Origin: Candidatus Saccharicenans sp.
Lineage (GTDB): Bacteria > Acidobacteriota > Aminicenantia > Aminicenantales > Saccharicenantaceae
Direction: 5' to 3'
Assembly: GCA_049659625.1 (NCBI GenBank)
Contig: JBASPX010000078.1
Coordinates: 4,128 to 68,127 of the forward strand
Length of the DNA: 64,000 nucleotides
Below the pieces are notes generated by a model. The model was not told the DNA's origin. It did not search any database and worked only from the letters and a program-made list of their open reading frames with translations. A program made the position numbers and the translations under genes. This document shows positions 1 through 64,000 of the stretch, in pieces (position 1 is the first letter of the stretch; the number at the start of each line of letters is the position of its first letter).

Positions 1-1267
1 AAATCCACAGGTCGTCGGGCGAGCTGCCTGTCTTGACCGGAAAAATATAATGCTGACCCGGAGGCAGATTGGCAATTACCACCTGATTCTGCGTTCCGTC
101 CGGGCGCATTTTGCTCAAAATAGTTTCGGTCGTGTAAAATAGCCATCCTTCCGCCAGCGCCAGCGTGTTAATTTTCATCGATTGATTATAATTCCTGAAC
201 AGTGTATCAATCTTTAATTTTGGCCAGTCGCTTAAAGCTCCAACTCTTTTTATGGAATCTTCTGTCTCATCAATCAGGTAGACATCGGTCGGAATGGCCA
301 CCGTACCGCCAACTCCCGACATAAGCATGGCGTAAGGAATAAAGATTCTGGCTTTGCTGGTTAACGAAGCCGCAGCCGACATATCCTGGCTGTTTTTCTT
401 AAAAGCCAGGGTGAAATTTCCAATTATGGAATATATAAACCAGTTGCCGTCGCCGTAAAATTTATAAAGGTTAGCTCTTGAGCTCCAATCGATAACCTTT
501 TTATCCTGCCCTTCAAAGTTAAAGTGGTAAATCGCAAACCCCCCGTCGGGATTAAGAGAGCGATAATACACCCTTTCATATGCTAATAGAACATCTGTCG
601 ACCGAGTATTGGGTGTCAGATTGCGCACGTTTTCACCGTATATGTCAACGGATTCAACATAATAATCCCCGGCCAGATAAAATATTTTCCCCCCGGAAAC
701 ATTAATGTAAGAGGTAACGGCAGAGTTGAGCCTCTGTTTGCCGCTCCCATCCAGCTTCATTTTATAAAGAAACATATTATCGGAAGGGTTGGCAAAATAT
801 ATCCAGTCATTCTGCACAGCCATATACCCTGAGTTGGCCAGATGGCTGAAGCTGTTACCGAAAGGAAAATTGGGGTATTCAACCCTGACCTCACAGCGGG
901 CCTTTAACCCGTTTGCCTTTGTGGTGGCAGTAATCACAGCCTGACCGTGTTTGACCGGAATCAGGTTTCCGTTATTGTCCACCGTGACCACGTTCGGGTC
1001 ACTCGATTCCCAGATAACCGCCTTGCTGGTGGCATTATCAGGGATCACGGTGGCTTTAAGCTGGTAACCTTCTTTATAGGTATTCTGCCCCTGAGTTCTC
1101 AAGAACAAATAAACATGGCTTTTGTTCAGAGAAATAGCCGTTGGTTCAACAATATCAATTTTTTTGATCTGTTCGGTTTTTTTCTGAACCGGTGTGACCA
1201 CCTGAGCCAAACCGGCAGCCCGGACCAGAAGACCACAAAAAACCATCACGATAAAAACTTTCTTCAT
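1..1267 (-). CDS. Secreted protein with N-terminal signal peptide, Big_2 (bacterial Ig-like) domain and beta-propeller-like repeats. The C-terminus runs off the window edge.
   Basis: Reverse-strand ATG at 1265-1267 preceded by a GGAAAGGAAG SD-like box. Translation MKKVFIVMVFCGLLVRAAG... has a signal peptide followed by a Big_2-like segment (ATVIPDNATSKAVIWESSDPNVVTVDNNGNLIPVKHGQAVITATT). The open frame continues to position 1. Confidence 0.6.
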   Translation of the reverse strand, partial: MKKVFIVMVFCGLLVRAAGLAQVVTPVQKKTEQIKKIDIVEPTAISLNKSHVYLFLRTQGQNTYKEGYQLKATVIPDNATSKAVIWESSDPNVVTVDNNGNLIPVKHGQAVITATTKANGLKARCEVRVEYPNFPFGNSFSHLANSGYMAVQNDWIYFANPSDNMFLYKMKLDGSGKQRLNSAVTSYINVSGGKIFYLAGDYYVESVDIYGENVRNLTPNTRSTDVLLAYERVYYRSLNPDGGFAIYHFNFEGQDKKVIDWSSRANLYKFYGDGNWFIYSIIGNFTLAFKKNSQDMSAAASLTSKARIFIPYAMLMSGVGGTVAIPTDVYLIDETEDSIKRVGALSDWPKLKIDTLFRNYNQSMKINTLALAEGWLFYTTETILSKMRPDGTQNQVVIANLPPGQHYIFPVKTGSSPDDLWI

Positions 1268-1478
1268 GCTTCCTTTCCCTTGATAAATTTCGGCGGTAAG
1301 AAAATGTGTTATTTTCTAACCCCAGCCCATATTAAAAAATCATGTTCAATAAGTCAAGCCCGATTTCAGGTTGAAAAAAACGCTAAAGAAATAACTTCAA
1401 TTTCGATGATTTGACCTTAAAACAGGATTATAATAAGGATGAGCTTTATAAGGTAAAGACAGACGGACGGTTGTTTAC

Positions 1479-3575
1479 ATGAAAACACGAAGAACTGAGC
1501 GAGCCGGTTTCATTCCTGCCTCCTTGATATTACTGTATCTGCTGCTTTCAGCTGCCCTGCTGGCCCAGGAAGAAACCATTCAATTCAGGCCAAAACACGA
1601 AATATCGGTAACACTGAAGTTAATCCAGGTTTATGTCACCGACAGCAAAGGACATCCGGTAACCGACCTGGGGAAGAGCGATTTTGAAGTTTATGATAAC
1701 GGGCAGAGAAAAACTATCACCGAATTTGAAAGACACCTCCATTCATTCCTTCTGCCACAGGAAAAGCAGGAAGGTGTCTCCCTTGCTTCTGCCGAAACTC
1801 AGGAAATTGCCAGCCGCAAATTCTTCCTGCTTTTTGATTTTGTTTACAACAACCCGAAGGGACTCAGGGCCACCCGCGAAGCCGCCCTTCATTTTCTCGA
1901 CAGAATCAGCCAGCCGACAGACGAGGTCGGTATCATCACCTACTCCCTGGAAGGTGGCCTGGCCGTAAGAGAATACCTGACGCGCGACCATCGGAAAATT
2001 CGCAAATTTGTTGAATCGATCGGTCTGAAGAACTACCAGAGCAGCGTGGAAAACCTGGAACTGCGCTACTGGAGGCAGGCCAACGACGAAAACCCGCTCG
2101 ACGTCAGCGAGCGGGGAGCCGTGGGCGCCGGCATCTGGTCCGGTTCCGAAAAAGACCCGATCATAGACCTGCCAAACGTCTCCGACGAAATGAAAAGAGC
2201 TTTTATGACATCAGAAAGTCGGGTTCAGGCCCTGACCTTCCTGAAAGAAATGACCAGGCTGTCCAGGGCTCTTAGCTACATTCCGGGTATCAAACATCTT
2301 CTCCTTTTTTCCGCCGGCATCCCGTATTCTCTGTTCTATGGAATTCAGACCCAGGGCCAGGGCGAGAGAAACTGGAGGCATGACTGGGGCCAGACCCAGC
2401 TCCAGCATTATCTTGAAGACATGCAGAAAGCCATCAGCCACGCCAACCTGGTGGTTTATGCTTTCGACACAGAAGACAGCGCGGCCAGAATAAATCAGGA
2501 TATAAGATTAACCGGCATACTGACTCTGGGCAAGGTGGCTGATTACTCTGGCGGAAAATATTTCGGCAACATCCACAATTACAGCAAAGGGATGGAAGAA
2601 GTTCAGCAGATTACCGGCTGTTATTACGTCCTCGGTTATTACGTGGATGAAAAATGGGACGGACAGTATCACGAAATCAAGGTGAAGGTTAACCGACCCA
2701 GGGTTAAAGTCTACGCTCAGAAAGGCTATTTCAACCCCAGACCTTTTAACGAACTGTCGGCCGTGGAAAAACAGCTTCATCTCGTAGACCTCTGCCTGAG
2801 CGAAAAGCCAATGCTTCAGGAACCGCTGACGCTCAAAAGCGGCGGGTTCACTTACCACGAAAAGAGGAAGGAAAACCTGATTCTCTGGACACGGTTAATC
2901 AAAGACGAGATAGAAAAGCTCGCCGGAAACAAACTCGAGCTCATTTTTATCGTTTTTGACAGAGAATCTCAGATTAAGGCTTTTGAGCGGAAAAAGATAA
3001 AGCTGAGCTCACTGCCCGAGGCTGAAGCGGGCTCGGTTTATTTTTCGCCCCCGCTGGAAGTGCCGGCCGGCAGTTACCGCTGCCGGGTGGTGATCAGGAA
3101 TCTGGAAAACGGCAAATCGGCGCTCGGTAGCACCGATTTCACTCTGGGCGAAAGCCGGACGGAAGCAATGGTACTCGGGATGCCTTTGCTGCTTGTGTAT
3201 GATCAGATTGCAGTTTATGAAAACACTCCAGCCTTTTTCCCGCCCGGCCTCAGCCGGTACCTGCCTGCAGGCTCTAAGCTGAAGGCAGGAGCGGAAGAAT
3301 TTTATCTTCTCACCACCTGCGCTTCCCCTGCTCTGGAAAGCCCTCTCCTGGAGTTTAACTGCATAATCCTTCGCGCCGGGGAGAAGGTGACCTCGGTTGT
3401 CCCATCTAATACGGTGCCTGTATCAGCCACAAAAAAATCAGACCTTCAGACCTACCTTCTCAGGATAAAAACTGAACCTCTCCCGCCGGGCAATTACTAC
3501 CTTTACCTTCATGCCACAGAGAAAAAAACCGGCACCCGGGCCACCCGCCACCTTAATCTTCAGGTCTCTGAGTGA
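1479..3575 (+). CDS. von Willebrand factor A domain protein (VWFA-related Acidobacterial domain type), secreted
   Basis: 698-aa ORF with a signal peptide. The N-terminal pattern (KLIQVYVTDSKGHPVTDLGKSDFEVYDNGQRKTITEFE) is typical of the TIGR03436-like VWA family, followed by a VWA-like core. Confidence 0.7.
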   Translation: MKTRRTERAGFIPASLILLYLLLSAALLAQEETIQFRPKHEISVTLKLIQVYVTDSKGHPVTDLGKSDFEVYDNGQRKTITEFERHLHSFLLPQEKQEGVSLASAETQEIASRKFFLLFDFVYNNPKGLRATREAALHFLDRISQPTDEVGIITYSLEGGLAVREYLTRDHRKIRKFVESIGLKNYQSSVENLELRYWRQANDENPLDVSERGAVGAGIWSGSEKDPIIDLPNVSDEMKRAFMTSESRVQALTFLKEMTRLSRALSYIPGIKHLLLFSAGIPYSLFYGIQTQGQGERNWRHDWGQTQLQHYLEDMQKAISHANLVVYAFDTEDSAARINQDIRLTGILTLGKVADYSGGKYFGNIHNYSKGMEEVQQITGCYYVLGYYVDEKWDGQYHEIKVKVNRPRVKVYAQKGYFNPRPFNELSAVEKQLHLVDLCLSEKPMLQEPLTLKSGGFTYHEKRKENLILWTRLIKDEIEKLAGNKLELIFIVFDRESQIKAFERKKIKLSSLPEAEAGSVYFSPPLEVPAGSYRCRVVIRNLENGKSALGSTDFTLGESRTEAMVLGMPLLLVYDQIAVYENTPAFFPPGLSRYLPAGSKLKAGAEEFYLLTTCASPALESPLLEFNCIILRAGEKVTSVVPSNTVPVSATKKSDLQTYLLRIKTEPLPPGNYYLYLHATEKKTGTRATRHLNLQVSE

Positions 3576-3608
3576 AGCTAAGCCAATAACAGGGATCGGA
3601 ACTGGCTA

Positions 3609-5939
3609 TCACTCGATTATTTCTTCTGGCGATCTGGGCATGAATGAAGGCCGTGGTTCGGGCAGCTTTATGTCCAGCCTGTTCCAGTCTGGCGGATTTA
3701 CCCCCAGCAGATGCCTGACAAAAAAGTCATTCCTTTTTCTTTCACCGTAGATTCCGCCCGAACCGTGATTGGCGCCGGGCACAACTAATAGCTCGAAATC
3801 TTTGCCTGCTTTAATCAACGCATTAACCACCTGGTAAGTGCTCGAAGGGTCGACGTTGGTATCAAGCTCCGGCACCATCAACAGAAGTTTTCCGCGCAGA
3901 CGATGGGCATTAACCGTGTTGGAAGAGGCTTCATATTCCGGACCCACCGGCCAGCCCATCCACTGCTCATTCCACCAGATTTTGTCCATGCGGTTATCAT
4001 GGCAACCGGCAGCCGCAAATCCTACCTTATAAAATTCAGGATGAAACAGCAGCGCCGCCATGGCATTCTGACCGCCAGCCGAGGTGCCGTAAATGCCAAC
4101 CCGGCTGATATCATAATAAGGATACTTCGCGGCCACCGCTTTATGCCAGAGAATCCGGTCGGGGAAACCGGCGTCTTTAAGATTTTTCCAGCAGACATCA
4201 TGAAAAGCTTTTGAACGATTGCTGGTGCCCATGCCGTCTATCTGAACCACGATGAAGCCGAGCTCGGCTAAGGACATCATCTGATTCCAGGCAAAAAAGC
4301 TCTTCGGAACGAAGGAGCTGTGAGGACCGGCGTAGATGTATTCAATTACCGGGTATTTTTTCTTCGGGCTGAAATTGGATGGCCGGATGATGACGCCCCA
4401 GATATCAGTGCGGCCGTCGCGTCCCCTGGCCGAAAAAACTTCCGGAGCCTTCCAGCCGGCCTTCAAAAGCTCAGTGATATCGGCTTTCTCCAGCTCCAGA
4501 AGAACTTTTCTGTCTTCGGTACGCCTGAGTTTCATCTCGGGCGCCAGATCAACGCGGGAGTAAAGGTCAACGTAATATTTGAGGTCCGGCGAAAGGATTA
4601 CTGTATGATTGGCATCAGCTTCGGTGAAAGCCTCAAGACCGCTCCCGTCGAAATTAACGCGGTAAAGATGCAGAAAATAAGGATCTTTGCCGGGATACAT
4701 CCCGCTTCCCAGAAACCAGATCTGACGGTGTTCTTCGTCAACCCGCAGCACGCTGCGCACCACCCACTCACCTCTGGTAATCTGATTTTTTACCTGGCCG
4801 GTCTGCCCGTCATAAAGATAAAGGTGGTTCCAGCCGTCCCGCTCCGACATCCAGATTATTTCTTTCCCATCAGCCAGGTCATAGCGATACTTTTTGCTGG
4901 AATAACAGAAGAAAGTCGGACTCTCCTCGTTGATGACAACTCTGGACTTGCCGGTGAGGGCTTCGACCTCAATTACCCGGTAAACCTGATGTCCGCGCTG
5001 ATTGTACTCAAAAGTGAAAGCCCGGCTGTCCTTGCGCCAGGAAAAATCAGTGAGACTGTAAGGGTTGGGGAAAAAAGAATTATCAATATCAATCTGTTTC
5101 CTGCTCTCTATAAGGAACAGCACCGGCTGCGGTACGGGGAGCGGATCTCCCGGCTTGGTGTAAGCTAAGGAGAAATATTTCGGCTGAAGCTGGTCCGACG
5201 GCGAAGATTCCACATAATGAACCAGCCGGCGGAAACCCGGACGAAGGCGCACGGCCACCAGCTTTTTCGAATCGGGCGACCAGAGGAGCGATTGATAGGT
5301 GTAATAATTTCCCTCGCTTCCATCATAGCTCAGAGGAAACTCTTCTTTGCTCTCTGTAGAGCGCAGCCAGACGTTGTAATTGCGGATAAAAGCTTCCCAC
5401 TTTCTGTCAGGCGAAGCCTTGCTCTCAGCGGAAGCGGCCTGAGCCGGCAGACCGCTCATGTCCTGCCAGCCGTCCCGCTGGCCCGGACGAACTCGAGCCG
5501 GTCCCGCTTTTCTGAGTTCGTATTTCGTCAGGTCGCAGCGCCAGACGGAATCCTGGAACTCAAACTCAATAAATTTTTCATCCTCGACAAATCTGATTGA
5601 CCTGAAAGGCAGGGTGAGAGCGGTAAACTTCTCTCCTGTTTCTTTATTGAGAGCAGCGGCCAGTCTCTCATGGTCAAAAGCGGGCGCTTTGGTCAGTTTT
5701 TCTGCGTCCACCAGGATGAATTCATGGCCACCCTTAACCGTCTTGCGGTACCAGAAACGGGGAGTCTTCTCAATCCAGACCGGTGCCTCCGGCAGGTTAT
5801 AGACAAGGCTTTCATACTTTTCCCTGAGGCTCCAGGCCCTCTGGTAATCCTCAAGCTTTCCCTGAGCGGGAGCCGGGATGGTTAAGAAAACCAGAAGCAG
5901 AATCAAACTTACCAGTAATGATCTGAAATGTTTTTTCAT
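3609..5939 (-). CDS. S9 family serine peptidase, dipeptidyl-peptidase IV-like (beta-propeller plus alpha/beta hydrolase)
   Basis: 776-aa ORF with a signal peptide and a GxSxGG nucleophile motif (GTSAGG). The C-terminal Asp/His region (PGANHGSG) matches the prolyl oligopeptidase/DPP IV C-terminus. Confidence 0.8.
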
Positions 5940-6647
5940 ATTTATCCCTCCAGAGTCCTCAATTTGTATTTGACCTGAGGTTGACCCTGATAATTTAGAA
6001 AAAATCTAAACTATATAAACCGATTAAGGTTCCTATTTTTTAAAAAAGGCGAAATATGTCAAGATAATTCTTCTTTCAAAGTTATCACACAGCATCCAGT
6101 TCAAAAGGAGTATCTGGATGCGTCATGGAGGTTAACAGGTAGAAACCGCAGGCGGCCTGAACCTTGAAACTTAATCCAGCTTCCGGCGCTGTTCGGCCTG
6201 CGTTTGCCGGGCCTGGAAGAAGGAGAGAATTTTTCAAGATTCATGAAGACCTGGAAAGCCGGCGCCAAACCCGAAGACAGTTCTGCCGTTCGCATGCTAT
6301 CCTGATAGGAGCCTCTAATTTTCATATAAATCAGCTTTCAGGTTAATAAAGGCTTTAGAAATAAAAATGATGAATATTCATCCTTACTTTTATCAGCGTA
6401 GCCGCGGGCATTGTTGCTGCCATCTTCATAACAGATTACGTTTCAAAACAAGAAGTAAAAATAAATTATTTCCTGCAGCCAATCAGGATCTTCAAGTATT
6501 TTCAGGATTATAAGCGCCTGAGGCTGGAAGAAAAGGGAAAGGTCGGGCCCTGGTATCATATTCTAAGGCGTGGGATGGCCCCGCGCCCTTATCTCCAGCC
6601 TGGTTTTTCTCATCCTGAAGGGTATCGGGCACATTAGGTAAACGGGC

Positions 6648-6932
6648 TCAGCCGCCGCCCATCATCGGAAAGATGGCCAGGACCGAATGGTCTTCGAGCC
6701 GGCGGGAATTCAGAGCTTCGGCCGGCACAACCGAACCGTTGACCATAATCACCACCTGGGGTTTTAGCTGCTCACCCTGAAACAATTCTTCCCGCTGCTG
6801 CTCTGTCTCAATCACACGGTTCAAAACATCTTTCAGGGTACTGCCCTTTTCCACCGCCAGTTCCTTCTCCCTGGCGCCAAATATTTCACGAAAGTAGGCA
6901 AAGAATTTAATCTTTACTCTGACTGCGGACAT
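6648..6932 (-). CDS. MoaD/ThiS-family ubiquitin-like sulfur carrier protein
   Basis: 94-aa ORF ending in ...PMMGGG (C-terminal Gly-Gly) with a beta-grasp-like pattern (VKIKFFAYFREIFG...VMVNGSVV). Confidence 0.6.
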   Translation of the reverse strand: MSAVRVKIKFFAYFREIFGAREKELAVEKGSTLKDVLNRVIETEQQREELFQGEQLKPQVVIMVNGSVVPAEALNSRRLEDHSVLAIFPMMGGG

Positions 6933-7203
6933 GACCGTCTCTCTTGTTCTTAACCACCATATTTCTGAGACGGGAAGAATTTTATCACATTCAACTGTCT
7001 TTCTTATAATAAACGATCGCCTTCATCTCCTGTCCGTTAAGTTTCCTTTTCAGGATGAGGAAAAATTCAGAGAATAAATCCCGATAATATTGGCCGGAGC
7101 TCTTATCGTCTGAAAAGAGTTCCAGCGTTAACGCCCGGAAATCAAAGCTTCTATTAGCCTTTTCAAAGGTGCCATGCAGGAAACATCTTCCTTTATGTAA
7201 GTT

Positions 7204-7318
7204 GGGACGGTGAATTCAGGAGACAGGCGGCGTGTCTCCGTACCGCGCGCAGCGAAAGGGGTTCCCCACGGGGGATGGATGGAGCGAGGACGGGAGGAGG
7301 CGCGCCGTGACAGGACCC
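7204..7318 (+). repeat. Copy A of a GC-rich structured element of about 100 nt (candidate ncRNA or cis-regulatory RNA), with an 18-nt insertion relative to copy B
   Basis: About 85% identical to 47857-47953 over the core gtctccg...cgcgcgcagcg(a/g)aaggggttcccc(a/g)cgggg...cgggaggaggcgc(g/a)ccgtgacaggaccc. A closing helix GGGACGG/CCGU..CCC and an internal CCCC-loop-GGGG hairpin can be drawn. It is about 70% GC in an otherwise AT-richer spacer. Confidence 0.5.
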
Positions 7319-7527
7319 TGCGGGACAAGAGCCGACAGAGGAACAGCAAGAACGTACGGGCTTGATGGCGGCCGGCCGCATGCGCTTTTCCGTTACAATC
7401 AAAATATAACCACGCTGATTCTTTCCCTCTCCTTTTTCTTTAATCTTTTCAAAACATGGATTATGATATTGCCCTGAAATCGTTTTTTAGAAATTTTAAG
7501 AAAAACAGATTAAAAATTAATACTGAT

Positions 7528-8169
7528 ATGAGGAAGTTAGTTATGGTAAATAGAATTGCCTTCATGGGAGTTATTCTTCTAGCTTCATTCCTTATTTTTC
7601 AGAGCTGCACCTCACTGACCGACCTTGCCGACAGCCTGTCCAGGCTGCACCATCTTCAATTCAAGCTGGAGGGAGTCGAAGGTTTTTCCATCGCTGGCAT
7701 ACCAGTAAGCAATAAAACTGGAATCAATGATTTTTCGCTCCAGGACAGTCTGAAGCTGGCTCAGCTCTTCAAGTCCAGGCAAATGCCCGTTGAGTTCGTT
7801 ATTAAAGTGGCCATCCGAAACCCGAACGACGGATCTGCCGGCAGGTTAAAAGTGAATGCCACCCTGCTCGGTCTATCCGCCAGATTGCTGATCGACAACC
7901 AGCCCACAGTTTTCGGTGAGATTGAAAGCCCGGTGGAGATTCCAGGCACCGGAGAGGCCACCTTAATCCCGATAAAATTCAGCCTTGACCTTTTTGAATT
8001 CTTCGGGAATCAGGGGCTCGACCGACTGCTGCAGTTAGCTTTAGCCATCGGCGGGCGAAACGGCAGCAGCTCGCGCCTGGCTCTTGACGTTCAACCCAGA
8101 GTGAGCACACCTTTCGGCGAATTAAAATACCCGGGGCGGTTGATAATAGTGGATAAAGAATTCCGTTAA
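7528..8169 (+). CDS. Hypothetical lipoprotein (possible LEA_2/NDR1-HIN1-like fold). Alternative start at 7456.
   Basis: ORF 7456-8169. The internal Met at 7528 gives MRKLVMVNRIAFMGVILLASFLIFQSC..., a signal peptide with a lipobox-like Cys. No strong domain signature. Confidence 0.5.
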   Translation: MRKLVMVNRIAFMGVILLASFLIFQSCTSLTDLADSLSRLHHLQFKLEGVEGFSIAGIPVSNKTGINDFSLQDSLKLAQLFKSRQMPVEFVIKVAIRNPNDGSAGRLKVNATLLGLSARLLIDNQPTVFGEIESPVEIPGTGEATLIPIKFSLDLFEFFGNQGLDRLLQLALAIGGRNGSSSRLALDVQPRVSTPFGELKYPGRLIIVDKEFR

Positions 8170-8249
8170 TGTTTATATATTCAGGCTCGGGTAAGTTTCG
8201 TTCGGGCCGGGTGGATTGAACTGATTCTGCCAGTTAACCGGGAAGCATC

Positions 8250-10400
8250 CTACCGGATAACAACATCCAGCTGACCACCGGTCAGGCTGACAGGTCTTCC
8301 CTGAACTCCAAGAGCCTGAGTGGAAGAAATCGTCACCCTGGCTTCGCCGGGAGTCAGAGCTTCAAACACCAGGACAGCCAGGTTACCGGACTTTACCCCC
8401 GTCGCCGGCGACGGTGAAGAGAAACCGACCACGGCGGTTCCGCTGGAGGCGTTGACATTCTGCAGGAATGAGCCTCTGGCGCCGAGCTGGGCTACCAGAT
8501 CACCCGGCTGGATTTCCCTCAGGCGCAGCCTGGCCGGGTCAAACCTGAGGTTTAAAGCGATCGAAGTAATATCAGACTGAGCGCTCAAAACCAGGTTCAC
8601 GTTAAACGTGTTCCTGACCGGCACCTCCAGCCTGTCTGGAGCAAAGGCAACGACATTCATCCCGGTTATGGCTTCAGCCAGAGCCTCCGGAGTTAACTCT
8701 TCTTCGCCGGCGGTAATTTCCTCCTGAACAGCAGCCCTGCCGCTGCTGAAAGATAAGGTCTCATTATCAATCCACAGCGGACGACCATCTTCATCAGTCA
8801 AAGGCATCGTCCTTATGATATGAGGCGTAATGGTCAGGATGACATCCGTTTGCTCCACCGTGCGGTCAGTGCTGGAAAAAAGATTGCCCAGAATGGGCAG
8901 ACTTTTCAGGCCGGCAACTCCCTTCAGGGATTTCCTTTCTTCATCTCGCAGCAACCCGGCCAGCAGGTTGGTCTCTCCATCACGGAGCCTGATAACATTT
9001 TTTACTTCCCTGGTGGAAATAATCGGTATGTCCGCAATTCCTCTTCCACCGATCGAAGTAATTTTAATCTCCAGCTCGAGCGTTACCTCGTTCTCCTTGT
9101 GGAGGCGGGGCTTAATGTTAACTTCAATGCCCACATCCTGATAGGTGTAAGAGACTATCGGCTGCTGACTCACACCACCGGCCGCAATCGGGGTAAAGGT
9201 TGTCTGAGGGATCGGAACTTTCTGACCGACCAGGTAATTTATCTGCTCGGAGTCAACGCCTCTTAACCTTGGCTGGGCGATAATCTTCGTGTCCGTGTCA
9301 GTTTCCAGAAACTGCAACAACACAGAAGGCAGCGTTATCTGATAATTACCGGCCAGTGAGAAATTAATTCCACCCAGGGGCAGCCAGCCCGTTTCAGGTA
9401 TCTCCGCTCCGCTGTACCTGATTCCCGCATAACTCTGTCCAAATTGAGTTCCCAGCGTCTGGAGTTTTTGTCGGGAAACTTCCATGATTTCCAGGTCGAT
9501 TATGACTTCTCCCCTCGGTTTATCCCAGTTGCGGAGCATCTTTTCAGCCAGAGCTACGATTCGAGGATTATCCCTGATGGTCAGCGAATTTCTGGTTTTA
9601 TCCACGATTATGGTCGGCGCCTTATACTGAGTCCTCAATATGGCCGTCAGCTGATTCTGCACATCCTGAGCGTTGATGTTAGACAGATAAATGGTTTTGA
9701 TGGCGTTGACTTCATACTGATTCCGTTTGGTCGGATTATCCGGCACAATAATGACCGTCCTCTCATCGATTATCCTGTAAAAACATCTCCCGGTGAGACA
9801 GAGGGCATTCAGCGCCTGCTCCAGAGTCATATCGGTAAGGTCTATGGTCACAGGGAGGTCGCGATACTGTTCGTCAAACAGGAAGCTCACACCGGTAAAA
9901 CGCCCGATGGATTGAAAGATAGCTTTCAAAGAAGCGTCGGTAAAACGAAGTTTTAGCTTTTCTCCTGCTGCCTTCAACTTTACCGGATGTTCGATGACCA
10001 CTTCCTTCGGTTTCTCTTCCACCACAGGCTTCAAACCGGCCACCCGGCGGTATTCATCCAGGATAAAGCGGTTGCCGGGATCATAACTCAGCGCCTTTTT
10101 ATAAGCTTCAAGCGCCTCTTCTTTTTTGCCCTCGCTCAGAAGCTGCCGCGCTTTTTCCAGCGAACTTAAGGCAGCAGCAGCTTTCACCCTGAAGAGCGCC
10201 AGCCGGTAGACCTTTTCATTTGGGTTTTCAATCAAGGCCTGCTCGTAATACTTTATGGCCCGGTCATAATCTTTGTTGATTTCCGCCAGGTTTCCCTGCT
10301 TGTAAGCCGGGCTGAAGCTGACGCAGGAAATAAACCCCGTCATCAGCAGGATAATAAGGGACAGAATCAATCCTTTCTTTGCCCTTGAGTTTTTTATCAT
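8250..10400 (-). CDS. pilQ: Type IV pilus secretin PilQ (N-terminal TPR region, secretin N-domains, C-terminal secretin domain)
   Basis: 716 aa. Secretin core (IIAQPRLRGVDSEQ...VAGLKSLPILGNLFSSTDRTVEQTDVILTITPHIIR). Last gene of the pilMNOPQ array. Confidence 0.85.
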   Translation of the reverse strand: MIKNSRAKKGLILSLIILLMTGFISCVSFSPAYKQGNLAEINKDYDRAIKYYEQALIENPNEKVYRLALFRVKAAAALSSLEKARQLLSEGKKEEALEAYKKALSYDPGNRFILDEYRRVAGLKPVVEEKPKEVVIEHPVKLKAAGEKLKLRFTDASLKAIFQSIGRFTGVSFLFDEQYRDLPVTIDLTDMTLEQALNALCLTGRCFYRIIDERTVIIVPDNPTKRNQYEVNAIKTIYLSNINAQDVQNQLTAILRTQYKAPTIIVDKTRNSLTIRDNPRIVALAEKMLRNWDKPRGEVIIDLEIMEVSRQKLQTLGTQFGQSYAGIRYSGAEIPETGWLPLGGINFSLAGNYQITLPSVLLQFLETDTDTKIIAQPRLRGVDSEQINYLVGQKVPIPQTTFTPIAAGGVSQQPIVSYTYQDVGIEVNIKPRLHKENEVTLELEIKITSIGGRGIADIPIISTREVKNVIRLRDGETNLLAGLLRDEERKSLKGVAGLKSLPILGNLFSSTDRTVEQTDVILTITPHIIRTMPLTDEDGRPLWIDNETLSFSSGRAAVQEEITAGEEELTPEALAEAITGMNVVAFAPDRLEVPVRNTFNVNLVLSAQSDITSIALNLRFDPARLRLREIQPGDLVAQLGARGSFLQNVNASSGTAVVGFSSPSPATGVKSGNLAVLVFEALTPGEARVTISSTQALGVQGRPVSLTGGQLDVVIR

Positions 10401-10401
10401 C

Positions 10402-10929
10402 TTACCTCTCCCTTACTCTTACCTTTCTTTGATTTCCCCGGTCGTCTCTGAAAATTACTTCATCGGCGGAAATGGAAACCAGCTTGATGCCGGGAAGCAA
10501 CTCTTCCCCTTCGGCCAGGGTTATCGTCTGTCCGTCAACGATTATCAGAGCCAGCCTTTTATTGCCGGATTGAACAAGACCGGGACAGCTCAGGTTCAAA
10601 CTGTCCAGTACGGAAGAAACTCCGGTGACTTCAGCAACAGGCTCAACCGGACGGACCGCTCCGATCTCTCTTCTGGCCGCAGTAACCGCAGCCGGACGGA
10701 AAAGGTCGCGTTTGACTGAAGCCATTTCCGGAGTTATATACTTCAGAACTTCCTTCTTAATAAATGAAGCTCTTTCAGTCTGTTTCTCTTTCCCGGGGTT
10801 TTCCCCCGCCGCGCTGACTTCCAGAACACTCCTCAGAAAACAAAAGAAAAAGAAAGATAACAAAAGCAGAAGGCCCGGAAATTTTCTCCGTCCTTCGGAC
10901 GCTCCCGGTCCGTTACATATTTTTTTCAT
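10402..10929 (-). CDS. pilP: PilP-like pilus assembly protein
   Basis: 175 aa, between pilO and pilQ with a 2-nt gap to pilQ. N-terminal hydrophobic segment and C-terminal beta-rich domain. Assigned by position and size. Confidence 0.5.
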   Translation of the reverse strand: MKKICNGPGASEGRRKFPGLLLLLSFFFFCFLRSVLEVSAAGENPGKEKQTERASFIKKEVLKYITPEMASVKRDLFRPAAVTAARREIGAVRPVEPVAEVTGVSSVLDSLNLSCPGLVQSGNKRLALIIVDGQTITLAEGEELLPGIKLVSISADEVIFRDDRGNQRKVRVRER

Positions 10930-11482
10930 GATAATAACCTGAAACGGTGATTCTGACTTCCAGCATTCCCGAAAAATTATCTATTTTCTGAAAATTTATC
11001 TGATCAACCAGCAGCAACCGCGGCCAGCTTTCAACCCGGTAGAGAAATTTCTTGAGTGCGGGGTAAGAGAGCCTCAGGGCGAAAGAAGCGGCCAGCCTCT
11101 TAAATTGTTTTTTCTCGGCACTTTCATACTGGTAGCTGATCGGCGGCTGCGGAAGTCCTGATTGCTGGAAAATCGTTTTCAGGTCCTGCCGGAATGCTTC
11201 CAGAGCATCAGCGGCCTGATAAAAGGCCGTCTTTTCCATTTCTTCCAGATCTTTTTGCGTTTCCACCCAGGTCTGATATTCCTGGCGAATTTGACCGATG
11301 CGGGAAATTATCTTTTCAGCTTCCTCCGTCAGACGGTTAGCCTCAAACCTCAGGCTATTCAGCCTGTGACTCCAGAAAAATAGAGAGGCCGTCGTCAGCA
11401 AAACAAGAAAGCCGGCAAGAAGACCGAGACGGCGAAGCTTTTTCCTTTCCTCAGAACTCAAAAAATCAATTAACCCGGGCAT
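10913..11482 (-). CDS. pilO: PilO-like type IV pilus assembly protein
   Basis: 189 aa with a single TM and a coiled-coil region. Overlaps pilN and pilP by 17 nt each (translational coupling). Confidence 0.55.
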   Translation of the reverse strand: MPGLIDFLSSEERKKLRRLGLLAGFLVLLTTASLFFWSHRLNSLRFEANRLTEEAEKIISRIGQIRQEYQTWVETQKDLEEMEKTAFYQAADALEAFRQDLKTIFQQSGLPQPPISYQYESAEKKQFKRLAASFALRLSYPALKKFLYRVESWPRLLLVDQINFQKIDNFSGMLEVRITVSGYYHEKNM

Positions 11483-12041
11483 AGCGAAAAACCATCTCCA
11501 CCTGATATTTGCCGTCCTGATAAAGTTCGTTAAGCACTTTAATGTCCCGGAAATTCAGCAGCTGAAAATTTTTCAGGAGCTGACCGAGCTCCTCCCGGCT
11601 GTTCATGGCCACCCTGATCCTGAATTCTCCGCTTTCCAGAGAAGCGGGAGGGTTCAGCGCCAGCAGATAGCAGGCGGACGGCAGGGCTTCCTCCAGCCGG
11701 CTGAAAAGAGCGACCCAGTAAACCGCCTTTCTATCAAGCAAAATGTTGATTTCCTCAACCGCTGGCTTATAACGCCGGCTGAAGCTCTCCACCTCGCGGC
11801 TGAGACGCTGCGTTTCAGCCTGAAGGCTGGCTTTCTTTTCAGCCAGCCGGAGATTCGATTCCTTCAATTTACTGAACTCAGCCAGGTTCTTCAGGTTAAT
11901 GAGGACAAGTATCAGCAGCGAGGCAGCGGCTATTGCTACCAGCGCCAGCGAGAGAAAGTGATACAGACGGCGGTTGCGCAGGGGATTTCGCGCCAGATTG
12001 ATGGTCAGATTCCAGCCGTTTGCTCTCTGCTTGATGGCCAT
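11466..12041 (-). CDS. pilN: PilN type IV pilus assembly protein
   Basis: 191 aa. N-terminal INLARNPL motif (PilN INLLP-like) followed by a TM helix. Confidence 0.65.
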   Translation of the reverse strand: MAIKQRANGWNLTINLARNPLRNRRLYHFLSLALVAIAAASLLILVLINLKNLAEFSKLKESNLRLAEKKASLQAETQRLSREVESFSRRYKPAVEEINILLDRKAVYWVALFSRLEEALPSACYLLALNPPASLESGEFRIRVAMNSREELGQLLKNFQLLNFRDIKVLNELYQDGKYQVEMVFRYARVN

Positions 12042-12931
12042 TAAATTCCTCCGAGCAGCGGCTCATGAAATTTCTGTCCTGCCCTTACTTCTTCCACCCG
12101 CACACCCGTCAATTTTTTTATTTCTTCCAGCAGCCCCAGAGAATCATCAAATGTCGACCTGAGCCATATTAAATCTGGCTTTTTCCTGTTTCGGTCTTCC
12201 ATATATTGAATCGTGTTTTCTATCTCCTTCAGGAGGGATGTTTGATCTTTTTGATATCCGGACCAGATCTGTTTCTGCCGGTAAAGATAGGGAGAGCCCG
12301 CTTCCATGGCGATCAGACTCAAATAATCAGCATCAACATCCACCAGCAAAAATTCTCCGGCGACCGCTCCTGTCCGCATGACCAGGTTGAGCACAGCCAT
12401 CGACGGTACGATCAGCTTACCGGGCTTCAATCCGGTCTCGCCAAACAATTTCTCATACTCCTCCGCCACCTGTTCGCCGGTGCACAGCACGAGCAAACGC
12501 CGTTGCCGGCCGGAGTTGAAGCTCTGGTACGAATAACGCAGTTCGCTGACAGGACGCGATAGCTGGCTTCCCAGTCTCCATTCAACGAATTTCTTCTGTT
12601 CCGCCGCCGATATACCCGAATTCTCAAGCGGAAGGATGAATACCCGGGAACTCATTTCCGGCAGGATCACCGCGGTCGAATCACCTTCAGGCTTGAGCTC
12701 CCTCAAAGATTCTTCAATCAGGCCGAGCAGCAACCCGGGCTGAAGGACATTCTTCTGAAAAAGACCGGCTTCGACCACACCAGGAGGTATTGGATGATAG
12801 ACAGAACTTAAAACAGTTTCTCTTTCAGACCCAACCTTCAGCGCCGTCAGATATGATGGCGAAATCTGAAAAACCACAGAAGCCCGCGGCTGCTCCAGAA
12901 AAAAACGCCTGATTTTATCTACAATTCCCAT
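12041..12931 (-). CDS. pilM: PilM type IV pilus assembly ATPase-like (actin fold) protein
   Basis: 296 aa with a PilM-like N-terminus (ISPSYLTALKVGSE...). Shares 1 nt with pilN. Confidence 0.65.
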   Translation of the reverse strand: MGIVDKIRRFFLEQPRASVVFQISPSYLTALKVGSERETVLSSVYHPIPPGVVEAGLFQKNVLQPGLLLGLIEESLRELKPEGDSTAVILPEMSSRVFILPLENSGISAAEQKKFVEWRLGSQLSRPVSELRYSYQSFNSGRQRRLLVLCTGEQVAEEYEKLFGETGLKPGKLIVPSMAVLNLVMRTGAVAGEFLLVDVDADYLSLIAMEAGSPYLYRQKQIWSGYQKDQTSLLKEIENTIQYMEDRNRKKPDLIWLRSTFDDSLGLLEEIKKLTGVRVEEVRAGQKFHEPLLGGI

Positions 12932-12935
12932 CGGT

Positions 12936-14546
12936 TTACTCTACAAAAGTCACTTTGTTCAATTCTTTCAGGCTGGTGATCCCGGCCAGCACCTTTTCCA
13001 GCCCGGCCTGTCTCAACGGAATCATTCCCTCACTCTGGGCGGCTTTCTTAACTTCAGAAAGAGGTTTCCGGGCAAGGATCATCTCCCGGATGTTGTCGGA
13101 AAGCTCCAGCAGTTCGGCTATGGCCGTCCTCCCTTTGTAACCGGTCCCGTGACATTCAGGACAACCTTTCGGCTCGTAAAACACCACCTCCCGGTATTTC
13201 TGCGGGTCCAGACCGGAAAGCTCCAGGGTGGATTCGTCGTACTGAACGGGAAGCTTACACTTCGGACACAAAACCCTGACCAGCCTCTGCGCCAGAATGC
13301 AGTTGAGAGCGGAAATAAAACTGTAGGGGTCAACCTGCATGTGGAGAAAACGCCCGATGACGTCAAACACGTTGTTGGCATGAACCGTGGTGAAAACCAG
13401 ATGACCGGTGAGGGCGGACTGGATGGCAATCTGGGCCGTCTCCGGGTCGCGTATTTCGCCCACCATAATTTTATCCGGGTCGTGCCGGAGGATGGACCTC
13501 AGCCCGCGGGCAAAAGTCAACCCCTTTTTCTCGTTCACCTGAATCTGAGTAATGCCTTCAATCTGATATTCCACCGGGTCTTCGATGGTGATTATCTTAT
13601 CTTCTGGAGACTTAATTTCGGTCAGAGCCGCATACAGAGTGGTGGTCTTGCCGCTTCCGGTCGGCCCGGTCACCAGCACCATCCCGTAAGGCTGACGGAT
13701 GTACCGGCGGAATTTCTTCAAAACATAATCGGAGAAGCCGAGAAGATCCAGTCTGAGCTCAGCAAAAGCCTCGGTGATCATCTCCTTGTCGAGAATTCTG
13801 ATGACCGCGTCCTCGCCGTAGATGCAGGGCATTATGGAAACCCGGAAATCGATCGTCCTGTCCTTGATTTTCAGACGGAACCTTCCGTCCTGAGGCACCC
13901 GCCGTTCGGATATGTCCAGGTCGGACATTATCTTTATGCGTGATATGATCAGCGATTGATATTTCCGGTCAAGCGGCTCCATCGCTTCCGTCAGCACACC
14001 GTCTATCCGGTATTTGACCCTGACAAAATTTTCTTTTGATTCAATGTGAATGTCGCTGGCCCTTTTCTGAACGGCAGTAAAAATGATGGTGTTGACCAGT
14101 TTGATGATCGAGCCGTCCTGCTCGGTCAGTTTCTCTATGGTAATAACATCCTCTTCTTCTCCGGTCTCCTTTTCCACCACCTGCCGGACGAAACCCTCGG
14201 TCGCCTCCTTGAGCACCTGGGTGACGGCCTCGCTGCGCCGCAGGGCTTCCTGGACGCCTCTCCTGCTGGCGGCGAAGACCTCCACCTTCTTTCCGGCAAA
14301 TGCTTCTATACTGTCTATGGCCGCCAGGTCTGAAGGATCGGCGATGGCTATCTGCAGAACCCGGCCGGTATCGCTCAGGGGAACGAAATTATATTTGTAG
14401 AGAAATTCAACCGGAAACGATTGAACCAGCTCCCGGTCTACTTCCACAGTGCTCAGGTCGATGTAGGGCACATGGTATTTTTCCGCCAGCTTCTTAGCTT
14501 CCAGCTCTTCAGCCAGCAGCAGCCCGTTGCGATCGCCTCTGGTCAA
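12936..14546 (-). CDS. pilB: Type IV pilus assembly ATPase PilB (GspE family)
   Basis: 536 aa. Walker A GPTGSGKTTT, GspII_E N-terminal domain, tetracysteine CPKC...CPEC zinc motif. Confidence 0.9.
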   Translation of the reverse strand: MTRGDRNGLLLAEELEAKKLAEKYHVPYIDLSTVEVDRELVQSFPVEFLYKYNFVPLSDTGRVLQIAIADPSDLAAIDSIEAFAGKKVEVFAASRRGVQEALRRSEAVTQVLKEATEGFVRQVVEKETGEEEDVITIEKLTEQDGSIIKLVNTIIFTAVQKRASDIHIESKENFVRVKYRIDGVLTEAMEPLDRKYQSLIISRIKIMSDLDISERRVPQDGRFRLKIKDRTIDFRVSIMPCIYGEDAVIRILDKEMITEAFAELRLDLLGFSDYVLKKFRRYIRQPYGMVLVTGPTGSGKTTTLYAALTEIKSPEDKIITIEDPVEYQIEGITQIQVNEKKGLTFARGLRSILRHDPDKIMVGEIRDPETAQIAIQSALTGHLVFTTVHANNVFDVIGRFLHMQVDPYSFISALNCILAQRLVRVLCPKCKLPVQYDESTLELSGLDPQKYREVVFYEPKGCPECHGTGYKGRTAIAELLELSDNIREMILARKPLSEVKKAAQSEGMIPLRQAGLEKVLAGITSLKELNKVTFVE

Positions 14547-14562
14547 ATTTTCCTCCCTGTTT

Positions 14563-15765
14563 CTATCTGGTTATCCTGATAATATTAAAAATAGGTAAAT
14601 AGACCGAAAGAATCATGCCTGCGGCCACCAGTCCTATGAATATTATAATCACCGGTTCGATCAGCGATACCATCGTCTGTATTCTATCACGCAGGCGTTC
14701 ATCGTAAAAATCAGCCACTTCCGCCAGCATGCCTGGCAGGTTGGCAGAATTTTCTCCAATCCTGATAAGGTCCAGAGCCAGGGCCGGGAAAACGCCAGCT
14801 TTCTCCAGCGAATCGTAAAGACTCATCCCGTTTTTCAGGTTTTCCGGCACCGTCAGCAATCTCGAAAAGATAAAACGATTGGGAACAGAGAAGGCCGCCA
14901 CCTGAACCGAGGGGAGCAGGCTTATCCCCGCCTCGAGAAGCAAACCGAGCGTTCTGGCGTAAAGAGCTACAGCTGAATCCTTAATCAAAAAACGCGAAAA
15001 AGGCAGGCGAAGCTTCATTCTATCCTTAAAGACCACAAACCAGGTTTTCTTTCTAAAAGCAAGGCCGGTCCCGATCAGCACCAGAAATATGAGAAAAAGC
15101 CAGAGGATGTTGTTACTGATGAAAATAGCCACTTTTAAAAGAAACCTGGTGATGCCCGGAAGCTGGGCTCCAAAATCCGCATAGAAGGTGGCAAAACGCG
15201 GTAAAACCAGCCCCACCAGCAAACCGATCAGTACCGCTGAAAAAATGATCAGCAGGGTGGGATAGAGAAGGGCTGAGCGCACGCGGCTTCTCGTCTGCTC
15301 GATTATCTTAGCATACTGAATATATCTGGTTAAGGAACCGGGCAGGTTGCCGCTTCTTTCACCGGCCATCAGCGAGGCGGTATAAACTTTGGAAAATTGC
15401 GGTTCATATGGGAGGAAGGCCTCTGAAAGGGTCCTGCCCCCCCTGACCTCGGCAGCTACTTTGCGCACAATGTCCAGAAGATATGGATTGGTAATGCGCT
15501 TTTCGACGAGTTCGAGACTTCTCAGGACAGGATAACCAGCCTTCAGCAGAGCCACAAGCTCCTGGTTGAACAGAATGAATTCCGCCGGCTTTATTTTCTT
15601 CCCGAAGATATTAATGCGGGAAATCCTTATTTCCTTGCGGATGGAAAGAACCAGAAACCCTTCAGATTCCAGCAGGCGGCGACAGTCTTCAGCTGAGGGA
15701 GCCTCCAGAGTCTCTTTTAATGTACGTCCATCAGGAGTCACAAATTTGCAGATGTATGCTGGCAT
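14563..15765 (-). CDS. pilC: Type IV pilus platform protein PilC (GspF family)
   Basis: 400 aa polytopic membrane protein with duplicated GspF-like domains. First gene of the minus-strand pilus operon. Confidence 0.85.
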   Translation of the reverse strand: MPAYICKFVTPDGRTLKETLEAPSAEDCRRLLESEGFLVLSIRKEIRISRINIFGKKIKPAEFILFNQELVALLKAGYPVLRSLELVEKRITNPYLLDIVRKVAAEVRGGRTLSEAFLPYEPQFSKVYTASLMAGERSGNLPGSLTRYIQYAKIIEQTRSRVRSALLYPTLLIIFSAVLIGLLVGLVLPRFATFYADFGAQLPGITRFLLKVAIFISNNILWLFLIFLVLIGTGLAFRKKTWFVVFKDRMKLRLPFSRFLIKDSAVALYARTLGLLLEAGISLLPSVQVAAFSVPNRFIFSRLLTVPENLKNGMSLYDSLEKAGVFPALALDLIRIGENSANLPGMLAEVADFYDERLRDRIQTMVSLIEPVIIIFIGLVAAGMILSVYLPIFNIIRITR

Positions 15766-16086
15766 AATCGGTTTTTATCTCCGCTTTACGGCTTATATTA
15801 AATTACCTAACGCGCTTAGTCAATAATACCGGCGAAGGCCAGCCTGGCAAAAACCGCAGGAAAGAAAGCCTGAGATTTCAAGAATATCACTCCATCCGTT
15901 CTCAGCCTCACTTAATCCCCCATTTTTATCAAAGCCGGAAGTTTCATATAAGTTGCATAAAACCGGAAAATTGATTGTCTGAGCAGGTATGAAGCCATGA
16001 AGGGGAGCGTGATCAGGAGATCTCTGCTGTGTTATTTATCTGCTTTCCGGCCAGGGAAAAAATTTAGAAAAATTTCAAAAATTAGT

Positions 16087-16120
16087 TGACAAATGTCATT
16101 TATTTACTTATATTGTAAAC
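16087..16120 (+). promoter_or_regulatory. Sigma-70-like promoter (TTGACA-17 nt-TATATT) whose -35 box is embedded in the palindrome TGACAaaTGTCA
   Basis: ttgacaaatgtcatttatttacttatattgt lies immediately upstream of the XRE regulator start at 16136. The palindrome is a candidate autoregulatory operator. Confidence 0.5.
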
Positions 16121-16135
16121 TGAAAGAAAGGATAT

Positions 16136-17404
16136 ATGGGAAATCCCGGAGAGAAATTAAAGCTGGACGACACCTTCCCCATCCGATTAAGAGCAGCCCG
16201 TTTGAAGGCCGGCCTGAGTCTCGAGGACCTGGCACAGAAACTCGGGGGAATGGTCACCCGCCAGGCTATTGCCCGGTATGAAAAGGGGCAGATCAGCCCG
16301 TCCCCCGAAGTTCTCGCGCACCTCCTCCAGGTCCTCGAGATCCCTCCTCCACCTGATTTTCCCGAGGAACTTCCCGAGGAGATCGACCTCAAGGATGACT
16401 CTGACGAATTATCCCTCAATTTTCAGGGAGGGGAAACATTTTCTGTAAAAGTCTGCAAACCTTTGCCATCAACCATCTCATTCATGAGAGAGCCGCCTGT
16501 CCCCTCAGACGATTTTCTGCCTGCACCTTCTTCCAGAGCTTCCAGGCTGCGCGAAAAAATCATTCCAGACCCGCTGAACGAAGCGGAAGAAGTTTTTCTC
16601 CGCTCAGAGCCGGGCTTGCCGCAAAAACAGATAGTGGCTCTCAAGATCACCATTTTCGAGAAGATGAAAAATTACCTCTGGCTGGAGAAGCTCCTGCGGC
16701 TGGAAAAAAATTACCGGCCGCCGATTTCCACCCGACCGGTCAGTCTGGAAGAAGCGGAAAAAGCCGCCTTAGAATTGAGAAAGCGCTGGGACCTGGGAAC
16801 CGGAGCGGTCAACAATCTTCTGGCCTTTCTGGAGGAACACGGCATAAAGACCTTCAAGCTGAAAGGTCCGGAAAATTTTGAAAGTCTGAGCGGGTTTTTC
16901 CGGAATCAACCATTTATAGCGGTAAACGAGCATCTGGTGATTGACAGGATGAGATTTAAGACGGCCACTGAACTCGCCCATGTGCTTTTCGGGCCCGGGA
17001 ATGACCCGCAATCGATAAAAATTTACCACCGCTTCGCCGCCGCTTTCCTGCTTCCAGCCAGCACGCTCGAGGAATACTTCCTGCCGGCGGGGCGGAAGAT
17101 AGCTCTGAGCGAACTGGCCGAAATAAAATTAAGGTATGGCGTCTCTCTACAGGCGATTTTGAGGCGTGCGCTGGACCTGGGTCTGGTAACCGAGAGACGA
17201 TTTCGCTCCTTCAGGGAACTGATGAACGAAAAAGGCTGGCTCTGGAAAGAACCCGTCGATTACCGTGGTGAAGAAAACCCATCGAGATTTCGCCGGCTGC
17301 TTCACTACGCTGTATCCTCGGAAATTCTTGACCTTCAGGCCGCGGCTACCCTGGCCGGGGTTGCACCGGAAATTTTAGAGCGAGAAATTGGCGAGATTTT
17401 TTAA
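16136..17404 (+). CDS. XRE-family HTH transcriptional regulator fused to a C-terminal ImmA/IrrE (DUF955)-like domain with a degenerate HEXXH motif
   Basis: N-terminal LRAARLKAGLSLEDLAQKLGGMVTRQAIARYEKGQ (HTH_XRE), an acidic Pro-rich linker, and a C-terminal region with TELAHVLFG where ImmA-type peptidases have HEXXH. Divergent from the pilus operon. Confidence 0.65.
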   Translation: MGNPGEKLKLDDTFPIRLRAARLKAGLSLEDLAQKLGGMVTRQAIARYEKGQISPSPEVLAHLLQVLEIPPPPDFPEELPEEIDLKDDSDELSLNFQGGETFSVKVCKPLPSTISFMREPPVPSDDFLPAPSSRASRLREKIIPDPLNEAEEVFLRSEPGLPQKQIVALKITIFEKMKNYLWLEKLLRLEKNYRPPISTRPVSLEEAEKAALELRKRWDLGTGAVNNLLAFLEEHGIKTFKLKGPENFESLSGFFRNQPFIAVNEHLVIDRMRFKTATELAHVLFGPGNDPQSIKIYHRFAAAFLLPASTLEEYFLPAGRKIALSELAEIKLRYGVSLQAILRRALDLGLVTERRFRSFRELMNEKGWLWKEPVDYRGEENPSRFRRLLHYAVSSEILDLQAAATLAGVAPEILEREIGEIF

Positions 17405-17652
17405 GAACGGGTTCTCTGGCCGGAACAAATAAAGGAAGGAGTCAGATTTTAATTTTGAAGGATGAAGATGATAATAATTTTCCCCATCTGCGCGTGAGGA
17501 AGAGCTATCTGTTTGACCGCGAATGACCTGCTGTCTGACCAACGGTGCAGCCCGATAAAATAAGCAAGACAACACCCCCGCTGAAGCTGACGATGGAGTC
17601 TGAATTTCTAAAAATGAACCAGCCTGTATAACAATCGAATAAAACATTCCAG

Positions 17653-17680
17653 TTGACATTCTGAACCGGGGATTTAATAA
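17653..17680 (+). promoter_or_regulatory. Sigma-70-like promoter (TTGACA-17-TAATAA) giving a near-leaderless transcript for the 17689 ORF
   Basis: ttgacattctgaaccggggatttaataa ends 8 nt before the ATG at 17689. Confidence 0.4.
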
Positions 17681-17688
17681 TTTTATTG

Positions 17689-17988
17689 ATGAAGATACTA
17701 AGGTATCTCGCCTCTACGCTGCCAGCTGCGGCCTTACTGGCTTTCATGCTTTCCATCCCCGGCGAAAGCCAGGATACTCCCGTCCGACAAACAGTCACCA
17801 GCCAGACCACGGAAGAACAGATGCCTCCGCAGGAAGTCCAGAAGCCAAAACTCGATTACATGAGCACCTTTCTTTCGAGGTCGACCAGTCCCCTCGGACT
17901 CAAAGAAAACGAAGAAATACGCCGCTGGCTTAAACAACCGAAGACTGCCTGGGCCATCAGAGCCGGCCTCAGGCATATTCTCAATTAG
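17689..17988 (+). CDS. Small secreted hypothetical protein (about 99 aa), probably leaderless mRNA
   Basis: MKILRYLASTLPAAALLAFMLSIPGESQ... has a signal peptide. Promoter directly upstream, no SD. Confidence 0.4.
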   Translation: MKILRYLASTLPAAALLAFMLSIPGESQDTPVRQTVTSQTTEEQMPPQEVQKPKLDYMSTFLSRSTSPLGLKENEEIRRWLKQPKTAWAIRAGLRHILN

Positions 17989-18046
17989 ATTTTTTTTTGG
18001 GCTATTGATTCAATTTTTTGGATTTAGTATATTTTATTGAAGGATA

Positions 18047-20890
18047 ATGAGGAGGCATTTATTCTATCCGTTCCTTATTCTTGTCCTTATCTTTATAATC
18101 CTGGGCTTCATAAACATATCGCGGAAGTTATCGTGGAAGGAACCTTATGACGGTGTCACCTGGGTGGAAAATCCATCCGGCCTGATAGCCGCCCGGGTAG
18201 AAGAAAACAGTCCCGCCTTTCTTTCCGGGATAAAACCCGGTGACATTCTTTTTTCCATCAACGAAATGCCGATAAAGAACCGGATAGAATACACCAGGAT
18301 TATCTGGTTAATCGACCGTCTTGAACAGAAAGCTCTCTATCAGGTGGGCCGCGGCGGAACCATACTCTCCCCTTCTTTCTACCTGACAAAAAAAGGGGTA
18401 AGCTCAACCTACATTTACCTGATGCTTCTTGGCCTGGCCACCTTAGCCATCAGTCTTATGGTCTTCTTCAATACCCGGAGACAGTTCACCGGACCCTACG
18501 CCTTTTTCTATCTGGTCTCGCTTTCGCTCTATTCCTTCTACGTATTCTCACCAACCGGACAGATGGACTGGCTGGACAGCCTGTTTTACTGGCTGGATAA
18601 AGTTGCTCTGCTTTCCTTCCCGCCGCTACTCTTAAATTTTTTCTTTATCTTTCCGCAGAAAAAGAAAATCATCCACCATAAAAATAAAGTAGCACTTATC
18701 TATGTTCCCGGGCTTTTTCAGCTCCTGGCAAACATCTTCCAGCAAGTGATTTTAGATGGCAGGTTGAACGAAGCTCAGGTGCTCGCTCTCCAGAAAAATC
18801 TGGAAAAACTCGAACTTGCTCATTTCGCCGTTTTTTCAGCCCTGGCTCTGTTCATCATCATCCGCGATCTTATCGTCAACAGAAACCCATTTCTCAAAAA
18901 CCAGCTTAAGTGGATCGCCCTCGGACTGGGAGCAGGCACTTTACCTTTTGCCCTCTTTTACACCGTTCCCTTCATCGCTGACCGCCTGCCCTCAACTCCC
19001 GGTCAGCTCAGCGTTCTGCTCCAGGGATTTATTCCGATCACTCTCGCCTATTCCATCTCCCGCTACCGGTTAATGGATTTTGAGATTCTTTTCAAAAAAG
19101 GCACCACTCTGGTAATCTCCTTCGCCATGCTGGCCATGGTATATTTTCTCGTCAGCTCCCAGACGCAGCTTTTTTCTGAAAACCGGCTGAACGCCATACT
19201 CCTGGGGCTTCTGGCCATAATTCTGGGGGCCACGCTATTCACGCCTCTTTCCGAACTGGTGCAGACACTGGTAGACAGGCTTATCTACAGAAGGAGCTAT
19301 GAATACCGCCGGACGCTGCTGATGATTTCCGGCGTTCTGAACCGGGAACGGGACCTGACCAGACTCAGCAACTTTCTGGTGGAAACCATCCAGAAAGCTC
19401 TGTCAGTGAAGCAGATAGACCTGTTTTTAGCCCGCGAAGGAGTAGAAAATGAATTCTATCTGCTGAAATCCTCAGACCCGGATTTTGACCTCCAGCTTGC
19501 AACTCTTTCTCCTCCGGAAATGAATCTCCTGCAGAAGACCGAGTTTATTTCTCTGACCTTCCCGGGCGAAACGGCCGACCACAGACATCTTTTCACGCCA
19601 CTGCGGGAAAGAGGCCGTGTTCACCTTCTTCCGTTGAGGCTTGAAAACAAGCTGATGGGGTTCCTCTCCATCACCCACAAGCTGGACGAATCCTACCTTT
19701 CCGGAGAAGACCGGGAACTCCTGCGAACGATTTCCACTCCTGTGGCCCTGGCTCTGGAAAACGCCTATCTTTACAATCTGGAACTCGTCAGGTCTAGAGA
19801 ACTCCAGCGATTGAAGGAATACAGCGACAACATCATCGAAAGCCTGACCGTCGGCGTGGCCGTTATCGACCAGTCCTGCCGGGTAATCGGCTGGAACCGG
19901 GTTCTGGAAAAGCAATTCGGACTCAGCCGGGAGCAGGCGCTGAACCGTCATCTGTCAGAGGTCATCGGACGCGAGAATTTCACAGCGATTTTTCCTCCTG
20001 AAACCCAGAGCGAATATCAGCTGCTGAGCGAGCTGACCCTGACCACCGCCTCCGGTGAGAAAAAAATCTTCGATGTGGCCAGGACTCCGCTGCTCGACAA
20101 TCAGATGCAGGCTTACGGCACGATTATCGTCTTCGAAGACATAACGGAAAAAATCCGTCTGCAGCAGCAGCTGCTGACCTCGGAGAAGCTGGCTTCCATC
20201 GGTCTGCTCTCAGCCGGCGTGGCCCACGAAATCAACACCCCCTTAACCGGCATCTCCAGCTATGTTCAGATGCTTCAGAAAAAACTTACCGACGCTCACT
20301 ATGTCCAGATCCTGCAGAAGATTGAAGCTCAGACCGAAAGGGTGAACCGCATAGTGAAAAATCTTCTTAATTTTGCCAGGAATCCGGCTGACGATTATTA
20401 CCACCGGGTTGACCTGAAAGAAAGTCTGGAAGAAATTCTTTCGCTGATAGATTATCGATTAAAAAGCCTCAACATTCAGCTCGAACTCAAGCTGAATCCG
20501 GTTCTCATCTACGCCCAGAAAGAAAGACTGCAGCAGGTTTTTATTAACATCATCCTCAACGCCATCGACGCCATGCCGGATGGCGGTCGGTTGAGCATTG
20601 AATGCCAGCAGAAAGACAGTCAGGCTATCGTGAAGATCGCCGACACCGGAACCGGTATACGGCCTGAACATCTGCCGCGAATTTTTGATCCTTTCTTCAC
20701 CACCAAGGGTCTGGGCAAAGGTACAGGTCTCGGCCTGTCGATCAGCTACGCTATCGTCAAAGAACATGAAGGACAGATTCTGGTTGACAGCGTGGTGGGG
20801 AAAGGAACAACTTTTACCATTGTCCTTCCAACCACTCTTTCTGAACTCAACCGACCAAAATTACAATCAAGAGGAAGTCGCCATGAATGA
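18047..20890 (+). CDS. Multidomain sensor histidine kinase (N-terminal PDZ-like segment, polytopic membrane domain, GAF/PAS, HisKA, HATPase_c). PilS-like by context.
   Basis: 947 aa. H-box [12 protein letters not shown] and G-boxes DTGTGI / [11 protein letters not shown]. Multiple TM helices in residues about 120-400. Confidence 0.85.
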
Positions 20891-22262
20891 AAATGCCTGG
20901 ATCCATCTGATCGACGACGAACCAATTATCCACGATGTGCTCGGGCAGCTTCTGGAGGCCGAAGGTTACCGGGTAGAAATTTCCGCTTCTGGAGAGGAAG
21001 CGCTGAAAAAATTTGAGGAACATAAATTTGACTTGATCCTGCTTGACCTCCTGATGCCCGGAATGGACGGTCTGGAAGTGCTCAGAAGAATAAAAAGAAT
21101 AGACCCGGAAGCTCTGGTGATTATCATCACCGCCTACGCTTCAGTGGAATCGGCTCTGGCTGCCATAAAAATGGGCGCTTACGATTACATCCAGAAGCCT
21201 TTTAAGAACGACGAGCTCCTGATGACCATCAAACGGGCGCTCGACCACCGCCGACTGCAGGAAGAAAACATCAGGCTGCGCGACGAACTCAAGAAAAAAT
21301 TCAGTTTTTCCAACATCATCGGCAAGAGTCCGGTGATGATGAACGTATTTGAACTGATAAAGGCAGCCGCCCCGACCAGGTCAACCATCCTAATTCAGGG
21401 GGAAAGCGGCACCGGGAAGGAACTGGTGGCCCGGGCCATCCATCAGAATTCCGACCGGGCAAACCATCCGTTTGTGGTGGTCAACAGCGGTTCCCTGCCC
21501 CCCGACCTGCTGGAAAGTCATCTTTTTGGCCACGTAAAAGGAGCTTTCACCGGAGCGGTTACTGAAAAGAAAGGGTTGTTTGAAGCGGCCAACAACGGAA
21601 CGATCTTTTTTGACGAAATCTCCTCGCTCAGCCTGGAAACCCAGGTGAAGTTGCTACGGGTCATGCAGGACAAAGAATTCATGCGCCTGGGCGGCACCAG
21701 AACGATCAAAGTCGACGTCCGCATCATCGCCGCCACCAACACCGACCTGGAAGAGCTGATTGAACAGAAAGCTTTCCGTAAGGACCTTTTCTACCGGCTG
21801 AACGTTATCAAGATTGAGCTCCCGCCGCTGCGTCAGAGGAAGGAAGACATCCCTCTTCTGGTCAAACACTTCATAGACCTCTACAACGCTGAGAATCAGA
21901 AGCAGGTCGAAGGAGTGAGTGAAGATGTAATGGAAATCCTGATGGACTACGACTGGCCCGGTAACGTCCGCGAGCTGGAAAACGTCATCGAAAGAGCCGT
22001 GGTCCTCTGTAAATCGAAAATCATCACCCGTGACCTGCTGCCTCCTTTCCCCCTGAGCGGGAAAAAGGTAATCTACGAGGAACTGAACAATTCCAGTCTG
22101 AACCTCAAAGAAAAGACTGCCGAATTCCAGAAAAAGCTCATCCTGACAGCGCTGGAAAAATCCGGCGGAGTTCAGAAAAAAGCGGCGGAAATGCTGGGGT
22201 TAAAACCCACCACCCTCAATGAAATGATAAAGCGGCTGAAGATCAACGTCCGCTCGGCCTGA
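20882..22262 (+). CDS. Sigma-54-dependent response regulator (NtrC/PilR family: REC, AAA+ and Fis-type HTH)
   Basis: Start ATG at 20882 overlaps the kinase stop by 8 nt, with an AGAGGAAG RBS. Receiver Asp (DLILLDLLMPGMDG), Walker A GESGTGKE, GAFTGA motif, C-terminal HTH. Confidence 0.9.
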
Positions 22263-22283
22263 ACGTCTGCCAAACGGGAATAA

Positions 22284-24983
22284 TTATTCAAAATAGCCGG
22301 GCACCATATTATCTGAATTTATCTTTATTTTTTTCAGACGGCCGGAAATCTCGATTTCAAAGGTTTGTACGGAAGATTCCAGAAGCAGCACCTTTTCAGT
22401 TCTTTCGCGGTCACTCTCTACAGCCACCCGGACCGGGAAAACCAGCGGCTGATTCATCTGATAAAAAGAAAGAAGCAATTTCGAGGAAGTGGAAGTTCCG
22501 GAAGAAACCACTTTATGCTCCACCCTGACTCGCGGCAGCCTTTCTGAAAAAAACCAGCCCTGGAAAAACTGCTCGAGATTTTTTCCGGAAACTCTTTCCA
22601 TCGTGCGGCGAAAGTCTGCGGTCCTGACCGGCTGAAACTTGAACTCCTGAAAAAATTCCCGTAGACCGCGGTAAAAAGTCTCTTCTCCAAGCCATTCCCT
22701 GAGAAGCAGAAGAGCCAGAGCTGCTTTGTTGTAAACCACCGATTGATAGCCCTCAAAATCAATGTGGCTGAGCCGGGAACCCAGGATGATCGGTCCAATG
22801 GTCGTTTTTTCGCGCACCGAAGAAGAAAGTTTCTGCAGAACTCTTTCAAAATCCTTCCGGCTGTATTTCTTCTCCAGATAAAGGATGCTGGAAAGCTGGG
22901 CCAATCCCTCGGTTATCCAGTTGTCCCGGTATGAGCCCCAGGTCAGGCCATGGCCCCACCACTGGTGAGCTATTTCATGCGCCAGAAAATATTCCGGCCA
23001 GCGCGAGAGATCGACCGGGCTTGTCTGGGAAATGATTATCAGATCAGGAGTCCTGGTATAGGGCAGTCTGTCCAGAACCACCAGTCCGGGCGAAGCATGC
23101 CCTCCGTTGGCCTGCCAGTAACGCTGAACCACCGTCAGTTTTTCGAAAGGAAACGGGCCAAAAAACTCCTGGTATAAGCTCAGGATTTTACTCGCTTCAT
23201 CCAGTATCTGCCTGTTCTGATGGCGCCAGTCGTCGGTGGCAAAATGTTCCAGCGGAAGAGGCTCATCGAGCTTTCTCTGCTTTACCAGCTTGCCCAGAAA
23301 GAAGCTGATGTATTTTACCGGACTCCTGCTTTCATAAACAAAAACTGAACTGCCCAGGCTGGCCAGTTCGGTTACGGCCGCAGCTTCTTTTATCTGATAG
23401 GATTCCACCAGCCGGCCCCCGGAGAGACAGTAATAACTCTCGGGTACAATCAACTTCAGCCGAAACCTGACATACTTTTCTCTGGGCGGTGCCGGATACC
23501 AGTCGGCTGATTGACTGAAAAGATAAGTCTCGCTTATGGGAAAAAGAATTCTCGTCTCCTCGACCTGAGCTCTCGGGCCAGAATCTGTTACCGGAGGGGG
23601 CGGCACTATTTTCCCCCGGTAAAAAATCCTCAACCTTATCTCACGATCCCTTGGCAACTTTTCTGCAAGATAGACATACGTGTATTTTCTCAGACGGTCC
23701 CGGCTGTAAAAGAGCGTACGTCCGGCCTCATCCTCAACTTTCAATATCTCCAGCTCCGGGTTCAGTCGAAACTGACAGCTATCTGCGTAATCTCCCGTCG
23801 CCTTAATGGTGACAGAGGCCATCGCTGCCAGCAGGTAATTTTCCGGACGATAACTGGCTTCGATTTCATAACCGGTGATCTCATACCTTTCACCCAGCCT
23901 CATGAACATTCTTCTCTGCCCGGCTTCCACCGGTGAATAACTGTTAAGAAGACGATTCCTGGTGCGGTCGACGAAAGAAATTTCCTCCTCCGCAAAGGGA
24001 GAATACACATAGGTGAACTCATCTTTCTTGGCCGTCCTGAACTCGATCACCGTCTCTCCACCACGCGGTATAAAAGTCAGCAATTCCCCGGTAAGTGAAT
24101 TTTCCAGAACAAACGAGCGGGAATAGTTCCGCGAAAATATCGAGTAGGCGCGGTTGTTCATCACTTCCGCGGGAACTTCCGACCGAAAAGTTTCACAGGG
24201 TTCGTACATCAAGCTGTGGCGAAAATATTCATCACCTCCCCTTACATACACATACTCCACCGGTTGGTCAAAATAGGGATTTCTGTAAATCCGGGCCAGC
24301 TGATTTTTTTCAATCGGGTCAGAAGGTTCAAACCTGACGCGTCCCCTGCCAGTTATGATAACGGCCGTATCAATCCCGGGAAGGTTATCAAAGAAGATAT
24401 AACCCTCAGAAAAGGTAATGAGTATGTCCTGCTGGACCAGGCGCACATTCCTGACCGGAACGGTTCTTTCTCCGGGAAAGCGCAAACGGTAAAGGTCCTT
24501 AAGACTGTTGAGAACCCTCCAGGAACGCAGGAGCGGGCCTGTCTGCGACACTGAGTAGACCATTTCCCATAATTCGATGTTTACCGAATAAATTCTCTGG
24601 AAAACCACCTGTACATAAGCAGAAAACACCCCGTTTTCTGATTGATTTTCTCCGGCAAAAAAGGATGAAACACTCTCCAGGTCGGGCAGGGAAAAGTAAG
24701 ATTGCAGAGCTTTTTCTTCTTCCTCTTTTATTTCTGGCTGACAGAACTCAAGATAGGCAGGAAGGTTCCTGCTTTCCAGAGCCTGGATCAGCGGCCTTAA
24801 ACGCTCAGCGGAAAACGTCTCAGCATGGGCAAGATGCTTTATACTAAGAAAGAAAGCTCCCGGCAGTAAAATCAAAGAGATAAATCTTCTCGTTACCCCA
24901 ATGCCTCTCCTGGCTATCCGCACAGATTTATTATACATGAACTTAATCGCTCTAGCCCTCTCCCTTTTAAAAGCAGGTTTCAT
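22284..24983 (-). CDS. M1 family zinc metallopeptidase (aminopeptidase N-like), membrane-anchored or secreted
   Basis: 899 aa. HEIAHQWWG ... WITEGLAQ (HEXXH-X18-E gluzincin signature). Confidence 0.8.
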   Translation of the reverse strand: MKPAFKRERARAIKFMYNKSVRIARRGIGVTRRFISLILLPGAFFLSIKHLAHAETFSAERLRPLIQALESRNLPAYLEFCQPEIKEEEEKALQSYFSLPDLESVSSFFAGENQSENGVFSAYVQVVFQRIYSVNIELWEMVYSVSQTGPLLRSWRVLNSLKDLYRLRFPGERTVPVRNVRLVQQDILITFSEGYIFFDNLPGIDTAVIITGRGRVRFEPSDPIEKNQLARIYRNPYFDQPVEYVYVRGGDEYFRHSLMYEPCETFRSEVPAEVMNNRAYSIFSRNYSRSFVLENSLTGELLTFIPRGGETVIEFRTAKKDEFTYVYSPFAEEEISFVDRTRNRLLNSYSPVEAGQRRMFMRLGERYEITGYEIEASYRPENYLLAAMASVTIKATGDYADSCQFRLNPELEILKVEDEAGRTLFYSRDRLRKYTYVYLAEKLPRDREIRLRIFYRGKIVPPPPVTDSGPRAQVEETRILFPISETYLFSQSADWYPAPPREKYVRFRLKLIVPESYYCLSGGRLVESYQIKEAAAVTELASLGSSVFVYESRSPVKYISFFLGKLVKQRKLDEPLPLEHFATDDWRHQNRQILDEASKILSLYQEFFGPFPFEKLTVVQRYWQANGGHASPGLVVLDRLPYTRTPDLIIISQTSPVDLSRWPEYFLAHEIAHQWWGHGLTWGSYRDNWITEGLAQLSSILYLEKKYSRKDFERVLQKLSSSVREKTTIGPIILGSRLSHIDFEGYQSVVYNKAALALLLLREWLGEETFYRGLREFFQEFKFQPVRTADFRRTMERVSGKNLEQFFQGWFFSERLPRVRVEHKVVSSGTSTSSKLLLSFYQMNQPLVFPVRVAVESDRERTEKVLLLESSVQTFEIEISGRLKKIKINSDNMVPGYFE

Positions 24984-25119
24984 GCCAGAATTCAGGACGG
25001 CCGCCAGGAAAAAGGAAGTCGGGATGGCTCCGGGAAAGACTCAATGAATTGAGAAACAGAACGAATTATTTCCTCTAAGCTTGCTTACAGCGCGGGAAAA
25101 TAATTTTACATCCGGCCCG

Positions 25120-25575
25120 TCAGGGTTGCTGTTTCTGCTCTTCTTTTTCCCTGCGCTCTTTCTTAATAAACTCTTCCCAGGTGACGAAGCTGTGATAGAA
25201 CACTCCGTCCCCTTCGTCGATGCCCCGGGTAATTTCGGTGATGTGAGAGGTGGTGGCGCCAAAGGCTTCCACCGCGTAGATGACGGCTTTTTCCGGGTCG
25301 ATGTCATTGCCGCAGGTGTAAATATCCAGCGCGCCGTAGTTCTTTTCGGGCCAGGTATGGGTAGAAATATGAGATTCAGAAATCACCACCACACCACTGA
25401 CGCCGTTCGGTGGGAAACGGTTGAAGGAAATAGACCAGACGTGAGCTCCGGCTATTTCCGCTGCTTTTACCAGAATTTGCTGCACCTTCTCCACGCTGCC
25501 GATAATCTTCGGGTCGCAGCCTGAGGCTTCCACAATATAATGATGGCCGATGGTGGAGTGCTGATCCTTAGCCAT
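25120..25575 (-). CDS. speH: S-adenosylmethionine decarboxylase proenzyme (class 1b, pyruvoyl-dependent)
   Basis: 151 aa. Autoprocessing and active-site motif SESHISTHTWPE. Confidence 0.8.
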   Translation of the reverse strand: MAKDQHSTIGHHYIVEASGCDPKIIGSVEKVQQILVKAAEIAGAHVWSISFNRFPPNGVSGVVVISESHISTHTWPEKNYGALDIYTCGNDIDPEKAVIYAVEAFGATTSHITEITRGIDEGDGVFYHSFVTWEEFIKKERREKEEQKQQP

Positions 25576-25652
25576 TTATCTCCTCCGTCAACTTTATTTC
25601 TTTTACGCGTTGAATTATGACATAAATAGATTTCATGTCAACAAACTTTTTT

Positions 25653-26096
25653 TCAGACCGGCAATCTCGGGTCATATTTAACCACGTTCAACACCAGCTG
25701 GGTCACCGTACGGTCGATGTATTTCAGAGAAAGGACTTTCTTTATGAACTGGTTGAGATCCTGGCGGTCGGCAAAACAACCGATGAGCACTGAATCCCAG
25801 TCTCCGGTCACATCAAACACGGCCAGAACCCGTGGGTCTTCAGCGATCTTTTTTTGCGTTTCCAGCAATCGACCCTGGGAGATTCGCAAAACGATGACTG
25901 CCATCAATCCAAAACCGAAGTACTCAGGGTTCAGCAGCGGAATGTATCCTTTGATCGCCCCCGCTTCCTCCATTTTTCTGATGGCCTGAATAACCGCTGG
26001 AACGGAAATGCCGGTTTCCCTGGAAATTTCCCGGTAGCTTTTCCTGGCATCTTTATTCAAACAGGCAGCTATCTTTTTTTCCGAATCGGTAGCCAT
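25653..26096 (-). CDS. Lrp/AsnC family transcriptional regulator
   Basis: 147 aa. N-terminal HTH (SYREISRETGISVPAVIQAIRKMEEAGAI) and a C-terminal RAM domain. Confidence 0.85.
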   Translation of the reverse strand: MATDSEKKIAACLNKDARKSYREISRETGISVPAVIQAIRKMEEAGAIKGYIPLLNPEYFGFGLMAVIVLRISQGRLLETQKKIAEDPRVLAVFDVTGDWDSVLIGCFADRQDLNQFIKKVLSLKYIDRTVTQLVLNVVKYDPRLPV

Positions 26097-26244
26097 TCAG
26101 TCCTCCTTATAATTGAAATAATTAAGGCCAAAAATATTGACAAATGGAAATAAATCTATTAAATTTCATTATAAATGATAAGCAAGAGCTTTAGTTTATT
26201 AACATATGTGTTTCCCCTTAATATTTTATGAAAAGGAGTAAGAA

Positions 26245-27642
26245 ATGCAAGAAGAAAAGGAGCCAGTCTTCGGGCTGAACACTGAGTCCGAGGTGCTGCG
26301 GGCGGTTTACGACCCCGGGCTCAGGATTGAGTTTGTCAGAATAATGTTTGCTGACATTCTCGGCCGACCGATGGATTTTTCGATTCCGGCAGCCGAGCTG
26401 GAAAGAGCTTTTGCTGAAGGAAAGGGTTTTGACGGCTCCTCAATCGAAGGGTTTGTCAGGATTGAAGAAAGCGACCTGGTCATAGTTCCGGACCCGAAAA
26501 CCTTCAGAGTTTTTCCCTGGACCTACCGCGGGTTTGACCCTGAAGTCAGCTGGCGCGAGGCCATCATGTTCGGCGACATCTATCTTCCTGATGGACGTCA
26601 TTACCCGGGCGACAGCCGTTACGTCCTCAAGAGAACTCTGGAAAAAATGCGAGAAGAATTCGGTTTCTCAGATTTCAAGTGCGGCCCGGAGATGGAGTTT
26701 TTCATTTTTCCTGCCGATGATAATCCAGCTCCTACCGATGCCGGCGGTTATTTCTTCGCCGGCCGGCACGGCGAAATCCGCAAGGAAATCCAGCTTCTCC
26801 TGAAAAAAATGGGAATCGAATCAGAATATGACCACCACGAAGTGGCTCACAGCCAGCACGAAATCGACCTCAGGTATCAGAGCGCCTTAGAGATGGCCGA
26901 CATCGTGATGCTTTTCAAGTACGTGGCGAAAAAAGTGGCCAGAATGCACAACCTCTATCTGACCTTCATGCCGAAACCGCTCAACGGACAGAATGGCAGC
27001 GGCATGCATGTCCATCAGTCGCTCTGGCGCGGGGAGCATAACGCCTTTTTTGAAAAAGACGCTCCCTACCATCTGTCGGCTGAAGCCAGGCATTACACGG
27101 CCGGCATCATTCATCATGCCCGGGAAATCTGCGCCATCTTCAGCCAGTGGGTCAATTCTTACAAAAGATTGATCGAGGGATACGAAGCTCCGGTCTACAT
27201 CGCCTGGGGGCAGAAGAACCGCTCGGCTTACATCAGAGTTCCGGAATATCAGCCAGGTAAAGAAAAAGCCACCCGGATCGAACTGAGGTCTCCTGACCCG
27301 GGATGCAACATTTACCTGGCGCTGGCCGCGATGCTGGCGGCCGGTCTCGACGGCATCAGGAGAAAAATCGAACTTCCTTCGCCGGTGGAAGAAAACATTT
27401 ACCATATGAGCAACAGCCGTCAGAAAAAAGCTGGCATCCAGGTTCTGCCGAGAAATCTGCAGGAAGCCGTAAAACTGGCAGAGAAAAGCCAGCTGGTTAA
27501 AGAAATCCTCGGTGAACACATTTTTGAAAAGTTCATTTCCAACAAGCACAAAGAAATAGAAGACTACCTGAAAAACGTCCCGGACGAATACGAAAAACAG
27601 GTCAGCCCTTATGAAATAAAAAAATACCTGCCGATGCTATAA
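26245..27642 (+). CDS. glnA: Glutamine synthetase family protein (type I-like, about 465 aa)
   Basis: GS beta-grasp N-domain and catalytic domain patterns (PDPKTFRVFPW; MPKPLNGQNGSGMHVHQSLW). Confidence 0.75.
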   Translation: MQEEKEPVFGLNTESEVLRAVYDPGLRIEFVRIMFADILGRPMDFSIPAAELERAFAEGKGFDGSSIEGFVRIEESDLVIVPDPKTFRVFPWTYRGFDPEVSWREAIMFGDIYLPDGRHYPGDSRYVLKRTLEKMREEFGFSDFKCGPEMEFFIFPADDNPAPTDAGGYFFAGRHGEIRKEIQLLLKKMGIESEYDHHEVAHSQHEIDLRYQSALEMADIVMLFKYVAKKVARMHNLYLTFMPKPLNGQNGSGMHVHQSLWRGEHNAFFEKDAPYHLSAEARHYTAGIIHHAREICAIFSQWVNSYKRLIEGYEAPVYIAWGQKNRSAYIRVPEYQPGKEKATRIELRSPDPGCNIYLALAAMLAAGLDGIRRKIELPSPVEENIYHMSNSRQKKAGIQVLPRNLQEAVKLAEKSQLVKEILGEHIFEKFISNKHKEIEDYLKNVPDEYEKQVSPYEIKKYLPML

Positions 27643-27672
27643 GGTTCAGCTCTCAGCGAACATGAAGAAAAA

Positions 27673-28779
27673 CTAATCGAGCTGAGAATAAGGAGTATGG
27701 AGGACAGTCTCCGTCAGCGCCTGGAAATTTTCCAGCGGAACGTCAAGCTGAAGATTATGAGTCGGGCTGATGATCAAACCGCCTCCCCGGCCCACCGTGC
27801 GCAATCTTTCGAGCACCTCAGCCCTTACCTCCTGAGGGCTGCCGAAAGGAAGAGTGTACTGCAGGTCAACCGTCCCCCAGAAACAGAGCCGGTCTCCGAA
27901 TTCCTTCTTCAAACGCACAGGGTCCATCGACTGCGGCTGTACAGGATTCAGCACGTCCACACCTATCTCGATAAGGTCCGGAATTACTGGATAGATGTTT
28001 CCATCCGAGTGGTAAGCTATTTTTAACCGCGGGTTAAGCCTTTTCAAATCGGCAATCAACCGGGCCATTCTCGGCTTCAGGAAACGGCGCCAGTGGGCCG
28101 GAGAAATCAGCATACGGTCCTGAGCTCCGACATCGTCACCCAGCCAGATCATATCAACTCCAATTTCTACCAGTTTTTTAGCCACCGCGGAGTGATAATA
28201 AAAAGGAATATCGAAAAGTTTCTCCACCAGTTCGGGATTAACCACCATGTCGAGAAGCGTTCTTTCGAGCCCCCTGAGAGCCCAGGCCGTTTCAAAGATG
28301 GTCGTCACCACCACTCCCACGACCCAGTATTCATCCTTGAATCGCTCCACCGTCCTCCGGGCTTCAACATAAAGTTCGGGTCGTTCGGGGTCTGGCGGCC
28401 GGTAAGAATCCAGAAGTTTTTCATCAGCGAGAGGATGCCTGACTATTTCGGTATAACGACCGCGGCCAAACCTGGTCTCGTATTCAACCACCTTCCAGCC
28501 AACTCCCCACTCATCCACATACGTAAGCCCATCCCGGCTCAATCGCTCCACAGCATAGTAAGAATTCGCCCACCCGACTGAAGTCAGCAGAAGGTCGCAG
28601 CCGACAGCTCTTTCCAGAGCGCAGGTGTTCCCCCCTCCATGATGATTATGCACATCAGGCGGAAGCCCCAGAACTTCCCTTACCCTGGCCGCAAACTCGG
28701 GAGTGAAGCTGAGCTGGAGAGGGCACCTGTCGGGCTGCTGATGATTCAGCGCCAGCCAGACTCTTTCTCTCGGTTTCAT
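27673..28779 (-). CDS. Uroporphyrinogen decarboxylase (URO-D) family protein (MtaA/CmuA-like methyltransferase-type fold)
   Basis: 368 aa, URO-D-like TIM barrel pattern. Specific function not assignable. Confidence 0.65.
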   Translation of the reverse strand: MKPRERVWLALNHQQPDRCPLQLSFTPEFAARVREVLGLPPDVHNHHGGGNTCALERAVGCDLLLTSVGWANSYYAVERLSRDGLTYVDEWGVGWKVVEYETRFGRGRYTEIVRHPLADEKLLDSYRPPDPERPELYVEARRTVERFKDEYWVVGVVVTTIFETAWALRGLERTLLDMVVNPELVEKLFDIPFYYHSAVAKKLVEIGVDMIWLGDDVGAQDRMLISPAHWRRFLKPRMARLIADLKRLNPRLKIAYHSDGNIYPVIPDLIEIGVDVLNPVQPQSMDPVRLKKEFGDRLCFWGTVDLQYTLPFGSPQEVRAEVLERLRTVGRGGGLIISPTHNLQLDVPLENFQALTETVLHTPYSQLD

Positions 28780-28982
28780 CCCGACCCTTTTCTCTTCTCA
28801 ATTATACAATCTGAGTTTTATTCATAAGCCTTATTTTATTATACGCATAAAAATTTTCTAAAACCTGAAGGCAATAAGCCTGGTCCTGCCGGATGAGTCC
28901 GGTTCATTCGCCTGAAAGAAAATTTTTCTTGACAAACAAATTTCGGGTTTTATATAAAATTTTTTGGGAATTATAGGTTAAG

Positions 28983-29029
28983 AAGGAGTTATACATTTTT
29001 ATCATTCATTTTGAAGGGCATAACTCCTT
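28983..29029 (+). promoter_or_regulatory. Perfect 10-bp inverted repeat AAGGAGTTAT-N27-ATAACTCCTT immediately followed by TATAAT, upstream of the nuoE-like operon
   Basis: Seen directly. Lies in the 400-nt AT-rich divergent promoter region between 28779 and 29188. Confidence 0.3.
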
Positions 29030-29187
29030 ATATAATTTAATAGCATTTCAGTCTGATTTTTGCGCTCATTCCCCCCTATCTATAATCAGAAGCGAACCCA
29101 TCCGGAGAAGGGCATCAATTTTCTTTTCCAATCTTACACATAAGGGCATTCATCAAATTAATAATTTTATAAAAAAGGAGGCTCCAT

Positions 29188-29661
29188 TTGGGTGTCCATC
29201 AAACGATCAACCTTGATATCATTCAGGAAATCGTTGAGCGGCACGGTTACAGCAAGAACAAACTGATCGCCATCCTTCAGGATATTCAAGCTGTCTATCA
29301 TTACCTGCCGGCTGAGGCGCTCAAAACCCTGTCCAGATTGCTGAAAATTCCGCTGATCGACATCATCTCGGTAGCCACTTTTTACAGAGCTTTCAGTCTG
29401 ACTCCCAAGGGACGGCATGTGGCCACTGTCTGCATGGGAACTGCCTGTCACGTGCGCGGGGCTCCCAAGATTCTGGAGGAGTTCGAGCGCCAGCTGAACA
29501 TCCGACGTGGCGAGACTACTGAAGATGGCGAATGGTCGCTGGAAACCGTGGCCTGTCTTGGTTGCTGCGCCATCGGACCGGTGGTGGTGGTCGATGGCGA
29601 TTACCATGCGCACACCACCATCCGCAAAGTTCCGACGATTCTCAACAAATACCGAAAGTGA
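29188..29661 (+). CDS. NuoE/HoxE/HndA-like [2Fe-2S] thioredoxin-fold flavoprotein-complex subunit (24 kDa subunit family). TTG start.
   Basis: 157 aa. CMGTACHVRG ... CLGCCAIGP cysteine pattern. AAGGAGG RBS 6 nt upstream of TTG. Confidence 0.8.
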   Translation: MGVHQTINLDIIQEIVERHGYSKNKLIAILQDIQAVYHYLPAEALKTLSRLLKIPLIDIISVATFYRAFSLTPKGRHVATVCMGTACHVRGAPKILEEFERQLNIRRGETTEDGEWSLETVACLGCCAIGPVVVVDGDYHAHTTIRKVPTILNKYRK

Positions 29662-29669
29662 GGCCGGCC

Positions 29670-31574
29670 ATGCCAAAAATCAAGAAATTCAAAAATGTCG
29701 AACAACTCAGAAAGGAGATTGAAAAGCAGGAAGCCAGCCGCCAGCAGGAAAAAAAGAAAGTAATCGTGGTTTCCAACGGCACCTGCGGCCAGGCCCGCGG
29801 TTCTCTCAAGGTGATCGAGGCTCTGAAAAAATCCATCCGCCAGGAAGGGCTCAAGGAAAAGGTGGCCTTGAAGATCACCGGATGTCACGGCTTCTGCGAG
29901 GCCGAACCAAACATCATCATCTATCCGGATGGAATCTTCTACCAGAAACTCGCTCCCGCCGACATCAAAACAATTGTCAAAGAAACGCTGGTGGAGGGCA
30001 GGGTGGTGGAAAAATATCTCCACCGCGACCCGCTGACCAGAGAACGCGCCTGGTACGTCCATGAAATCCCCTTTTACCAGAAGCAGAAAAGAATCATCCT
30101 TGGCGATAACATCTTCGTGGACCCGACAAGCCTGAATGATTACCTGGCCATCGGCGGATTCCGGCCTTTCCTTAAAGCCCTGACCAGGATGAAACCGGAA
30201 GAGATCATTCAGACGGTGAAAGATTCCGGGCTGAGAGGTCGGGGTGGAGCTGGCTTTCCCACCGGCATTAAATGGGAAGCCACCAGAAAAGCCAGAGGCG
30301 AACCAAAGTACATAATCTGCAACGGAGACGAGGGCGACCCCGGAGCCTACATGGACCGCAGCGTGCTCGAGGGAAATCCCTTCCGCGTGCTCGAAGGGAT
30401 GATGATCGGCGCGCTGGCCATCGGTGCGCGTGAAGGATACGTTTATGTGCGCGACGAATATCCTCTGGCCGTGCGCCATGTGACCATGGCCATCGAAAGC
30501 CTCTATCAGGCAGGCCTGCTGGGAGAAAACATCCTGGGAACCGGTTTCAGCTTCGACCTCCACCTGACCAAAGGCGCTGGAGCCTTCGTTTGCGGCGAGG
30601 AAACGGCGCTGATCGCTTCGATCGAAGGTCGGGTTGGAGAACCCCGTCAGAGGCCTCCCTTCCCGGCCCAGCGCGGTTTGTGGAACAGGCCGACCTGCAT
30701 CAACAACGTTGAGACCTGGGCCAACGTCCCGCTGATAATCCTCAACGGCGCTGATTGGTTTTCAAGCATCGGAACGAGCGGCAGCAAGGGGACAAAGATC
30801 TTTTCTCTTGTCGGCAAGATCAACAACACCGGCCTGGTAGAAGTCCCGATGGGTATAACCCTGAGAGAAATAATCTATGACATCGGAGGAGGCATTCCCG
30901 ACGGAAAAGCTTTCAAAGCCGTCCAGACCGGAGGTCCTTCGGGCGGCTGCCTGCCGGCTTCGATGCTGGATCTGCCGATTGACTACGAATCGCTGACTTC
31001 GGCCGGTTCGATCATGGGTTCTGGCGGCATGATCGTCATGGATGAGAAAACCTGCATGGTGGACGTGGCGAAATACTTCCTGAACTTCCTCAGAGATGAA
31101 AGCTGCGGCAAATGCATTTCCTGCCGCGAAGGAACCCAGAGAATGTGGGAAATCGTCAGCGACATCACCGAGGGCAAAGGAAAACCCGGGGATCTCGAAC
31201 TTCTGGAAGAACTGGCGATGGCCACGAAGGAAGCTTCGATGTGCGGACTCGGACAGACCGCGGCCAACCCGGTTCTTTCCACTCTGAGATATTTCCGCGA
31301 CGAATACGAAGCCCACATCTACGAGAAGCGCTGTCCGGCCGGTGTCTGCAAAACGCTTATCCGCTATGTGGTCATTGCGGAAAAATGCACCGGTTGCGAG
31401 GCCTGCAAGAGAGCCTGTCCCACCGGCGCCATCCAGGGTACCAGAAAAGAAGTTCACCTTATCCTCTACGACAAATGCATCAAGTGCGGCGCCTGCCTGG
31501 AAGCCTGTCACTTTGAGGCGATCGAAGCCCAGAGAGACCCGGCCATCGTCGTCGATCAGGAGGTGAAACCATGA
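29670..31574 (+). CDS. NuoF/HydB/HndC-like NAD(H)-binding FMN flavoprotein with N-terminal [2Fe-2S] thioredoxin-like domain and C-terminal 2x[4Fe-4S]
   Basis: ATG at 29670, just after the nuoE-like stop. GGAGFPTGIKWE FMN/NADH motif, SLBB domain, CxxCxxCxxxCP x2 at the C-terminus. The track ORF from 29532 is an upstream extension overlapping nuoE. Confidence 0.85.
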   Translation: MPKIKKFKNVEQLRKEIEKQEASRQQEKKKVIVVSNGTCGQARGSLKVIEALKKSIRQEGLKEKVALKITGCHGFCEAEPNIIIYPDGIFYQKLAPADIKTIVKETLVEGRVVEKYLHRDPLTRERAWYVHEIPFYQKQKRIILGDNIFVDPTSLNDYLAIGGFRPFLKALTRMKPEEIIQTVKDSGLRGRGGAGFPTGIKWEATRKARGEPKYIICNGDEGDPGAYMDRSVLEGNPFRVLEGMMIGALAIGAREGYVYVRDEYPLAVRHVTMAIESLYQAGLLGENILGTGFSFDLHLTKGAGAFVCGEETALIASIEGRVGEPRQRPPFPAQRGLWNRPTCINNVETWANVPLIILNGADWFSSIGTSGSKGTKIFSLVGKINNTGLVEVPMGITLREIIYDIGGGIPDGKAFKAVQTGGPSGGCLPASMLDLPIDYESLTSAGSIMGSGGMIVMDEKTCMVDVAKYFLNFLRDESCGKCISCREGTQRMWEIVSDITEGKGKPGDLELLEELAMATKEASMCGLGQTAANPVLSTLRYFRDEYEAHIYEKRCPAGVCKTLIRYVVIAEKCTGCEACKRACPTGAIQGTRKEVHLILYDKCIKCGACLEACHFEAIEAQRDPAIVVDQEVKP

Positions 31575-32254
31575 TCACCCTGAAAATTAACGGTGTGGAA
31601 GTCAAGGCAGAGGAAGGCTGGACCATACTCGATACGGCGAAGTTTTACGGACTGGAGATTCCCACCCTCTGCCATCATGAAGGGTTGACTCCTTACGGCG
31701 CCTGCCGCCTCTGCCTGGTGGAAATAGGAGAGGGCCCGAAAGCCAAACTGGTTTCCTCCTGCACCTACCCGGCCGAAGAAGGTCTGGTGGTGCACACCGA
31801 TACCAGAAGAGTGATTCAGGCCCGCCGGATGATGATAGAGTTGATGCTGTCTGTTGCCCCCTACTCGAAGGTCATCCAGGATCTGGCTTCTAAATTCGGC
31901 GTCACCCGGATGCGTTTCAAGATTCGCAACGAAGAATGCATCCTGTGCGGGCTGTGCGTCAGAATGTGCGCGGAACAGATGGACGGCAGGGCCATCGGCT
32001 TTCAGAAAAGGGGTTTTCAGAGGAAAATCTCCACGCCTTTTGATATCCGCTCGGAAGAATGCCGGTTGTGCGGAGGCTGCATTTACATCTGCCCGGCCTG
32101 TCAGCTCAGGTGCCAGGGACCTCAGGCCGAAACCGCCATCTGCAACGCCTGTCTGACGATGGAACCGACCTGTCTGGATTTTTACGATGAACTTCAGTGC
32201 TGGATGTACGATGCCGGTCGCTGCGGCACCTGCGTCCGGGAGAAAAAACAATGA
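31571..32254 (+). CDS. Small iron-sulfur protein resembling the N-terminus of NuoG/[FeFe]-hydrogenase HydA ([2Fe-2S] plus 2x[4Fe-4S])
   Basis: 227 aa. MITLKINGVEV...CHHEGL...GACRLCLVE (plant-type 2Fe-2S) then CILCGLCVRMC and CRLCGGCIYICP. 4-nt overlap with the upstream gene. Confidence 0.7.
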   Translation: MITLKINGVEVKAEEGWTILDTAKFYGLEIPTLCHHEGLTPYGACRLCLVEIGEGPKAKLVSSCTYPAEEGLVVHTDTRRVIQARRMMIELMLSVAPYSKVIQDLASKFGVTRMRFKIRNEECILCGLCVRMCAEQMDGRAIGFQKRGFQRKISTPFDIRSEECRLCGGCIYICPACQLRCQGPQAETAICNACLTMEPTCLDFYDELQCWMYDAGRCGTCVREKKQ

Positions 32255-32305
32255 TTTTAAGCATAAATCAAACAAATCTAACTCGAGGAAAAAGGAGGTA
32301 AAAAA

Positions 32306-33883
32306 ATGACCTTTACAAAAATCAACAGGAGCGCCGCCACTTTAACCAAAAATAGAACGGAAGGGTCAATCAGCCCCTTCAGCGGCATGTGTGTAACCTG
32401 CGTTGACGGCTGCATCGGCATGTGCGAAATCGGAAAGTCTGCCTACCGGGGAACTGAAGTCCTCTATCCGCAGCCTTTCGGGCTGATCACCGCTGCCTGC
32501 GAGAAGGATTACCCGGTAGACCTTTCGCATTTTAACATCATGGGCACGGCAGCCGGAGCCTGGGGAGTTCCGGCCGACAGCGACCTGGCCACCTTTGAGA
32601 AGGTGACCATTGAGACCGCTATCGGCCATGACAGAGGAATCAAACTCCGGGTGCCGTTTATCATCTCCGGTATGGGCTCGACCAACGTGGCCAAACAGAA
32701 CTGGGCCGGGCTGGCCGTGGGAGCCGCTATTTCCGGAACGATCCTGACCGTCGGAGAGAATGTCTGCGGTATGGATGACGAAGCAGAAATAAGAAACGGC
32801 CGGATCGTTCGCTCCCCTGATATGGAGATGAGAGTTAAGACCTTTCAGAACTGGTATGACGGATACGGAACGGTGGTGGTCCAGGCCAACGTCGAGGACA
32901 CCCGGCTCGGAGTGCATGAATACGTCATCGAAAAGCTCGGTGTGACCGCTGTCGAACTCAAATGGGGCCAGGGAGCCAAGGACATCGGCGGCGAGGTGAA
33001 AATCAAGTCGCTCAAGAAAGCTCAGGAGCTCAAACGAAGGGGTTATATCGTGCTTCCCGACCCGGAAGACCCGCTGGTGATTCAGGCCTTCGAGAAAGGA
33101 AGCTTCAAAGAATTCGAGCGCCACAGCCGTCTCGGCATGGTCGAAGAAGAAGCCTTTATGAAGAGAGTGGAAGAATTGAGAAAAGCCGGAGCTAAATACA
33201 TCTTCCTCAAAACTGGCGCCTACCGGCCGGCTGACCTGGCCAGAGCTGTGAAATATGCTTCAAAAGCCCGGATCGACCTGCTGACAGTTGACGGCGCCGG
33301 CGGCGGAACCGGCATGAGCCCCTGGAGAATGATGAACGAGTGGGGAATTCCCGGGGTGGAAATCTGGTCGCTCACTTATAAATATGCCGAACACCTGGCG
33401 AGCAAGGGAGAATACGTTCCGGACATCGCCTTCGCCGGAGGCATCCCCTTCGAAGACCAGATTTTCAAGGCACTGGCTCTCGGCGCCCCTTACACCAAGG
33501 TGGTCGGAATGGCCCGTTCTCCTCTGGCCGCGGCCATGGTTGGCAAAACCATCGGCAGCCGGATCAAAGACGGCCAGATTCCCGTTTATGTCGAAAGATT
33601 CGGCAATACCGTGGAAGAAATCTTCATCACCGCTCCGGAACTCAAAAAGAGGTTCGGCGAAAAATTTAACGAGATCCCGACCGGGGCCATCGGCGTTTAT
33701 ACCTATTTCAAGCGCCTGAGCCAGGGTTTGCGGCAGCTGATGGCTGGAGCTCGCAAGTTCTCGCTCGGATACATAACCAGAGACGATATCGGCGCTCTGA
33801 CCATGGAAGCAGCCAGGGTAAGCGGCATCAAGTACATTCAGGACATCGACCGGGAAGAGGTGGAAAAAATTCTAAACTCCTGA
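32306..33883 (+). CDS. Glutamate synthase large-subunit FMN-domain (GltB domain 2)-like oxidoreductase with N-terminal Cys cluster
   Basis: 525 aa. N-terminal CVTCVDGCIGMC. TIM-barrel FMN-domain patterns (LKWGQGAKDIGGE; LLTVDGAGGGTGMSP). Confidence 0.75.
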   Translation: MTFTKINRSAATLTKNRTEGSISPFSGMCVTCVDGCIGMCEIGKSAYRGTEVLYPQPFGLITAACEKDYPVDLSHFNIMGTAAGAWGVPADSDLATFEKVTIETAIGHDRGIKLRVPFIISGMGSTNVAKQNWAGLAVGAAISGTILTVGENVCGMDDEAEIRNGRIVRSPDMEMRVKTFQNWYDGYGTVVVQANVEDTRLGVHEYVIEKLGVTAVELKWGQGAKDIGGEVKIKSLKKAQELKRRGYIVLPDPEDPLVIQAFEKGSFKEFERHSRLGMVEEEAFMKRVEELRKAGAKYIFLKTGAYRPADLARAVKYASKARIDLLTVDGAGGGTGMSPWRMMNEWGIPGVEIWSLTYKYAEHLASKGEYVPDIAFAGGIPFEDQIFKALALGAPYTKVVGMARSPLAAAMVGKTIGSRIKDGQIPVYVERFGNTVEEIFITAPELKKRFGEKFNEIPTGAIGVYTYFKRLSQGLRQLMAGARKFSLGYITRDDIGALTMEAARVSGIKYIQDIDREEVEKILNS

Positions 33884-33913
33884 TAGGCCCCCTCACCGAT
33901 TAACCATAAGGCC

Positions 33914-33947
33914 GGGCCTGACCCGTGCGGTCAGGCCCATTTTTTTT
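33914..33947 (+). terminator. Rho-independent terminator after the gltB-like gene
   Basis: GGGCCTGACC-cgtgc-GGTCAGGCCC perfect 10-bp stem followed by ATTTTTTTT. Confidence 0.75.
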
Positions 33948-34055
33948 GGACCAGCTTCGTCTAAAATACTTTCAGCCTTCGCCTTCAGCTGTCAATTGAC
34001 TCCTGGGCATAGACTAACCCCGGTTCTTATGGTATAAGAAAATGACCTGAAAAAA

Positions 34056-34730
34056 ATGATAACGACTGTAATTAGCCTTTTTATTCTGCTTTTTGCCATC
34101 ACCATTCATGAAGCCGCACACGGCTGGGCCGCCTCGCGTCTTGGTGACCCGACAGCCAGGCTGGCCGGACGGGTAACCCTGAATCCTTTAGCCCATATTG
34201 ACCCGTTCGGAACCATCATACTGCCGATTCTTCTGGGAATCATCGGAGCTCCGGTTTTTGGCTGGGCGAAACCGGTTCCGGTAAACCCCCTTTTCCTCCG
34301 CCATCCGAGAAAGGACGGTTTCTGGATTTCCTTAGCCGGGCCGGCAGCAAACATCCTGGCCGCCACCGGGGCGCTGATAATCATTGTCATACTGAAACTC
34401 ATCAGCCCGGTGACCACCACCGCTCTCTACAATTTTCTCACTTCTCGCGGAAGTCTGCCGCCCGGGCTGCAGCCGCTTCAGGGTTTGATTATCATCCTGT
34501 TTTACATGGTTCTGATAAACACTTATCTGGTAGCTTTCAACCTGATCCCGATGTATCCACTCGACGGCAGCGGAGTTCTGGAAGGTCTGCTTCCCGAGCG
34601 TCTGGCCCTGATGTATTCCCGTCTGCGGCCATTTGGTTTTCTGATCGTCATCATCTTGATTTCTGTCGGTTTTCTTGAAGTGATCGTAAGACCTTTACAA
34701 TATTTAATTCTTGCCATAATCTTTTTTTGA
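34056..34730 (+). CDS. Site-2 protease family (M50) membrane metalloprotease
   Basis: 224 aa, multi-TM. ITIHEAAHGWAA HExxH motif. Confidence 0.7.
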   Translation: MITTVISLFILLFAITIHEAAHGWAASRLGDPTARLAGRVTLNPLAHIDPFGTIILPILLGIIGAPVFGWAKPVPVNPLFLRHPRKDGFWISLAGPAANILAATGALIIIVILKLISPVTTTALYNFLTSRGSLPPGLQPLQGLIIILFYMVLINTYLVAFNLIPMYPLDGSGVLEGLLPERLALMYSRLRPFGFLIVIILISVGFLEVIVRPLQYLILAIIFF

Positions 34731-34741
34731 GCTGAGAAGCC

Positions 34742-35770
34742 ATGAGTCAAAAGGGTAAAAAAACAGTTCTGAGCGGGATGAGGCCAACAGGACCTCTGCA
34801 TCTCGGAAACTACGTCGGAGCCCTTCGCGGCTGGGTGAGGCTTCAGGACACTCACCGCTGCTTTTTTACCATCGTCCCCTGGCACGCTCTGAGTTCAGAA
34901 TACCAGAACCCGAAAGTCATCCGGGAATATACGTTTGAGGTGGCGCTTGACTGGCTGGCGGCAGGACTGGATCCCGAAAAGTCCGTCCTTTTCATCCAGT
35001 CGGAAGTGAAGGAGCATGCGGAACTGCATCTTCTTCTTTCGATGATTACCCCGCTCCCCTGGCTGGAAAGAGTTCCAACTTTCAAGGAACAGCAGCAGGA
35101 AATCGCCGACCGGGAACTAAACACTTACGGCTTTCTCGGATATCCTCTGCTCCAGACGGCTGACATCATCATTTACAAAGCCGAAGTTGTCCCGGTGGGC
35201 GAAGACCAGGCTTTCCACATAGAGCTCGCCCGGGAAATAGTTCGCCGGTTCAACCGCTTCTACGGTGAAATCTTTCCTGAACCGCAGATGCTGCTGACGG
35301 AAGTGCCGAAGCTGGCCGGAACGGACGGCCGGAAGATGAGCAAATCATACGGTAACGCCATATATCTTAAAGATTCCCCGGAAACCATCAGGCAGAAGAT
35401 TGCTCCTATGGTCACCGACACAAGAAGAAAGAGACGGACAGACCCTGGAGAACCCAACGACTGCCCTGTGTTTACCCTTCATAAAGCTTTCGTGCCTGAG
35501 GCTAAAAGAGAAGAGCTGGCCGCCGGCTGCCGGACGGCCTCCATCGGCTGCCTGGACTGCAAAAAAGTGGTGATAGAGGCCCTGATTGAGGAATTTGCTG
35601 GCTTCCGCGAAAAAAGAGCCTATTACGAAAAGAATCCCGACCTGGTGTGGGAAATATTTGATGAAGGAAATAAAAAAGCCAGAGAAGTTGCCGCCAGGAC
35701 CATGGCTGAAGTGAGAGAAGCCATGGGGCTGGTGTTTCCCGGCGGGAAATCATCCCGGGGTAAGGTGTGA
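34742..35770 (+). CDS. trpS: Tryptophan--tRNA ligase
   Basis: 342 aa. HLGNYVG (HIGH-like) and KMSKS motifs. Confidence 0.9.
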   Translation: MSQKGKKTVLSGMRPTGPLHLGNYVGALRGWVRLQDTHRCFFTIVPWHALSSEYQNPKVIREYTFEVALDWLAAGLDPEKSVLFIQSEVKEHAELHLLLSMITPLPWLERVPTFKEQQQEIADRELNTYGFLGYPLLQTADIIIYKAEVVPVGEDQAFHIELAREIVRRFNRFYGEIFPEPQMLLTEVPKLAGTDGRKMSKSYGNAIYLKDSPETIRQKIAPMVTDTRRKRRTDPGEPNDCPVFTLHKAFVPEAKREELAAGCRTASIGCLDCKKVVIEALIEEFAGFREKRAYYEKNPDLVWEIFDEGNKKAREVAARTMAEVREAMGLVFPGGKSSRGKV

Positions 35771-36573
35771 TGGAGCAGGAACTGCAGGAGCCCGTTGAAA
35801 GCCAGCTTACGGAGGAATCCTGGTCCGGTTCTTCCGACGGCTATCAGGTGAAGCTGGAAATCTTCGAAGGTCCGCTTGACCTTCTGCTTTATTTAATCCG
35901 CAAGAAAAAGATTGACATACACGACATTCCCATCGCTGTCATCACCCGCGATTATCTTGAATACTTAGAAAAAAAAGACCGCATCAACCTTGACCGGGAA
36001 GCTGAATTTCTGCTGATCGCCGCTCTCCTGATATACATTAAATCCCAGATGCTGCTGCCGCGAGAACAGGAAGCAGCCCAGTCCGACGACCCGCGTCAGA
36101 TACTGGTGGACCGGCTGCTGGAATACCAGAAGGTCAAAATTGCCTGCAATTTCCTGCGGGAAAAGGAAGAGGATCAACTTCTGCGCTGGCGCCGCACCTT
36201 TCTGCCGCCGATAGCCAGACCGGAAGAAGCTGAGCTTCTGGATGTCAGCCTGTTTGACCTGGCCGAAACTTTCTTCCTGCTGATGAAGAGGCGGGAAAAA
36301 GAAAACCTGCGTATCATCAAAGGCAAAGATGTTTCGGTCGAAGAAAAAATGAAAGAGATGATCGATTACCTTGAAAACAACGGCTCGATGGATTTTCTGG
36401 AATACTTCTCCGCTCAGGAAACACTGGAAGAAGCGCTCGTTTCCTTCTTCTGTCTGCTGGAGCTGGTGAAAAACCATCTGGTCATAGCCATTCAGGAACA
36501 GCTGTTTCAGACGATCCGGGTCTGGTTGAGAAAACCGCGATCACATCATCAACATGGACACAGCCATGAATGA
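35767..36573 (+). CDS. scpA: Segregation and condensation protein A
   Basis: 268 aa. FEGPLDLLLYLIRKKKIDIHDIPIAVITRDYLEYL ScpA signature. 4-nt overlap with trpS. Confidence 0.8.
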   Translation: MMEQELQEPVESQLTEESWSGSSDGYQVKLEIFEGPLDLLLYLIRKKKIDIHDIPIAVITRDYLEYLEKKDRINLDREAEFLLIAALLIYIKSQMLLPREQEAAQSDDPRQILVDRLLEYQKVKIACNFLREKEEDQLLRWRRTFLPPIARPEEAELLDVSLFDLAETFFLLMKRREKENLRIIKGKDVSVEEKMKEMIDYLENNGSMDFLEYFSAQETLEEALVSFFCLLELVKNHLVIAIQEQLFQTIRVWLRKPRSHHQHGHSHE

Positions 36574-37114
36574 ACAGTTAAAAGCGATACTCGAAGCTCT
36601 GATTTTCATTTCTCAGGAACCTATAACTCTGGAAAAAATAAAAGAAATCCTGGGTGAGGTGCCGGAAGATGAACTGCAGGAATGCCTGAAATCGCTCATT
36701 GAAGGGTTCAGCGCAGCTCACCACGGCATTCAGATCATCCAGTCCGGAGGCGGATACCTTTTCACCACGAAACCCGAGCATGATCAGTGGGTCCGGAAAC
36801 TCCTGCAGATTGAAAAGAAGAGCAAACTCTCCTCGGCTGCTCTGGAAACTCTGAGCATCATAGCCTACCACCAGCCGATTACCCAGGCTGAAATTTCAGC
36901 CATCCGCGGAGTTGATTCGGCTTACTGCATCAAAACTCTGTTGCAGAAAAAGTTGATCAAAATTGTCGGCCGGAAGAAGGCGCCAGGCAATCCGCTGGTT
37001 TACCGCACGAGCGAGAAATTTCTTCAGTATTTCGGGCTGAACAGCCTGGACGATTTGCCGAAAGAAGAGGAAATTGCTAAAATCCTCGAAGAAGAAAAGC
37101 AATCGGTATCCTGA
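36554..37114 (+). CDS. scpB: Segregation and condensation protein B
   Basis: 186 aa. LKAILEALIFISQEPITLEKI ScpB N-terminus. Alternative start at 36566. Confidence 0.8.
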   Translation: MDTAMNEQLKAILEALIFISQEPITLEKIKEILGEVPEDELQECLKSLIEGFSAAHHGIQIIQSGGGYLFTTKPEHDQWVRKLLQIEKKSKLSSAALETLSIIAYHQPITQAEISAIRGVDSAYCIKTLLQKKLIKIVGRKKAPGNPLVYRTSEKFLQYFGLNSLDDLPKEEEIAKILEEEKQSVS

Positions 37115-37289
37115 TTTTAAATCATAAACGGCCGGCGCGGGTGAGAAAAGATTCTGAAAAAAGCAGGAAAAGCAGAATCTGAGGAATTGAAAACAGGCCG
37201 GCACCGGAACATCCAGGCAGTTAAACCTGACAACCCTGGAACGAGCTCCAGCCAGCAGTTTGAACTGGCTCTAAGTAAAGATTTTACCT

Positions 37290-37318
37290 ATATTTAGGGT
37301 TGACAAAGCGTGTGGAGT
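37290..37318 (+). promoter_or_regulatory. Candidate sigma-70 promoter (TTGACA ... TATAGT/TAGTAT) for ispH-rpsA
   Basis: gggttgacaaagcgtgtggagttctatagtatt lies 35-60 nt upstream of the IspH start at 37354. This makes the track ORF start at 37300 unlikely. Confidence 0.4.
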
Positions 37319-37353
37319 TCTATAGTATTAAAAGCTATTCTTCGATACATTCA

Positions 37354-38202
37354 ATGGAAATAATCGTAGCCAGAAACAGCGGATTTTGTTATGGAGTAAA
37401 AAGAGCCCTGAAGCTGGCCTTAAAAACTGGAAAGAATTCCCGGGTAAGAGTCTTCAGCTGGGGCGAAATAATCCATAACCCGGAAGTCATTGCTGACCTG
37501 AAGAATAAGGGAATAGAAGTGGCAAATTCTTTGAGACAGCTGCGTCCCGGGGACACCGTCATCATCCGGAGCCATGGAGTATCTCCGGCTGTGCTTAAAT
37601 CTCTCAAAGTTAAGAAGGTAAAAATCGTCGACGCTACCTGCCCGATTGTGAAGAATATACAGAAAACAGTTGAACGTCTCAGTCGCCAGCGTCGGGAAAT
37701 CGTCATCGTCGGCAACAGGAACCATCCTGAAATCCAGGGACTGCTCGGTTACAGCCGGGGAAAAGCGGTGGTGGTGGAAAACGAGGAACAGGCGCTGGCT
37801 CTGCCCTTCAGAAAAAAGAGAGCGGTTCTGGCACAATCCACTCAGGACGAGCAGCTTTTCGGACAGGTGGTGGGCATTCTGGCCGGAAAAACAGAAGAAC
37901 TTCTGGTATACAACACCATATGTCAGTCTACCCGCGTTCGCCAGAAAGCTACCGCTGAGCTGGCCGGACAGGTTCAGGCACTGCTGATCATCGGCGGGCG
38001 CAACAGTTCCAACACCAGCAAACTCTATCAAATTTCCCGCCGCCTTCTGCCCAGAACCTATCTGATAGAAAGGCCTGAGGAAATAACCCCTGAAATGCTT
38101 CAGGGAGTCAATAAAATCGGCATATCGGGAGGAGCTTCCACTCCGCCCGAAGTTATCCAAAAAACTGTTTTGGCTATCAGGAATAGCTTCAAACAGAATT
38201 AA
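37354..38202 (+). CDS. ispH: 4-hydroxy-3-methylbut-2-enyl diphosphate reductase
   Basis: MEIIVARNSGFCYGVKRAL... with conserved Cys and LytB patterns. Confidence 0.85.
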   Translation: MEIIVARNSGFCYGVKRALKLALKTGKNSRVRVFSWGEIIHNPEVIADLKNKGIEVANSLRQLRPGDTVIIRSHGVSPAVLKSLKVKKVKIVDATCPIVKNIQKTVERLSRQRREIVIVGNRNHPEIQGLLGYSRGKAVVVENEEQALALPFRKKRAVLAQSTQDEQLFGQVVGILAGKTEELLVYNTICQSTRVRQKATAELAGQVQALLIIGGRNSSNTSKLYQISRRLLPRTYLIERPEEITPEMLQGVNKIGISGGASTPPEVIQKTVLAIRNSFKQN

Positions 38203-38221
38203 AATCAGGAGAAGGTGACCC

Positions 38222-39964
38222 ATGATTGAGACAAAGAAGAACTTGAAGAATGACGAACAACTGACCCCGGAAGACTACGAACGTCTTCTCGATCAGTACC
38301 ATGTTTCAACCCAGGAATTGAAAGCAGGTACGCTCATCCGCGGACGGGTGGTGAAAAAAACTTCCACCCATGTGCTCCTGGACATCGGACATAAAACTGA
38401 AGGAGCCATTTCCATCGAAGATTTTCGCCGCCCCGAGGACTTCGAGACGGTGAAGGTGGGTGATGAAATTGAAGCCATCCTGGAAAAATCAAGACCGGAA
38501 GACGGCTATTTTATCCTTTCAAAAAGAAAGGCTGATATTCTCCGGGCGCTTGATCATCTGGAACAGGTATATCATTCGGATGGGTGGGTCACTGGAACGA
38601 TAAAAGCCAGAGTGAAAAACGGTTTCACTGTCGATGTCGGTCTCGACGCTTTCCTGCCCGAAGCCCACGCCGACCTGCGCGCGGTCAAGAACCCTGATTC
38701 TCTTCTCGGTCAGACCCTTAAATTCAAGATCTTGAAATTCAGCCGCAGGGAAGAGGACGTGGTCCTCTCGCGGAAACTCCTTCTCCAGGACGAAAGAGAA
38801 AAAAGAAAACGGCGGGTTTTCAGCCGTCTGGTTAAAGGCGGAACTATCAAAGGAAAGGTAAAATCGCTGACGAACTTTGGAGCTTTCATCGACCTCGGCG
38901 GGGTGGAAGGGCTGCTGCATGTTTCCGACCTCAGCTGGGGCAAAGTCAACCATCCTTCGGAAGTGCTTCAGGTCGGACAGGAAATTGAAGTTATGGTTCT
39001 GGATTTTAACGAAAACGAGGAAAAGATTTCCCTCGGACTCAAACAGCTAACTCCCGATCCCTGGCTGACCGTCGACCAGAAATACCCGGTCGGCACAAAA
39101 GTGACCGGAAAGGTCACCAGCCTGACCGATTTTGGAGCCTTTGTCGAGCTGGAAAAAGGAGTGGAAGGCCTGATTCATGTCTCAGACCTTACCTGGTCGA
39201 AGAAAATGGTTCACCCGAAGAAAATCCTGCAGGTGGGCCAGGAAGTCACCGTCCAGGTTCTGGAAATCAACAAAGAGAGCCGGAGGATTTCCCTCGGACT
39301 CAAACAGGCCACGCCGCATCCGCTGGAACTTTTCGCTCAGAAATACAATCCCGGCTCCCGGCTGAAGGGCAGGGTGACCAGCCTGACAGATTTCGGAGCC
39401 TTCGTCCAGGTGGACAAAGACATCGAAGGGCTGGTCCATATATCGGATATCAGCTGGGAAAAAATCAAGCACCCCTCGGAAAAACTCAAAGTTGGAGAGG
39501 AAATTGAGGTGGTCCTGCTGAAGGTGGACCTGGAAAAACAGAAAGTTTCTCTGGGCATCAAACAGCTCCAGGGCGACATCTGGGAGGATTTCTTCGAGCG
39601 GCAGAAGGTCGGAGACATCCTGAAGGTTAAAATTGTCCGCATCGCCGATTTCGGCGTGTTTGTCGAAATCATGCCCGGAATCGAAGGGGTTGTCTTCAAC
39701 TCTGAACTCGACGAAAACCGGATCGAAAACCCGGCTGAGGTGTTTAAGATCGGCGAGGAAAGATTGGCCAAAATCATAAAACTGAATCCGGAAGCCAGGA
39801 AGATATCTCTCAGCTTCCGTCAGGCTCAGGCTGACCTTCAGAAGAAAGAATTTCAGAAATATCTCGAAGGTCAGAGCGAAAGGCTGACCCTCGGGGACCT
39901 TTTGAGAGAACAGCTCAAGAATCTTTCCGGGAAGGCTAACAGCAAAAAGGAGGGTGAATCATGA
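38222..39964 (+). CDS. rpsA: 30S ribosomal protein S1 (six S1 domains)
   Basis: 580 aa with repeated S1 motifs (GxV...G(A/L)F(V/I)...GLxHxS). Confidence 0.9.
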   Translation: MIETKKNLKNDEQLTPEDYERLLDQYHVSTQELKAGTLIRGRVVKKTSTHVLLDIGHKTEGAISIEDFRRPEDFETVKVGDEIEAILEKSRPEDGYFILSKRKADILRALDHLEQVYHSDGWVTGTIKARVKNGFTVDVGLDAFLPEAHADLRAVKNPDSLLGQTLKFKILKFSRREEDVVLSRKLLLQDEREKRKRRVFSRLVKGGTIKGKVKSLTNFGAFIDLGGVEGLLHVSDLSWGKVNHPSEVLQVGQEIEVMVLDFNENEEKISLGLKQLTPDPWLTVDQKYPVGTKVTGKVTSLTDFGAFVELEKGVEGLIHVSDLTWSKKMVHPKKILQVGQEVTVQVLEINKESRRISLGLKQATPHPLELFAQKYNPGSRLKGRVTSLTDFGAFVQVDKDIEGLVHISDISWEKIKHPSEKLKVGEEIEVVLLKVDLEKQKVSLGIKQLQGDIWEDFFERQKVGDILKVKIVRIADFGVFVEIMPGIEGVVFNSELDENRIENPAEVFKIGEERLAKIIKLNPEARKISLSFRQAQADLQKKEFQKYLEGQSERLTLGDLLREQLKNLSGKANSKKEGES

Positions 39965-40242
39965 TTAAGGCCGACCTGGTGAAACTCGTCGCCCGGGAAC
40001 TTAACATTTCTAAGCAGGAAGCCGAAGCCGGCGTTAACCTTTTCTTTGAAGCTCTGAAGGAAGCCATCCTCAGGGGAGAAGAGATTGAATTGCGCGGGTT
40101 TGGCAGCTTTCGCTTCCGTCAGAGAGCTCCCCGTTCGGGCCGTAATCCGAGAACCGGTGAGCCGGTGAAGGTGCCGCCGAAGAAGGTGCTCTATTTCAAG
40201 CCATCAAAACTGTTGAAGGAGATGCTCAACAAAGCTAAATGA
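39961..40242 (+). CDS. HU/IHF family DNA-binding protein (IHF beta-like, in conserved rpsA-ihfB synteny)
   Basis: 93 aa. GFGSFRFRQRAPRSGRNPRTGEPVKVP arm motif. Start overlaps the rpsA stop. Confidence 0.8.
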   Translation: MIKADLVKLVARELNISKQEAEAGVNLFFEALKEAILRGEEIELRGFGSFRFRQRAPRSGRNPRTGEPVKVPPKKVLYFKPSKLLKEMLNKAK

Positions 40243-40742
40243 GGTACTGTACCGCTCCCTGGCGATTGACCTACGTTAAAAAGGCTCTGAAAATGAAAAA
40301 GTGTGTTTTCTGCGAAGCCCTGAAAAAGAAAGATGACCGTGAGGCTTTAATTCTGTACCGGGGAAAACACAATTTCGTCATAATCAATCGCTTTCCTTAC
40401 ACCACGGGTCATCTGATGATCGCTCCGTATCGTCATCTGGCCAACTTTGAAAAAGCCCCTCGAGAAATCGTGTTGGAAGCGACCGAACTGATTCAGACGG
40501 TTATCAGCATTCTGAAAAAAAGTTACCGCCCTCATGGCTTTAACGTCGGCCTGAACCTCGGGCAGGCAGCCGGGGCCGGTGTCACCGGCCATTTCCACAT
40601 CCACGTGGTTCCGCGCTGGCCGGGTGATTCCAACTTTATGCCGATCGTCGGTCAAACAAAAGTATTCTGCGAAGATCTCATGAGCACCTACGACCGACTG
40701 AAACCATATTTTGAAAAAGAAGAGAAGAAACAGGAGAAATAA
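40239..40742 (+). CDS. HIT family (histidine triad) hydrolase/nucleotidyltransferase-like protein. Alternative start at 40293.
   Basis: GHFHIHVVPR histidine triad. ATGA overlap with the upstream stop. Confidence 0.75.
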   Translation: MRYCTAPWRLTYVKKALKMKKCVFCEALKKKDDREALILYRGKHNFVIINRFPYTTGHLMIAPYRHLANFEKAPREIVLEATELIQTVISILKKSYRPHGFNVGLNLGQAAGAGVTGHFHIHVVPRWPGDSNFMPIVGQTKVFCEDLMSTYDRLKPYFEKEEKKQEK

Positions 40743-40745
40743 ACC

Positions 40746-42668
40746 ATGTTAAAAACAATGCGGAAAAACGTAAAATCGCTGGCGCCAGTTCTCTGGATCG
40801 TCATCGCCACTTTTGTCATAGCCATATTCGCCGTCTGGGGCGGTGCCGGACGCCTCGGCGAAGCCCGTCAGGCCAACACCATAGTGCAGATCGGCAAGGT
40901 CAGCATCTCTGCCGATGATTATTACAACGTGCTCAGGCAGCGGATAGAAACGATGAAAAGACAGTACCCCGACCTCGACCCCGCCATGTTGAGGCAGCTT
41001 AACCTTCCCCAGCAGGTTCTTGAACAGATGATTCAACAGCAGCTCCTGCTCCATCTGGCGAAGAAACAGGGACTCAAAGCCACCAATCGGGAACTTCAGG
41101 AAAAGATCATGAGCTATCCTGTCTTCCAGAGGGACGGGAAATTCGTCGGTTTTGAGGAATACAAGAGAATTCTTGACTGGAACCATATTCCTCTTCAGAA
41201 ATTTGAAGAAAGCCTGCGGGAAGAAATTCTTCTCAACAAAATTTACCAGTTGCTGACAGCCCACCTGGTGGTAACCGAGCAGGAAGCCTGGGAAAATTAC
41301 AGAGACCAGAATGAAACGGCTAAAATAGAGTATCTGGTAGCTTCGGTCGATAAAATTGACCTTCCTGAAAAGCCAGACGACCCGGCGATTGCTGCCTATT
41401 TCGAAAAACACCGTGAAAGATACCGCGTGCCTGAAAGGCGCGAAGGGAAAATGGTCTTCTTGAAAACGGATGACCTGAAAAAAGAACTGACCGTCTCAGA
41501 TTCAGAAATCGAAAAATATTACCAGGATAACATCAACCAGTTCAAGGAGCCGGCCAGAATCAGGGTCAGCCGGATTTATCTCACCTACACCGAAGCTGAC
41601 AGGCAGCAGACGCTGGAGCTGGCCAGAAATATAAAGGCCAGGTTGAACGCAGGAGAAGATTTTGCCCGCCTGGCTACCACCTACTCCAAAGACGAAAAAG
41701 CCAGCGCCGGCGGCGACTGGGGTTATTACGACTGGCAGAGCTTCACTCAGGAAGAAATCAAAGCCATCAACCAGCTGGAAGCAAATCAGGTCAGCGAACC
41801 GCTGGACCTGGGGCATGCCGTCTCCATTCTGAAAGCCACAGAAAAAATGCCGGAAATCACCCGGTCTCTGGCAGAAGTAAAAGTTATGATTCAGAACAAT
41901 CTGCTCGAGCAGAAAGCCAGAAATCAGGCCTCCAGCCGTATGGAAAAACTTGCCCGGGCGGCTAAAAAGCTCAGGGATCTGGAGAAAGCCGCCCACCGGG
42001 AAGGGTTGAACATTCAGTCGACCGGACTGCTGAAAAACGGAGACCAGGTTCCGGGCGTGGATTCTTCCGGTTACCTCAGCCAGACTCTGTTTGAACTTAA
42101 AGAAAAAGAAATATCTTCTCCAGTATTCACCTATGAAGGTGTGGCTGTCCTGCAGCTGGCTAAAATTGATCCGGAGCACCAGGCTTCTCTGGATGAGGTT
42201 AAAGACCAGGTCCGGGAGGATCTGATCAGCGAGCTTAAGAAAGAAAAAATCAAAGAAAAGCTCGCTTCTCTCAAGTTCGCTCAGGCGGCAAACTGGGAGG
42301 ATTTTGCCAGCAAGAACGGTCTCGAATACAAACGGGCTGAAGCCCATAAGCGCGGCCAGTACCTGAGCCTGATAGACGACACCACTGAACTTGACAGACT
42401 GGCGTTCAGTCTGCCGTTGAATCAACCGAGCGAACCGTTTGAAGTCAGCAGCGGCTTTGCCGTGGTCAGGGTGCTCGAAAGAAAGGAAGTCTCCAGGGAA
42501 GATTTTGAAAAAGTGAAAGAGCAGGAAATGTCCTCTCTTCTGAATCAGGCGCGGGAAATGTTTCTCTTCAGCTATCTGCAGAAAGTTCGCCAGGAGATGA
42601 AAACCAGGGTTAACGTCGAGCTTTTTAACAGGGTCACGGAGAACCTGCTCGGCAGATTCAGTGAATAA
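40746..42668 (+). CDS. Periplasmic chaperone/peptidyl-prolyl isomerase, PpiD/SurA-like (N-terminal TM anchor, parvulin domain)
   Basis: 640 aa with an N-terminal TM anchor, SurA_N-like region and a parvulin-like segment (GGDWGYYDWQSF). Confidence 0.7.
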   Translation: MLKTMRKNVKSLAPVLWIVIATFVIAIFAVWGGAGRLGEARQANTIVQIGKVSISADDYYNVLRQRIETMKRQYPDLDPAMLRQLNLPQQVLEQMIQQQLLLHLAKKQGLKATNRELQEKIMSYPVFQRDGKFVGFEEYKRILDWNHIPLQKFEESLREEILLNKIYQLLTAHLVVTEQEAWENYRDQNETAKIEYLVASVDKIDLPEKPDDPAIAAYFEKHRERYRVPERREGKMVFLKTDDLKKELTVSDSEIEKYYQDNINQFKEPARIRVSRIYLTYTEADRQQTLELARNIKARLNAGEDFARLATTYSKDEKASAGGDWGYYDWQSFTQEEIKAINQLEANQVSEPLDLGHAVSILKATEKMPEITRSLAEVKVMIQNNLLEQKARNQASSRMEKLARAAKKLRDLEKAAHREGLNIQSTGLLKNGDQVPGVDSSGYLSQTLFELKEKEISSPVFTYEGVAVLQLAKIDPEHQASLDEVKDQVREDLISELKKEKIKEKLASLKFAQAANWEDFASKNGLEYKRAEAHKRGQYLSLIDDTTELDRLAFSLPLNQPSEPFEVSSGFAVVRVLERKEVSREDFEKVKEQEMSSLLNQAREMFLFSYLQKVRQEMKTRVNVELFNRVTENLLGRFSE

Positions 42669-42715
42669 ACCCTCTTTTTTTTAATAAAAAAATTTAACTT
42701 AATCAAGGAGGGCAA

Positions 42716-44716
42716 ATGGAGACTTCCAGAAAATCTCTGCCGTCTGAAGCCTACCGCGAACTCGCTCCCGGCGAAAAGTACATACCGCTGGTTCCGCCTG
42801 AAAAAATCATTCCAGAGGTTACTCCCCGTTCTGTCTTCTGGGGCCTGTTCATGGCGCTCTTCTTCACTTTTTCCATGGCTTACCTGGGACTTAAAGTTGG
42901 CACCGTGCCGGAAGCGGCCATTCCAATCGCCATACTGGCGGTGGGTATTGGCTACACCTATTCCCGGCGCAACACCATTCTGGAAAATGTCATCATCCAG
43001 TCGATCGGCGCAGCTTCCGGCGCTCTGGTGGCAGGAGCCATTTTTACCATTCCGGCTCTTTTCATCATCGGTCTACCCATCGATATCTTCAAGATTTTCC
43101 TTTCAACTTTTCTTGGCGGATGTCTGGGAATTCTTTTCCTGATTCCTTTGCGCCGTTATTTCTGTGTGGAGCAGCACGGAAAACTGCCTTTCCCGGAAGC
43201 CACGGCCACCACGGAAATTCTGGTTTCAGGTGAGGCCGGCGGAGAGCAGGCCAGGCCGCTCATTCTTGGAATAATAATTTCAGGCATTTATGAATTCCTG
43301 GCCATCGGCGTCCGCCTGTGGAATGAGGTCATCACTTTCCGCTTTCTGCCGTTTATGGACCGACTGGCAGAAAAAACCAGAATGGTTCTGAAGATTGATG
43401 CTCTTTCAGCTTTTCTCGGTCTCGGTTATGTCATCGGGTTGAGGTACAATGCCATCATCGTCGCCGGCGGTCTTCTCTCCCATTTTGGTTTTGTCCCGTT
43501 GATCTGGTTTCTCGGCCAGCATTTCTCTGAAGCGATCTACCCGGGAACAATTCCGATATCTCAGATGAACGAGGTTCAGATTTTCAGCACCTACGTTCGT
43601 TACATCGGAATCGGCGCTATTTTTATGGCCGGTGTGCTGGGCATAATCAAATCTCTGCCGATCATGGCCCGGGCTTTTTCGCTGGGCTTCAAGGAAATTC
43701 TTAAGGGCAAGGAGGGCGTTTCCGAAACCATAAGAACAGACCGCGACCTCAAGATGTCAACAATCATCGTCGGGATTCTGGTGACGGCCGTCGCCCTGTT
43801 CTTTTATTTTCTATGGATTTCCAGCCTGAAATTCGCGCTGATAGGAGTGGTTATCTGCCTGGTTCTTTCTTTTCTGTTTACCACGGTCGCAGCCACCGCC
43901 ATCGCCATCGTCGGCACCAACCCGGTTTCCGGCATGACCCTGATCACTCTAATCCTGTCCAGCGTCATCCTGATCGGGGCCGGTCTTTCCGGAACGGAAG
44001 GAATGGCTGTAGCCCTGCTGATCGGAGCGGTGGTCTGCACCGCGCTGGCAGTTTCCGGAAGCTTTATCACCGACCTGAAGATCGGCTACTGGATAGGAGC
44101 CACACCCAGGAACCAGGAAAGGTTCAAATTTGCCGGAATTCTGGTTTCTGCCCTTTCCGTCGGAGCGGCCATATTCATTCTGGATAAAGCTTTTTCATTC
44201 CAGAGCGGCGCGCTGGCTGCGCCCCAGGCCAACCTGATGGCTGCGGTTATCAAGTCTCTGATGTCCAGGGAACCGGTAGCCTGGCTGCTCTACGGAATTG
44301 GAGCCTCGATCGCCATCGTGGCTGAACTCTGCAAGATACCGCCGCTGCCTCTGGCTCTTGGCATGTATCTACCGCTCCCGCTGACCACTCCGCTGCTGGT
44401 CGGAGGTTTCCTGTCTCATCTGGTGAAAAAATCAGCGAAGGATAAAGAGCTGGCTGAAAAAAGGCATAACCGGGGGATGCTGATTTCTTCCGGGTTCATA
44501 GCCGGAGGCGCCCTGATGGGCATCGTCCTGGCTGTCCTCAAGCTGGCTAAGGTTGACCATTACTTCAGCCTGGGAATTCCGATGATCCTGGAAAACGGCA
44601 AATGGGTGGATGGCACCCCCGCTCTCTGGTTCAGCCGATATGGCGAGATCATCAGCCTGGTGGCATTTGTCCTGCTGATCGGTTTTGTCTACCTCCAGGC
44701 TAAAAAAGAAAAATAA
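42716..44716 (+). CDS. OPT-family oligopeptide transporter
   Basis: 666 aa polytopic membrane protein with an OPT-like N-terminus (...EKYIPLVPPEK...VTPRSVFWGL...). Confidence 0.8.
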   Translation: METSRKSLPSEAYRELAPGEKYIPLVPPEKIIPEVTPRSVFWGLFMALFFTFSMAYLGLKVGTVPEAAIPIAILAVGIGYTYSRRNTILENVIIQSIGAASGALVAGAIFTIPALFIIGLPIDIFKIFLSTFLGGCLGILFLIPLRRYFCVEQHGKLPFPEATATTEILVSGEAGGEQARPLILGIIISGIYEFLAIGVRLWNEVITFRFLPFMDRLAEKTRMVLKIDALSAFLGLGYVIGLRYNAIIVAGGLLSHFGFVPLIWFLGQHFSEAIYPGTIPISQMNEVQIFSTYVRYIGIGAIFMAGVLGIIKSLPIMARAFSLGFKEILKGKEGVSETIRTDRDLKMSTIIVGILVTAVALFFYFLWISSLKFALIGVVICLVLSFLFTTVAATAIAIVGTNPVSGMTLITLILSSVILIGAGLSGTEGMAVALLIGAVVCTALAVSGSFITDLKIGYWIGATPRNQERFKFAGILVSALSVGAAIFILDKAFSFQSGALAAPQANLMAAVIKSLMSREPVAWLLYGIGASIAIVAELCKIPPLPLALGMYLPLPLTTPLLVGGFLSHLVKKSAKDKELAEKRHNRGMLISSGFIAGGALMGIVLAVLKLAKVDHYFSLGIPMILENGKWVDGTPALWFSRYGEIISLVAFVLLIGFVYLQAKKEK

Positions 44717-44740
44717 AATTAACCAGGAAAGGAAGGCTAT

Positions 44741-45689
44741 CATGAAAGCAAGCAAACTTTATCAGGCAGCCGAAAAGGCAATTTTCCAGTCGCTCAAACT
44801 AAAAGCTGGAGAAAGTTTTCTGCTGGTAACAGACAAACAGAAAATGGAAATCGCTGAGGCGCTGGCCTTCTACGCTAAAAAGGCCGGAGCCGAAACTACC
44901 ACCTATCTGATGACCGAAACTTTGCGTCCGATCTCCGAACCGACAAAGCTTTTCAAGTTGCTCACGGAAAAAGCCGATGCCATCGCTTACCTGTTAGATG
45001 CCAGGATCGAAGAGAAGCCTTTCCGCGGTTTCATGGTGAGTCAGGGAATGAAATACAGCCGGATCTGCATGATGCCCGGCATCACCGTCGACATGATGGA
45101 AAGGCTGGTCAACATCGACTTCAAGAAAATGGACGAGTTCACCAGAAAAGTCATCCGGGCAATGAAGGATGCCGACCGGGTAATCGTCGAGAATGAAGAC
45201 GGGACTCACATCACCTTCAGCGTTAAGGGACGCGAATGGCACAACGACAACGGCGACATCAGCAAGAAAGGCAAACACGGAAACCTGCCGGCAGGAGAAT
45301 GCTACACCTGCCCGGTGGAAAAAACCTTTACCGGCAGGCTGGTAATCAGCCTGATTGACGACAAACTCGGCCGCGGCGAGCTGGAATTCAGAGAAGGCCG
45401 GCTGGTGCGCTGGAAGGGAGAGGGAATCGAAGCTGTGGTAAAAAACATCGGAAAGGATGAAACCGGGTTCATCATCGGCGAATTTGGCATCGGCACCAAC
45501 CCGGGCGCTCGTATCTGTCCGAATATGCTCGAAGCCGAAAAAGCTTTCGGAACCGTTCACTTTGCCATCGGCGATTCCTACGGTCTGGGCAAAAACAGGA
45601 GCAAGCATCATTACGACGCGCTGGTGGACAAAGTGACCATCATCGCCAGGGGCAAATACATAGCGAAGAACGGAAAATTTTTGATCTGA
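44741..45689 (+). CDS. Aminopeptidase-like protein (resembles M29/AmpS thermophilic metalloprotease family)
   Basis: 316 aa. The C-terminal EFGIGTNPGAR...EKAFGTVHFAIGDS resembles the M29 C-terminus. RBS GGAAAGGAAGG before the ATG at 44741. Confidence 0.5.
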
Positions 45690-45796
45690 GGGCGGTCGCT
45701 GAGTAAGCCCTGGCAAAACATAAACAATTTGTAAATTCAAGACAGGGTTTTCAGCTGGATGAAGCTGAAAAACATCAGGGAAGGGGGTAACATTAT

Positions 45797-46786
45797 ATGC
45801 CGGAATTTAACTTAAAAGAGCTATTACCCCTGTACCAGGAAGTGGCCATCCTGAAATACGGGGGGACCCTGGACTTTGACCGACTGGAGAGATACATGGA
45901 GCCGGTACGGCTCGGGCAGGAAGAATTCTCCCGCCGCCATCTCGAAGCACTGCAGCGTGACCACCTTTTTCCAGCCTGGTGGAAACTTCCCGAGCTGAAA
46001 GAAGATGAGCTGGAAACCATGAAATGGATTTTCAAGAATCCCGGTCCTAAAAATGAAAAAGTCATCCAGAAGCTGTTTGACATCTTCAAGAACATCGAAA
46101 TTCTTTCCTGTCTCCTCCGGGTGATCTGTCCTCAACATTACGGAATTTACAGCGCTCCGGTGGAAAACTTGTTGGCCATCCGAGCGGAAACCCCGCTGAA
46201 AAAATATTTAATCTACCTCGACAACCTGACCGAGCTCCAGGAAGCTTACGGTTTCAAGCGAATAGCCGACGTGGACATGGCTCTGTTTGCTCTCTGCTGC
46301 CTCCTGAACGAAGAATATCTCCGGCAGAATCCCGATTATCACGAGATTTACACCAACTACCTCCAGAATCCAAACCTGATCAAAAAGATTTCAGCCCGAA
46401 ACGCGATGCACCGCCTCCGTCAGGAAAACATCTCCTACCTGGAACTGGCCGAGTGCTTCCTGGAAACCGACCCGGAAATTGCCGGCTTTTTAGCCGGGAA
46501 AGAGATGGAGTCCACCATCAACAATTTATTAGAAGAAAAAGGAAGATCCGGACCGAAAAAATACAAACCTGCAAACATGCCCGAAAAGCTGGAAGAACTC
46601 GCTCTGAGAAAGGTCATCAGCGACCAGGTCAAGGAAGATATGCTGAAATGGTGGAATACCAGAAATGACTGCGTTCATAAAGACTGGTCAGAGGCATCCG
46701 GCGAAGAACTGGCCAGTCTGAAAACAAACGTGGTTGAGATGATTGAAGGAATTAAATCAGTCAGGGACAGAATAGAAAGCCGATAA
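45797..46786 (+). CDS. Hypothetical cytoplasmic protein (329 aa), no recognizable domain
   Basis: Good RBS (GGGAAGGGGGTAAC...ATG). Protein-like composition, helical and acidic. Confidence 0.5.
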   Translation: MPEFNLKELLPLYQEVAILKYGGTLDFDRLERYMEPVRLGQEEFSRRHLEALQRDHLFPAWWKLPELKEDELETMKWIFKNPGPKNEKVIQKLFDIFKNIEILSCLLRVICPQHYGIYSAPVENLLAIRAETPLKKYLIYLDNLTELQEAYGFKRIADVDMALFALCCLLNEEYLRQNPDYHEIYTNYLQNPNLIKKISARNAMHRLRQENISYLELAECFLETDPEIAGFLAGKEMESTINNLLEEKGRSGPKKYKPANMPEKLEELALRKVISDQVKEDMLKWWNTRNDCVHKDWSEASGEELASLKTNVVEMIEGIKSVRDRIESR

Positions 46787-46945
46787 GATAAAAGGGCTCC
46801 GGTCACTTTCCGGATGTCCGAGATGAATGGTTAAAGCTGGCAGACCACAGCCGTGCCGAACTGCCGGTGAAGCAGTTTTCCCTCAAATTCCGTCTGACCG
46901 GAGATTAAACGCTCTTTTCTTTCTGTTTTTTTCCCGGGTGACTCA

Positions 46946-46969
46946 ATATATGAATAACCATTCATATAT
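46946..46969 (+). promoter_or_regulatory. Perfect 10-bp inverted repeat ATATATGAAT-aacc-ATTCATATAT (candidate dimeric-regulator operator, Fur/Zur-like AT-rich box) upstream of the Tat-signal TGA-containing gene
   Basis: Seen directly. About 190 nt upstream of the ATG at 47162 and overlapping a TATATT -10-like hexamer. Confidence 0.3.
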
Positions 46970-47161
46970 TGGAAGGGCTGGAGGCCGGGTCGTTAACCCT
47001 ACTCCGGCGGCCGGAAATTTTTATTCGCTCGCAAGCCAGAACCGACTGATTTCGCTGCTGGAAAATTTCAAACTCCTGATTATGAATCCAGAAGCCAGAT
47101 TATGTTAGTCTGATACAGATGAAATCGAGTCATTTTCGAATCGTCTGCGGAGGCAATTTTC

Positions 47162-47822
47162 ATGAAAACTCTAAAAAGACGCGATTTTCTTAAAATTTCA
47201 GCCGGCAGCGGTGTCGCCCTGGCCATCACCCCGGAGCTCAAGAGCCCTGTCCGGGAATCAACCAAAACGTCTGCCCTGAGTTTCTCTCTGTCGCCGGGTC
47301 TGGGGAGTCCGGGCGGGCGGACAAAAGTAAAAGTGGCCAGAATCTACATGGGTTTGCCCCGGCCCCACTGACCAAAGCCCTCTCCCAACCTTGAGGAAGA
47401 GGTCAGAACTTACGAGGAATTCTTCAGCCGCCAGAAAGAAGAGCTGACCGACGTCGACTTTACAGTCAACATCCCGGCCAGCGAGTCCGAAGATATCATC
47501 CAACAGGCAGAAAAAATCAAGCAGGCCGACGGCATCCTGGTCATTCATCTGACCATCTGGATCGCCCCGATTCTGGAAGAGATACTGAAATTTAAGAAGC
47601 CTACGGTTATTTTTGCCGCTCCCTACTCGGGTCATGAATGGACGTATTACGGCAGCCTGATGAAACAGGAAAAAGGGGAAATGGTTGATTGCTTTCTGAC
47701 CAGCAACCGGCAGGAACTGATCAGGGCCATCAGGCCATTCCGGGCGATTCACCACCAGCGGGAGGCAACAATTTTTCGTTTTGCCCGGGTGGGATTTCTG
47801 AAATTTCTGATTCCAGGCTGAC
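47162..47822 (+). CDS. Tat-signal protein whose frame continues through an in-frame TGA at 47369-47371. Candidate selenoprotein or recoded gene, alternatively a pseudogene.
   Basis: MKTLKRRDFLKISAGSGVALA is a twin-arginine signal. After the TGA the same frame stays open for 150 codons with protein-like sequence (PKPSPNLEEEVRTYEEFFSRQKEEL...ILVIHLTIWIAPILEEI...) to a TGA at 47820-47822, with no in-frame start near the TGA. A hairpin lies 7 nt downstream of the TGA. RBS GCGGAGG before the ATG. Confidence 0.45.
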
Positions 47823-47856
47823 ATCTACCCCATTTTAAAATCTGAGAAAGGATTAA

Positions 47857-47953
47857 GGGTGTCACGGCGCGTCTCCGAATCGCGCGCAGCGGAAGGGGTT
47901 CCCCGCGGGGATCGGTGAGCGAGCACGGGAGGAGGCGCACCGTGACAGGACCC
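47857..47953 (+). repeat. Copy B of the GC-rich structured element of about 100 nt (candidate ncRNA or cis-regulatory RNA)
   Basis: About 85% identical to 7204-7318. Terminal helix GGGUGUCACGG(C)GCG / CGC(A)CCGUGAC(agga)CCC closes the element, with an internal CCCCgcGGGG hairpin. Lies 34 nt downstream of the preceding gene and about 110 nt upstream of the M14 peptidase gene. Confidence 0.5.
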
Positions 47954-48063
47954 TTCCTCAAGCATGTACCATAAGGGGCAGCTCCTTCCTTCCGGAAAAT
48001 TCCATTTGAAATATGCCCCCTGAAAAATATATATTTTCTCTCTTAAGCTCAACGGAGGAGCTG

Positions 48064-50709
48064 CTGATGAAAAACGTCTTGACCGTCCTCAAAAAAAATC
48101 GATTTTTTTTCAGGCCGCTGGCCTCAAGATTTTTAGCCTTTGTCTTAATCATTCTTATCTTCTCCCGGATATTCGTTTTCGCCGAAATCACTCCTCCCGA
48201 TAAATATCTCGGGTTCAGACCGGGAGACGATTTCAAACTGGCCGACTGGAGTAAAATCACCGGTTATTTCAAACTTCTGGCTCAGTCCTCGCCGCGGGTC
48301 AGAGTGGTCGAGCTCGGACAGACCACTCTCGGCCGGCCTCTGATCATGGCCATCATAACCGCCGAAGAAAACATGCCAGACCTGGAAAAATACCGGAAAA
48401 TACACGCGCGGCTGCATGACCCGAGAGGGCTCAGCCCCGAGGAGAAATCGCAGCTCGTAAAGCAAGGGAAAGCCATCGTCTACATAAGCTGTTCAATCCA
48501 TTCCACCGAGATCGCTGCTTCCCAGATGTCGATGGAACTCGCCTACCGACTGGCCAGCGAGAACAGTCCGGAAATCAAAAAAATACTCAGCGAGGTCATT
48601 CTGCTTCTGATTCCATCAGCCAACCCTGATGGCATCGACCTGGTGACCGACTGGTACTACCGCACGCTGGGAACGCCTTACGAAGGCAGTTCCATGCCCT
48701 GGCTTTATCATTATTACACCGGCCATGATAACAACCGGGACTGGTTCATGCTCACCCAGAAAGAAACTCAGCTGATGGCTAAGGTGCTCTATCAGGAATG
48801 GTATCCGCTGGTCGTTTATGACGTCCATCAGATGGGATCGACCGGACCGCGGCTGTTTCTTCCACCTTACCAGGACCCGATCAATCCGAACCTCGACCCG
48901 CTGCTGCTGAGAGAACTTTATCAGCTGACAGGTGAAGCCGTAATAAGCCTCACCCGCGAAGGCAAAACCGGCGTTTCCACCAGCACCATTTTTGACGGCT
49001 GGTACAACACAGCCAACAGAGCGGCTCCGCTGCGGCACAACGCCCTGGGCATACTTTCAGAAGCAGCCAGCGTGAACATAGCTTCCCCTGTTTTCATTCG
49101 ACCTTCAGAAATAAGAATCTCGGGCGGCGGAAACGAAATTCTCTCCACCAATCTCGAACCCTGGCCCGGCGGCTGGTGGCGGCTGCGCGACATAGTTGAG
49201 TACGAACTCATCGTGGCCATGTCCTTCCTGCGGACTGTTTCCGAGAAAAAAGAAAGATTCATGGAAAATTTCTGTCTGTTCGCCGAGCGGCAGATAAACA
49301 GGGGACTTACTGAGCCACTATACGCTTACCTCATACCGGAAGACCAGAAAGATCTCCCCACCGCTCTGAAACTTTTAGAAATCATCCAGAAAAACGGAGC
49401 GGAAGTTCATCAGGCCACCCGTGCTTTCAAGGCCGACGGTCTCGAATACCCTGCAGGCACCTACGTGATCCTTTTAGCCCAACCTTACCGTGCGTTCGTC
49501 AAGGATCTGCTCGAAAGCAAATCGTATCCGCTGCCCCCCGGCCGTGATCCGGCACAGTACCTCCCGTACGACGAAGCCAGCTGGACGCTGCCTCTGCAGA
49601 TGGGAGTGCGGGTGATTGAGGTTACCAACAAATTTGAAGCCAGCCTGAAACTCCTTCCTCCGGTGTCAGTTCCCGATAGCCAGATTTACGGCAGCGGAAA
49701 ATATTTTGTGGTGGACAGCGGAACCAACAACAGCGTTATTCTGGCTAACAGGCTCTTGAAAAAGAGTCTTCCGGCTGCTTACGCCGACCGGGAATTCTCC
49801 GCCGGCGGGAAAATCTTCAGGGCCGGAAGCCTGGTAGTCGAAAGAAGCCGGATAAGTCCGGCGCAGCTGACCTCTCTGGCCAGGGGCCTCGGTCTACGCA
49901 TTGAAAGCGTAGATTCGGTTTCACCGGCGAACCTCCGTCCGCTGAAACCATACCGCCTGGGTATCTACCAGCCCTGGACCGCGAGCATGGATGAAGGCTG
50001 GACACGCTGGGTGCTCGAGCAGTTTGAATTCAATTTCCAGGTGCTTCATAACGCTGAAATAAGAGCCGGACAGCTGGAGAAAAACTTTACCCACATAATC
50101 CTGCCGTCGATTTCAAGCCGCGTTATCCTTGAGGGCCGGCGCAAGGGTGAAGTTCCTCCCGAATATGCCGGCGGTCTCGGCATTGAAGGAGTTTCCGCTC
50201 TGATTTCCTTCGTCCAGAATGGCGGACAGCTCATAGCCGTAGAAAACTCAGGTGAGTTTGTCATCGAGTATTTCGGCCTTCCGCTGAGAAACATAATCGA
50301 GCCTCGACGGACGAGAGGCGGGGAAAGCGAACAGGCTTCCTCCCCTGACCGGGTCAGAGTTTATTCCCCTGGTTCGATACTGAAAGTTCTGGTTGACAGC
50401 TCGAAACCGGAAGCCTTCGGTCTGGATAAAGAAGTGGCCATCTTTTCCTACTTCAGCCCGGTGTTCGAAATTCTCAAGGCTGAAGCCCCGCACCCGGGAC
50501 CTAAGGTTCATAACCTTGCCTGGTATCCGCCTTACGACCCGCTGCTCAGCGGAATTTTGCTCAACGGCGATAAATTGAAGCATAAATCAGCAGCCGTGGT
50601 CTGCGATGTGGGAAAAGGCCGGGTGGTGCTCCTCGGGTTCAACGTGCTTCACCGGGCTCAGGCCCACGGCAGCTTTAAGTTCCTTTTTAACCCGATAATC
50701 TATCGGTGA
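48064..50709 (+). CDS. M14 family zinc carboxypeptidase with a large C-terminal extension, secreted
   Basis: ATG at 48064 with a GGAGGA RBS (the track start at 48013 is an extension). Signal peptide. HxxE zinc motif (SIHSTE) and M14-like core. Confidence 0.8.
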   Translation: MMKNVLTVLKKNRFFFRPLASRFLAFVLIILIFSRIFVFAEITPPDKYLGFRPGDDFKLADWSKITGYFKLLAQSSPRVRVVELGQTTLGRPLIMAIITAEENMPDLEKYRKIHARLHDPRGLSPEEKSQLVKQGKAIVYISCSIHSTEIAASQMSMELAYRLASENSPEIKKILSEVILLLIPSANPDGIDLVTDWYYRTLGTPYEGSSMPWLYHYYTGHDNNRDWFMLTQKETQLMAKVLYQEWYPLVVYDVHQMGSTGPRLFLPPYQDPINPNLDPLLLRELYQLTGEAVISLTREGKTGVSTSTIFDGWYNTANRAAPLRHNALGILSEAASVNIASPVFIRPSEIRISGGGNEILSTNLEPWPGGWWRLRDIVEYELIVAMSFLRTVSEKKERFMENFCLFAERQINRGLTEPLYAYLIPEDQKDLPTALKLLEIIQKNGAEVHQATRAFKADGLEYPAGTYVILLAQPYRAFVKDLLESKSYPLPPGRDPAQYLPYDEASWTLPLQMGVRVIEVTNKFEASLKLLPPVSVPDSQIYGSGKYFVVDSGTNNSVILANRLLKKSLPAAYADREFSAGGKIFRAGSLVVERSRISPAQLTSLARGLGLRIESVDSVSPANLRPLKPYRLGIYQPWTASMDEGWTRWVLEQFEFNFQVLHNAEIRAGQLEKNFTHIILPSISSRVILEGRRKGEVPPEYAGGLGIEGVSALISFVQNGGQLIAVENSGEFVIEYFGLPLRNIIEPRRTRGGESEQASSPDRVRVYSPGSILKVLVDSSKPEAFGLDKEVAIFSYFSPVFEILKAEAPHPGPKVHNLAWYPPYDPLLSGILLNGDKLKHKSAAVVCDVGKGRVVLLGFNVLHRAQAHGSFKFLFNPIIYR

Positions 50710-50791
50710 AAAATAAACCGATAAATCTTTCTCTGGAAGAAATAGATTAAACCGGGCTAAAAACCACAGAAATCTACCGGAGGAGGGAACG

Positions 50792-51622
50792 ATGGAAACC
50801 GGCCGTAAAATGAAAATCGCGCTCATCCAGCAGGCAAACACCGGAGACCGCGAACACAACCTCAAGCGAGGACTGGAAGCTCTGGATAAAGCCGCCCGGG
50901 CTGGAGCACGTCTGGTCGTTTTCCCGGAACTTTCATTCCTCCCTTTCCTGCCGCAGCATCCGGCCAGACCGGGTTTTGAAATCCAGGCGGAAGAAGTACC
51001 GGGACCCACCACCGCGATCATCTCGCAGAAGGCAGCTGAACTCGGGGTGGCGGTGGTCTTCAACCTGCTGGAGATACACGAAGGAAAAACATACGATTCC
51101 TCTCCGGTAATCGACAGCGACGGCCGGCTCATCGGTCTCAACAGAATGGTTCATGTGATGGAAGCACCGGGTTTTCACGAAAAAGGTTATTATCATCCGG
51201 GAGACCTGGGAGCCGGCGTTTTTGAAACTTCGGCCGGGCGGCTGGGGGTGGCCATCTGCTACGACCGGCACTTTCCGGAGTACATGAGAGTCCTGGCTCT
51301 GAAGGGGGCTGAACTGGTGGTTATTCCTCAGGCAGGGGCAAAAGGCGAATGGCCGCCAGGTTTGTTTGAAGCGGAACTTCAGGTGGCAGCTTTTCAGAAT
51401 GGTTATTTCATAGCTTTAGCTAACAGGGTGGGACGCGAAGAAGTGGTGGATTTTGAGGGAGGTTCGCTTGTGGTCGACCCCTCAGGTCAGATTATAGCCA
51501 GAGCGGGAAAAGACAGGGAAGAAATTCTGCTGACCGAAGTTGACTTCAGCCTGATCGACAGCTGCCCGGCTCGCAGGCATTTTCTCCCGGACCGCCGCCC
51601 TGAAATCTATAACCGACTTTGA
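50792..51622 (+). CDS. Carbon-nitrogen hydrolase family protein (nitrilase/amidase superfamily)
   Basis: MKIALIQQ...LVVFPELSF catalytic Glu region. Catalytic Lys and Cys (AICYDRHFPE) patterns. GGAGG RBS. Confidence 0.8.
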   Translation: METGRKMKIALIQQANTGDREHNLKRGLEALDKAARAGARLVVFPELSFLPFLPQHPARPGFEIQAEEVPGPTTAIISQKAAELGVAVVFNLLEIHEGKTYDSSPVIDSDGRLIGLNRMVHVMEAPGFHEKGYYHPGDLGAGVFETSAGRLGVAICYDRHFPEYMRVLALKGAELVVIPQAGAKGEWPPGLFEAELQVAAFQNGYFIALANRVGREEVVDFEGGSLVVDPSGQIIARAGKDREEILLTEVDFSLIDSCPARRHFLPDRRPEIYNRL

Positions 51623-51782
51623 GTCTACAGGATCGAGGTCGAAATTCAATAGAAATTTTTTCTAAGGTATAATGTATTAAGCATAATGAATAAGCCAAAA
51701 AATCCCCAGATCAATAAAAGCTCCAGGAAAAAAATATCTCTTGGCGGAATCAGTAAAAAAAAGTCAGAATAAAGGAGGGCTG

Positions 51783-52151
51783 ATGAAAATACTGAAGATT
51801 TTAGCTTCAGGTCTTCTTCTCTTCTTTCTGTCGCTCCCGCTTCTGGCTAACAGATCTTCTGTGAAGATCGAGGCTCCAGCTGTGGTGAAGGCCGGCGAGG
51901 AAGTGACCATAGTCATCCACGTCAGCCACCGTGGAAACAGCCGCCTGCATTACACCAACCGTCTGGTGGTCCTGGCTAACAAGAAGGAAATAGCCCGCTG
52001 GAACTTTACTTCCAGTCAATTGCCAGAGAACGAGAATTTTTCCAGGGAAATTAAGCTAAAAATTGAAGAGGAAACCGAGATCATAGCCGAGGCCAGCTGC
52101 AACCTTCACGGCAGCGCCGGGCCGGCTTCAGCCAAAATCAAAATAGAATAA
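51783..52151 (+). CDS. Small secreted hypothetical protein (beta-sandwich-like, 122 aa)
   Basis: AAAGGAGGG RBS. Signal peptide MKILKILASGLLLFFLSLPLLA. His-rich segment VTIVIHVSHRGNSRLH. Confidence 0.45.
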   Translation: MKILKILASGLLLFFLSLPLLANRSSVKIEAPAVVKAGEEVTIVIHVSHRGNSRLHYTNRLVVLANKKEIARWNFTSSQLPENENFSREIKLKIEEETEIIAEASCNLHGSAGPASAKIKIE

Positions 52152-52164
52152 AGGGAGGAAAAGC

Positions 52165-52347
52165 ATGACTCTGGCTGGAATTTCCCTTGTACTGCTTTTA
52201 GGTATAATCAATCTGATCCTGGTGGTTTTTCAGGTCAGCACCGGAAAGAAATGGCTCAAGGTTAATTTTACCTGGCACCGTCGCCTGGGGATATTGCTTC
52301 TTTTTACGGCGATCACTCACGCGGTTCTCGCCTATCTATCCCGTTGA
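52165..52347 (+). CDS. Small two-TM membrane protein (60 aa), translationally coupled to the upstream gene
   Basis: AAGGGAGG RBS, 13 nt after the upstream stop. Two hydrophobic helices. Confidence 0.4.
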   Translation: MTLAGISLVLLLGIINLILVVFQVSTGKKWLKVNFTWHRRLGILLLFTAITHAVLAYLSR

Positions 52348-52418
52348 GCTTGAGGTTTAATCCTTCAGGATCTGTCAGTCTGATCTCTGCCACCATCGCC
52401 TGGCTTTTACGGACGGGT

Positions 52419-54887
52419 TCAGTCAGACTCTTTTTTCACAATTTTATAAAGACTCATCGGTCCGGTTTCAAACTCAATCTTATTTCCGGTCATCCTATAT
52501 TCCACTGGAGCACCGCTCGTAGTCATATTTCCTGAAAAATATTCTCTTATTGGCCCCAGGCTTATCACTTCAACCTGAGACCAGCTTGAGGGCAGATGGA
52601 CCACGGCTTTAAGGGGTGAGCTGGTAGGATTTACCAGCCTTATTCGTCCATCCCCGTCCCAGATCTCCTGCAGGTCAAAATGTTCTACCCGGACCCCTTT
52701 TTCAAAAATCTTCAGATAGGGAATTTCGAAAAGGTTAGAAACTACCACCAGCCCATCATCGTCCTCGTAGAATTTCTGACTGTAAGTATTATAATGGCCG
52801 CAGAACTCATACTTCCCTCCGGTGGCCTCCTTCATCTTTTTGTTGGCTTCGAGCGAATGCCAGAGAAGCTGATGAGCGTAATCCAGATACATCTTTTTCC
52901 CTGTATGCTTGTAGCCAGCGACGATGGCCTCCATGATCCAGGGGATGTAGGTAGGTGCGGTGGCTACCGAGGAATCGGTCCCGGTGGTGGGCTCGCCAAA
53001 CTGTCCGGTCCAGTCTCCATCCTTCCTGGCCACTCCTCCTTTAAGCCAGTAAAATTCAGGCGGGAATTTATCCATATGGACAAACGACATCAACAGGGCA
53101 TCGAGAATTTTCTCCGCTTCGCGGCGCCATTTTTCTTCCCCGGTGTAATCATAAAGACGGAAAAGGGCCTTGGCGGCGAAAGCATAAACGTTGACTGAGG
53201 GCTCCCCAGCATGGTCTTCCAGCAGCAGGCCGTAATTTTCCAGCACCTGCAGTTGATTCTCCATGGCTTCCACCGCCCGCTGGAGATATTTCTTATCGCC
53301 GGTAAAAGAATAAGCGCTGAGCATCACATCTATTCCGAATTCGCAGGCGTCAAAGGTGTTGAGGTCGTCTTTCCAGATAAGTTTTGGTGGCCTGGTGGTC
53401 GGGTCGACCACAGCTCTCCAGTACCATCTTTTTCCATCAGGATTCCACATCAGACCTGAATACACCTTCTCAAAATTAACCAGCAGCGTTTCGCGGACTT
53501 TCTGCCTTCCGGTAAGAGGATATTCAGCCAGCAGCGATTCCACGTTGTAAGGCTGGGACCAGAGGAAACACTGTCTCTGTTTAACATCCACTGTTTGATC
53601 CATGAAATAACCGTAGAACGGATGGTCCGGCGAATTCCAGCGCATTTTTTCCATATAATAATTATTTGCGTTTATGGTGTACTGCAGCCAGGAACGGTCG
53701 CCGCTCACGTAGAACATCGTCATAAAGGCTTTCCCCGTCATCTCGTTATGCCAGTCGTTCGTCGGCCATTCATAGGCATGGTAAACCCAACCCTCTTTGG
53801 TGATGGTTCTCGGGACATTGCTCACCAGGTATTCTTCAACCTTATCCAGGTCAACCCTCTCAAAAGTTATTCCATCGGTCTTCAGGTAACGCTCATACCT
53901 GGAATAAATGTTCTCATCGGAAAAAGTGGCCACCATATTAAATCTGGCTTCTTCCTGCGGCCTGATCTTCGTCGCCTTCCAGACGAAGAGCCCGTGCTGA
54001 TGGAGAATCCACCAGCCGCCGGTCCAGTAATTGCTGGTGGTGTCCCTTTTAATCTTCCAGGGGAGCATGCCGGAGGCGGCCAGACCGTCTCCCCGTACGG
54101 TGAAAGTATAATTGTCGGTAAACCCGAGAGGCTCTATATTGCGCGAGCAAAGAAGTTCAGGCGGACCAAAAGCCGTGTCGATGATCCGGTTGGCCGGAAG
54201 TGTCAGCAGGTTGATGTACTGGATCTCCTGATCCTGATTATTCTTCACGGTGTGGTCAAAATACAGATTCGGCCCGCTGAGGCTTATTTCCACCCGGTGA
54301 GTCAAACCCTGTCCCTTGTCAGCCGTGAGCACCAGAATCTGCCCCTTCTTCTTATCATTTATAATTTCATGTTTCTCAAAATATACATACCATCTGTATG
54401 AAGGATTTTTTTCCGACTCTTTGGCATTCCACATCGAAAGAAACGGATTGTCGGGATAACTCTCCGGTTGTCCGACCAGTCCGATGACATCGTTAGAGCT
54501 CAGCGTGGGGTACATTTCTCTGGCCCGGTCCCAGCCTAAATAACGATAACAGAGCTCTCCCCGGTAGCGGAGCTCCTGCAGGTAATAGCCGTTCCAGCGA
54601 GGGTCAAGCTCCCGCACTTCCGGTGGATTCTCGAAGGAATTGACGGCCTGATGTCCCTTCCAGACGTCAACAAAATCCAGCCTGAGGTAAATCAATCCAT
54701 TGTCCATCTCAATAACGTCTCCGGGGGAGTCCTGTCCATCTCCGTCGTGGTCATGCCAGACGATGCTTACCTGTTTACCTTCTCGCGAAGCGGTTCCCAG
54801 CAGATAGTAAATCAACAGCAGAATCAGAATCACCACCAGAATTATGATGAAGGCCATCCATATTACTTTTTCAGGCTTGATATTCAT
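52419..54887 (-). CDS. Large membrane-anchored hypothetical protein (822 aa), possible polysaccharide lyase or hydrolase-like (alpha/alpha toroid plus beta-sandwich), function unknown
   Basis: N-terminal TM anchor (IWMAFIIILVVILILLLIYYLL), strong AAGGAGGGGAGA SD. Trp/Tyr-rich body typical of carbohydrate-active folds, but no definitive motif. Confidence 0.6.
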   Translation of the reverse strand: MNIKPEKVIWMAFIIILVVILILLLIYYLLGTASREGKQVSIVWHDHDGDGQDSPGDVIEMDNGLIYLRLDFVDVWKGHQAVNSFENPPEVRELDPRWNGYYLQELRYRGELCYRYLGWDRAREMYPTLSSNDVIGLVGQPESYPDNPFLSMWNAKESEKNPSYRWYVYFEKHEIINDKKKGQILVLTADKGQGLTHRVEISLSGPNLYFDHTVKNNQDQEIQYINLLTLPANRIIDTAFGPPELLCSRNIEPLGFTDNYTFTVRGDGLAASGMLPWKIKRDTTSNYWTGGWWILHQHGLFVWKATKIRPQEEARFNMVATFSDENIYSRYERYLKTDGITFERVDLDKVEEYLVSNVPRTITKEGWVYHAYEWPTNDWHNEMTGKAFMTMFYVSGDRSWLQYTINANNYYMEKMRWNSPDHPFYGYFMDQTVDVKQRQCFLWSQPYNVESLLAEYPLTGRQKVRETLLVNFEKVYSGLMWNPDGKRWYWRAVVDPTTRPPKLIWKDDLNTFDACEFGIDVMLSAYSFTGDKKYLQRAVEAMENQLQVLENYGLLLEDHAGEPSVNVYAFAAKALFRLYDYTGEEKWRREAEKILDALLMSFVHMDKFPPEFYWLKGGVARKDGDWTGQFGEPTTGTDSSVATAPTYIPWIMEAIVAGYKHTGKKMYLDYAHQLLWHSLEANKKMKEATGGKYEFCGHYNTYSQKFYEDDDGLVVVSNLFEIPYLKIFEKGVRVEHFDLQEIWDGDGRIRLVNPTSSPLKAVVHLPSSWSQVEVISLGPIREYFSGNMTTSGAPVEYRMTGNKIEFETGPMSLYKIVKKESD

Positions 54888-55163
54888 CTTCTCCCCTCCT
54901 TTTTAATTCTAAAAAATGCTCTTCCTCTAACAGAAAAATCGTCCTCGCTCCGATCTCCTTTTCGCTTGACCGCAAATTTGAGAATAGAAAATCTGGACAA
55001 AACCACAACAGAAATTTCTTTTCCACAGAAAAGTTTATGGAAGGGCCAGCGTTGAGTCAAGCCTGAAGGTTCAGACAGCAAAATGTCTGCGCGCGAAAAT
55101 CTGGAGAAAACTTCTCGATGTTCAGATCCTGATTCCAGCGCCCGCCCGGCTTGAAGGGCAAGT

Positions 55164-56363
55164 TCACCTGTTAAGACGCTTTTTCAGCGCCCTGGTCAGC
55201 GCCGGAACCACCACAAACAGGTCTCCGACGATTCCGTAATCGGCAATCTTGAAAATCGGAGCTTCTGGGTCTTTATTTATGGCCACGATCACCTTGCTCG
55301 TGCGCATTCCGGCCTGATGCTGTATGGCCCCGCTGATGCCGCAGGCAATGTAAAGGTCGGGCCTGACCGTCCTTCCGGTCTGACCGACCTGATGGGCATA
55401 GGATATCCAGCCGGCGTCTACCGCGGCTCTGGAGGCGCCGACCGCGCCGCCCAGAACATCAGCCAGTTCTCTGATGACGCTAAAACCTTCCGGTCCTTTA
55501 ACTCCGCGGCCTCCGGAAACGATGATCCGGGCGTCGGCCAGGTTGACCTCGCTCTTTTCCACGATCAGGTCAAGAACTTTGGTGGCGATTTCTTCCTCTA
55601 ACATCACCGGCTTCTCCCGGATTATCTCCCCCTGGCGCGACGGGTCAGCAACCGGCATTTCAAACACATGATGTCTGACCGTGGCCATCTGCGGCCGGTG
55701 ATTCTGGCATTTGATGGTGGCCATGATGTTGCCGCCAAAAGCCGGACGTATCTGAAGCAACAGATTGCTGCCCTCTTCAATTTCCAGCCCGGTGCAATCA
55801 GCCGTCAGCCCGGTATAGAGGTAGGTGGCCACCGCTCCGGCCAGGTCACGGCCGCGGGTGCTGGCGCCGAGCAGGAAAATTTCCGGACGGTATTTTTTTA
55901 CCAGCTCCACCAGACATCTGGCATACGGGTCTGTGCGGTAAATCCGAAGCGTCGGGTCGTCCACCAGAATAACTCTGTCCGCTCCATAGGCGATGGCTTC
56001 CCGCGCGATCGATTCCGCCTGATGACCGAGCACGCAGGCAGTTAGCGTTGTACCTCTCCTGTCGGCCAGACGTCTTCCTTCGCCGATCATCTCCCAGGAG
56101 ATGGAAGCCGCATGGCCGTCGTACTGTTCAACCCAGACCCAGACTCCCTGGTAAGCTCCCAGGTCGGGTTTTTCGGCTTTTTCCACCTGCGGCAGGCTCA
56201 GAGCTCCAGTCGGGCATTCAGGAACACAGGCGCCGCAGCCGGTGCAGGCTTCACTGACCTCAATTATTCCGTCACTTCCCAGACTGAGCGCGCCAAAAGG
56301 ACAGACCTGAAGGCAGACGCCGCAGCCGGTGCAGAGTTCTCTGTTTATCTGAAGCAAAGCCAT
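55164..56363 (-). CDS. etfA: Electron transfer flavoprotein alpha subunit (FixB-type) with N-terminal 2x[4Fe-4S] ferredoxin domain
   Basis: N-terminal CTGCGVCLQVCP and CTGCGACVPECP motifs, then the ETF alpha FAD-binding domain. Confidence 0.85.
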   Translation of the reverse strand: MALLQINRELCTGCGVCLQVCPFGALSLGSDGIIEVSEACTGCGACVPECPTGALSLPQVEKAEKPDLGAYQGVWVWVEQYDGHAASISWEMIGEGRRLADRRGTTLTACVLGHQAESIAREAIAYGADRVILVDDPTLRIYRTDPYARCLVELVKKYRPEIFLLGASTRGRDLAGAVATYLYTGLTADCTGLEIEEGSNLLLQIRPAFGGNIMATIKCQNHRPQMATVRHHVFEMPVADPSRQGEIIREKPVMLEEEIATKVLDLIVEKSEVNLADARIIVSGGRGVKGPEGFSVIRELADVLGGAVGASRAAVDAGWISYAHQVGQTGRTVRPDLYIACGISGAIQHQAGMRTSKVIVAINKDPEAPIFKIADYGIVGDLFVVVPALTRALKKRLNR

Positions 56364-56372
56364 GGTCGCACC

Positions 56373-57194
56373 TCACACAATGATTTTTTCGGCGATAAGT
56401 TTTTCCGCCAGAATTTCTGCCATCTGCTCGACCGAGTCTCCCTGAATAATCTCGCATTTTCCGGGGCGTGGCGGCGGAGTTTCAATTTTAACCACTCGCG
56501 TGGGCGATCCGTTAAGTCCGATCAGGTTCGGGTCAACATTGAGGTCCTTCGAGGTCCAGACCGGAATCTGAACTTTTTGTGCCCTTCTGATTCCGAGGAT
56601 TGTGGGATAACGCGGCTGGTTGATATCCTTCACCACAGTTATCAGGCAGGGAAGCGCCGAACGAACGACTTCTCTTCCCTCTTCCACCAGCCTCTCCACT
56701 TCAATCAGTTTTTTCTCGAAATCTATGCTGGCTATTTTGCAGACATAGGTTAACTGGTTGATCCGCAACTGGGTGGCAATCCCCGGACCCGTCTGTCCGG
56801 TATCACCGTCAATCGCCTGGCGTCCGCAAAAAATCACATCAAAATTTCCTATTTTTCTGATAGCTGCAGCCAGAGTGTAAGCGGTGGCCCAGGTATCGGC
56901 TCCGGCAAAGGCCGGGTCGCTCAGCAGAATAGCTTCGTCCGCGCCCATGGCGATGGCTTCTTTCAGAGCGCTCATCGCCTGCGGCGGCCCCATGCTGATT
57001 ACCGTCACCTTTCCTCCGAACTTCTCCCTCAACCTCAGCGCTTCCTCGATGGCATAGGTATCGAAGGGGTTGATGATGCTCGGAACTCCTTCCCTGATAA
57101 GAGTTCCTCTTTCCGGGTCAATCTTCACTTCGGTGGTTTCTGGAACCTGCTTGATACAAACAATCGCCTGCACGCCTGACCTCCTTTTATTCAA
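56373..57194 (-). CDS. etfB: Electron transfer flavoprotein beta subunit (FixA-type)
   Basis: 273 aa with an ETF beta-like N-terminus (IVCIKQVPETTEVKIDPERGTLIREGVPSIINPFD). Confidence 0.85.
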   Translation of the reverse strand: MNKRRSGVQAIVCIKQVPETTEVKIDPERGTLIREGVPSIINPFDTYAIEEALRLREKFGGKVTVISMGPPQAMSALKEAIAMGADEAILLSDPAFAGADTWATAYTLAAAIRKIGNFDVIFCGRQAIDGDTGQTGPGIATQLRINQLTYVCKIASIDFEKKLIEVERLVEEGREVVRSALPCLITVVKDINQPRYPTILGIRRAQKVQIPVWTSKDLNVDPNLIGLNGSPTRVVKIETPPPRPGKCEIIQGDSVEQMAEILAEKLIAEKIIV

Positions 57195-57265
57195 TTGACC
57201 GCAGAACCTGTTCTCTGCCTTTTCCGTGGGCTGCCCTGATCTGCCCGCCGGAACAGGCTGACGGC

Positions 57266-57295
57266 GCGCCGGTCGCCCGGCGCCCTTAATTTTTT
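57266..57295 (+). terminator. Orphan terminator-like hairpin (GCGCCGG-tcgc-CCGGCGC followed by a T-rich tract) with no + strand gene upstream
   Basis: Seen directly. Lies in the etfB/patB divergent spacer, upstream of a TTGTCA-17-TAAAAT promoter for the 57552 gene. Confidence 0.3.
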
Positions 57296-57551
57296 AAATT
57301 TCGGAGAAATATAATTCAGCCGGCCAGAGATGTCAAGAATTTAAGGTCAAGCCCGGCTGTCCTGCCGACCCCGCTTCCAGCCAGATCCCGCCAGAGAATC
57401 TGGCCCTTTACCCTCCACAGACATCGGCACGTCCTCGGTAAAAACCGATTCTCCCCGGAATGGATTTTTCAACCCTTGTCAACCTTAATTTTCTCAACTA
57501 AAATAAAGGCTAATCTTTTCCCTTTACGGTCAATCAAAAGGCATAAAGGAT

Positions 57552-58745
57552 TTGAAAATGGAAAAACCAAAATACGATTTTGACACAGTGCTTGACCGGC
57601 GAAACACCTGTTCGCTCAAATGGGAATTCTGCGAAAAGGTGCTCGGAGTTCCGGATGTTATCCCGATGTGGGTGGCCGACATGGATTTCCCGGCTCCGCC
57701 GGAAGTGGTCGAAGCGGTGGTGAGGAGAGCTCAGCACGGCGCCTACGGTTATCCCTACATCCCGCGATCGTTCTGGTCAGCCATCATCGACTGGATGAAG
57801 GATCGCCATAACTGGGAAATCAAACGCGAATGGTTATCAAGATGCCACGGAGTCGTCCCGGCCCTTAATATCTGCGTTCAAACCTACACCGCTCCAGGTG
57901 ATAAAATTATCGTCCAGAGTCCAGTTTATTATCCGTTTTTCTCGGCCATAGAAAATAACGGAAGAAGGGTTGTGCGCAACCCCCTCCGCTTTGAAAACGG
58001 CCGCTGGACGATGGATTTTGACGACCTCAGAAAAAAGATTGACCACCGAACCAGAATGCTCATCCTCTGCTCGCCCCACAACCCGGTCGGCCGCGTCTGG
58101 AGACGGGAGGAGCTGGAGCGGCTGGCTGAAATCTGCATCAAGCACGACCTGCTGATCGTCTCGGACGAAATCCATGCCGAGCATGTCTACCGCGGACACA
58201 AGCATATACCCACCGCCTCGCTTTCTCCTGAAGTGGCCTCTCGGACTATCACCCTGACCGCCCCGAGCAAAGCCTTCAACATCGCCGGATTGACCACTTC
58301 GGTGGTTATCATCCCGAATCCGAAACTGATGAACCTCTACCAGACCCAGCTGGAAAACCTCGGGCTTACCGTCAACAACATCTTCGGTCTGGTCGCTCTC
58401 GAAGCCGCTTATAATTATGGAAGAGCCTGGCTTGACGCTCTGGTATTTTATCTCGAAGACAACATGGATTACGCCAGACAGTATTTTGAGGAAAGAATCA
58501 GAAGGATAAAATTCCTGAAGCCTGAAGGAACTTACCTGGCTCTTCTCGACTGCCGCGACCTCGGCCTCCCTCAGAAAGAATTGAATGAATTCTTTCTGAA
58601 AAAAGCCAGAGTTTACTTTGATGAAGGTCCGATTTTCGGCCCTGAGCTTGAAGGGTTTGAGCGCATGAACTTAGCCTGTCCGCGAAAAATACTGACAGAA
58701 GCTCTGTCGAGGATAGAAAAAGCGGTCAACGAGCTTCCCTCCTGA
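57552..58745 (+). CDS. PLP-dependent C-S lyase / aminotransferase class I-II (MalY/PatB-type cystathionine beta-lyase)
   Basis: 397 aa with a PatB-like N-terminus (DFDTVLDRRNTCSLKWE) and a PLP-lysine region (TAPSKAFNIAG). Confidence 0.8.
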   Translation: MKMEKPKYDFDTVLDRRNTCSLKWEFCEKVLGVPDVIPMWVADMDFPAPPEVVEAVVRRAQHGAYGYPYIPRSFWSAIIDWMKDRHNWEIKREWLSRCHGVVPALNICVQTYTAPGDKIIVQSPVYYPFFSAIENNGRRVVRNPLRFENGRWTMDFDDLRKKIDHRTRMLILCSPHNPVGRVWRREELERLAEICIKHDLLIVSDEIHAEHVYRGHKHIPTASLSPEVASRTITLTAPSKAFNIAGLTTSVVIIPNPKLMNLYQTQLENLGLTVNNIFGLVALEAAYNYGRAWLDALVFYLEDNMDYARQYFEERIRRIKFLKPEGTYLALLDCRDLGLPQKELNEFFLKKARVYFDEGPIFGPELEGFERMNLACPRKILTEALSRIEKAVNELPS

Positions 58746-58887
58746 AAATCTATCGTCAGGCCAGACTGCTTGGCTGACCTCTGCAGCTGCCCCCATCTGT
58801 CATCTTTAAGCCGGGAGTCAGCAACGGTCTCGCCTGCTGATTAACCTTAAACTCACTCGACTTTTTTATTTCGGTTATAATTGAAAC

Positions 58888-59622
58888 ATGAAGCTGCCTT
58901 ATGTGATCTCGGGTGATTCCCTGGGCCGTCAGCGGTTTTATATCGTCCTGTCCAGCCCGGAAAATCAAGAAAACATCGGACTCGTGGCCAGAGCCATGAA
59001 AAATACCGGTTTTTCTTATCTGAGAATAGCCGGTGTTGAGAAGCTCGAGCCCGAGGCTTTCCGCACAGCCATTCACTCCGCTGACATCCTGAAAAAAGCC
59101 TCGTTTTTCCCGACGCTGGAAGAGGCGGTGGCCGACCTAAACCTGGTGCTGGCGTCGACGGCCAGAAAGAGAAAAGCCTTCAGGATATTCACACTGGACG
59201 AAGCCGTAGTAAAAATAAAAAGCTTTCCTCAGGAAACAAAAATCGGTCTGGTCTTCGGCAATGAAAGAACTGGACTCAGCGATAAAGAATTGCGCCTGGC
59301 GAATTTTGTGTATTTCATCCCTCAGGCTCAGAGACAACCTTCCTACAATCTGGCCGCTGCCGTTTTGATCACTCTTTATTCGCTCTTCCGCCAGTCAGGA
59401 AGTCAACCTGTTGCTCAGGCCCCTCCACCTCTTCCCCGTAAAGAACAGGAGGATTGCATAAAGTTGATCCTGTCCAAGCTGGAAAAACGCGGTTTCATGC
59501 ATGAAACCAACCGGGAACACGTGACCAGCCTCCTTTATGACCTGTTTGGACGACTCACCCTGTCAGAGCGCGACCGCCGCTTCCTGACCGCAGTTTTCCA
59601 TAAGGGTCTTAAGGAAGATTAA
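58888..59622 (+). CDS. SpoU/TrmH-family RNA 2'-O-methyltransferase (TrmJ-like)
   Basis: 244 aa SPOUT pattern (ENIGLVARAMKNTGF...VFGNERTGLS). Confidence 0.75.
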   Translation: MKLPYVISGDSLGRQRFYIVLSSPENQENIGLVARAMKNTGFSYLRIAGVEKLEPEAFRTAIHSADILKKASFFPTLEEAVADLNLVLASTARKRKAFRIFTLDEAVVKIKSFPQETKIGLVFGNERTGLSDKELRLANFVYFIPQAQRQPSYNLAAAVLITLYSLFRQSGSQPVAQAPPPLPRKEQEDCIKLILSKLEKRGFMHETNREHVTSLLYDLFGRLTLSERDRRFLTAVFHKGLKED

Positions 59623-59659
59623 ATTCTGCGGATATCATAAAAATATTCAGGAGAAAGTC

Positions 59660-60073
59660 ATGGAAAAAGAATCGGGCAAAGAAAAAAGGTTTGTGCTCGG
59701 GCTGGTGATAATTGCGGTGATAAATCTGTTTGTAGCTCTGATGACTATTGGCTTCTGGGCCGGCCATCTTCTGGCCAACCGCTTTCCTAAAACTCTCCCT
59801 GTTCCGGATAACCTTTACAACGCCTTCGCCATACCTGACCTGGCGATGTCAGTGTTTCTGACCATCAGCTTTTTCGGACTTCTGCGATTCAAAAAGACCG
59901 GATACGTTTGCGCTCTGGTCGGGCTGGGGATGTGGTTTTTCGATGTTTTGCTGGTGACCGGACTTGTAGGACTGTTCAAGGTGAGCATCGTCATTCCGAG
60001 TCTGTTGTTCTGCCTGTGGGCCATCTACTATTTATGGGCAAAAAGAAAGATTTTCCAGCTTTTCGCCGATTAA
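59660..60073 (+). CDS. Hypothetical integral membrane protein (137 aa, 4 TM)
   Basis: CAGGAGAAAG RBS and four hydrophobic segments. Confidence 0.45.
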   Translation: MEKESGKEKRFVLGLVIIAVINLFVALMTIGFWAGHLLANRFPKTLPVPDNLYNAFAIPDLAMSVFLTISFFGLLRFKKTGYVCALVGLGMWFFDVLLVTGLVGLFKVSIVIPSLLFCLWAIYYLWAKRKIFQLFAD

Positions 60074-60221
60074 ACATCACTCATCCGGGACAAAAAAACC
60101 AGCGTCAGGAAGAATGTCTCAGAAAATTTCCGTTGCCTTTGAGCTTTATCTCGGAGATAATTCTAAACCGCGCTGACCGAGCTCAATCTTCCGGTCAGCG
60201 GTTCATAAGAGCGAGCGAAAC

Positions 60222-61562
60222 ATGATCAGGGCAAGGCTTAACACTTTCGACGTGACCATGATCGTGGTCAGCCTGGTTATCGGCATTGGCATTTTTCGCA
60301 CGCCGGCGATGGTGGCCTCGGCCACCCGGAGTCCTCTTCTGTTTTTTGTGGCCTGGGTAGCCGGCGGGTTGATAACCATGCTCGGAGCTCTCACCTTTGC
60401 CGAAATTGGCGGGAGATTTCCCCAGCCAGGTTCTTACTACAGAGTTGTGGCTGTCAGCTACAGCTCTCTGGCGGCATTTCTTCTGAACTGGGCCAACATC
60501 TTCATCATAAACACCGCCAGCGCGGCCGGAGTGGCTCTCATCGGCGCGGAATATCTCAGCCCGATCATCCTGCCGGAGAAAGCCCGCACCCCCGGCAACA
60601 TACTGCTGCTGGCTTTTTCTATGGTTATCGTTCTACTCGTGCTGAACTACATCGGCATTAAATCTGGCGCCCGGACACAGAACCTCCTGAGTCTCTCCAA
60701 AATTATCCTGATTTTAGTCCTGGCGCTGGCCGGCCCTCTCAGCCGCCAGAGTTCACCGGAAATCAGACAGGCAGCCCTTGAAGTTCAAAATCCCTGGTGG
60801 CTGGCGCTCGGGCTGGGATTCATTTCGGTGTTTTTCAGTTACGGCGGTTACCAGCAGACGATAAACCTGGGAGCAGACCTTAAAGATTCCAGCCGGAACC
60901 TTCCCCGGGCGGTTATCTATGGCATGCTTATCGTCATCTCCTGCTATCTTCTGGTCAACCTGGCTTACTGGCGGGTGCTCGGCCTGCCCGGAATGAGTTC
61001 GGCCAGCCTGGTGGCGGCGGAGACAGCCCGGGTGGTTTTTGGAGAGGCCGGCTACAGATTTGTCTCAATAGCCATCTTCCTTTCCGCCCTCGGTTTTCTC
61101 AACGCCATATTGATGCAGCTGCCGCGTGCCTGCCTGGCGATGGCCGAAGACCGGACGCTTCCGGCCTTTTTCCGGAAGGTCAACCCCAGAACGCAGGTCC
61201 AGGAATACGGCCTGCTTTTCCTGGGAGGATTTATCCTGCTGAGTTTAGGTTTCCTCAGAACCTTTGAGAATATAGTCAATTACGTGATGTTCCTGGACAG
61301 TCTGGGCATCGCCGTGGTCGCTTCCACCATTTTCGTCCTCCGGAGAAAAGCCAGAAAATCTTCGACGCCTTATGATGGTTTCCGCCTTCCTTTTTATCCT
61401 GTGCTTCCAGCCATTTTCATCTTTTTCCTGCTCAGCATCACCGTCAGCGTGCTGACCTCGAAGCCGCAGCAGGCTCTCCTCGGTTCGATTTTTCTTCTGG
61501 CGGGAATCCCGCTTTTCCTGATAATGCGCCGTCTTGCCGGAAATAAGCTGCCTTCAGACTGA
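60222..61562 (+). CDS. APC-family amino acid permease
   Basis: 446 aa, 12 TM, APC pattern (...FAEIGGRFPQPGSYY...). Confidence 0.8.
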   Translation: MIRARLNTFDVTMIVVSLVIGIGIFRTPAMVASATRSPLLFFVAWVAGGLITMLGALTFAEIGGRFPQPGSYYRVVAVSYSSLAAFLLNWANIFIINTASAAGVALIGAEYLSPIILPEKARTPGNILLLAFSMVIVLLVLNYIGIKSGARTQNLLSLSKIILILVLALAGPLSRQSSPEIRQAALEVQNPWWLALGLGFISVFFSYGGYQQTINLGADLKDSSRNLPRAVIYGMLIVISCYLLVNLAYWRVLGLPGMSSASLVAAETARVVFGEAGYRFVSIAIFLSALGFLNAILMQLPRACLAMAEDRTLPAFFRKVNPRTQVQEYGLLFLGGFILLSLGFLRTFENIVNYVMFLDSLGIAVVASTIFVLRRKARKSSTPYDGFRLPFYPVLPAIFIFFLLSITVSVLTSKPQQALLGSIFLLAGIPLFLIMRRLAGNKLPSD

Positions 61563-61589
61563 GCCGGGGTGCAGGTAGCAGCGCGTATT

Positions 61590-62669
61590 TTACAGGTTGA
61601 ACGAAAATACCAACCCTAAATACGGGTCCCGGCCTTTCTGACCGACAAATTCCTTCGTTCTCTGGACTCCGTAAAAACAGATTCCGGCGTTAACAGAATG
61701 ATAGGCAATGCCAAAAGAAACCTGACCGTAAAGCGGATTTATATCCACCCCGTGGCTCTCCTGGAAAGTGTTTCCCTGAAGAAGCAGGTTCCGCCCGATT
61801 GCTCTACCTTCCACCCGAATAAAGGCATAAACCGAGGTTCTGGCTGCCGGTCCGAGGACAATCCGGTTAAACAGCGGTCCGGCCGAGTAAACTTCAAGCG
61901 TCGGGTCAGCTCGGAAACCGATCTTCAGGTCAAAAACACCGGTGACGGCCGCAAGTAGGTTCCCGGCTTGAGCGCCCAAGCCTGCCCTGATCAGGTGGCT
62001 GAAGTTCTGGCTGGAATTTTTCGAGGCCGAAAGAATCCAGAGCCGGTTAAACCAGAACTCCACCACCGGCTCATTCCGGAGCTGATTTCCCCAGCCCTCA
62101 GGATAGGTCCAGTCAAACGTCCGGTGCAACCAGCGCTGAATGGCACCGGCCAGCGAGAGCGGTCCGACCACACCTACAGCCAGTCCGGCTGAATCCTGAT
62201 AACCCGGGTTGAGCCTGAATAGAGTCAGAGCGGCATAGAGCAACCCGGCATAAGGTCGGTCATCAGGTATCAGTTCCTCAGCGGTCAGATTCCGCGGGGT
62301 GAACATCCCCTGAGCCAGCGATATGGCCGCTTTTCTCAGGTTATCATTAACTCCGGTATCTCTCTTATCGTCACGGCCGAGAATACTATTATTCAATTTC
62401 CACAGCGTTCGCATAAACCCTGACCCGGAATCCCGCCTGAGCCGTGGCGTCAGCCACATGATTTGAACACCGTTGGTATAACCATCATCCTGCTTCAGCC
62501 AGACGTCGTTTTCGACGGAAAAAGAAAAGCTTCCGCGCTCCTTAACCGGAGGTCTGAACTGAGCCTGAAGCAGACCGGACACCAGAAAGAGCAGAAAAAC
62601 AACCGCCCCTGTTTTCTTAAAAATTACAGTCAACGGCCGCGCTTGCGGATGCATCTCTCCTTCAGTCAA
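61590..62669 (-). CDS. Outer-membrane beta-barrel protein, LpxR-family lipid A deacylase-like (DUF2219)
   Basis: Signal peptide. SFSFSVENDVWLKQDDGYTNGVQIMW resembles the LpxR N-terminal signature. Alternating beta-strand pattern to the C-terminus. Confidence 0.45.
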   Translation of the reverse strand: MTEGEMHPQARPLTVIFKKTGAVVFLLFLVSGLLQAQFRPPVKERGSFSFSVENDVWLKQDDGYTNGVQIMWLTPRLRRDSGSGFMRTLWKLNNSILGRDDKRDTGVNDNLRKAAISLAQGMFTPRNLTAEELIPDDRPYAGLLYAALTLFRLNPGYQDSAGLAVGVVGPLSLAGAIQRWLHRTFDWTYPEGWGNQLRNEPVVEFWFNRLWILSASKNSSQNFSHLIRAGLGAQAGNLLAAVTGVFDLKIGFRADPTLEVYSAGPLFNRIVLGPAARTSVYAFIRVEGRAIGRNLLLQGNTFQESHGVDINPLYGQVSFGIAYHSVNAGICFYGVQRTKEFVGQKGRDPYLGLVFSFNL

Positions 62670-62695
62670 TAAACTGAAATTCTAAAAATGCGCTC

Positions 62696-64000
62696 TCAGC
62701 TCGAAGCCACCTTTTCCAGCCGCCGCATGATGCTGAACATAAAAGCCGCGGACAGCAGACAGGCCGCCACCAGGATTGACCACAGCGCCCACAGCGGAAC
62801 TTTCATCCAGAGATAGCCGACGGCCCCAACCAGATAATTTCCGATGGCCGTGGCGGCGAACCAGCCGCCCTGCATCAATCCTTTGTATTTTGGCGGAGCA
62901 ACGCGAGAGACGAAGGAAATTCCCATCGGGCTCAGGAAAAGTTCAGCGATGGTCAGGATGAAATAGGTGCTGATCAGCCAGTAAACCGAAACCAGATATT
63001 CAGGCGGCGCCACCCGGCCTCCGAGCTCCGCCGGGCTGGGCAGCCTCAGGGAAGCGATCACCAGGATGGAAAAAGCCGCGGCCGTCAGCAGCATGCCGAT
63101 GCCGATCTTTCTCGGCGCTGAAGGTTCTTTTCCAATTTTGTTCAGATAACCGAAAAGTCCGATGATGAGCGGCGACAGAGCCACTATGAAGAAGGGGTTG
63201 AAATGCTGAAACCTCTGGGGCTGGAAGGGGCTGACTTCAGGATAGCTCTGATACCGCAGGTAAGTCAGCACGCCGAATATGATAAAAGCCAGGGCGCCGG
63301 CAATCCGACCGCTTCTGGAAACACTCTTTCTGAGCGCAAACACCAGCCCGACAATCGCCAGAAACAGCGGCAGTAGCCCGCCCAGGTCGAACCAGAGGTT
63401 GGTCAATTTATCAACCTGTTTCACTGTATAGTCGCGAGCGAAGTAGGTCATGGTCACGGCTGACTGATGGAAGGCCATCCAGAAGAAAATTACCACCAGA
63501 AACACCAGCCCCAGAGCCACCAGCCGTTCTCTTGTCTGTTCGGGAGTAAGCTCAATAACCTGAGATTTGAGTTCTTCCGACTTTTCTTTCTGCTTTTCTG
63601 TGACATCTGCGTGGCGGTAGTATTTCCTGAAGCCCCAGAAAATGAGCATCGAGGCAATCAAACTCAGGCAGGCCACGCCAAAGCCGAAATGGTAGGATTT
63701 GCTCAGCGTCCCCAGATAGGTCTCGGCAAACTGTCTCAAGCTGTCAGGGGTTATGGCCGGATTCTGTCTCTGAGCCAGTTCCAGCAGCTGGTTTACATCC
63801 TCCAGTTTTCCCGAGAGAAAATCATGGGCCAGAGCCGGTATTCTCGCATCGTAAAAGAAGTTGTTCTTTTTCAGAATGAAATTAGATACCACTTCCGAAG
63901 CCGACGGGGCGAACATCGCTCCGATGTTGATGCCCATGTAAAAAATGGTAAAAGCTCTATCTCTTAGCTGGCTATATTTCGGGTCGTCATAAAGATTGCC
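62696..64000 (-). CDS. POT/PTR2-family proton-dependent oligopeptide transporter (MFS). The N-terminus lies beyond the window.
   Basis: The frame stays open to the window end. ...FTIFYMGINIGAMFAP matches the POT signature (FxIFYMGINxGA). Confidence 0.8.
   Translation of the reverse strand, partial: GNLYDDPKYSQLRDRAFTIFYMGINIGAMFAPSASEVVSNFILKKNNFFYDARIPALAHDFLSGKLEDVNQLLELAQRQNPAITPDSLRQFAETYLGTLSKSYHFGFGVACLSLIASMLIFWGFRKYYRHADVTEKQKEKSEELKSQVIELTPEQTRERLVALGLVFLVVIFFWMAFHQSAVTMTYFARDYTVKQVDKLTNLWFDLGGLLPLFLAIVGLVFALRKSVSRSGRIAGALAFIIFGVLTYLRYQSYPEVSPFQPQRFQHFNPFFIVALSPLIIGLFGYLNKIGKEPSAPRKIGIGMLLTAAAFSILVIASLRLPSPAELGGRVAPPEYLVSVYWLISTYFILTIAELFLSPMGISFVSRVAPPKYKGLMQGGWFAATAIGNYLVGAVGYLWMKVPLWALWSILVAACLLSAAFMFSIMRRLEKVASS

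Follow-up and report, generated by a model that had tools for sequence, protein, structure and literature searches.

Bacterial MITEs, such as Correia/NEMIS in Neisseria, ERIC/IRU in enterobacteria, RUP in Streptococcus pneumoniae and Nezha in cyanobacteria, are found as tens of intergenic copies which form hairpins when transcribed, are mobilized in trans and later decay, and in an ordinary cut-or-copy DNA transposon it is the termini that constitute the conserved, protein-recognized part. Another kind of bacterial repeat is represented by REPs, which are 20-40 nt in length, begin with a 5′ GTAG, lack terminal inverted repeats (TIRs) and target-site duplications (TSDs), occur in inverted doublets and depend on a RAYT gene. 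The omega/reRNA of IS200/IS605 and the bridge RNA of IS110 adjoin or overlap a nuclease or recombinase gene, and the elements carrying them have neither 9-bp duplications nor long inverted repeats.

The window analyzed here, a 64-kb stretch of DNA from Candidatus Saccharicenans, contains two related GC-rich elements, designated copy A and copy B, both of which probably belong to a non-autonomous, MITE-type repeat that exists in many copies and is specific to Aminicenantes (Ca. Saccharicenans and its relatives). Like other bacterial MITEs, it is short and non-coding, possesses TIRs and TSDs, and occupies intergenic positions in either orientation; unlike them, it has a core, with covarying stems and an invariant apex, which is more conserved than the TIRs across class-level diversity and displays strand-specific wobble pairs, arms which vary by subfamily, and local tandem or composite arrays. 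With REP, BIME and REPIN sequences it shares the GC-rich imperfect palindrome, the intergenic location, the occasional clustering and the possibility of forming hairpins in read-through transcripts, but it measures ~210 nt, is associated with 9-bp duplications, forms direct arrays and has no HUH gene nearby. As in the omega/reRNA and bridge-RNA systems, a conserved structured non-coding module resides within a mobile element and is constrained more strongly than filler DNA would be, although no linked gene was seen near the Aminicenantes copies and no Rfam model matched them. Finally, its conserved core with covarying stems is reminiscent of riboswitches and leaders, in contrast to which it exhibits no fixed gene position, orientation, gene association or expression platform, and is present in many copies per genome.

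The two copies in the window

An earlier note on this DNA had correctly located both elements, which are ~88-90% identical: blastn aligned copy A to copy B with 88% identity over 92 nt, and alignment combined with repeat finding yielded 89% over 46 nt plus 95% over 38 nt. The 64-kb window contains precisely two occurrences of each shared block, against an expectation of 0 from 100 dinucleotide shuffles, and a search with an nhmmer profile of the family detected no third copy. Both stand out as GC-rich islands in a window of ~50% GC. Family membership was assigned by core homology and, for copy A, by homology of the linker as well, with nhmmer scores of 90.8 bits for copy B and 85.9 bits for copy A, as compared to the 100-118 bits of intact copies; at both, a convincing TSD and convincing TIRs were lacking. 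The features recognized at the two loci are listed in Table 1.

On either strand, copy B adopts a long, imperfect hairpin fold (z = -3.6 and -3.8 versus shuffles), in which the basal helix GGG/CCC is succeeded by the internal loop opposite ACAGGA, stems P2-P4 and the apical domain. Its internal loop has UGU where the consensus has UGG, and its apex has undergone a 3-nt deletion and substitutions in GGGGGGAUGGGUGGAGCG, which is invariant elsewhere, with all stems kept; the apex of its ortholog at locus L186 is intact. An inverted-repeat test of the copy B flanks against shuffles gave nothing significant.

Copy A retains the core from the 5′ strand of P2 onward, including the apical domain and the entire 3′ strand, and nhmmer matches it to positions 21-114 only of the family model. 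Its 5′ base consists of GGG followed by the unrelated ACGGTGAATTCAGGAGACAG in place of UGGCAC of the family; the UGG internal loop is gone, as is the conserved 5′ base GGGUGGCAC of the family consensus. Because the ACGGTGAATTCAGGAGACAG segment replaces the 5′ base, homology in copy A is confined to the conserved core part, and what had been described as an 18-nt hairpin insertion is this unrelated segment of ~20 nt, standing for the conserved base. The terminal helices that had been proposed to close both elements fared differently: the closing helix of copy B, GGGUGUCACGG/CCGUGAC..CCC, is supported on the given strand (z = -3.6), whereas copy A, with its 5′ base lost, folds no better than shuffles (z = -0.4). 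Downstream homology of copy A remains weak as far as ~7497, and it belongs to a composite unit within a divergent intergenic region. Both copies, with unchanged lengths and no empty site, are also present in all the same-species contigs from other samples. Copies A and B are most likely inactive relics without a dedicated role for the adjacent genes.

Table 1. Repeat-related features at the two loci of the 64-kb window
Feature	Position	Strand	Basis and remarks
Copy A, putative left-arm remnant GGAAACATCTTCCTTTATGTAAG	7179..7201	+	~14/21 positions match the family terminus GGAAGCATCTCCGTTTCCGTGAT
Copy A, rearranged 5′ base	7204..7227	+	Comparison with 67 copies
Copy A, conserved core part	7228..7319	+	Alignment, nhmmer
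Copy A, 3′ linker (..ACAAGAGCCGACAGAGGAACAGCAAGAA)	7320..7353	+	Homologous to the linker of 293-nt composite/tandem units of Ca. Saccharicenans
GC-rich mini-hairpin GGCGGCCGGCCGC	7367-7379	+	Follows the copy A linker; L076 match reaches 7379
Pseudogene remnant adjoining copy B	47162..47821	+	Ortholog comparison
Copy B left arm, degenerate TIR remnant	47802..47856	+	GACATCTACCCCATTTT... versus consensus GGAAGCATCTCCGTTTCC; weak assignment
Copy B, complete GC-rich hairpin core	47857..47953	+	nhmmer, fold, family alignment
Copy B right arm, degenerate remnant	47954..48000	+	…ATAAGGGGCAGCTCCTTCC; weak assignment, read against intact arms
Promoter-like TTGAAA-18-TATATT for the M14 peptidase gene	48006..48035	+	Block conserved with L186

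Extent and termini of the repeat family

A genome scan with a core 19-mer, taking one genome per species, returned at least 117 loci, and among the matches listed at least ~90 copies in ~70 loci carry the element, frequently with several in one genome and in some cases arranged in tandem; a metagenome scan with a different core block as the query returned at least 120 loci, with the element in 115 of 120 among the matches listed. The family thus far comprises >200 copies in Aminicenantes/Saccharicenans genomes and metagenomes, all of them intergenic among those listed, and the initial verdict that this was not a REP-type repeat gave way once the search for further copies had revealed so many, scattered and in random orientation. 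Element-bearing MAGs are assigned to Ca. Saccharicenans and Aminicenantes, with some labelled Eubacteriales or Clostridiales, and the Saccharicenans Yes71-14 MAG has at least 18 copies over 6 contigs. The “Eubacteriales” MAGs are in reality relatives of Aminicenantes, since gene order at locus L014 agrees with that at L032 for four genes, with 57-68% amino-acid identity. Matches in high-GC Actinobacteria were of another nature, as they have nothing but the 19-mer in common with the element.

Outside this lineage, two core patterns gave 0 matches in viral contigs, and blastn found no match in plasmids and phages. Rfam 15 yielded no hit for the whole window at gathering thresholds, and both copies, together with five other variants, produced chance-level matches only at E≤10 or E≤1, so that the original impression of an element belonging to no known RNA family holds for the window, the copies and the variants alike. 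A narrow, two-term search of full-text literature found no Aminicenantes MITE. Since it is absent from Rfam, from phage and plasmid collections and from this narrow full-text search, the repeat family appears to be undescribed.

Outside Saccharicenans, the intact element is an imperfect palindrome of ~210 nt with the core (~100 nt) at its center and TIRs of ~20-50 nt, the commonest terminus being G[G/T]AAGCATC…CCGTGAT. The flanking inverted repeats reach z-values of up to 16 versus shuffles, with z>4 in about 20 copies. Free of any G·U strand bias (39 vs 61), the arms act as DNA-level inverted repeats, with sequences that vary from one subfamily to another around a constant core. In Saccharicenans, composite or tandem units with periods of 147, 240 or 293 nt are found, the composite unit consisting of a core, a linker and a core-deleted mini-hairpin. 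Every unit of the tandem arrays is in direct orientation, and in at least one case, the L044 array, a single terminal-repeat pair bounds the whole array. The mini-hairpins (e.g. GGGUGGCGCGACCUGACAGGCCCC) were also considered as a separate abundant repeat, an option which was dropped as they are confined to one Saccharicenans genome.

Directly outside the termini, and in the same register, 9-bp direct repeats were found in 10 of 114 copies, as opposed to 0 of 1129 control pairs combining the left flank of one copy with the right flank of another. These repeats are exact at L032, L011, L109, L129 and L130, and agree at eight of nine positions in five further copies, including L020, L191, L166 and L180; three of the latter five adjoin G[G/T]AAGCATC termini, and L180 has another arm type. 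In addition, copies L014 and L020, which reside on one contig, carry in their 5′ arms a 16-nt insertion private to these two, indicating that a mutated copy was itself propagated. The putative empty site for the L032 insertion was sought in one metagenome scan, with 0 matches. The family therefore has the attributes of a MITE, being short and non-coding, equipped with TIRs, flanked by a TSD of fixed length and dispersed in many copies, and the inverted termini, the 9-bp duplications and the copying of a mutant together argue for a MITE-type non-autonomous transposon.

The GC-rich core

Alignments of 67 copies (A3) and of a larger set of 145 copies revealed the same architecture. The basal helix GGG/CCC continues into variable yet complementary flanks, and a conserved asymmetric 3x6 internal loop places UGG opposite ACAGGA; the further helices are P2 (CACGGCG/CGCCGUG), P3 (GUCUCC/GGAGGC) and P4 (CGCCCGC/GCGAGGACG, in which the mismatches C·A and G·A are conserved), and the apex of ~35 nt is invariant and occurs as type I, GCAGCGGAAGGGGUUCCCCACGGGGGGAUGGGUGGAGC, or type II, GGG(N)CCCAC(U/C)GGGGG. 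The core shows GGAA/GUAA/GAAA variation, which resembles a GNRA loop. An alternative pairing, of ACAGGACCC with either GGGUGG, may also be proposed.

On A3, paired cells amounted to 89.5%, in comparison with 82.4% in column shuffles; 17 pairs have changed on both sides, the observed values on five pairing measures were reached by 0 of 500 shuffles, and sliding the partners by 1-3 columns brought pairing down to 36-49%. In the 145-copy set, covariation was detected at pairs 6:111, 14:100, 15:99, 16:98, 18:96, 19:95, 26:88 and 36:79, the last of which lies in the core and is canonical in 99%, with 114 copies having C-G and 17 having G-C. Pair 36:79 contradicts the alternative hairpin into which RNAalifold places the P4 sequence CCC. 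The compensatory changes in 17 pairs, and core indels with lengths that are not multiples of three, uphold the initial view that nucleic-acid structure, not protein, is what is conserved. The CCCC-loop-GGGG hairpin noticed at the outset can form in every copy, but it is invariant there, which makes covariation uninformative.

Wobble pairs set one strand of the core apart. G·U cells number 161 versus 51 A·C cells, the upper helix accounting for almost the whole surplus, and the fold is more stable on the given strand in 127 of 136 copies, a signal which comes largely from three columns plus G-rich composition, and is supportive rather than decisive. Several known motifs were compared with the core and set aside. 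A kink-turn at the UGG/ACAGGA loop would call for tandem G·A after the bulge, which is missing; a CsrA-titrating RNA is suggested by the many GGA motifs, but C frequently replaces the A of ACAGGA, and the strand as such is rich in G; a G-quadruplex is not expected, as four GGG tracts with legal loops are missing; and 6S, SRP or Y RNA are at odds with the excessive number of copies and the lack of a model match.

Core invariance is partly due to ascertainment, with loci having been chosen by exact core-block matches; two different core blocks were used for the scans, and each set has the other block conserved. The same core is combined with at least four arm types. It is more conserved than the terminal repeats, for which reason it is probably a cis-acting structural module serving the element's own propagation or persistence. 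It could be bound by the transposase or by a factor of the host, or it could form a stable hairpin when single-stranded, either as DNA or within read-through transcripts. Neither the constancy of the core, whereas the termini vary, nor its strand-specific wobble pairs would be expected of a plain DNA transposon.

Mobilization, alternative origins and neighboring genes

We sought an autonomous partner or transposase in ~1.6 Mb of loci carrying copies, and found none; clustering of ~1000 neighboring ORFs yielded no recurrent family, apart from orthologous loci, and no transposase. Stray termini apart from cores occurred at about the estimated chance rate, and the solo terminus at L110, regarded for a time as a lead to the partner, is a remnant only. 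As the searched loci contain no partner transposase, we infer that mobilization takes place in trans. The intact element, composed of TIRs around a GC-rich core, would be moved by a DDE-type transposase, possibly an IS66-like one. Insertion duplicates a 9-bp target, and copies land between genes in either orientation, can expand locally into tandem or composite units and later decay. The core would fold on one strand only, into a rod with helices P0-P4, the UGG/ACAGGA loop and the invariant apex.

The mention of IS66 stems from the termini. Inverted repeats of the IS66 family begin with GTAAGCG or GTAA (PMC11946415, PMC12888890, PMC12898284) and those of the ISBst12 group with GTAAC…, and the published cases of IS66 and ISBst12 have 8-bp direct repeats. 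The termini of the Aminicenantes family, GTAAGCATC, GGAAGCATC, GAAAGCATC or GGTAGCATC, agree with the published GTAAGCG at six of seven positions. The G[G/T]AAGCATC ends thus resemble those of IS66 (including the ISBst12 group), in which the inverted repeats measure 20-30 bp, but the direct repeats of IS66 are of 8 bp and those of the Aminicenantes element all of 9 bp, no TnpA, TnpB or TnpC is found near any copy, and the termini of some subfamilies are unrelated. In terms of sequence, the resemblance may serve as a lead, and not as a sign of membership.

Several of the core features could also be expected from a mobile or multi-copy non-coding RNA gene, in which the core would be the functional RNA and the arms either its vehicle or the base of its closing stem, an explanation that we regard as rather unlikely. 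The higher conservation of the core than of the TIRs, the occurrence of the same core with four or more arm types, the extension of covariation into the core at pair 36:79, the marking of one strand by G·U asymmetry, the GGAA/GUAA/GAAA variation typical of a GNRA tetraloop, and the uniformly direct tandem arrays would all be in line with such a gene. However, the copies lack both a -10/-35 box conserved at a constant distance upstream and, on either strand, an intrinsic terminator downstream, the orientation is random with respect to flanking transcription, orthologous copies decay, as seen from the apex deletion in copy B versus the intact apex at L186, and no Rfam family corresponds to it. 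There is a modest chance that the core, as a functional RNA, is the unit of selection, or that it is the recognition module of an RNA-dependent mobilization system in Aminicenantes, for which SINE-like retroposition or an RNA-binding transposase could be envisaged; if so, the combination of one core with several unrelated arm types, and its greater conservation in comparison with the termini, would be explained. The constraints on the core, which are like those on RNA (or ssDNA), likewise speak for keeping this reading in view.

A SINE-like retroposon, in which a rod-shaped RNA would be reverse-transcribed and integrated at staggered nicks, which would produce the 9-bp duplications, with the invariant apex acting as the recognition site for reverse transcriptase, would account for element ends which coincide with the hairpin base, for arms which vary but remain complementary, and for RNA-type constraints in the upper stem along with a core more conserved than the ends. 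We nevertheless find it quite improbable, as the lower arms are free of G·U bias and no reverse transcriptase gene is found near any copy; to our knowledge, there is no such system in bacteria. Equally slim are the prospects of a repeat moving or recombining in the form of a single-stranded DNA hairpin, be it of REP/RAYT type, of IS200/IS605 type (PATE) or similar to integron attC. The strand-specific hairpin with conserved extrahelical and internal-loop bases, and the GC-rich, palindromic, intergenic and sometimes clustered repeats, are what such systems would produce, but they generate no TSD, while 9-bp duplications are seen in the Aminicenantes element; none of the copies has a Y1/HUH transposase gene or an integrase gene nearby; and the attC boxes RYYYAAC/GTTRRRY are missing from the basal stem, the absence of AAC/GTT boxes having led us to reject an integron attC as such.

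The MITE-type reading, in which insertion is indifferent to the adjacent genes, is in agreement with the neighborhoods of the copies. In 82 clusters with both neighbors called, the strands of the upstream and downstream genes relative to the element were (-,+) in 24, (-,-) in 21, (+,-) in 20 and (+,+) in 17, and with co-directional neighbors the element was sense in 17 cases and antisense in 21, an outcome which is symmetric although the ORF calls are crude. The neighbors are unrelated in function, and include cysS, alanine dehydrogenase (AlaDH), TrkH, ExbB, M14 peptidases and ThiS. Retention upstream of cysS in the same orientation, at L014 and L032, was examined as a possible sign of host function and discarded, for the target duplications differ, that of L032 being perfect, and the two insertions are therefore independent; two or three such coincidences at orthologous sites are about what would be expected by chance for a sample of this size. 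Similarly, the M14 genes of the window and of L091, which are only 29% identical, are paralogs.

The true ortholog of the M14 locus in the window is L186, where the M14 gene is 83% identical and the upstream genes are the same. Where the window has one copy, the intergenic region of L186, which comes from a related species, contains a full copy and another that is degenerate but nearly full-length, as well as a 3′ fragment and a mini-hairpin, so that copy number at this locus differs between the species. The best-conserved non-element block between the two M14 intergenic regions, AAATTCCATTTGAAATA…GAAAAATATATATTTT, contains the promoter-like site, which is situated downstream of copy B and upstream of the M14 start codon. 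Since this conserved -35/-10 block lies in between, copy B is upstream of the promoter and not in the M14 leader. On its other side, copy B adjoins a pseudogene, which encodes a TAT signal and is interrupted at codon 70 by an in-frame stop in place of the Trp of the ortholog. Of the 489 residues of this ortholog, 1-215 remain; the pseudogene ends at residue 215, so that in this lineage a deletion has taken away the rest of the gene, together with a portion of the repeat array. No terminator-like site was found near copy A, the only one at copy B sits inside the M14 coding region, and no expression platform sequestering the SD was evident at the window copies.

The earlier note had interpreted both elements as a riboswitch, leader or gene-specific RNA for downstream secreted-protein genes, and, while both copies do lie 100-200 nt upstream of genes on the + strand and on the same strand as these, the structure is conserved and covarying, and a sigma-70-like site is present upstream of copy A, we attach hardly any probability to a cis-regulatory role in view of the 17 sense versus 21 antisense copies, the 20 clusters between convergent genes, the unrelated neighbors, the TSDs, the M14 promoter downstream of copy B and the absence of an evident terminator or SD-sequestering platform. 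Copies in random orientation to genes, which the note itself had named as evidence against its proposal, are what we observed, and the association with exported-protein genes is coincidental.

For annotation of the window, it follows that the elements are to be masked as repeats, and not listed as regulators of the lipoprotein and peptidase genes, with one of them marking a deletion that truncated a gene. A core which remains invariant while the stems and the transposon ends change may reasonably be considered a candidate module of a mobile element, acting in cis or at the RNA level, and such modules, as exemplified by omega RNAs and bridge RNAs, have recently proved important. Aminicenantes are a widespread uncultured lineage of sediments, aquifers and digesters, in which this repeat is abundant, and it constitutes a marker for their genomes as well as a source of assembly breaks.

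Tandem, duplicated and solo copies

Among the loci retrieved from genomes and metagenomes by core-block matches (designated L), the MITE-type repeat also occurs in direct tandem arrays, with discrete periods of 293, about 240 and 147 nt. The arrays may arise by tandem insertion or by unequal recombination. In the Saccharicenans MAG Yes71-14, each 293-nt unit additionally contains a core-deleted mini-hairpin, GGGUGGCGCGACCUGACAGGCCCC, in which just the basal helix and UGG/ACAGG loop remain. Two copies located about 7 kb apart on contig CAYVAT010000024.1, in L014 and L020, carry an identical 16-nt insertion in the 5′ arm (CCCGACCCAGCCTAAC), which shows that a variant that looks defective had itself undergone duplication or transposition. 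Just past the stop codon of a gene in L110 lies a solo right-end terminal repeat, ATCACGGAAAAGGAGATGC, with no core nearby, which is probably the leftover of a deleted element.

Coordinates of repeat copies and associated features
Feature	Location
293-nt-period arrays	L001 1338-1750; L005 2779-3188; L044 4296-4705; L106 2819-3230
About 240-nt-period arrays	L048 781-1367; also L079, L013, L033, L171
147-nt-period arrays	L090 960-1217; L023 3588-3850
Copies with 16-nt insertion	L014 2905-3044; L020 2260-2399
Solo terminal repeat	L110 6809-6827
TAT-signal protein pseudogene	window 47162-47821
Conserved block upstream of M14 peptidase gene	window 47995-48063; L186 6760-6845
GGGUGG sites, copy A	window 7204-7206 (basal; GGG alone survives); 7277-7282 (GGAUGG)
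GGGUGG sites, copy B	window 47857-47862 (GGGUGU); about 47911-47916

Genes flanking copy B

The TAT-signal protein pseudogene beside copy B is interrupted at codon 70 by an in-frame stop, where the ortholog from the related-species locus L186 has Trp, and retains only residues 1-215 of a 489-aa protein. It breaks off at copy B, suggesting that the deletion was associated with the repeat. In same-species contigs, gene callers likewise give only a 69-aa stub. The strongly conserved block upstream of the M14 peptidase gene (AAATTCCATTTGAAATA..GAAAAATATATATTTT) includes both TTGAAA-18-TATATT and a GGAGGAG ribosome-binding site, and is probably the real promoter of this gene.

A candidate alternative fold

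The element consensus contains GGGUGG twice, at the 5′ base and within the invariant apex (AUGGGUGGAGC), so that two partners would be available to the basal strand on the 3′ side, ACAGGACCC, yielding a possible alternative fold. Both GGGUGG occurrences are invariant.

Taxonomic labels of carrier MAGs

MAGs that were labelled “uncultured Eubacteriales bacterium” or “Clostridiales bacterium A05DMB-I-28” on deposition also carry the element. Comparison of loci (L014 vs L032; also L003, L004, L109 and others) revealed that these MAGs and those of Aminicenantes have gene order in common, with 57-68% protein identity, and the NCBI taxonomic labels of the former look wrong.

Follow-up and report, generated by a model that had tools for sequence, protein, structure and literature searches.

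A predicted Bfu-type complex with a divergent glutamate synthase-family flavoprotein subunit in Candidatus Saccharicenans

Four genes in the window (the whole stretch of 64,000 nucleotides that was analysed) are predicted to encode a soluble Type-2 enzyme of the BfuABC family, in which an FMN- and Fe-S-containing protein of the GltB synthase family would act on the third substrate. The substrate is probably 2-oxoglutarate plus NH3 or, in reverse, glutamate, and we hold this reading as a whole with somewhat better than even confidence.

Organization and conservation of the gene cluster

The initial annotation had described four co-directional, tightly spaced or overlapping genes at 29188-33883, and all open reading frames were found there on the + strand. 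BfuC (NuoE/HoxE-type, 157 aa; 29188..29661) starts with TTG, and the Shine-Dalgarno sequence AGGAGG lies 7 nt ahead. After a gap of 8 nt follows BfuB (NuoF/HydB-type, 634 aa; 29670..31574), whose start is an internal ATG of the open reading frame 29532-31574. The gene of the short Type-2 BfuA (227 aa; 31571..32254) overlaps the BfuB stop by 4 nt (ATGA), and 51 nt separate it from the gene of the catalytic subunit, an FMN (β/α)8 oxidoreductase of 525 aa (32306..33883). A strong intrinsic terminator (ATTTTTTTTG; 33914..33948, + strand), with a 10-bp stem containing 8 G-C pairs and a T-rich tail, begins 31 nt past the stop of the last gene, and none of like strength was seen within the four genes. 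They are likely co-transcribed as one operon, and their products are predicted to form a complex.

Upstream lie the genes for AdoMet decarboxylase (25120-25575) and an Lrp/AsnC regulator (25653-26096), both on the - strand, and glnA (26245-27642; TIGR00653, 484 bits, above the cutoff). All three had been placed immediately upstream of the cluster, but a URO-D/MtaA-like gene (27673-28779) on the opposite strand sits between glnA and the four genes.

The proposal had been staked on synteny in relatives, and the synteny is conserved. Of 80 related genome loci, which span two lineages of archaea and more than 15 phyla of bacteria, about 70 keep the four-gene order, so that the module is shared by many phyla of anaerobes. 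Ahead of the GltB-like gene, BfuA is the immediate neighbour in 72 of the 75 loci that could be evaluated; the corresponding figures for BfuB and BfuC upstream are 58 of 61 and 53 of 58. The BfuA-GltB-like pairing occurs in Aminicenantes, Zixibacteria, Planctomycetota, Bacteroidota, Latescibacterota, KSB1, Acetothermia, Firmicutes, Actinomycetota, Deltaproteobacteria, Methanoperedens and Methanophagales. This arrangement is far beyond chance. A few genomes do carry the GltB-like gene without Bfu genes, as would be expected if BfuABC and the GltB-like protein were separate enzymes that merely lie side by side: in Thermanaeromonas (L056) and a member of the Peptococcaceae (L066) an IclR-family regulator gene comes after it, and in Solincola (L058) a GAF-ANTAR regulator gene lies ahead. 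We consider such a separation hardly credible, as order and orientation are kept in both bacteria and archaea, the genes overlap or are closely spaced with a single terminator, BfuA lacks a catalytic domain, and no alternative gene for the third-substrate subunit is conserved nearby. The searchable literature, including a survey of the Bfu family, holds no description of a Bfu core with a GltB-like subunit, in keeping with the earlier remark that this is not a well-characterised enzyme type.

The BfuC, BfuB and BfuA subunits

BfuC: The protein is matched over its full length by 2Fe-2S_thioredx (PF01257; E 7e-48), and among NCBIfam models it fits HoxE and NuoE best. A single [2Fe-2S] cluster, C1, is predicted from the motif CX4C...CX3C.

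BfuB: Pfam finds Complex1_51K (1e-45), SLBB and NADH_4Fe-4S (4e-33), with 2Fe-2S_thioredx (4e-6) at the N-terminus and 2xFer4 at the C-terminus. These domains agree with the NuoE-type [2Fe-2S] protein and the NuoF/HydB subunit with an extra N-terminal [2Fe-2S] and a C-terminal 2x[4Fe-4S] that had been proposed. The predicted sites are an N-terminal thioredoxin-like [2Fe-2S] cluster (B5), the FMN/NAD(H) site and SLBB, the N3-type [4Fe-4S] cluster B1 (ligands C479, C482, C485 and C525), the B2 site (C462, T500, H549, C555 and C560) and a C-terminal ferredoxin domain with 2x[4Fe-4S] (B3/B4, residues ~566-621). By phmmer, the best PDB match is 7t2r_B (E 3e-246, 822 bits), and 7q4v_B, 8a6t_B, 9n5u_B, 9mqx_B, 8oh5_B and 7p5h_B also match. 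The best matches, in the range 1e-246 to 1e-202, are all B subunits of bifurcating Bfu enzymes (HydB, NfnB, WorB and StnB), whereas complex I NuoF reaches only ~1e-114. In a residue-by-residue alignment to 7t2r_B, based on the ligand list of PMC9304861, all B1 and B2 ligand positions are kept, and Thr stands in for C476, as it does in most BfuBs. The His of bifurcation-type BfuB is reported to be absent from non-bifurcating homologues (PMC9304861). As all B1, B2, B3/B4 and B5 determinants are present, including this His, BfuB carries the full set of cofactor motifs that defines bifurcating Bfu enzymes.

HydABC and NiFe-HydABCSL (7t2r, 7q4v, 8a6t and 7p5h) have BfuB and BfuC cofactor sets identical to those predicted here, including the B2 His/Cys and the C-terminal ferredoxin domain. 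In contrast to these enzymes, the present cluster encodes no H-cluster or NiFe subunit, and BfuA is cut to the N-terminal Fe-S domain.

BfuA: Fer2_4 (E 4e-17) and a 4Fe-4S dicluster (Fer4_7) are found by Pfam. The predicted motifs are an N-terminal [2Fe-2S] (C34, C45, C48 and C64) and two [4Fe-4S] (C123/126/129/133 and C164/167/170/174), and a Cys-rich C-terminal tail follows (C177, C181, C191, C194, C201, C210 and C218). All these Cys residues are kept in at least 65 of 68 orthologues, and the 227 residues contain neither a His-ligated cluster nor a catalytic domain. The best PDB match is 9mqx_A (WorA, 247 aa; E 1e-37, residues 3-206). BfuA is WorA-like by sequence, and its clusters are limited to A1, A2 and A4, the pattern of Type-2 enzymes. 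Hence, the 227-aa [2Fe-2S] plus 2x[4Fe-4S] protein of the initial annotation is a short BfuA, and together with the cofactor signature and PDB matches of BfuB it bears out the proposed Bfu-type (HydABC-like) architecture.

Among the closest known systems is WorABCSL, the tungsten aldehyde oxidoreductase-Bfu of Acetomicrobium mobile (9mqx; PMC12318220), which is likewise Type-2 and has the conserved BfuBC core (9mqx_B matches BfuB with 3e-221). Both have a short BfuA of ~230-250 aa with A1, A2 and A4, without A3 and without the alpha/beta/alpha catalytic domain, and both end in a Cys-rich tail. In WorA, this tail forms a Zn finger and an adaptor helix that recruits the catalytic module (PMC12318220). 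The tail here has 7 conserved Cys instead of 4, and the catalytic module is one FMN/Fe-S TIM-barrel protein instead of the tungstopterin WorL plus the polyferredoxin WorS.

The catalytic subunit

The 525-aa protein belongs to a divergent subfamily of the GltB synthase domain (COG0069/PF01645). Glu_synthase (PF01645) matches partially (E 4e-17, residues 278-406, profile positions 185-307 of 369). No NCBIfam model matched the catalytic subunit, and no PDB sequence match was obtained by phmmer or by profile. The AF2 model is a TIM barrel (pLDDT 84.8, pTM 0.87), and its Foldseek matches are FMN TIM-barrel oxidoreductases, in which GltB (7mfm_G, 1ofd_A and 1ea0_A) ranks level with flavocytochrome b2, glycolate and lactate oxidases and IDI-2. 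By hhalign, E. coli GltB 1015-1099 aligns over 80 columns with a probability of 27%, with the GGTGxSP motif as the core. A local alignment pairs E. coli GltB 836-1170 collinearly with the catalytic subunit, which has two insertions relative to GltB.

Orthologues share ~70% identity across phyla, and the motifs KxxQGAK, GGTGxSP and GG...K..LGA are kept, collinear with E. coli GltB. The active-site loop K219-W-G-Q222-G-A-K225 (32960..32980, + strand) is invariant, equivalent to the GltB 'IKVAQGAK' loop, and pairs with E. coli GltB K931-K937. We take its Q and K, from the structural literature on Synechocystis Fd-GltS, to function in 2-oxoglutarate binding and catalysis. The FMN phosphate-binding motif D329-GAGGGTGMSP339 (33290..33322, + strand; compare GltB 'YDGGTGASP') is likewise invariant and forms the core of the PF01645 match. 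At the N-terminus, the motif C29-X2-C32-X3-C36-X3-C40 (32390..32425, + strand) is conserved across phyla, being invariant in 18 orthologues, and occurs also in most paralogous subfamilies and in an FrhB fusion protein (P0247). It likely binds an Fe-S cluster that takes electrons from BfuA. In this region of the cofactor-free model, pLDDT is low. The Cys segment of the canonical GltB 3Fe-4S cluster is absent in the alignment to E. coli GltB.

GltBD (E. coli and Azospirillum; 1ea0 and 6s6x) and Fd-GltS (1ofd) resemble the catalytic subunit in the FMN (β/α)8 synthase domain, in KxxQGAK and GGTGxSP and in Fe-S electron delivery to FMN, and relatives share a GltD/NfnL-like NADPH-FAD-2x[4Fe-4S] module. 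They differ in that here the amidotransferase, central and GXGXG domains are missing, the Cys4 motif replaces the 3Fe-4S triad, the Bfu core is the electron input, and the sequence similarity is so low that neither phmmer nor hmmsearch against the PDB picks it up. The assignment to the GltB FMN/[Fe-S] domain thus stands for fold family and motifs but not for the Fe-S ligands, and by sequence the protein is only a very distant relative of canonical GltB.

Because this kinship is remote, the substrate could be another acid. The same complex and electron path might serve another 2-oxo, 2-hydroxy or 2-imino acid or an unrelated C=C or C=N compound, with 'glutamate synthase-like' being a label of fold and family. 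The partial Pfam match, the lack of an NCBIfam model or a PDB sequence match even by profile, the two insertions and the alpha-hydroxyacid dehydrogenases/oxidases at the top of the Foldseek matches, with E-values equal to GltB, would fit this alternative. The invariant H273-S-R275 resembles the His/Arg pair of that family. On the other hand, the KxxQGAK loop and its spacing agree with GltB, and the only characterised PF01645 chemistries that we know of, GOGAT and N-methylglutamate synthase, interconvert glutamate and 2-iminoglutarate. Glutamate dehydrogenase (GDH) and glutamine synthetase (GS) as the sole recurrent metabolic neighbours and an FrhB fusion of the same subfamily proposed as a glutamate synthase (PMC3448663) also speak against another substrate, which we therefore regard as a doubtful, though serious, alternative.

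Input modules in related loci

The BfuB of the window is the short, ferredoxin-type form found in 30 loci. The other form, seen in 38 loci and thus in about half of the relatives, has an NfnL/GltD-like NADPH-FAD module fused to NuoF in place of the ferredoxin-type C-terminus, and L033 has both forms in tandem. The best PDB match of this extra module is the NfnL-like module of NfnA/StnA (E 1e-119). NfnABC/Stn transhydrogenases (9n5u, 8oh5 and 9bov) share the BfuBC core and this module, but there it sits on BfuA as the third-substrate site, whereas in the relatives it takes the place of the end of BfuB that binds ferredoxin, and there is an additional catalytic subunit. In P0247, a Fer4-FrhB-GltB2 fusion with 37% identity to the catalytic subunit over residues 26-409, a GltB2 domain of this divergent subfamily, with its Cys4 motif, is joined to a Fer4-FrhB F420-oxidising module. 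The input modules to the catalytic unit thus appear to be interchangeable, with F420H2 via FrhB in P0247 versus NADH/ferredoxin via BfuABC here. [quoted passage not shown]

Glutamate metabolism and missing GOGAT components

Across the 80 loci, no metabolic genes other than those for GDH and GS recur as neighbours. A GDH-family gene occurs in 11 loci of several phyla (in 10 of them it adjoins the cluster directly and lies on the same strand), and glnA adjoins the cluster in 8 loci, all Aminicenantes. The link to GS noted earlier therefore holds in Aminicenantes, but elsewhere GDH takes this place. Sigma-54 regulators, not assignable to NtrC, lie upstream in ~15 loci.

The initial annotation had seen no glutaminase (GltB domain 1) or GltD gene nearby. 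Genes for the GltB amidotransferase, GXGXG and GltD are absent from the window by Pfam (29 open reading frames, including the 20 largest outside the cluster neighbourhood), and E. coli GltB, E. coli GltD and a GltD-like domain gave no phmmer match among all window open reading frames of at least 50 aa. The canonical glutaminase, GXGXG and central domains are missing both in the window and in all 80 loci, the regions of ±8 kb around these loci contain no recurrent GATase_2 or GXGXG gene, and no separate GltD gene adjoins a related locus. The observation extends to the relatives except that about half of them carry the GltD/NfnL-like module fused to NuoF.

These absences argue against the cluster being the redox half of an archaeal-type split glutamine-dependent GOGAT, with GltB1 and GltB3 elsewhere and NuoEF/BfuA replacing GltD or ferredoxin without energy coupling. 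To our knowledge, the genes of split GOGATs normally cluster, and BfuB keeps the full bifurcation-specific cofactor set, beyond a plain NADH dehydrogenase module. Archaeal GltB1/2/3 and FrhB-linked versions have been described (PMC3087415, PMC3448663), JGI calls homologues 'GltB2 subunit', and the adjacent glnA in Aminicenantes would fit a GS-GOGAT cycle. Even so, a split GOGAT seems improbable.

Proposed electron path and reaction

From sequence we infer the assembly of the four subunits, the cluster types, the substrate, the direction and the choice between bifurcation and confurcation. NAD(H) would bind at the BfuB FMN, and ferredoxin would dock at the C-terminal 2x[4Fe-4S] (B3/B4), linked via the B2 site and the BfuC cluster C1. 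Electrons would pass from the BfuB FMN via B1 to the [2Fe-2S] and the two [4Fe-4S] of BfuA, and from there via the N-terminal Cys4 cluster of the 525-aa subunit to its FMN, which would reduce the C=N (or C=O) of a 2-imino or 2-oxo acid, or run in reverse. The most likely pair is 2-oxoglutarate plus NH3 (2-iminoglutarate)/L-glutamate. In fusion-bearing relatives, the same catalytic unit may be served by NADH and NADPH.

The PF01645 match and motifs, the P0247 fusion, the adjacent GDH and GS genes and the modular inputs together point to glutamate at the somewhat better than even level given to the whole reading. Several points count against it: the GOGAT partner domains are missing, Gln978 of GltS corresponds to Glu230 here, the counterpart of Arg992 is shifted by one position and not invariant, and the adjacent GDH might just as well reflect redundancy as coupling. 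The glutamate/2-oxoglutarate couple lies at about -0.1 V. This is far above the third substrates of characterised Bfu enzymes, which are mid- or low-potential (PMC9304861) and thereby also favour another substrate; a confurcating reaction with NADH and reduced ferredoxin would waste energy. If the glutamate pair is true, the enzyme would be an ammonia-dependent 'synthase-only' glutamate synthase, without an amidotransferase and driven by NADH plus ferredoxin.

Layout of the operon

ORF calling recovered the four genes at exactly the coordinates of the initial annotation, all on the forward strand, and its domain calls for the four proteins were borne out by Pfam and NCBIfam. The BfuC-like gene (29188-29661, +) encodes 157 aa and has a TTG start with AGGAGG 7 nt 5' of it. 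The BfuB-like gene (29670-31574, +) encodes 634 aa when counted from the ATG located 8 nt after the BfuC stop. The ATG of the BfuA-like gene (31571-32254, +; 227 aa) overlaps the stop of BfuB, and the gene of the GltB-like catalytic subunit follows (32306-33883, +; 525 aa). A stem-loop with a 10-bp stem (8 GC) and a T-rich tail (ATTTTTTTTG) lies 3' of the last gene at 33914-33948 (+), and no comparable stem-loop was found inside the cluster. We read the four genes as one operon.

A type I glutamine synthetase, an Lrp/AsnC regulator and an AdoMet decarboxylase are encoded upstream, as had been described. The glutamine synthetase gene glnA is separated from the operon by an opposite-strand URO-D/MtaA-like gene (27673-28779, −). 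This gene, which encodes a URO-D-fold, MtaA/CmuA-like methyltransferase or decarboxylase, was seen only in Saccharicenans loci (L002, L028). Elsewhere in the window, a type II secretion or type IV pilus-like cluster (8253-15774, −) encodes a secretin that carries TPR and cohesin domains, together with an ATPase of the GspE/PilB kind and a platform protein of the GspF type.

The electron-bifurcating core

For the Bfu enzymes, a HydABC-like family of NADH/ferredoxin electron-bifurcating enzymes, we used the family definition and cofactor nomenclature of Schut et al. (2022; PMC9304861). There, BfuB is defined by IPR011538 (NuoF FMN/NAD(H)), IPR019554 (SLBB), IPR019575 (NuoF [4Fe-4S]) and IPR017896 (4Fe-4S ferredoxin-type). 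The window BfuB matches PF01512 (1e-45), PF10531 (1e-6) and PF10589 (4e-33), and Pfam places two ferredoxin-type 4Fe-4S domains (PF00037/PF13237) at residues 566-621. The [2Fe-2S] domain of site B5 is present at the N-terminus (PF01257, residues 24-105, E 4e-6), and both C-terminal CX2CX2CX3C motifs of sites B3 and B4 align to A. mobile HydB (7t2r_B).

In A. mobile, the ligands of the B2 site are C438, C476 (or Thr), H525, C531 and C536, and the His is missing from non-bifurcating homologues (PMC9304861). Alignment of the window BfuB to 7t2r_B shows that all five positions are kept as C462, T500, H549, C555 and C560; Thr at the position of C476 occurs in two-thirds of BfuBs (PMC9304861). The B1 cysteines (C479, C482, C485, C525) are likewise all kept in this alignment. 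The top PDB matches of BfuB are only B subunits of structurally characterised Bfu enzymes (7t2r_B, 7q4v_B, 8a6t_B, 9n5u_B, 9bov_B, 9mqx_B, 8oh5_B and 7p5h_B; E 3e-246 to 6e-202), and non-bifurcating NuoF and FdsB rank after them at about 1e-120 to 1e-114.

BfuC is expected to be a NuoE-type [2Fe-2S] protein (IPR002023) encoded with BfuB. The gene 8 nt 5' of BfuB encodes a full-length thioredoxin-like [2Fe-2S] protein of the NuoE/HoxE type by Pfam and NCBIfam (PF01257, E 7e-48). BfuA should combine 2Fe-2S and 4Fe-4S ferredoxin-type domains in the same cluster, and the window protein has Fer2_4 plus Fer4_7. In NCBIfam it is closest to the N-terminal parts of group A6 [FeFe] hydrogenase, HoxU and NuoG, and its best PDB match is the 247-aa WorA (9mqx_A, E 1e-37). 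WorA is the short BfuA of a bifurcating tungsten aldehyde oxidoreductase; it carries the clusters A1, A2 and A4, lacks A3 and the alpha/beta/alpha domain, and recruits the catalytic module by a C-terminal Zn finger and an adaptor helix (PMC12318220). Across 68 orthologues of the window BfuA, the 4 + 8 = 12 cluster cysteines are invariant, and seven more cysteines at the C-terminus are kept in at least 65.

A Bfu-type architecture had been claimed for the cluster, and the claim holds for every structural feature examined here, i.e., domains, B1 and B2 ligands, PDB matches and the WorA-like BfuA. Because of the BfuB domains and ligands, the PDB matches and the WorA-type BfuA, the cluster is by these criteria predicted to be a Type-2 Bfu enzyme. 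Its BfuA is short and has no catalytic domain of its own, and the third substrate would be served by an extra subunit fed via BfuA.

The catalytic subunit

The catalytic subunit matches PF01645 (Glu_synthase) with E 4e-17 and 62.9 bits against a cutoff of 20.4. The match is partial, as residues 278-406 correspond to positions 185-307 in a profile of 369, or only a third of its length; no NCBIfam model matched. In public databases, the protein is annotated as 'FMN-binding glutamate synthase family protein' or 'GltB2 subunit'. A 90%-clustered database gave more than 8000 matches, the top 120 at 81-94% identity, and the named sequences among these are from Candidatus Saccharicenans, Aminicenantes/Aminicenantales or Acidobacteriota MAGs. 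A 50%-clustered library held only 190 representatives at E<=1e-30, many of them fragments, and orthologues in other phyla and in archaea are 68-74% identical to the window protein. The catalytic subunit is a member of a compact, highly conserved family.

The AlphaFold2 model is a (beta/alpha)8 barrel (pLDDT 84.8, pTM 0.87; residues 1-35 and 55-68 unmodelled). Foldseek against the PDB returned FMN-dependent TIM-barrel oxidoreductases. GltB (7mfm_G, 1ofd_A, 1ea0_A; TMq 0.48-0.49) was matched at E around 1e-10 to 1e-9, and so were flavocytochrome b2, IDI-2 and the glycolate and lactate oxidases; hence, the fold does not single out GltB. For the alpha-hydroxyacid oxidases (flavocytochrome b2, glycolate oxidase), the likeness is at the level of the fold only, with TMq 0.42-0.47 at 12-16% identity. 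Members of that family are marked by PF01070 and by a catalytic His-x-x-Arg / Tyr / Lys constellation. The window protein has no match to PF01070 at E<=0.01 and was not assigned to the family; weak matches were found only in two paralogues.

Neither the single sequence nor an 18-sequence profile found a PDB GltB, the sole matches being de novo TIM barrels, and hhalign against E. coli GltB covered only 80 columns around the FMN phosphate site at 27% probability. Motifs were, therefore, mapped by Smith-Waterman local alignment in place of hhalign. This alignment is collinear with E. coli GltB residues 836-1170 and pairs K219-W-G-Q-G-A-K225 with IKVAQGAK, DGAGGGTGMSP with YDGGTGASP, and AGG...EDQIFKALALGA with DGGLKTGVDIIKAAILGA. 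Both KxxQGAK and GGTGxSP are conserved.

The 2-oxoglutarate site of Synechocystis Fd-GltS is lined by Gln969, Lys972, Gln978 and Arg992, a spacing that fits Q934, K937, Q943 and R957 of E. coli GltB. Among 18 orthologues, Q222 and K225, the counterparts of Gln969 and Lys972, are invariant. The counterpart of Gln978 is E230, an invariant Gln-to-Glu change, and that of Arg992 is R245, which is one position off and kept in 16 of the 18. The similarity to canonical GltB is remote, and this makes another 2-oxo, 2-hydroxy or imino acid a serious rival to 2-oxoglutarate as the substrate.

The canonical GOGAT [3Fe-4S] triad CX5CX4C, located after beta-8 of the FMN domain, is absent, as the E. coli segment 'LGCKYLRICHLNNC' aligns to a Cys-free stretch. 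In place of the GltB triad, the catalytic subunit has an invariant C29-X2-C32-X3-C36-X3-C40 motif in its N-terminal segment, which also occurs in most paralogous subfamilies. A class-II glutamine amidotransferase was found neither in the catalytic subunit, nor in the 64-kb window, nor as a recurrent neighbour in the best 80 of at least 592 loci. By Pfam, the central and GXGXG (C-terminal beta-helix) domains are lacking in the catalytic subunit and in the window, and phmmer found no GltD-type NAD(P)H-FAD-2x[4Fe-4S] partner in the window. A canonical GOGAT elsewhere in the window was also considered and rejected. It was searched for by Pfam in 29 ORFs, including the 20 largest outside the cluster neighbourhood, and by phmmer with E. 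coli GltB, E. coli GltD and a GltD-like domain as queries, which had no hit among the window ORFs of 50 aa or more. As three defining GOGAT features were tested and not found, the catalytic subunit is not a GOGAT in the strict sense.

In sum, the operon encodes a complete Bfu core together with a BfuA of the WorA type and an FMN/Cys4 protein ascribed to the GltB synthase-domain family.

Conservation of the module

Scanning a collection with one genome per species gave at least 592 confirmed relatives, of which the best 80 loci were kept. The window comes from a Candidatus Saccharicenans (Aminicenantes, Acidobacteriota), and its closest relatives are Ca. Saccharicenans MAGs, with 93-94% protein identity. 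The bacteria among the best 80 of at least 592 loci belong to Aminicenantes, Aerophobetes, Zixibacteria, Stahlbacteria, Coatesbacteria, Latescibacterota, KSB1, Planctomycetota, Bacteroidota/Ignavibacteria, Acetothermia, Vulcanimicrobiota, Actinomycetota, Firmicutes (including Dethiobacter alkaliphilus) and Deltaproteobacteria, and the archaea to Methanoperedens and Methanophagales (ANME-1). At one Methanoperedens locus, a divergently oriented second GltB-like paralogue (L045:2251-4622, −; 51% identity) adjoins the module and neighbours a MarR-HTH and CTP-dependent riboflavin kinase gene, an FMN-synthesis function.

To assess synteny, the window proteins were compared by BLAST with every ORF of these best 80 of at least 592 loci. 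BfuA lies immediately 5' of the GltB-like gene in 72/75 evaluable loci, and BfuB and BfuC lie upstream in 58/61 and 53/58, respectively, with constant order and strand. Synteny across phyla is very strong, and a chance adjacency of BfuABC and the GltB-like gene was rejected on this ground. The initial annotation had tied its proposal to conserved synteny of the four genes; such synteny was found, and the proposal, therefore, stands on this point. In three loci, the GltB-like gene stands alone beside a regulator gene, which is an IclR-family gene on the 3' side in L056 and L066 and a GAF-ANTAR gene on the 5' side in L058. L014 (2636-7968), apparently without BfuBC, was considered as an alternative input module and rejected as it appears instead to be disrupted by mobile-element genes; its BfuA is cut to 195 aa and lacks the 2Fe-2S domain, and TraG/TrwB-like and Mrr genes lie upstream.

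The G+C content is 0.54-0.56 in the operon (30001-34000 of the window) against 0.48-0.50 in the flanks. Together with an identity of about 70% between bacteria and archaea, this may point to a lateral transfer of the module as a whole or to a strong compositional constraint.

Variants of the electron input

The low-potential input domain is swapped in a modular fashion. The short ferredoxin-type BfuB is found in 30 of the best 80 of at least 592 loci, including the window and other Saccharicenans genomes. In 38 of the same 80 loci (L003:4066-7245, L029:4090-7227, L034:4000-7215, L067:4111-7296 and 34 further ones), the BfuB ORF is about 1050 aa long, and NuoF is followed by Fer4_20 and Pyr_redox_2, not by the 2x[4Fe-4S] ferredoxin domain. 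The fused module is closest in the PDB to the NfnL-like NADPH-binding domain of NfnA/StnA (9n5u_A at 1e-119, 9bov_A, 8oh5_C) and also near NfnB/NfnL (4ylf_B, 5jca_L), the NfnA/NfnL range being 1e-119 to 1e-95; GltD of GOGAT is farther (6s6s_G, 2e-65). Both versions occur within Aminicenantes. In L033 (417-9578), two tandem input sets, BfuC-NuoF::NfnL-like and then BfuC-short BfuB-second BfuA, precede a single BfuA-GltB-like pair. From these arrangements we infer that one catalytic unit would be served by NADH and ferredoxin or by NADH and NADPH, depending on the version.

A further combination is seen in a representative homologue of the catalytic subunit (P0247), an 800-aa fusion of 2x[4Fe-4S], FrhB (FrhB_FdhB_N/C) and a GltB-like domain with the N-terminal Cys motif. 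Its GltB-like domain belongs to the same subfamily and shares 37% identity with the window protein from residue 26 onward. The Fer4-FrhB-GltB2 architecture was proposed as an F420-dependent glutamate synthase, which is unproven (PMC3448663, PMC3087415).

Recurrent neighbours and regulation

Clustering of all flanking ORFs of the best 80 of at least 592 loci revealed few recurrent families. The module is recurrently associated with glutamate dehydrogenase (GDH) and, in one lineage, with glutamine synthetase. A GDH-family gene (ELFV_dehydrog), whose best NCBIfam models are glutamate dehydrogenases, adjoins the module in 11 of these 80 loci, which represent several phyla; in all but one of the 11, i.e., in 10, its strand is that of the module. 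It lies directly 3' of the GltB-like gene or directly 5' of BfuC, i.e., downstream in L031, L034, L037, L044, L047 and L071 and upstream in L039, L040 and L054; L027 and L060 are the other two. L039 has the order GDH-BfuA-GltB-like, with no BfuBC on its short contig. In the same 80 loci, glnA adjoins the module eight times, always in annotated Aminicenantes or close relatives, and no class-II GATase, GXGXG or free GltD gene recurs in the flanks. Large PPDK_N-domain proteins (ATP-binding domain of PEP-utilising enzymes) are encoded directly 3' of the GltB-like gene in several phyla (L052:6533-9799, L053:9582-12852, L081:9585-11972).

A histidine kinase and a sigma-54 response regulator are encoded directly upstream in about 15 of the best 80 of at least 592 loci, and for this reason a sigma-54 promoter was looked for. 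None was found in the intergenic region 5' of the window operon, and the strict -24/-12 pattern occurs upstream in only 6 of 60 loci. We considered nitrogen regulation of the NtrBC type. The regulators did not reach any NCBIfam cutoff, AtoC/NtrC-like models being the best-scoring ones, and the argument was, therefore, dropped. In the window, a GAF-PAS histidine kinase and a sigma-54-dependent response regulator are encoded at 18041-22259 (+), 7 kb upstream of the operon.

Substrate and energetics

The four proteins likely form one complex, in which the Cys4 motif of the catalytic subunit would bind a cluster that takes electrons from A4 of BfuA. The FMN site would then reduce 2-iminoglutarate (formed from 2-oxoglutarate and NH3) to glutamate, or catalyze the reverse. 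We favor glutamate and 2-oxoglutarate as the most likely substrate pair because of the chemistry of the family, the conserved Q/K loop, the GDH and GS neighbours and the precedent of the FrhB fusion; this tentative choice comes close to an even chance.

The glutamate/2-oxoglutarate couple is near -0.1 V, a potential much higher than those of the third substrates that characterised Bfu enzymes use, and confurcating NADH and reduced ferredoxin onto such a couple would waste energy. High-potential third substrates (H2O2, menaquinone) were already proposed for other predicted Bfu types (Schut et al. 2022; PMC9304861). A further reading, to which we give a low probability as a whole, is that the putative enzyme of nitrogen and amino-acid metabolism bifurcates with the glutamate pair, NADH-driven reduction of 2-iminoglutarate powering the reduction of ferredoxin, or runs in reverse. 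The forward reaction would be 2 NADH + Fd(ox) + 2-oxoglutarate + NH4+ -> 2 NAD+ + Fd(red) + glutamate, fed by the large free-energy drop of 2-iminoglutarate reduction. In the reverse direction, reduced ferredoxin would pull the unfavourable oxidation of glutamate with NAD+ in peptide-fermenting anaerobes.

Genes for the use of peptides and amino acids are dense in the window (3612-6005, 42698-44713, 44679-45686, 48010-50706, 60177-61559, 62699-64000) and encode a DPP-IV/S9 peptidase, an OPT transporter, M29 and M14 peptidases, an amino-acid permease and a POT transporter. This content is consistent with a peptide-fermenting lifestyle. At 55167-57293 (−) and 57507-58742 (+), an EtfA that bears a 2x[4Fe-4S] ferredoxin domain at its N-terminus adjoins a class I/II aminotransferase. 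An EtfB-sized ORF comes after this EtfA, and the set may be a second flavin-based electron-transfer system tied to amino-acid metabolism. The reverse reaction would suit the DPP-IV, OPT/POT, M14/M29, aminotransferase and ferredoxin-domain EtfA genes.

Significance

The GltB-type module is not mentioned in the Bfu survey (PMC9304861), its supplement or three later Bfu structure papers, and the open-access literature gave no description of the four-gene cluster. Judged from sequence, we classify the cluster as a putative Bfu enzyme with a new catalytic module, the Bfu family itself being known. For 17-18 of its 57 clades, the survey named no third substrate, and it did not include sequences from metagenomes (PMC9304861). 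The module offers a concrete, testable identity for one missing class of third substrate. It is widespread, with at least 592 confirmed stretches in the one-genome-per-species collection, and unusually conserved between bacteria and archaea. Among its carriers are lineages that predominate in anoxic sediments and digesters, such as Aminicenantes, Zixibacteria, Planctomycetota, Bacteroidota and ANME. The exchange of a ferredoxin domain and an NfnL-type NADPH module on one core is a natural comparison for the mechanism of Bfu bifurcation.

If the substrate is glutamate/2-oxoglutarate, reconstructions that name 'gltB' or 'nuoEF/hoxEFU' here misstate ammonia assimilation or amino-acid breakdown, and the NADH/NADPH/ferredoxin balance would likewise be misstated in many metabolic reconstructions. 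If, in addition, the enzyme bifurcates, a Bfu core would be operating on a third substrate of high potential, and dozens of uncultivated phyla as well as ANME/Methanoperedens archaea would have one more node of energy coupling.

Follow-up and report, generated by a model that had tools for sequence, protein, structure and literature searches.

Is the TGA that interrupts the Tat-signal gene at 47162-47822 a codon that the cell reads as an amino acid, or is it a lesion in a gene that is being lost? A sequence-only reading of the 64-kb stretch of DNA analysed here (the window, 64,000 nt) had proposed a selenoprotein or a programmed recoding event at this site, and had listed a sequencing error and a recent pseudogene as further options. 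We conclude, with a probability of about 0.93, that 47162-47822 is a unitary pseudogene, in which the change of a Trp codon to a stop and the loss of the 3' part have become fixed in a Saccharicenans population that has been sampled widely. As a pseudogene it is of an ordinary kind. The coordinates of the features are collected in Table 1.

The locus is on the + strand of the window, where a GGAGG Shine-Dalgarno sequence precedes the ATG at 47162. The ORF that starts there encodes MKTLKRRDFLKISAGSGVALA... and ends at the TGA at 47369-47371; its N-terminus has KRRDFLK followed by a hydrophobic stretch, and the motif is kept in the orthologues. We scanned the readthrough product with Pfam and NCBIfam and found nothing beyond a sub-threshold Tat signal (Pfam TAT_signal with E 2.7e-4 and 21.2 bits, just under the cut-off of 22.7; TIGR01409 with 15 bits and a cut-off of 16.7). 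Beyond the TGA, 150 further codons are stop-free in the same frame until the TGA at 47820-47822, for which the chance probability is roughly 7e-4 (~(61/64)^150), and the first in-frame ATG, GTG or TTG is at 47660. An antisense ORF of 188 aa spans 47258-47824. Hence, the anatomy described from the letters (the Tat-signal ORF with its stop, the 150 codons that follow in frame, the lack of a start codon near the internal TGA and the antisense ORF) is present as described.

The frame is open after the internal TGA because of homology: with the readthrough translation as the query, a protein search returned 67 homologues (E down to 1e-93), and the continuation of the frame is an N-terminal α/β domain with DGILxIHL and FAAPYSGHEW motifs. 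The gene order around the locus (OPT transporter, M29 peptidase, 329-aa gene, the pseudogene, M14 peptidase and CN-hydrolase) is common to the window and to two relatives, L001 and L002. For the M14 peptidase, the mechanical ORF at 48013-50709 begins with the ATG at 48013 and has 898 aa, and the orthologous gene calls of 880 aa correspond to the ATG at 48067; since a promoter-like site (48006-48035) falls within the longer, 898-aa ORF, the true start is probably the ATG at 48067.

Table 1. Features of the pseudogene locus, in window coordinates
Feature	Position	Strand	Evidence
AT-rich perfect palindrome, 12-bp arms and 4-nt spacer: CAATATATGAAT-AACC-ATTCATATATTG	46944..46971		unique in window
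Pseudogene 5' fragment: Tat signal and first ~47 mature residues	47162..47371	+	ORF, TAT_signal, TGG in L001
Pseudogene continuation, same frame, residues ~71-202 of the 489-aa intact protein	47372..47766	+	alignment, tblastn, blastn
'SECIS-like' hairpin: weak window-specific stem in coding sequence, no recoding element	47378..47402	+	z -1.6, no Rfam hit
Junction sequence past the homology breakpoint	47767..47859		local alignments with the missing 3' part of intact orthologues, both strands, no better than shuffles
GC-rich ~95-nt hairpin repeat at the deletion junction	47860..47955		88% identical second copy at 7228-7319

The codon at the internal stop in homologues

Every protein homologue that spans the TGA position has a Trp there, in the motif H/L/Y-W-P-K/T-P. 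We also aligned loci from GTDB species-representative genomes, keeping the best 80 of 364 confirmed, and found the aligned codon is TGG (Trp) in 73/80 and TAC or TAT (Tyr) in 7/80. Among these best 80 of 364 loci, TGA, TGC, TGT, Cys or Sec occurs at this codon in 0/80. Among the relatives, a Candidatus Saccharicenans MAG (L001/L007, contig JASEFX010000004.1) is the closest, with ~93% nt identity to the window across the aligned remnant. L001 reads CACTGGCC and the window reads CACTGACC, which is TGG versus TGA at this codon, and this difference, together with the Trp of the homologues, shows that the stop arose by a G-to-A transition. This transition is the first of at least two disabling lesions, by which the conserved Trp codon of the H-W-P-K-P motif became the TGA at 47369-47371.

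Where a selenoprotein has Sec, its homologues have Cys or Sec at the aligned position. Since the homologues have Trp here, the selenoprotein reading is removed. The sequence-only reading had named, as an outcome that would point to an error or a pseudogene, uninterrupted orthologues with a sense codon at this position and no conserved hairpin, and this is what we found, as expected for a pseudogene.

The hairpin 3' of the TGA had been placed where a bacterial SECIS element is expected. Its arms are present; the SECIS-like role did not hold up. The arms do not pair perfectly (the fold of the 25-mer has bulges and an energy of -8.6 kcal/mol), and in the 71-nt context of the hairpin 13/200 shuffles fold equally well (z = -1.6). 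Hence, the hairpin is no more than expected by chance. The 15 orthologous segments form different, unrelated and mostly weaker structures than that of the window, and the best stem of the window (CUGACC/GGUCAG) forms only with substitutions specific to the window; L001 does not have it. Searching Rfam with the region at E<=10 gave four weak matches, all to unrelated families of RNA, and no SECIS, and searching it with the whole window at the gathering threshold likewise gave neither a SECIS nor any other relevant family. According to ARAGORN, the 64-kb window has no tRNA, hence no tRNA-Sec, and a literature search for Saccharicenans and selenocysteine found no papers.

Truncation and decay of the gene

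The gene also lacks its 3' part. In the intact orthologues, 412-432 codons follow the Trp, and in the window 150 do. The frame is full-length (~480-500 codons) in about 70/80 of the GTDB-representative loci (best 80 of 364), and the Saccharicenans loci L008, L010 and L015 each encode 489 aa intact. The L010 gene is the ORF 3001-4470 of Ca. Saccharicenans subterraneus. We found homology to the intact orthologues at 47149-47766 and then again from about 48000-48070, before the M14 peptidase gene, so that 238 nt in the window stand in the place of ~980 nt of L008. This second lesion, in which the 238 nt include a dispersed hairpin repeat, has cost the gene ~270 C-terminal codons; the window copy is without the central and C-terminal domains of the AraA/FucI fold described below.

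The junction sequence that begins past the homology breakpoint supplies the last ~18 codons of the frame and the TGA at 47820-47822. We took an 18/20 antisense match between this sequence and L002 (E 0.07) to be fortuitous. The hairpin repeat that follows has long terminal inverted arms (GTGTCACGGCGCG...CGCACCGTGACA) and folds as one long hairpin (-55.6 kcal/mol, z -2.9), and both of its copies in the window are intergenic. It is MITE- or REP-like and had no match in Rfam. Only its right half is found in L001 (L001 6649-6707), and it is absent from the loci with an intact gene.

At the same syntenic site, the L001 copy has lesions of its own: the start ATG is changed to ACG, 30 nt of the signal peptide are deleted, a TAT is changed to TAG and there is a frameshift, with the TGG kept. 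The boundary of its 3' deletion also differs from that of the window, with ~48 more gene codons retained. The lesions of L001 are independent of those of the window.

A further Saccharicenans genome, L002 (GCA_052746335.1), has a 1-nt deletion at about 6960 (GGCCTG to GGCTG), which splits the orthologue into 333 + 136 aa. Since this split orthologue is seen in two assemblies (L002 and L003, the latter from Logan SRR29554395), the gene, it is suggested, is being lost repeatedly in the Saccharicenans clade.

Between the window and L001, the remnant has a dN/dS of 0.40 (22 non-synonymous and 16 synonymous changes in 174 codons), and the five flanking genes have 0.04-0.16 at similar dS. We also took the 90 residues that are unchanged across nine close orthologues as the clade-invariant set and found 11/90 changed in the window (e.g. 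L75P, and L199Q in the HHLREA motif) and 11/90 changed in L001 (e.g. P154S in the invariant PYSGH motif). Hence, purifying selection on the remnant is relaxed. The frame past the TGA still looks coding only because the inactivation is recent and further stops have yet to arise, and translation most likely ends at the TGA at 47369-47371.

Hence, the recent pseudogene that had been listed as one option among several is borne out by the intact orthologues, the TGG-to-TGA change, the 3' loss, the L001 lesions and the dN/dS. The locus resembles other unitary bacterial pseudogenes in its syntenic intact orthologues, premature stop, 3' deletion, raised dN/dS and lesions in a sister genome; it differs from them in one particular feature, the small dispersed hairpin repeat at the deletion junction.

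Other explanations for the TGA

The selenoprotein reading, in which SelB and tRNA-Sec insert selenocysteine at the UGA at 47369 with the hairpin as its SECIS, draws on the in-frame TGA, the open frame beyond it and a stem-loop that can be drawn 7-30 nt 3' of the TGA, and in these respects the locus is like bacterial selenoprotein genes (e.g. fdhF, with a UGA and a SECIS immediately 3'). Unlike such genes, it has homologues with Trp or Tyr at the codon (Cys or Sec in none of the best 80 of 364 loci), no orthologue with a TGA, and a hairpin that lacks significance and is not conserved, not even in L001 with its ~93% nt identity; Rfam gave only the four weak matches to unrelated families, the window has no tRNA at all, and the product would be without catalytic domains in any case. 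We therefore regard the headline claim of a selenoprotein or programmed recoding as refuted, and selenocysteine at this codon as extremely improbable. A slim chance, somewhat larger than that of selenocysteine, goes to leaky or programmed readthrough, in which near-cognate tRNA-Trp reads the UGA-C and gives a 219-aa exported N-terminal-domain protein with some function. When a C comes next, UGA is prone to misreading by tRNA-Trp; Trp is also the ancestral residue, and the frame is open for 150 codons past the TGA. The window copy also has an intact ribosome-binding site, start codon and Tat signal, which counts against a pseudogene, since the 69-aa product or low levels of the Trp-misread 219-aa product could still be made. 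The dN/dS of 0.40 likewise counts for readthrough and against a pseudogene: it is not 1, so part of the divergence took place under constraint, or weak constraint persists. Against readthrough, the stop is found at this codon in 0 orthologues (best 80 of 364 loci), so there is no hint of a readthrough signal under selection; ~270 residues of the AraA/FucI fold would be missing from the product, which would end in ~18 unrelated residues; clade-invariant residues are mutated 3' of the TGA (the L199Q change in HHLREA is one); and the sister genome L001 has wrecked the same gene by other routes. It is similarly unlikely that the truncated allele is not dead, whether through low-level tRNA-Trp misreading that restores the ancestral Trp and gives a 219-aa Tat-exported N-terminal-domain protein, or because the near-clonal population has kept the 69-aa Tat-signal product in a new role.

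A sequencing or assembly error, with the gene intact in the organism and the TGA a base-call artefact, would be of the type that such errors can make, as TGA differs from TGG by a single base. However, an exact-protein look-up found the exact 69-aa ORF on 10 contigs (an exact-pattern scan of metagenome_contigs around the TGA gave 0 matches), and we compared the places of six of these contigs (L087-L092) with window positions 46787-48066 (1,280 nt). Identity to the window is 100% in Logan SRR28822775, SRR28822772, SRR26201533 and SRR3654270 and in the JGI metagenome 3300006674, and it is 99.8% in the NCBI MAG GCA_964405965.1 over the 1,020 nt that its contig covers. A base error cannot explain ~270 missing codons, and at least five other assemblies carry the truncated allele without any difference; hence, we treat the option of an error as excluded and its probability as negligible. 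The least probable explanation is a genome-wide reassignment of UGA to Trp, as in a code 4-like genetic code. The TGA does fall exactly at a conserved Trp codon; however, TGA terminates 17/30 long ORFs in the window and is therefore a normal stop here, as the sequence-only reading had argued, and this usage refutes the reassignment. The M29 peptidase, M14 peptidase and CN-hydrolase genes each end with TGA at the lengths of their L001 orthologues (315, 880 and 276 codons, respectively), and the relatives have no TGA at this site (TGG in 73 of the best 80 of 364 loci).

The compared segment includes non-coding and pseudogene DNA, and it is 100% identical in 5/6 assemblies (four SRA runs and one JGI metagenome). 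Because 1,280 nt are identical in this way, the comparison indicates a near-clonal Saccharicenans population that has been sampled repeatedly.

The intact parent family and what outlives the gene

The intact parent of the pseudogene has ~489 aa (~480-500 aa in the wider family) and an N-terminal twin-arginine signal. We confirmed 364 loci of the family in GTDB species representatives, and the best 80 are mainly from Aminicenantes, Planctomycetota and Armatimonadota, in which the family is widespread. No curated Pfam or NCBIfam family covers it: no Pfam family was above threshold for the intact members (AraA_central had 19.2 bits with a threshold of 24), NF048012 had 46.5 bits with a threshold of 700, and NF002795 had 21.9 bits with a threshold of 622. 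The NCBIfam sulfoquinovose isomerase model matched weakly (2e-12), and the L-arabinose isomerase model was also weak.

A PDB sequence search with an intact orthologue gave no match, and the fold search alone was informative. Using Foldseek with the AlphaFold model of the intact homologue P0041 (pLDDT 84, pTM 0.83), we found E. coli L-arabinose isomerase (4f2d_A, E 8e-19, TM 0.70) and L-fucose isomerase (4c20_B, E 8e-12). The parent is hence predicted, on this model, to be a Tat-signal protein with the three-domain AraA/FucI fold. It is like the AraA/FucI superfamily in predicted structure; however, it is only 15-17% identical to AraA, with sequence scores far below the family cut-offs, and it adds the twin-arginine signal and an extra N-terminal stretch of ~60 residues that contains HWPKP. 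Known AraA/FucI isomerases are cytoplasmic. An apparently exported sugar-isomerase-like protein, as predicted here, would be unusual.

A family-wide recoding site near residue ~340 was suspected because the protein-database matches that contain the N-terminus are all <=365 aa, and several of them, on long contigs, are followed by a second ORF. We rejected this site since the frame breaks differ in position and kind (L002 has lost 1 nt, L004 has gained 1 nt, L005 has lost ~25 nt and L006 has two shifts), and the full ~480-500-codon frame in about 70 of the best 80 of 364 loci also rules it out. L004 (ERZ25039515 contig_114835) and L006 (ERZ25039503 contig_37224) have the family gene in frameshifted form, and because the genes next to it are also in pieces (e.g. 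a 90-aa piece of S-AdoMet synthetase), they look like indel-rich, error-prone long-read assemblies. Entries of this type make the family appear fragmentary in the protein database.

Upstream of the pseudogene, a perfect palindrome with 10-bp arms had been noted at 46946-46969. The palindrome is real and larger than was described (Table 1), and with 0 occurrences expected by chance, the window has one. It is kept upstream of the orthologous gene in L001, L002, L008, L012 and L015, where the surrounding intergenic DNA has diverged, and a terminator-like hairpin (47003-47015 and a T-run) lies between the palindrome and the start of the gene. The palindrome is probably a regulator-binding site, as yet putative, that has outlived the gene.

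The result is mainly a negative one: an attractive candidate for a selenoprotein or recoding event is an ordinary pseudogene, and 47162-47822 should be annotated as such, neither as a 69-aa gene nor as a selenoprotein. The test that decides the matter is cheap, as it consists of the residue that homologues carry at the stop codon and a check of whether the gene is full-length. As a by-product, the parent family has been defined; it is uncharacterised and perhaps worth a study of its own.
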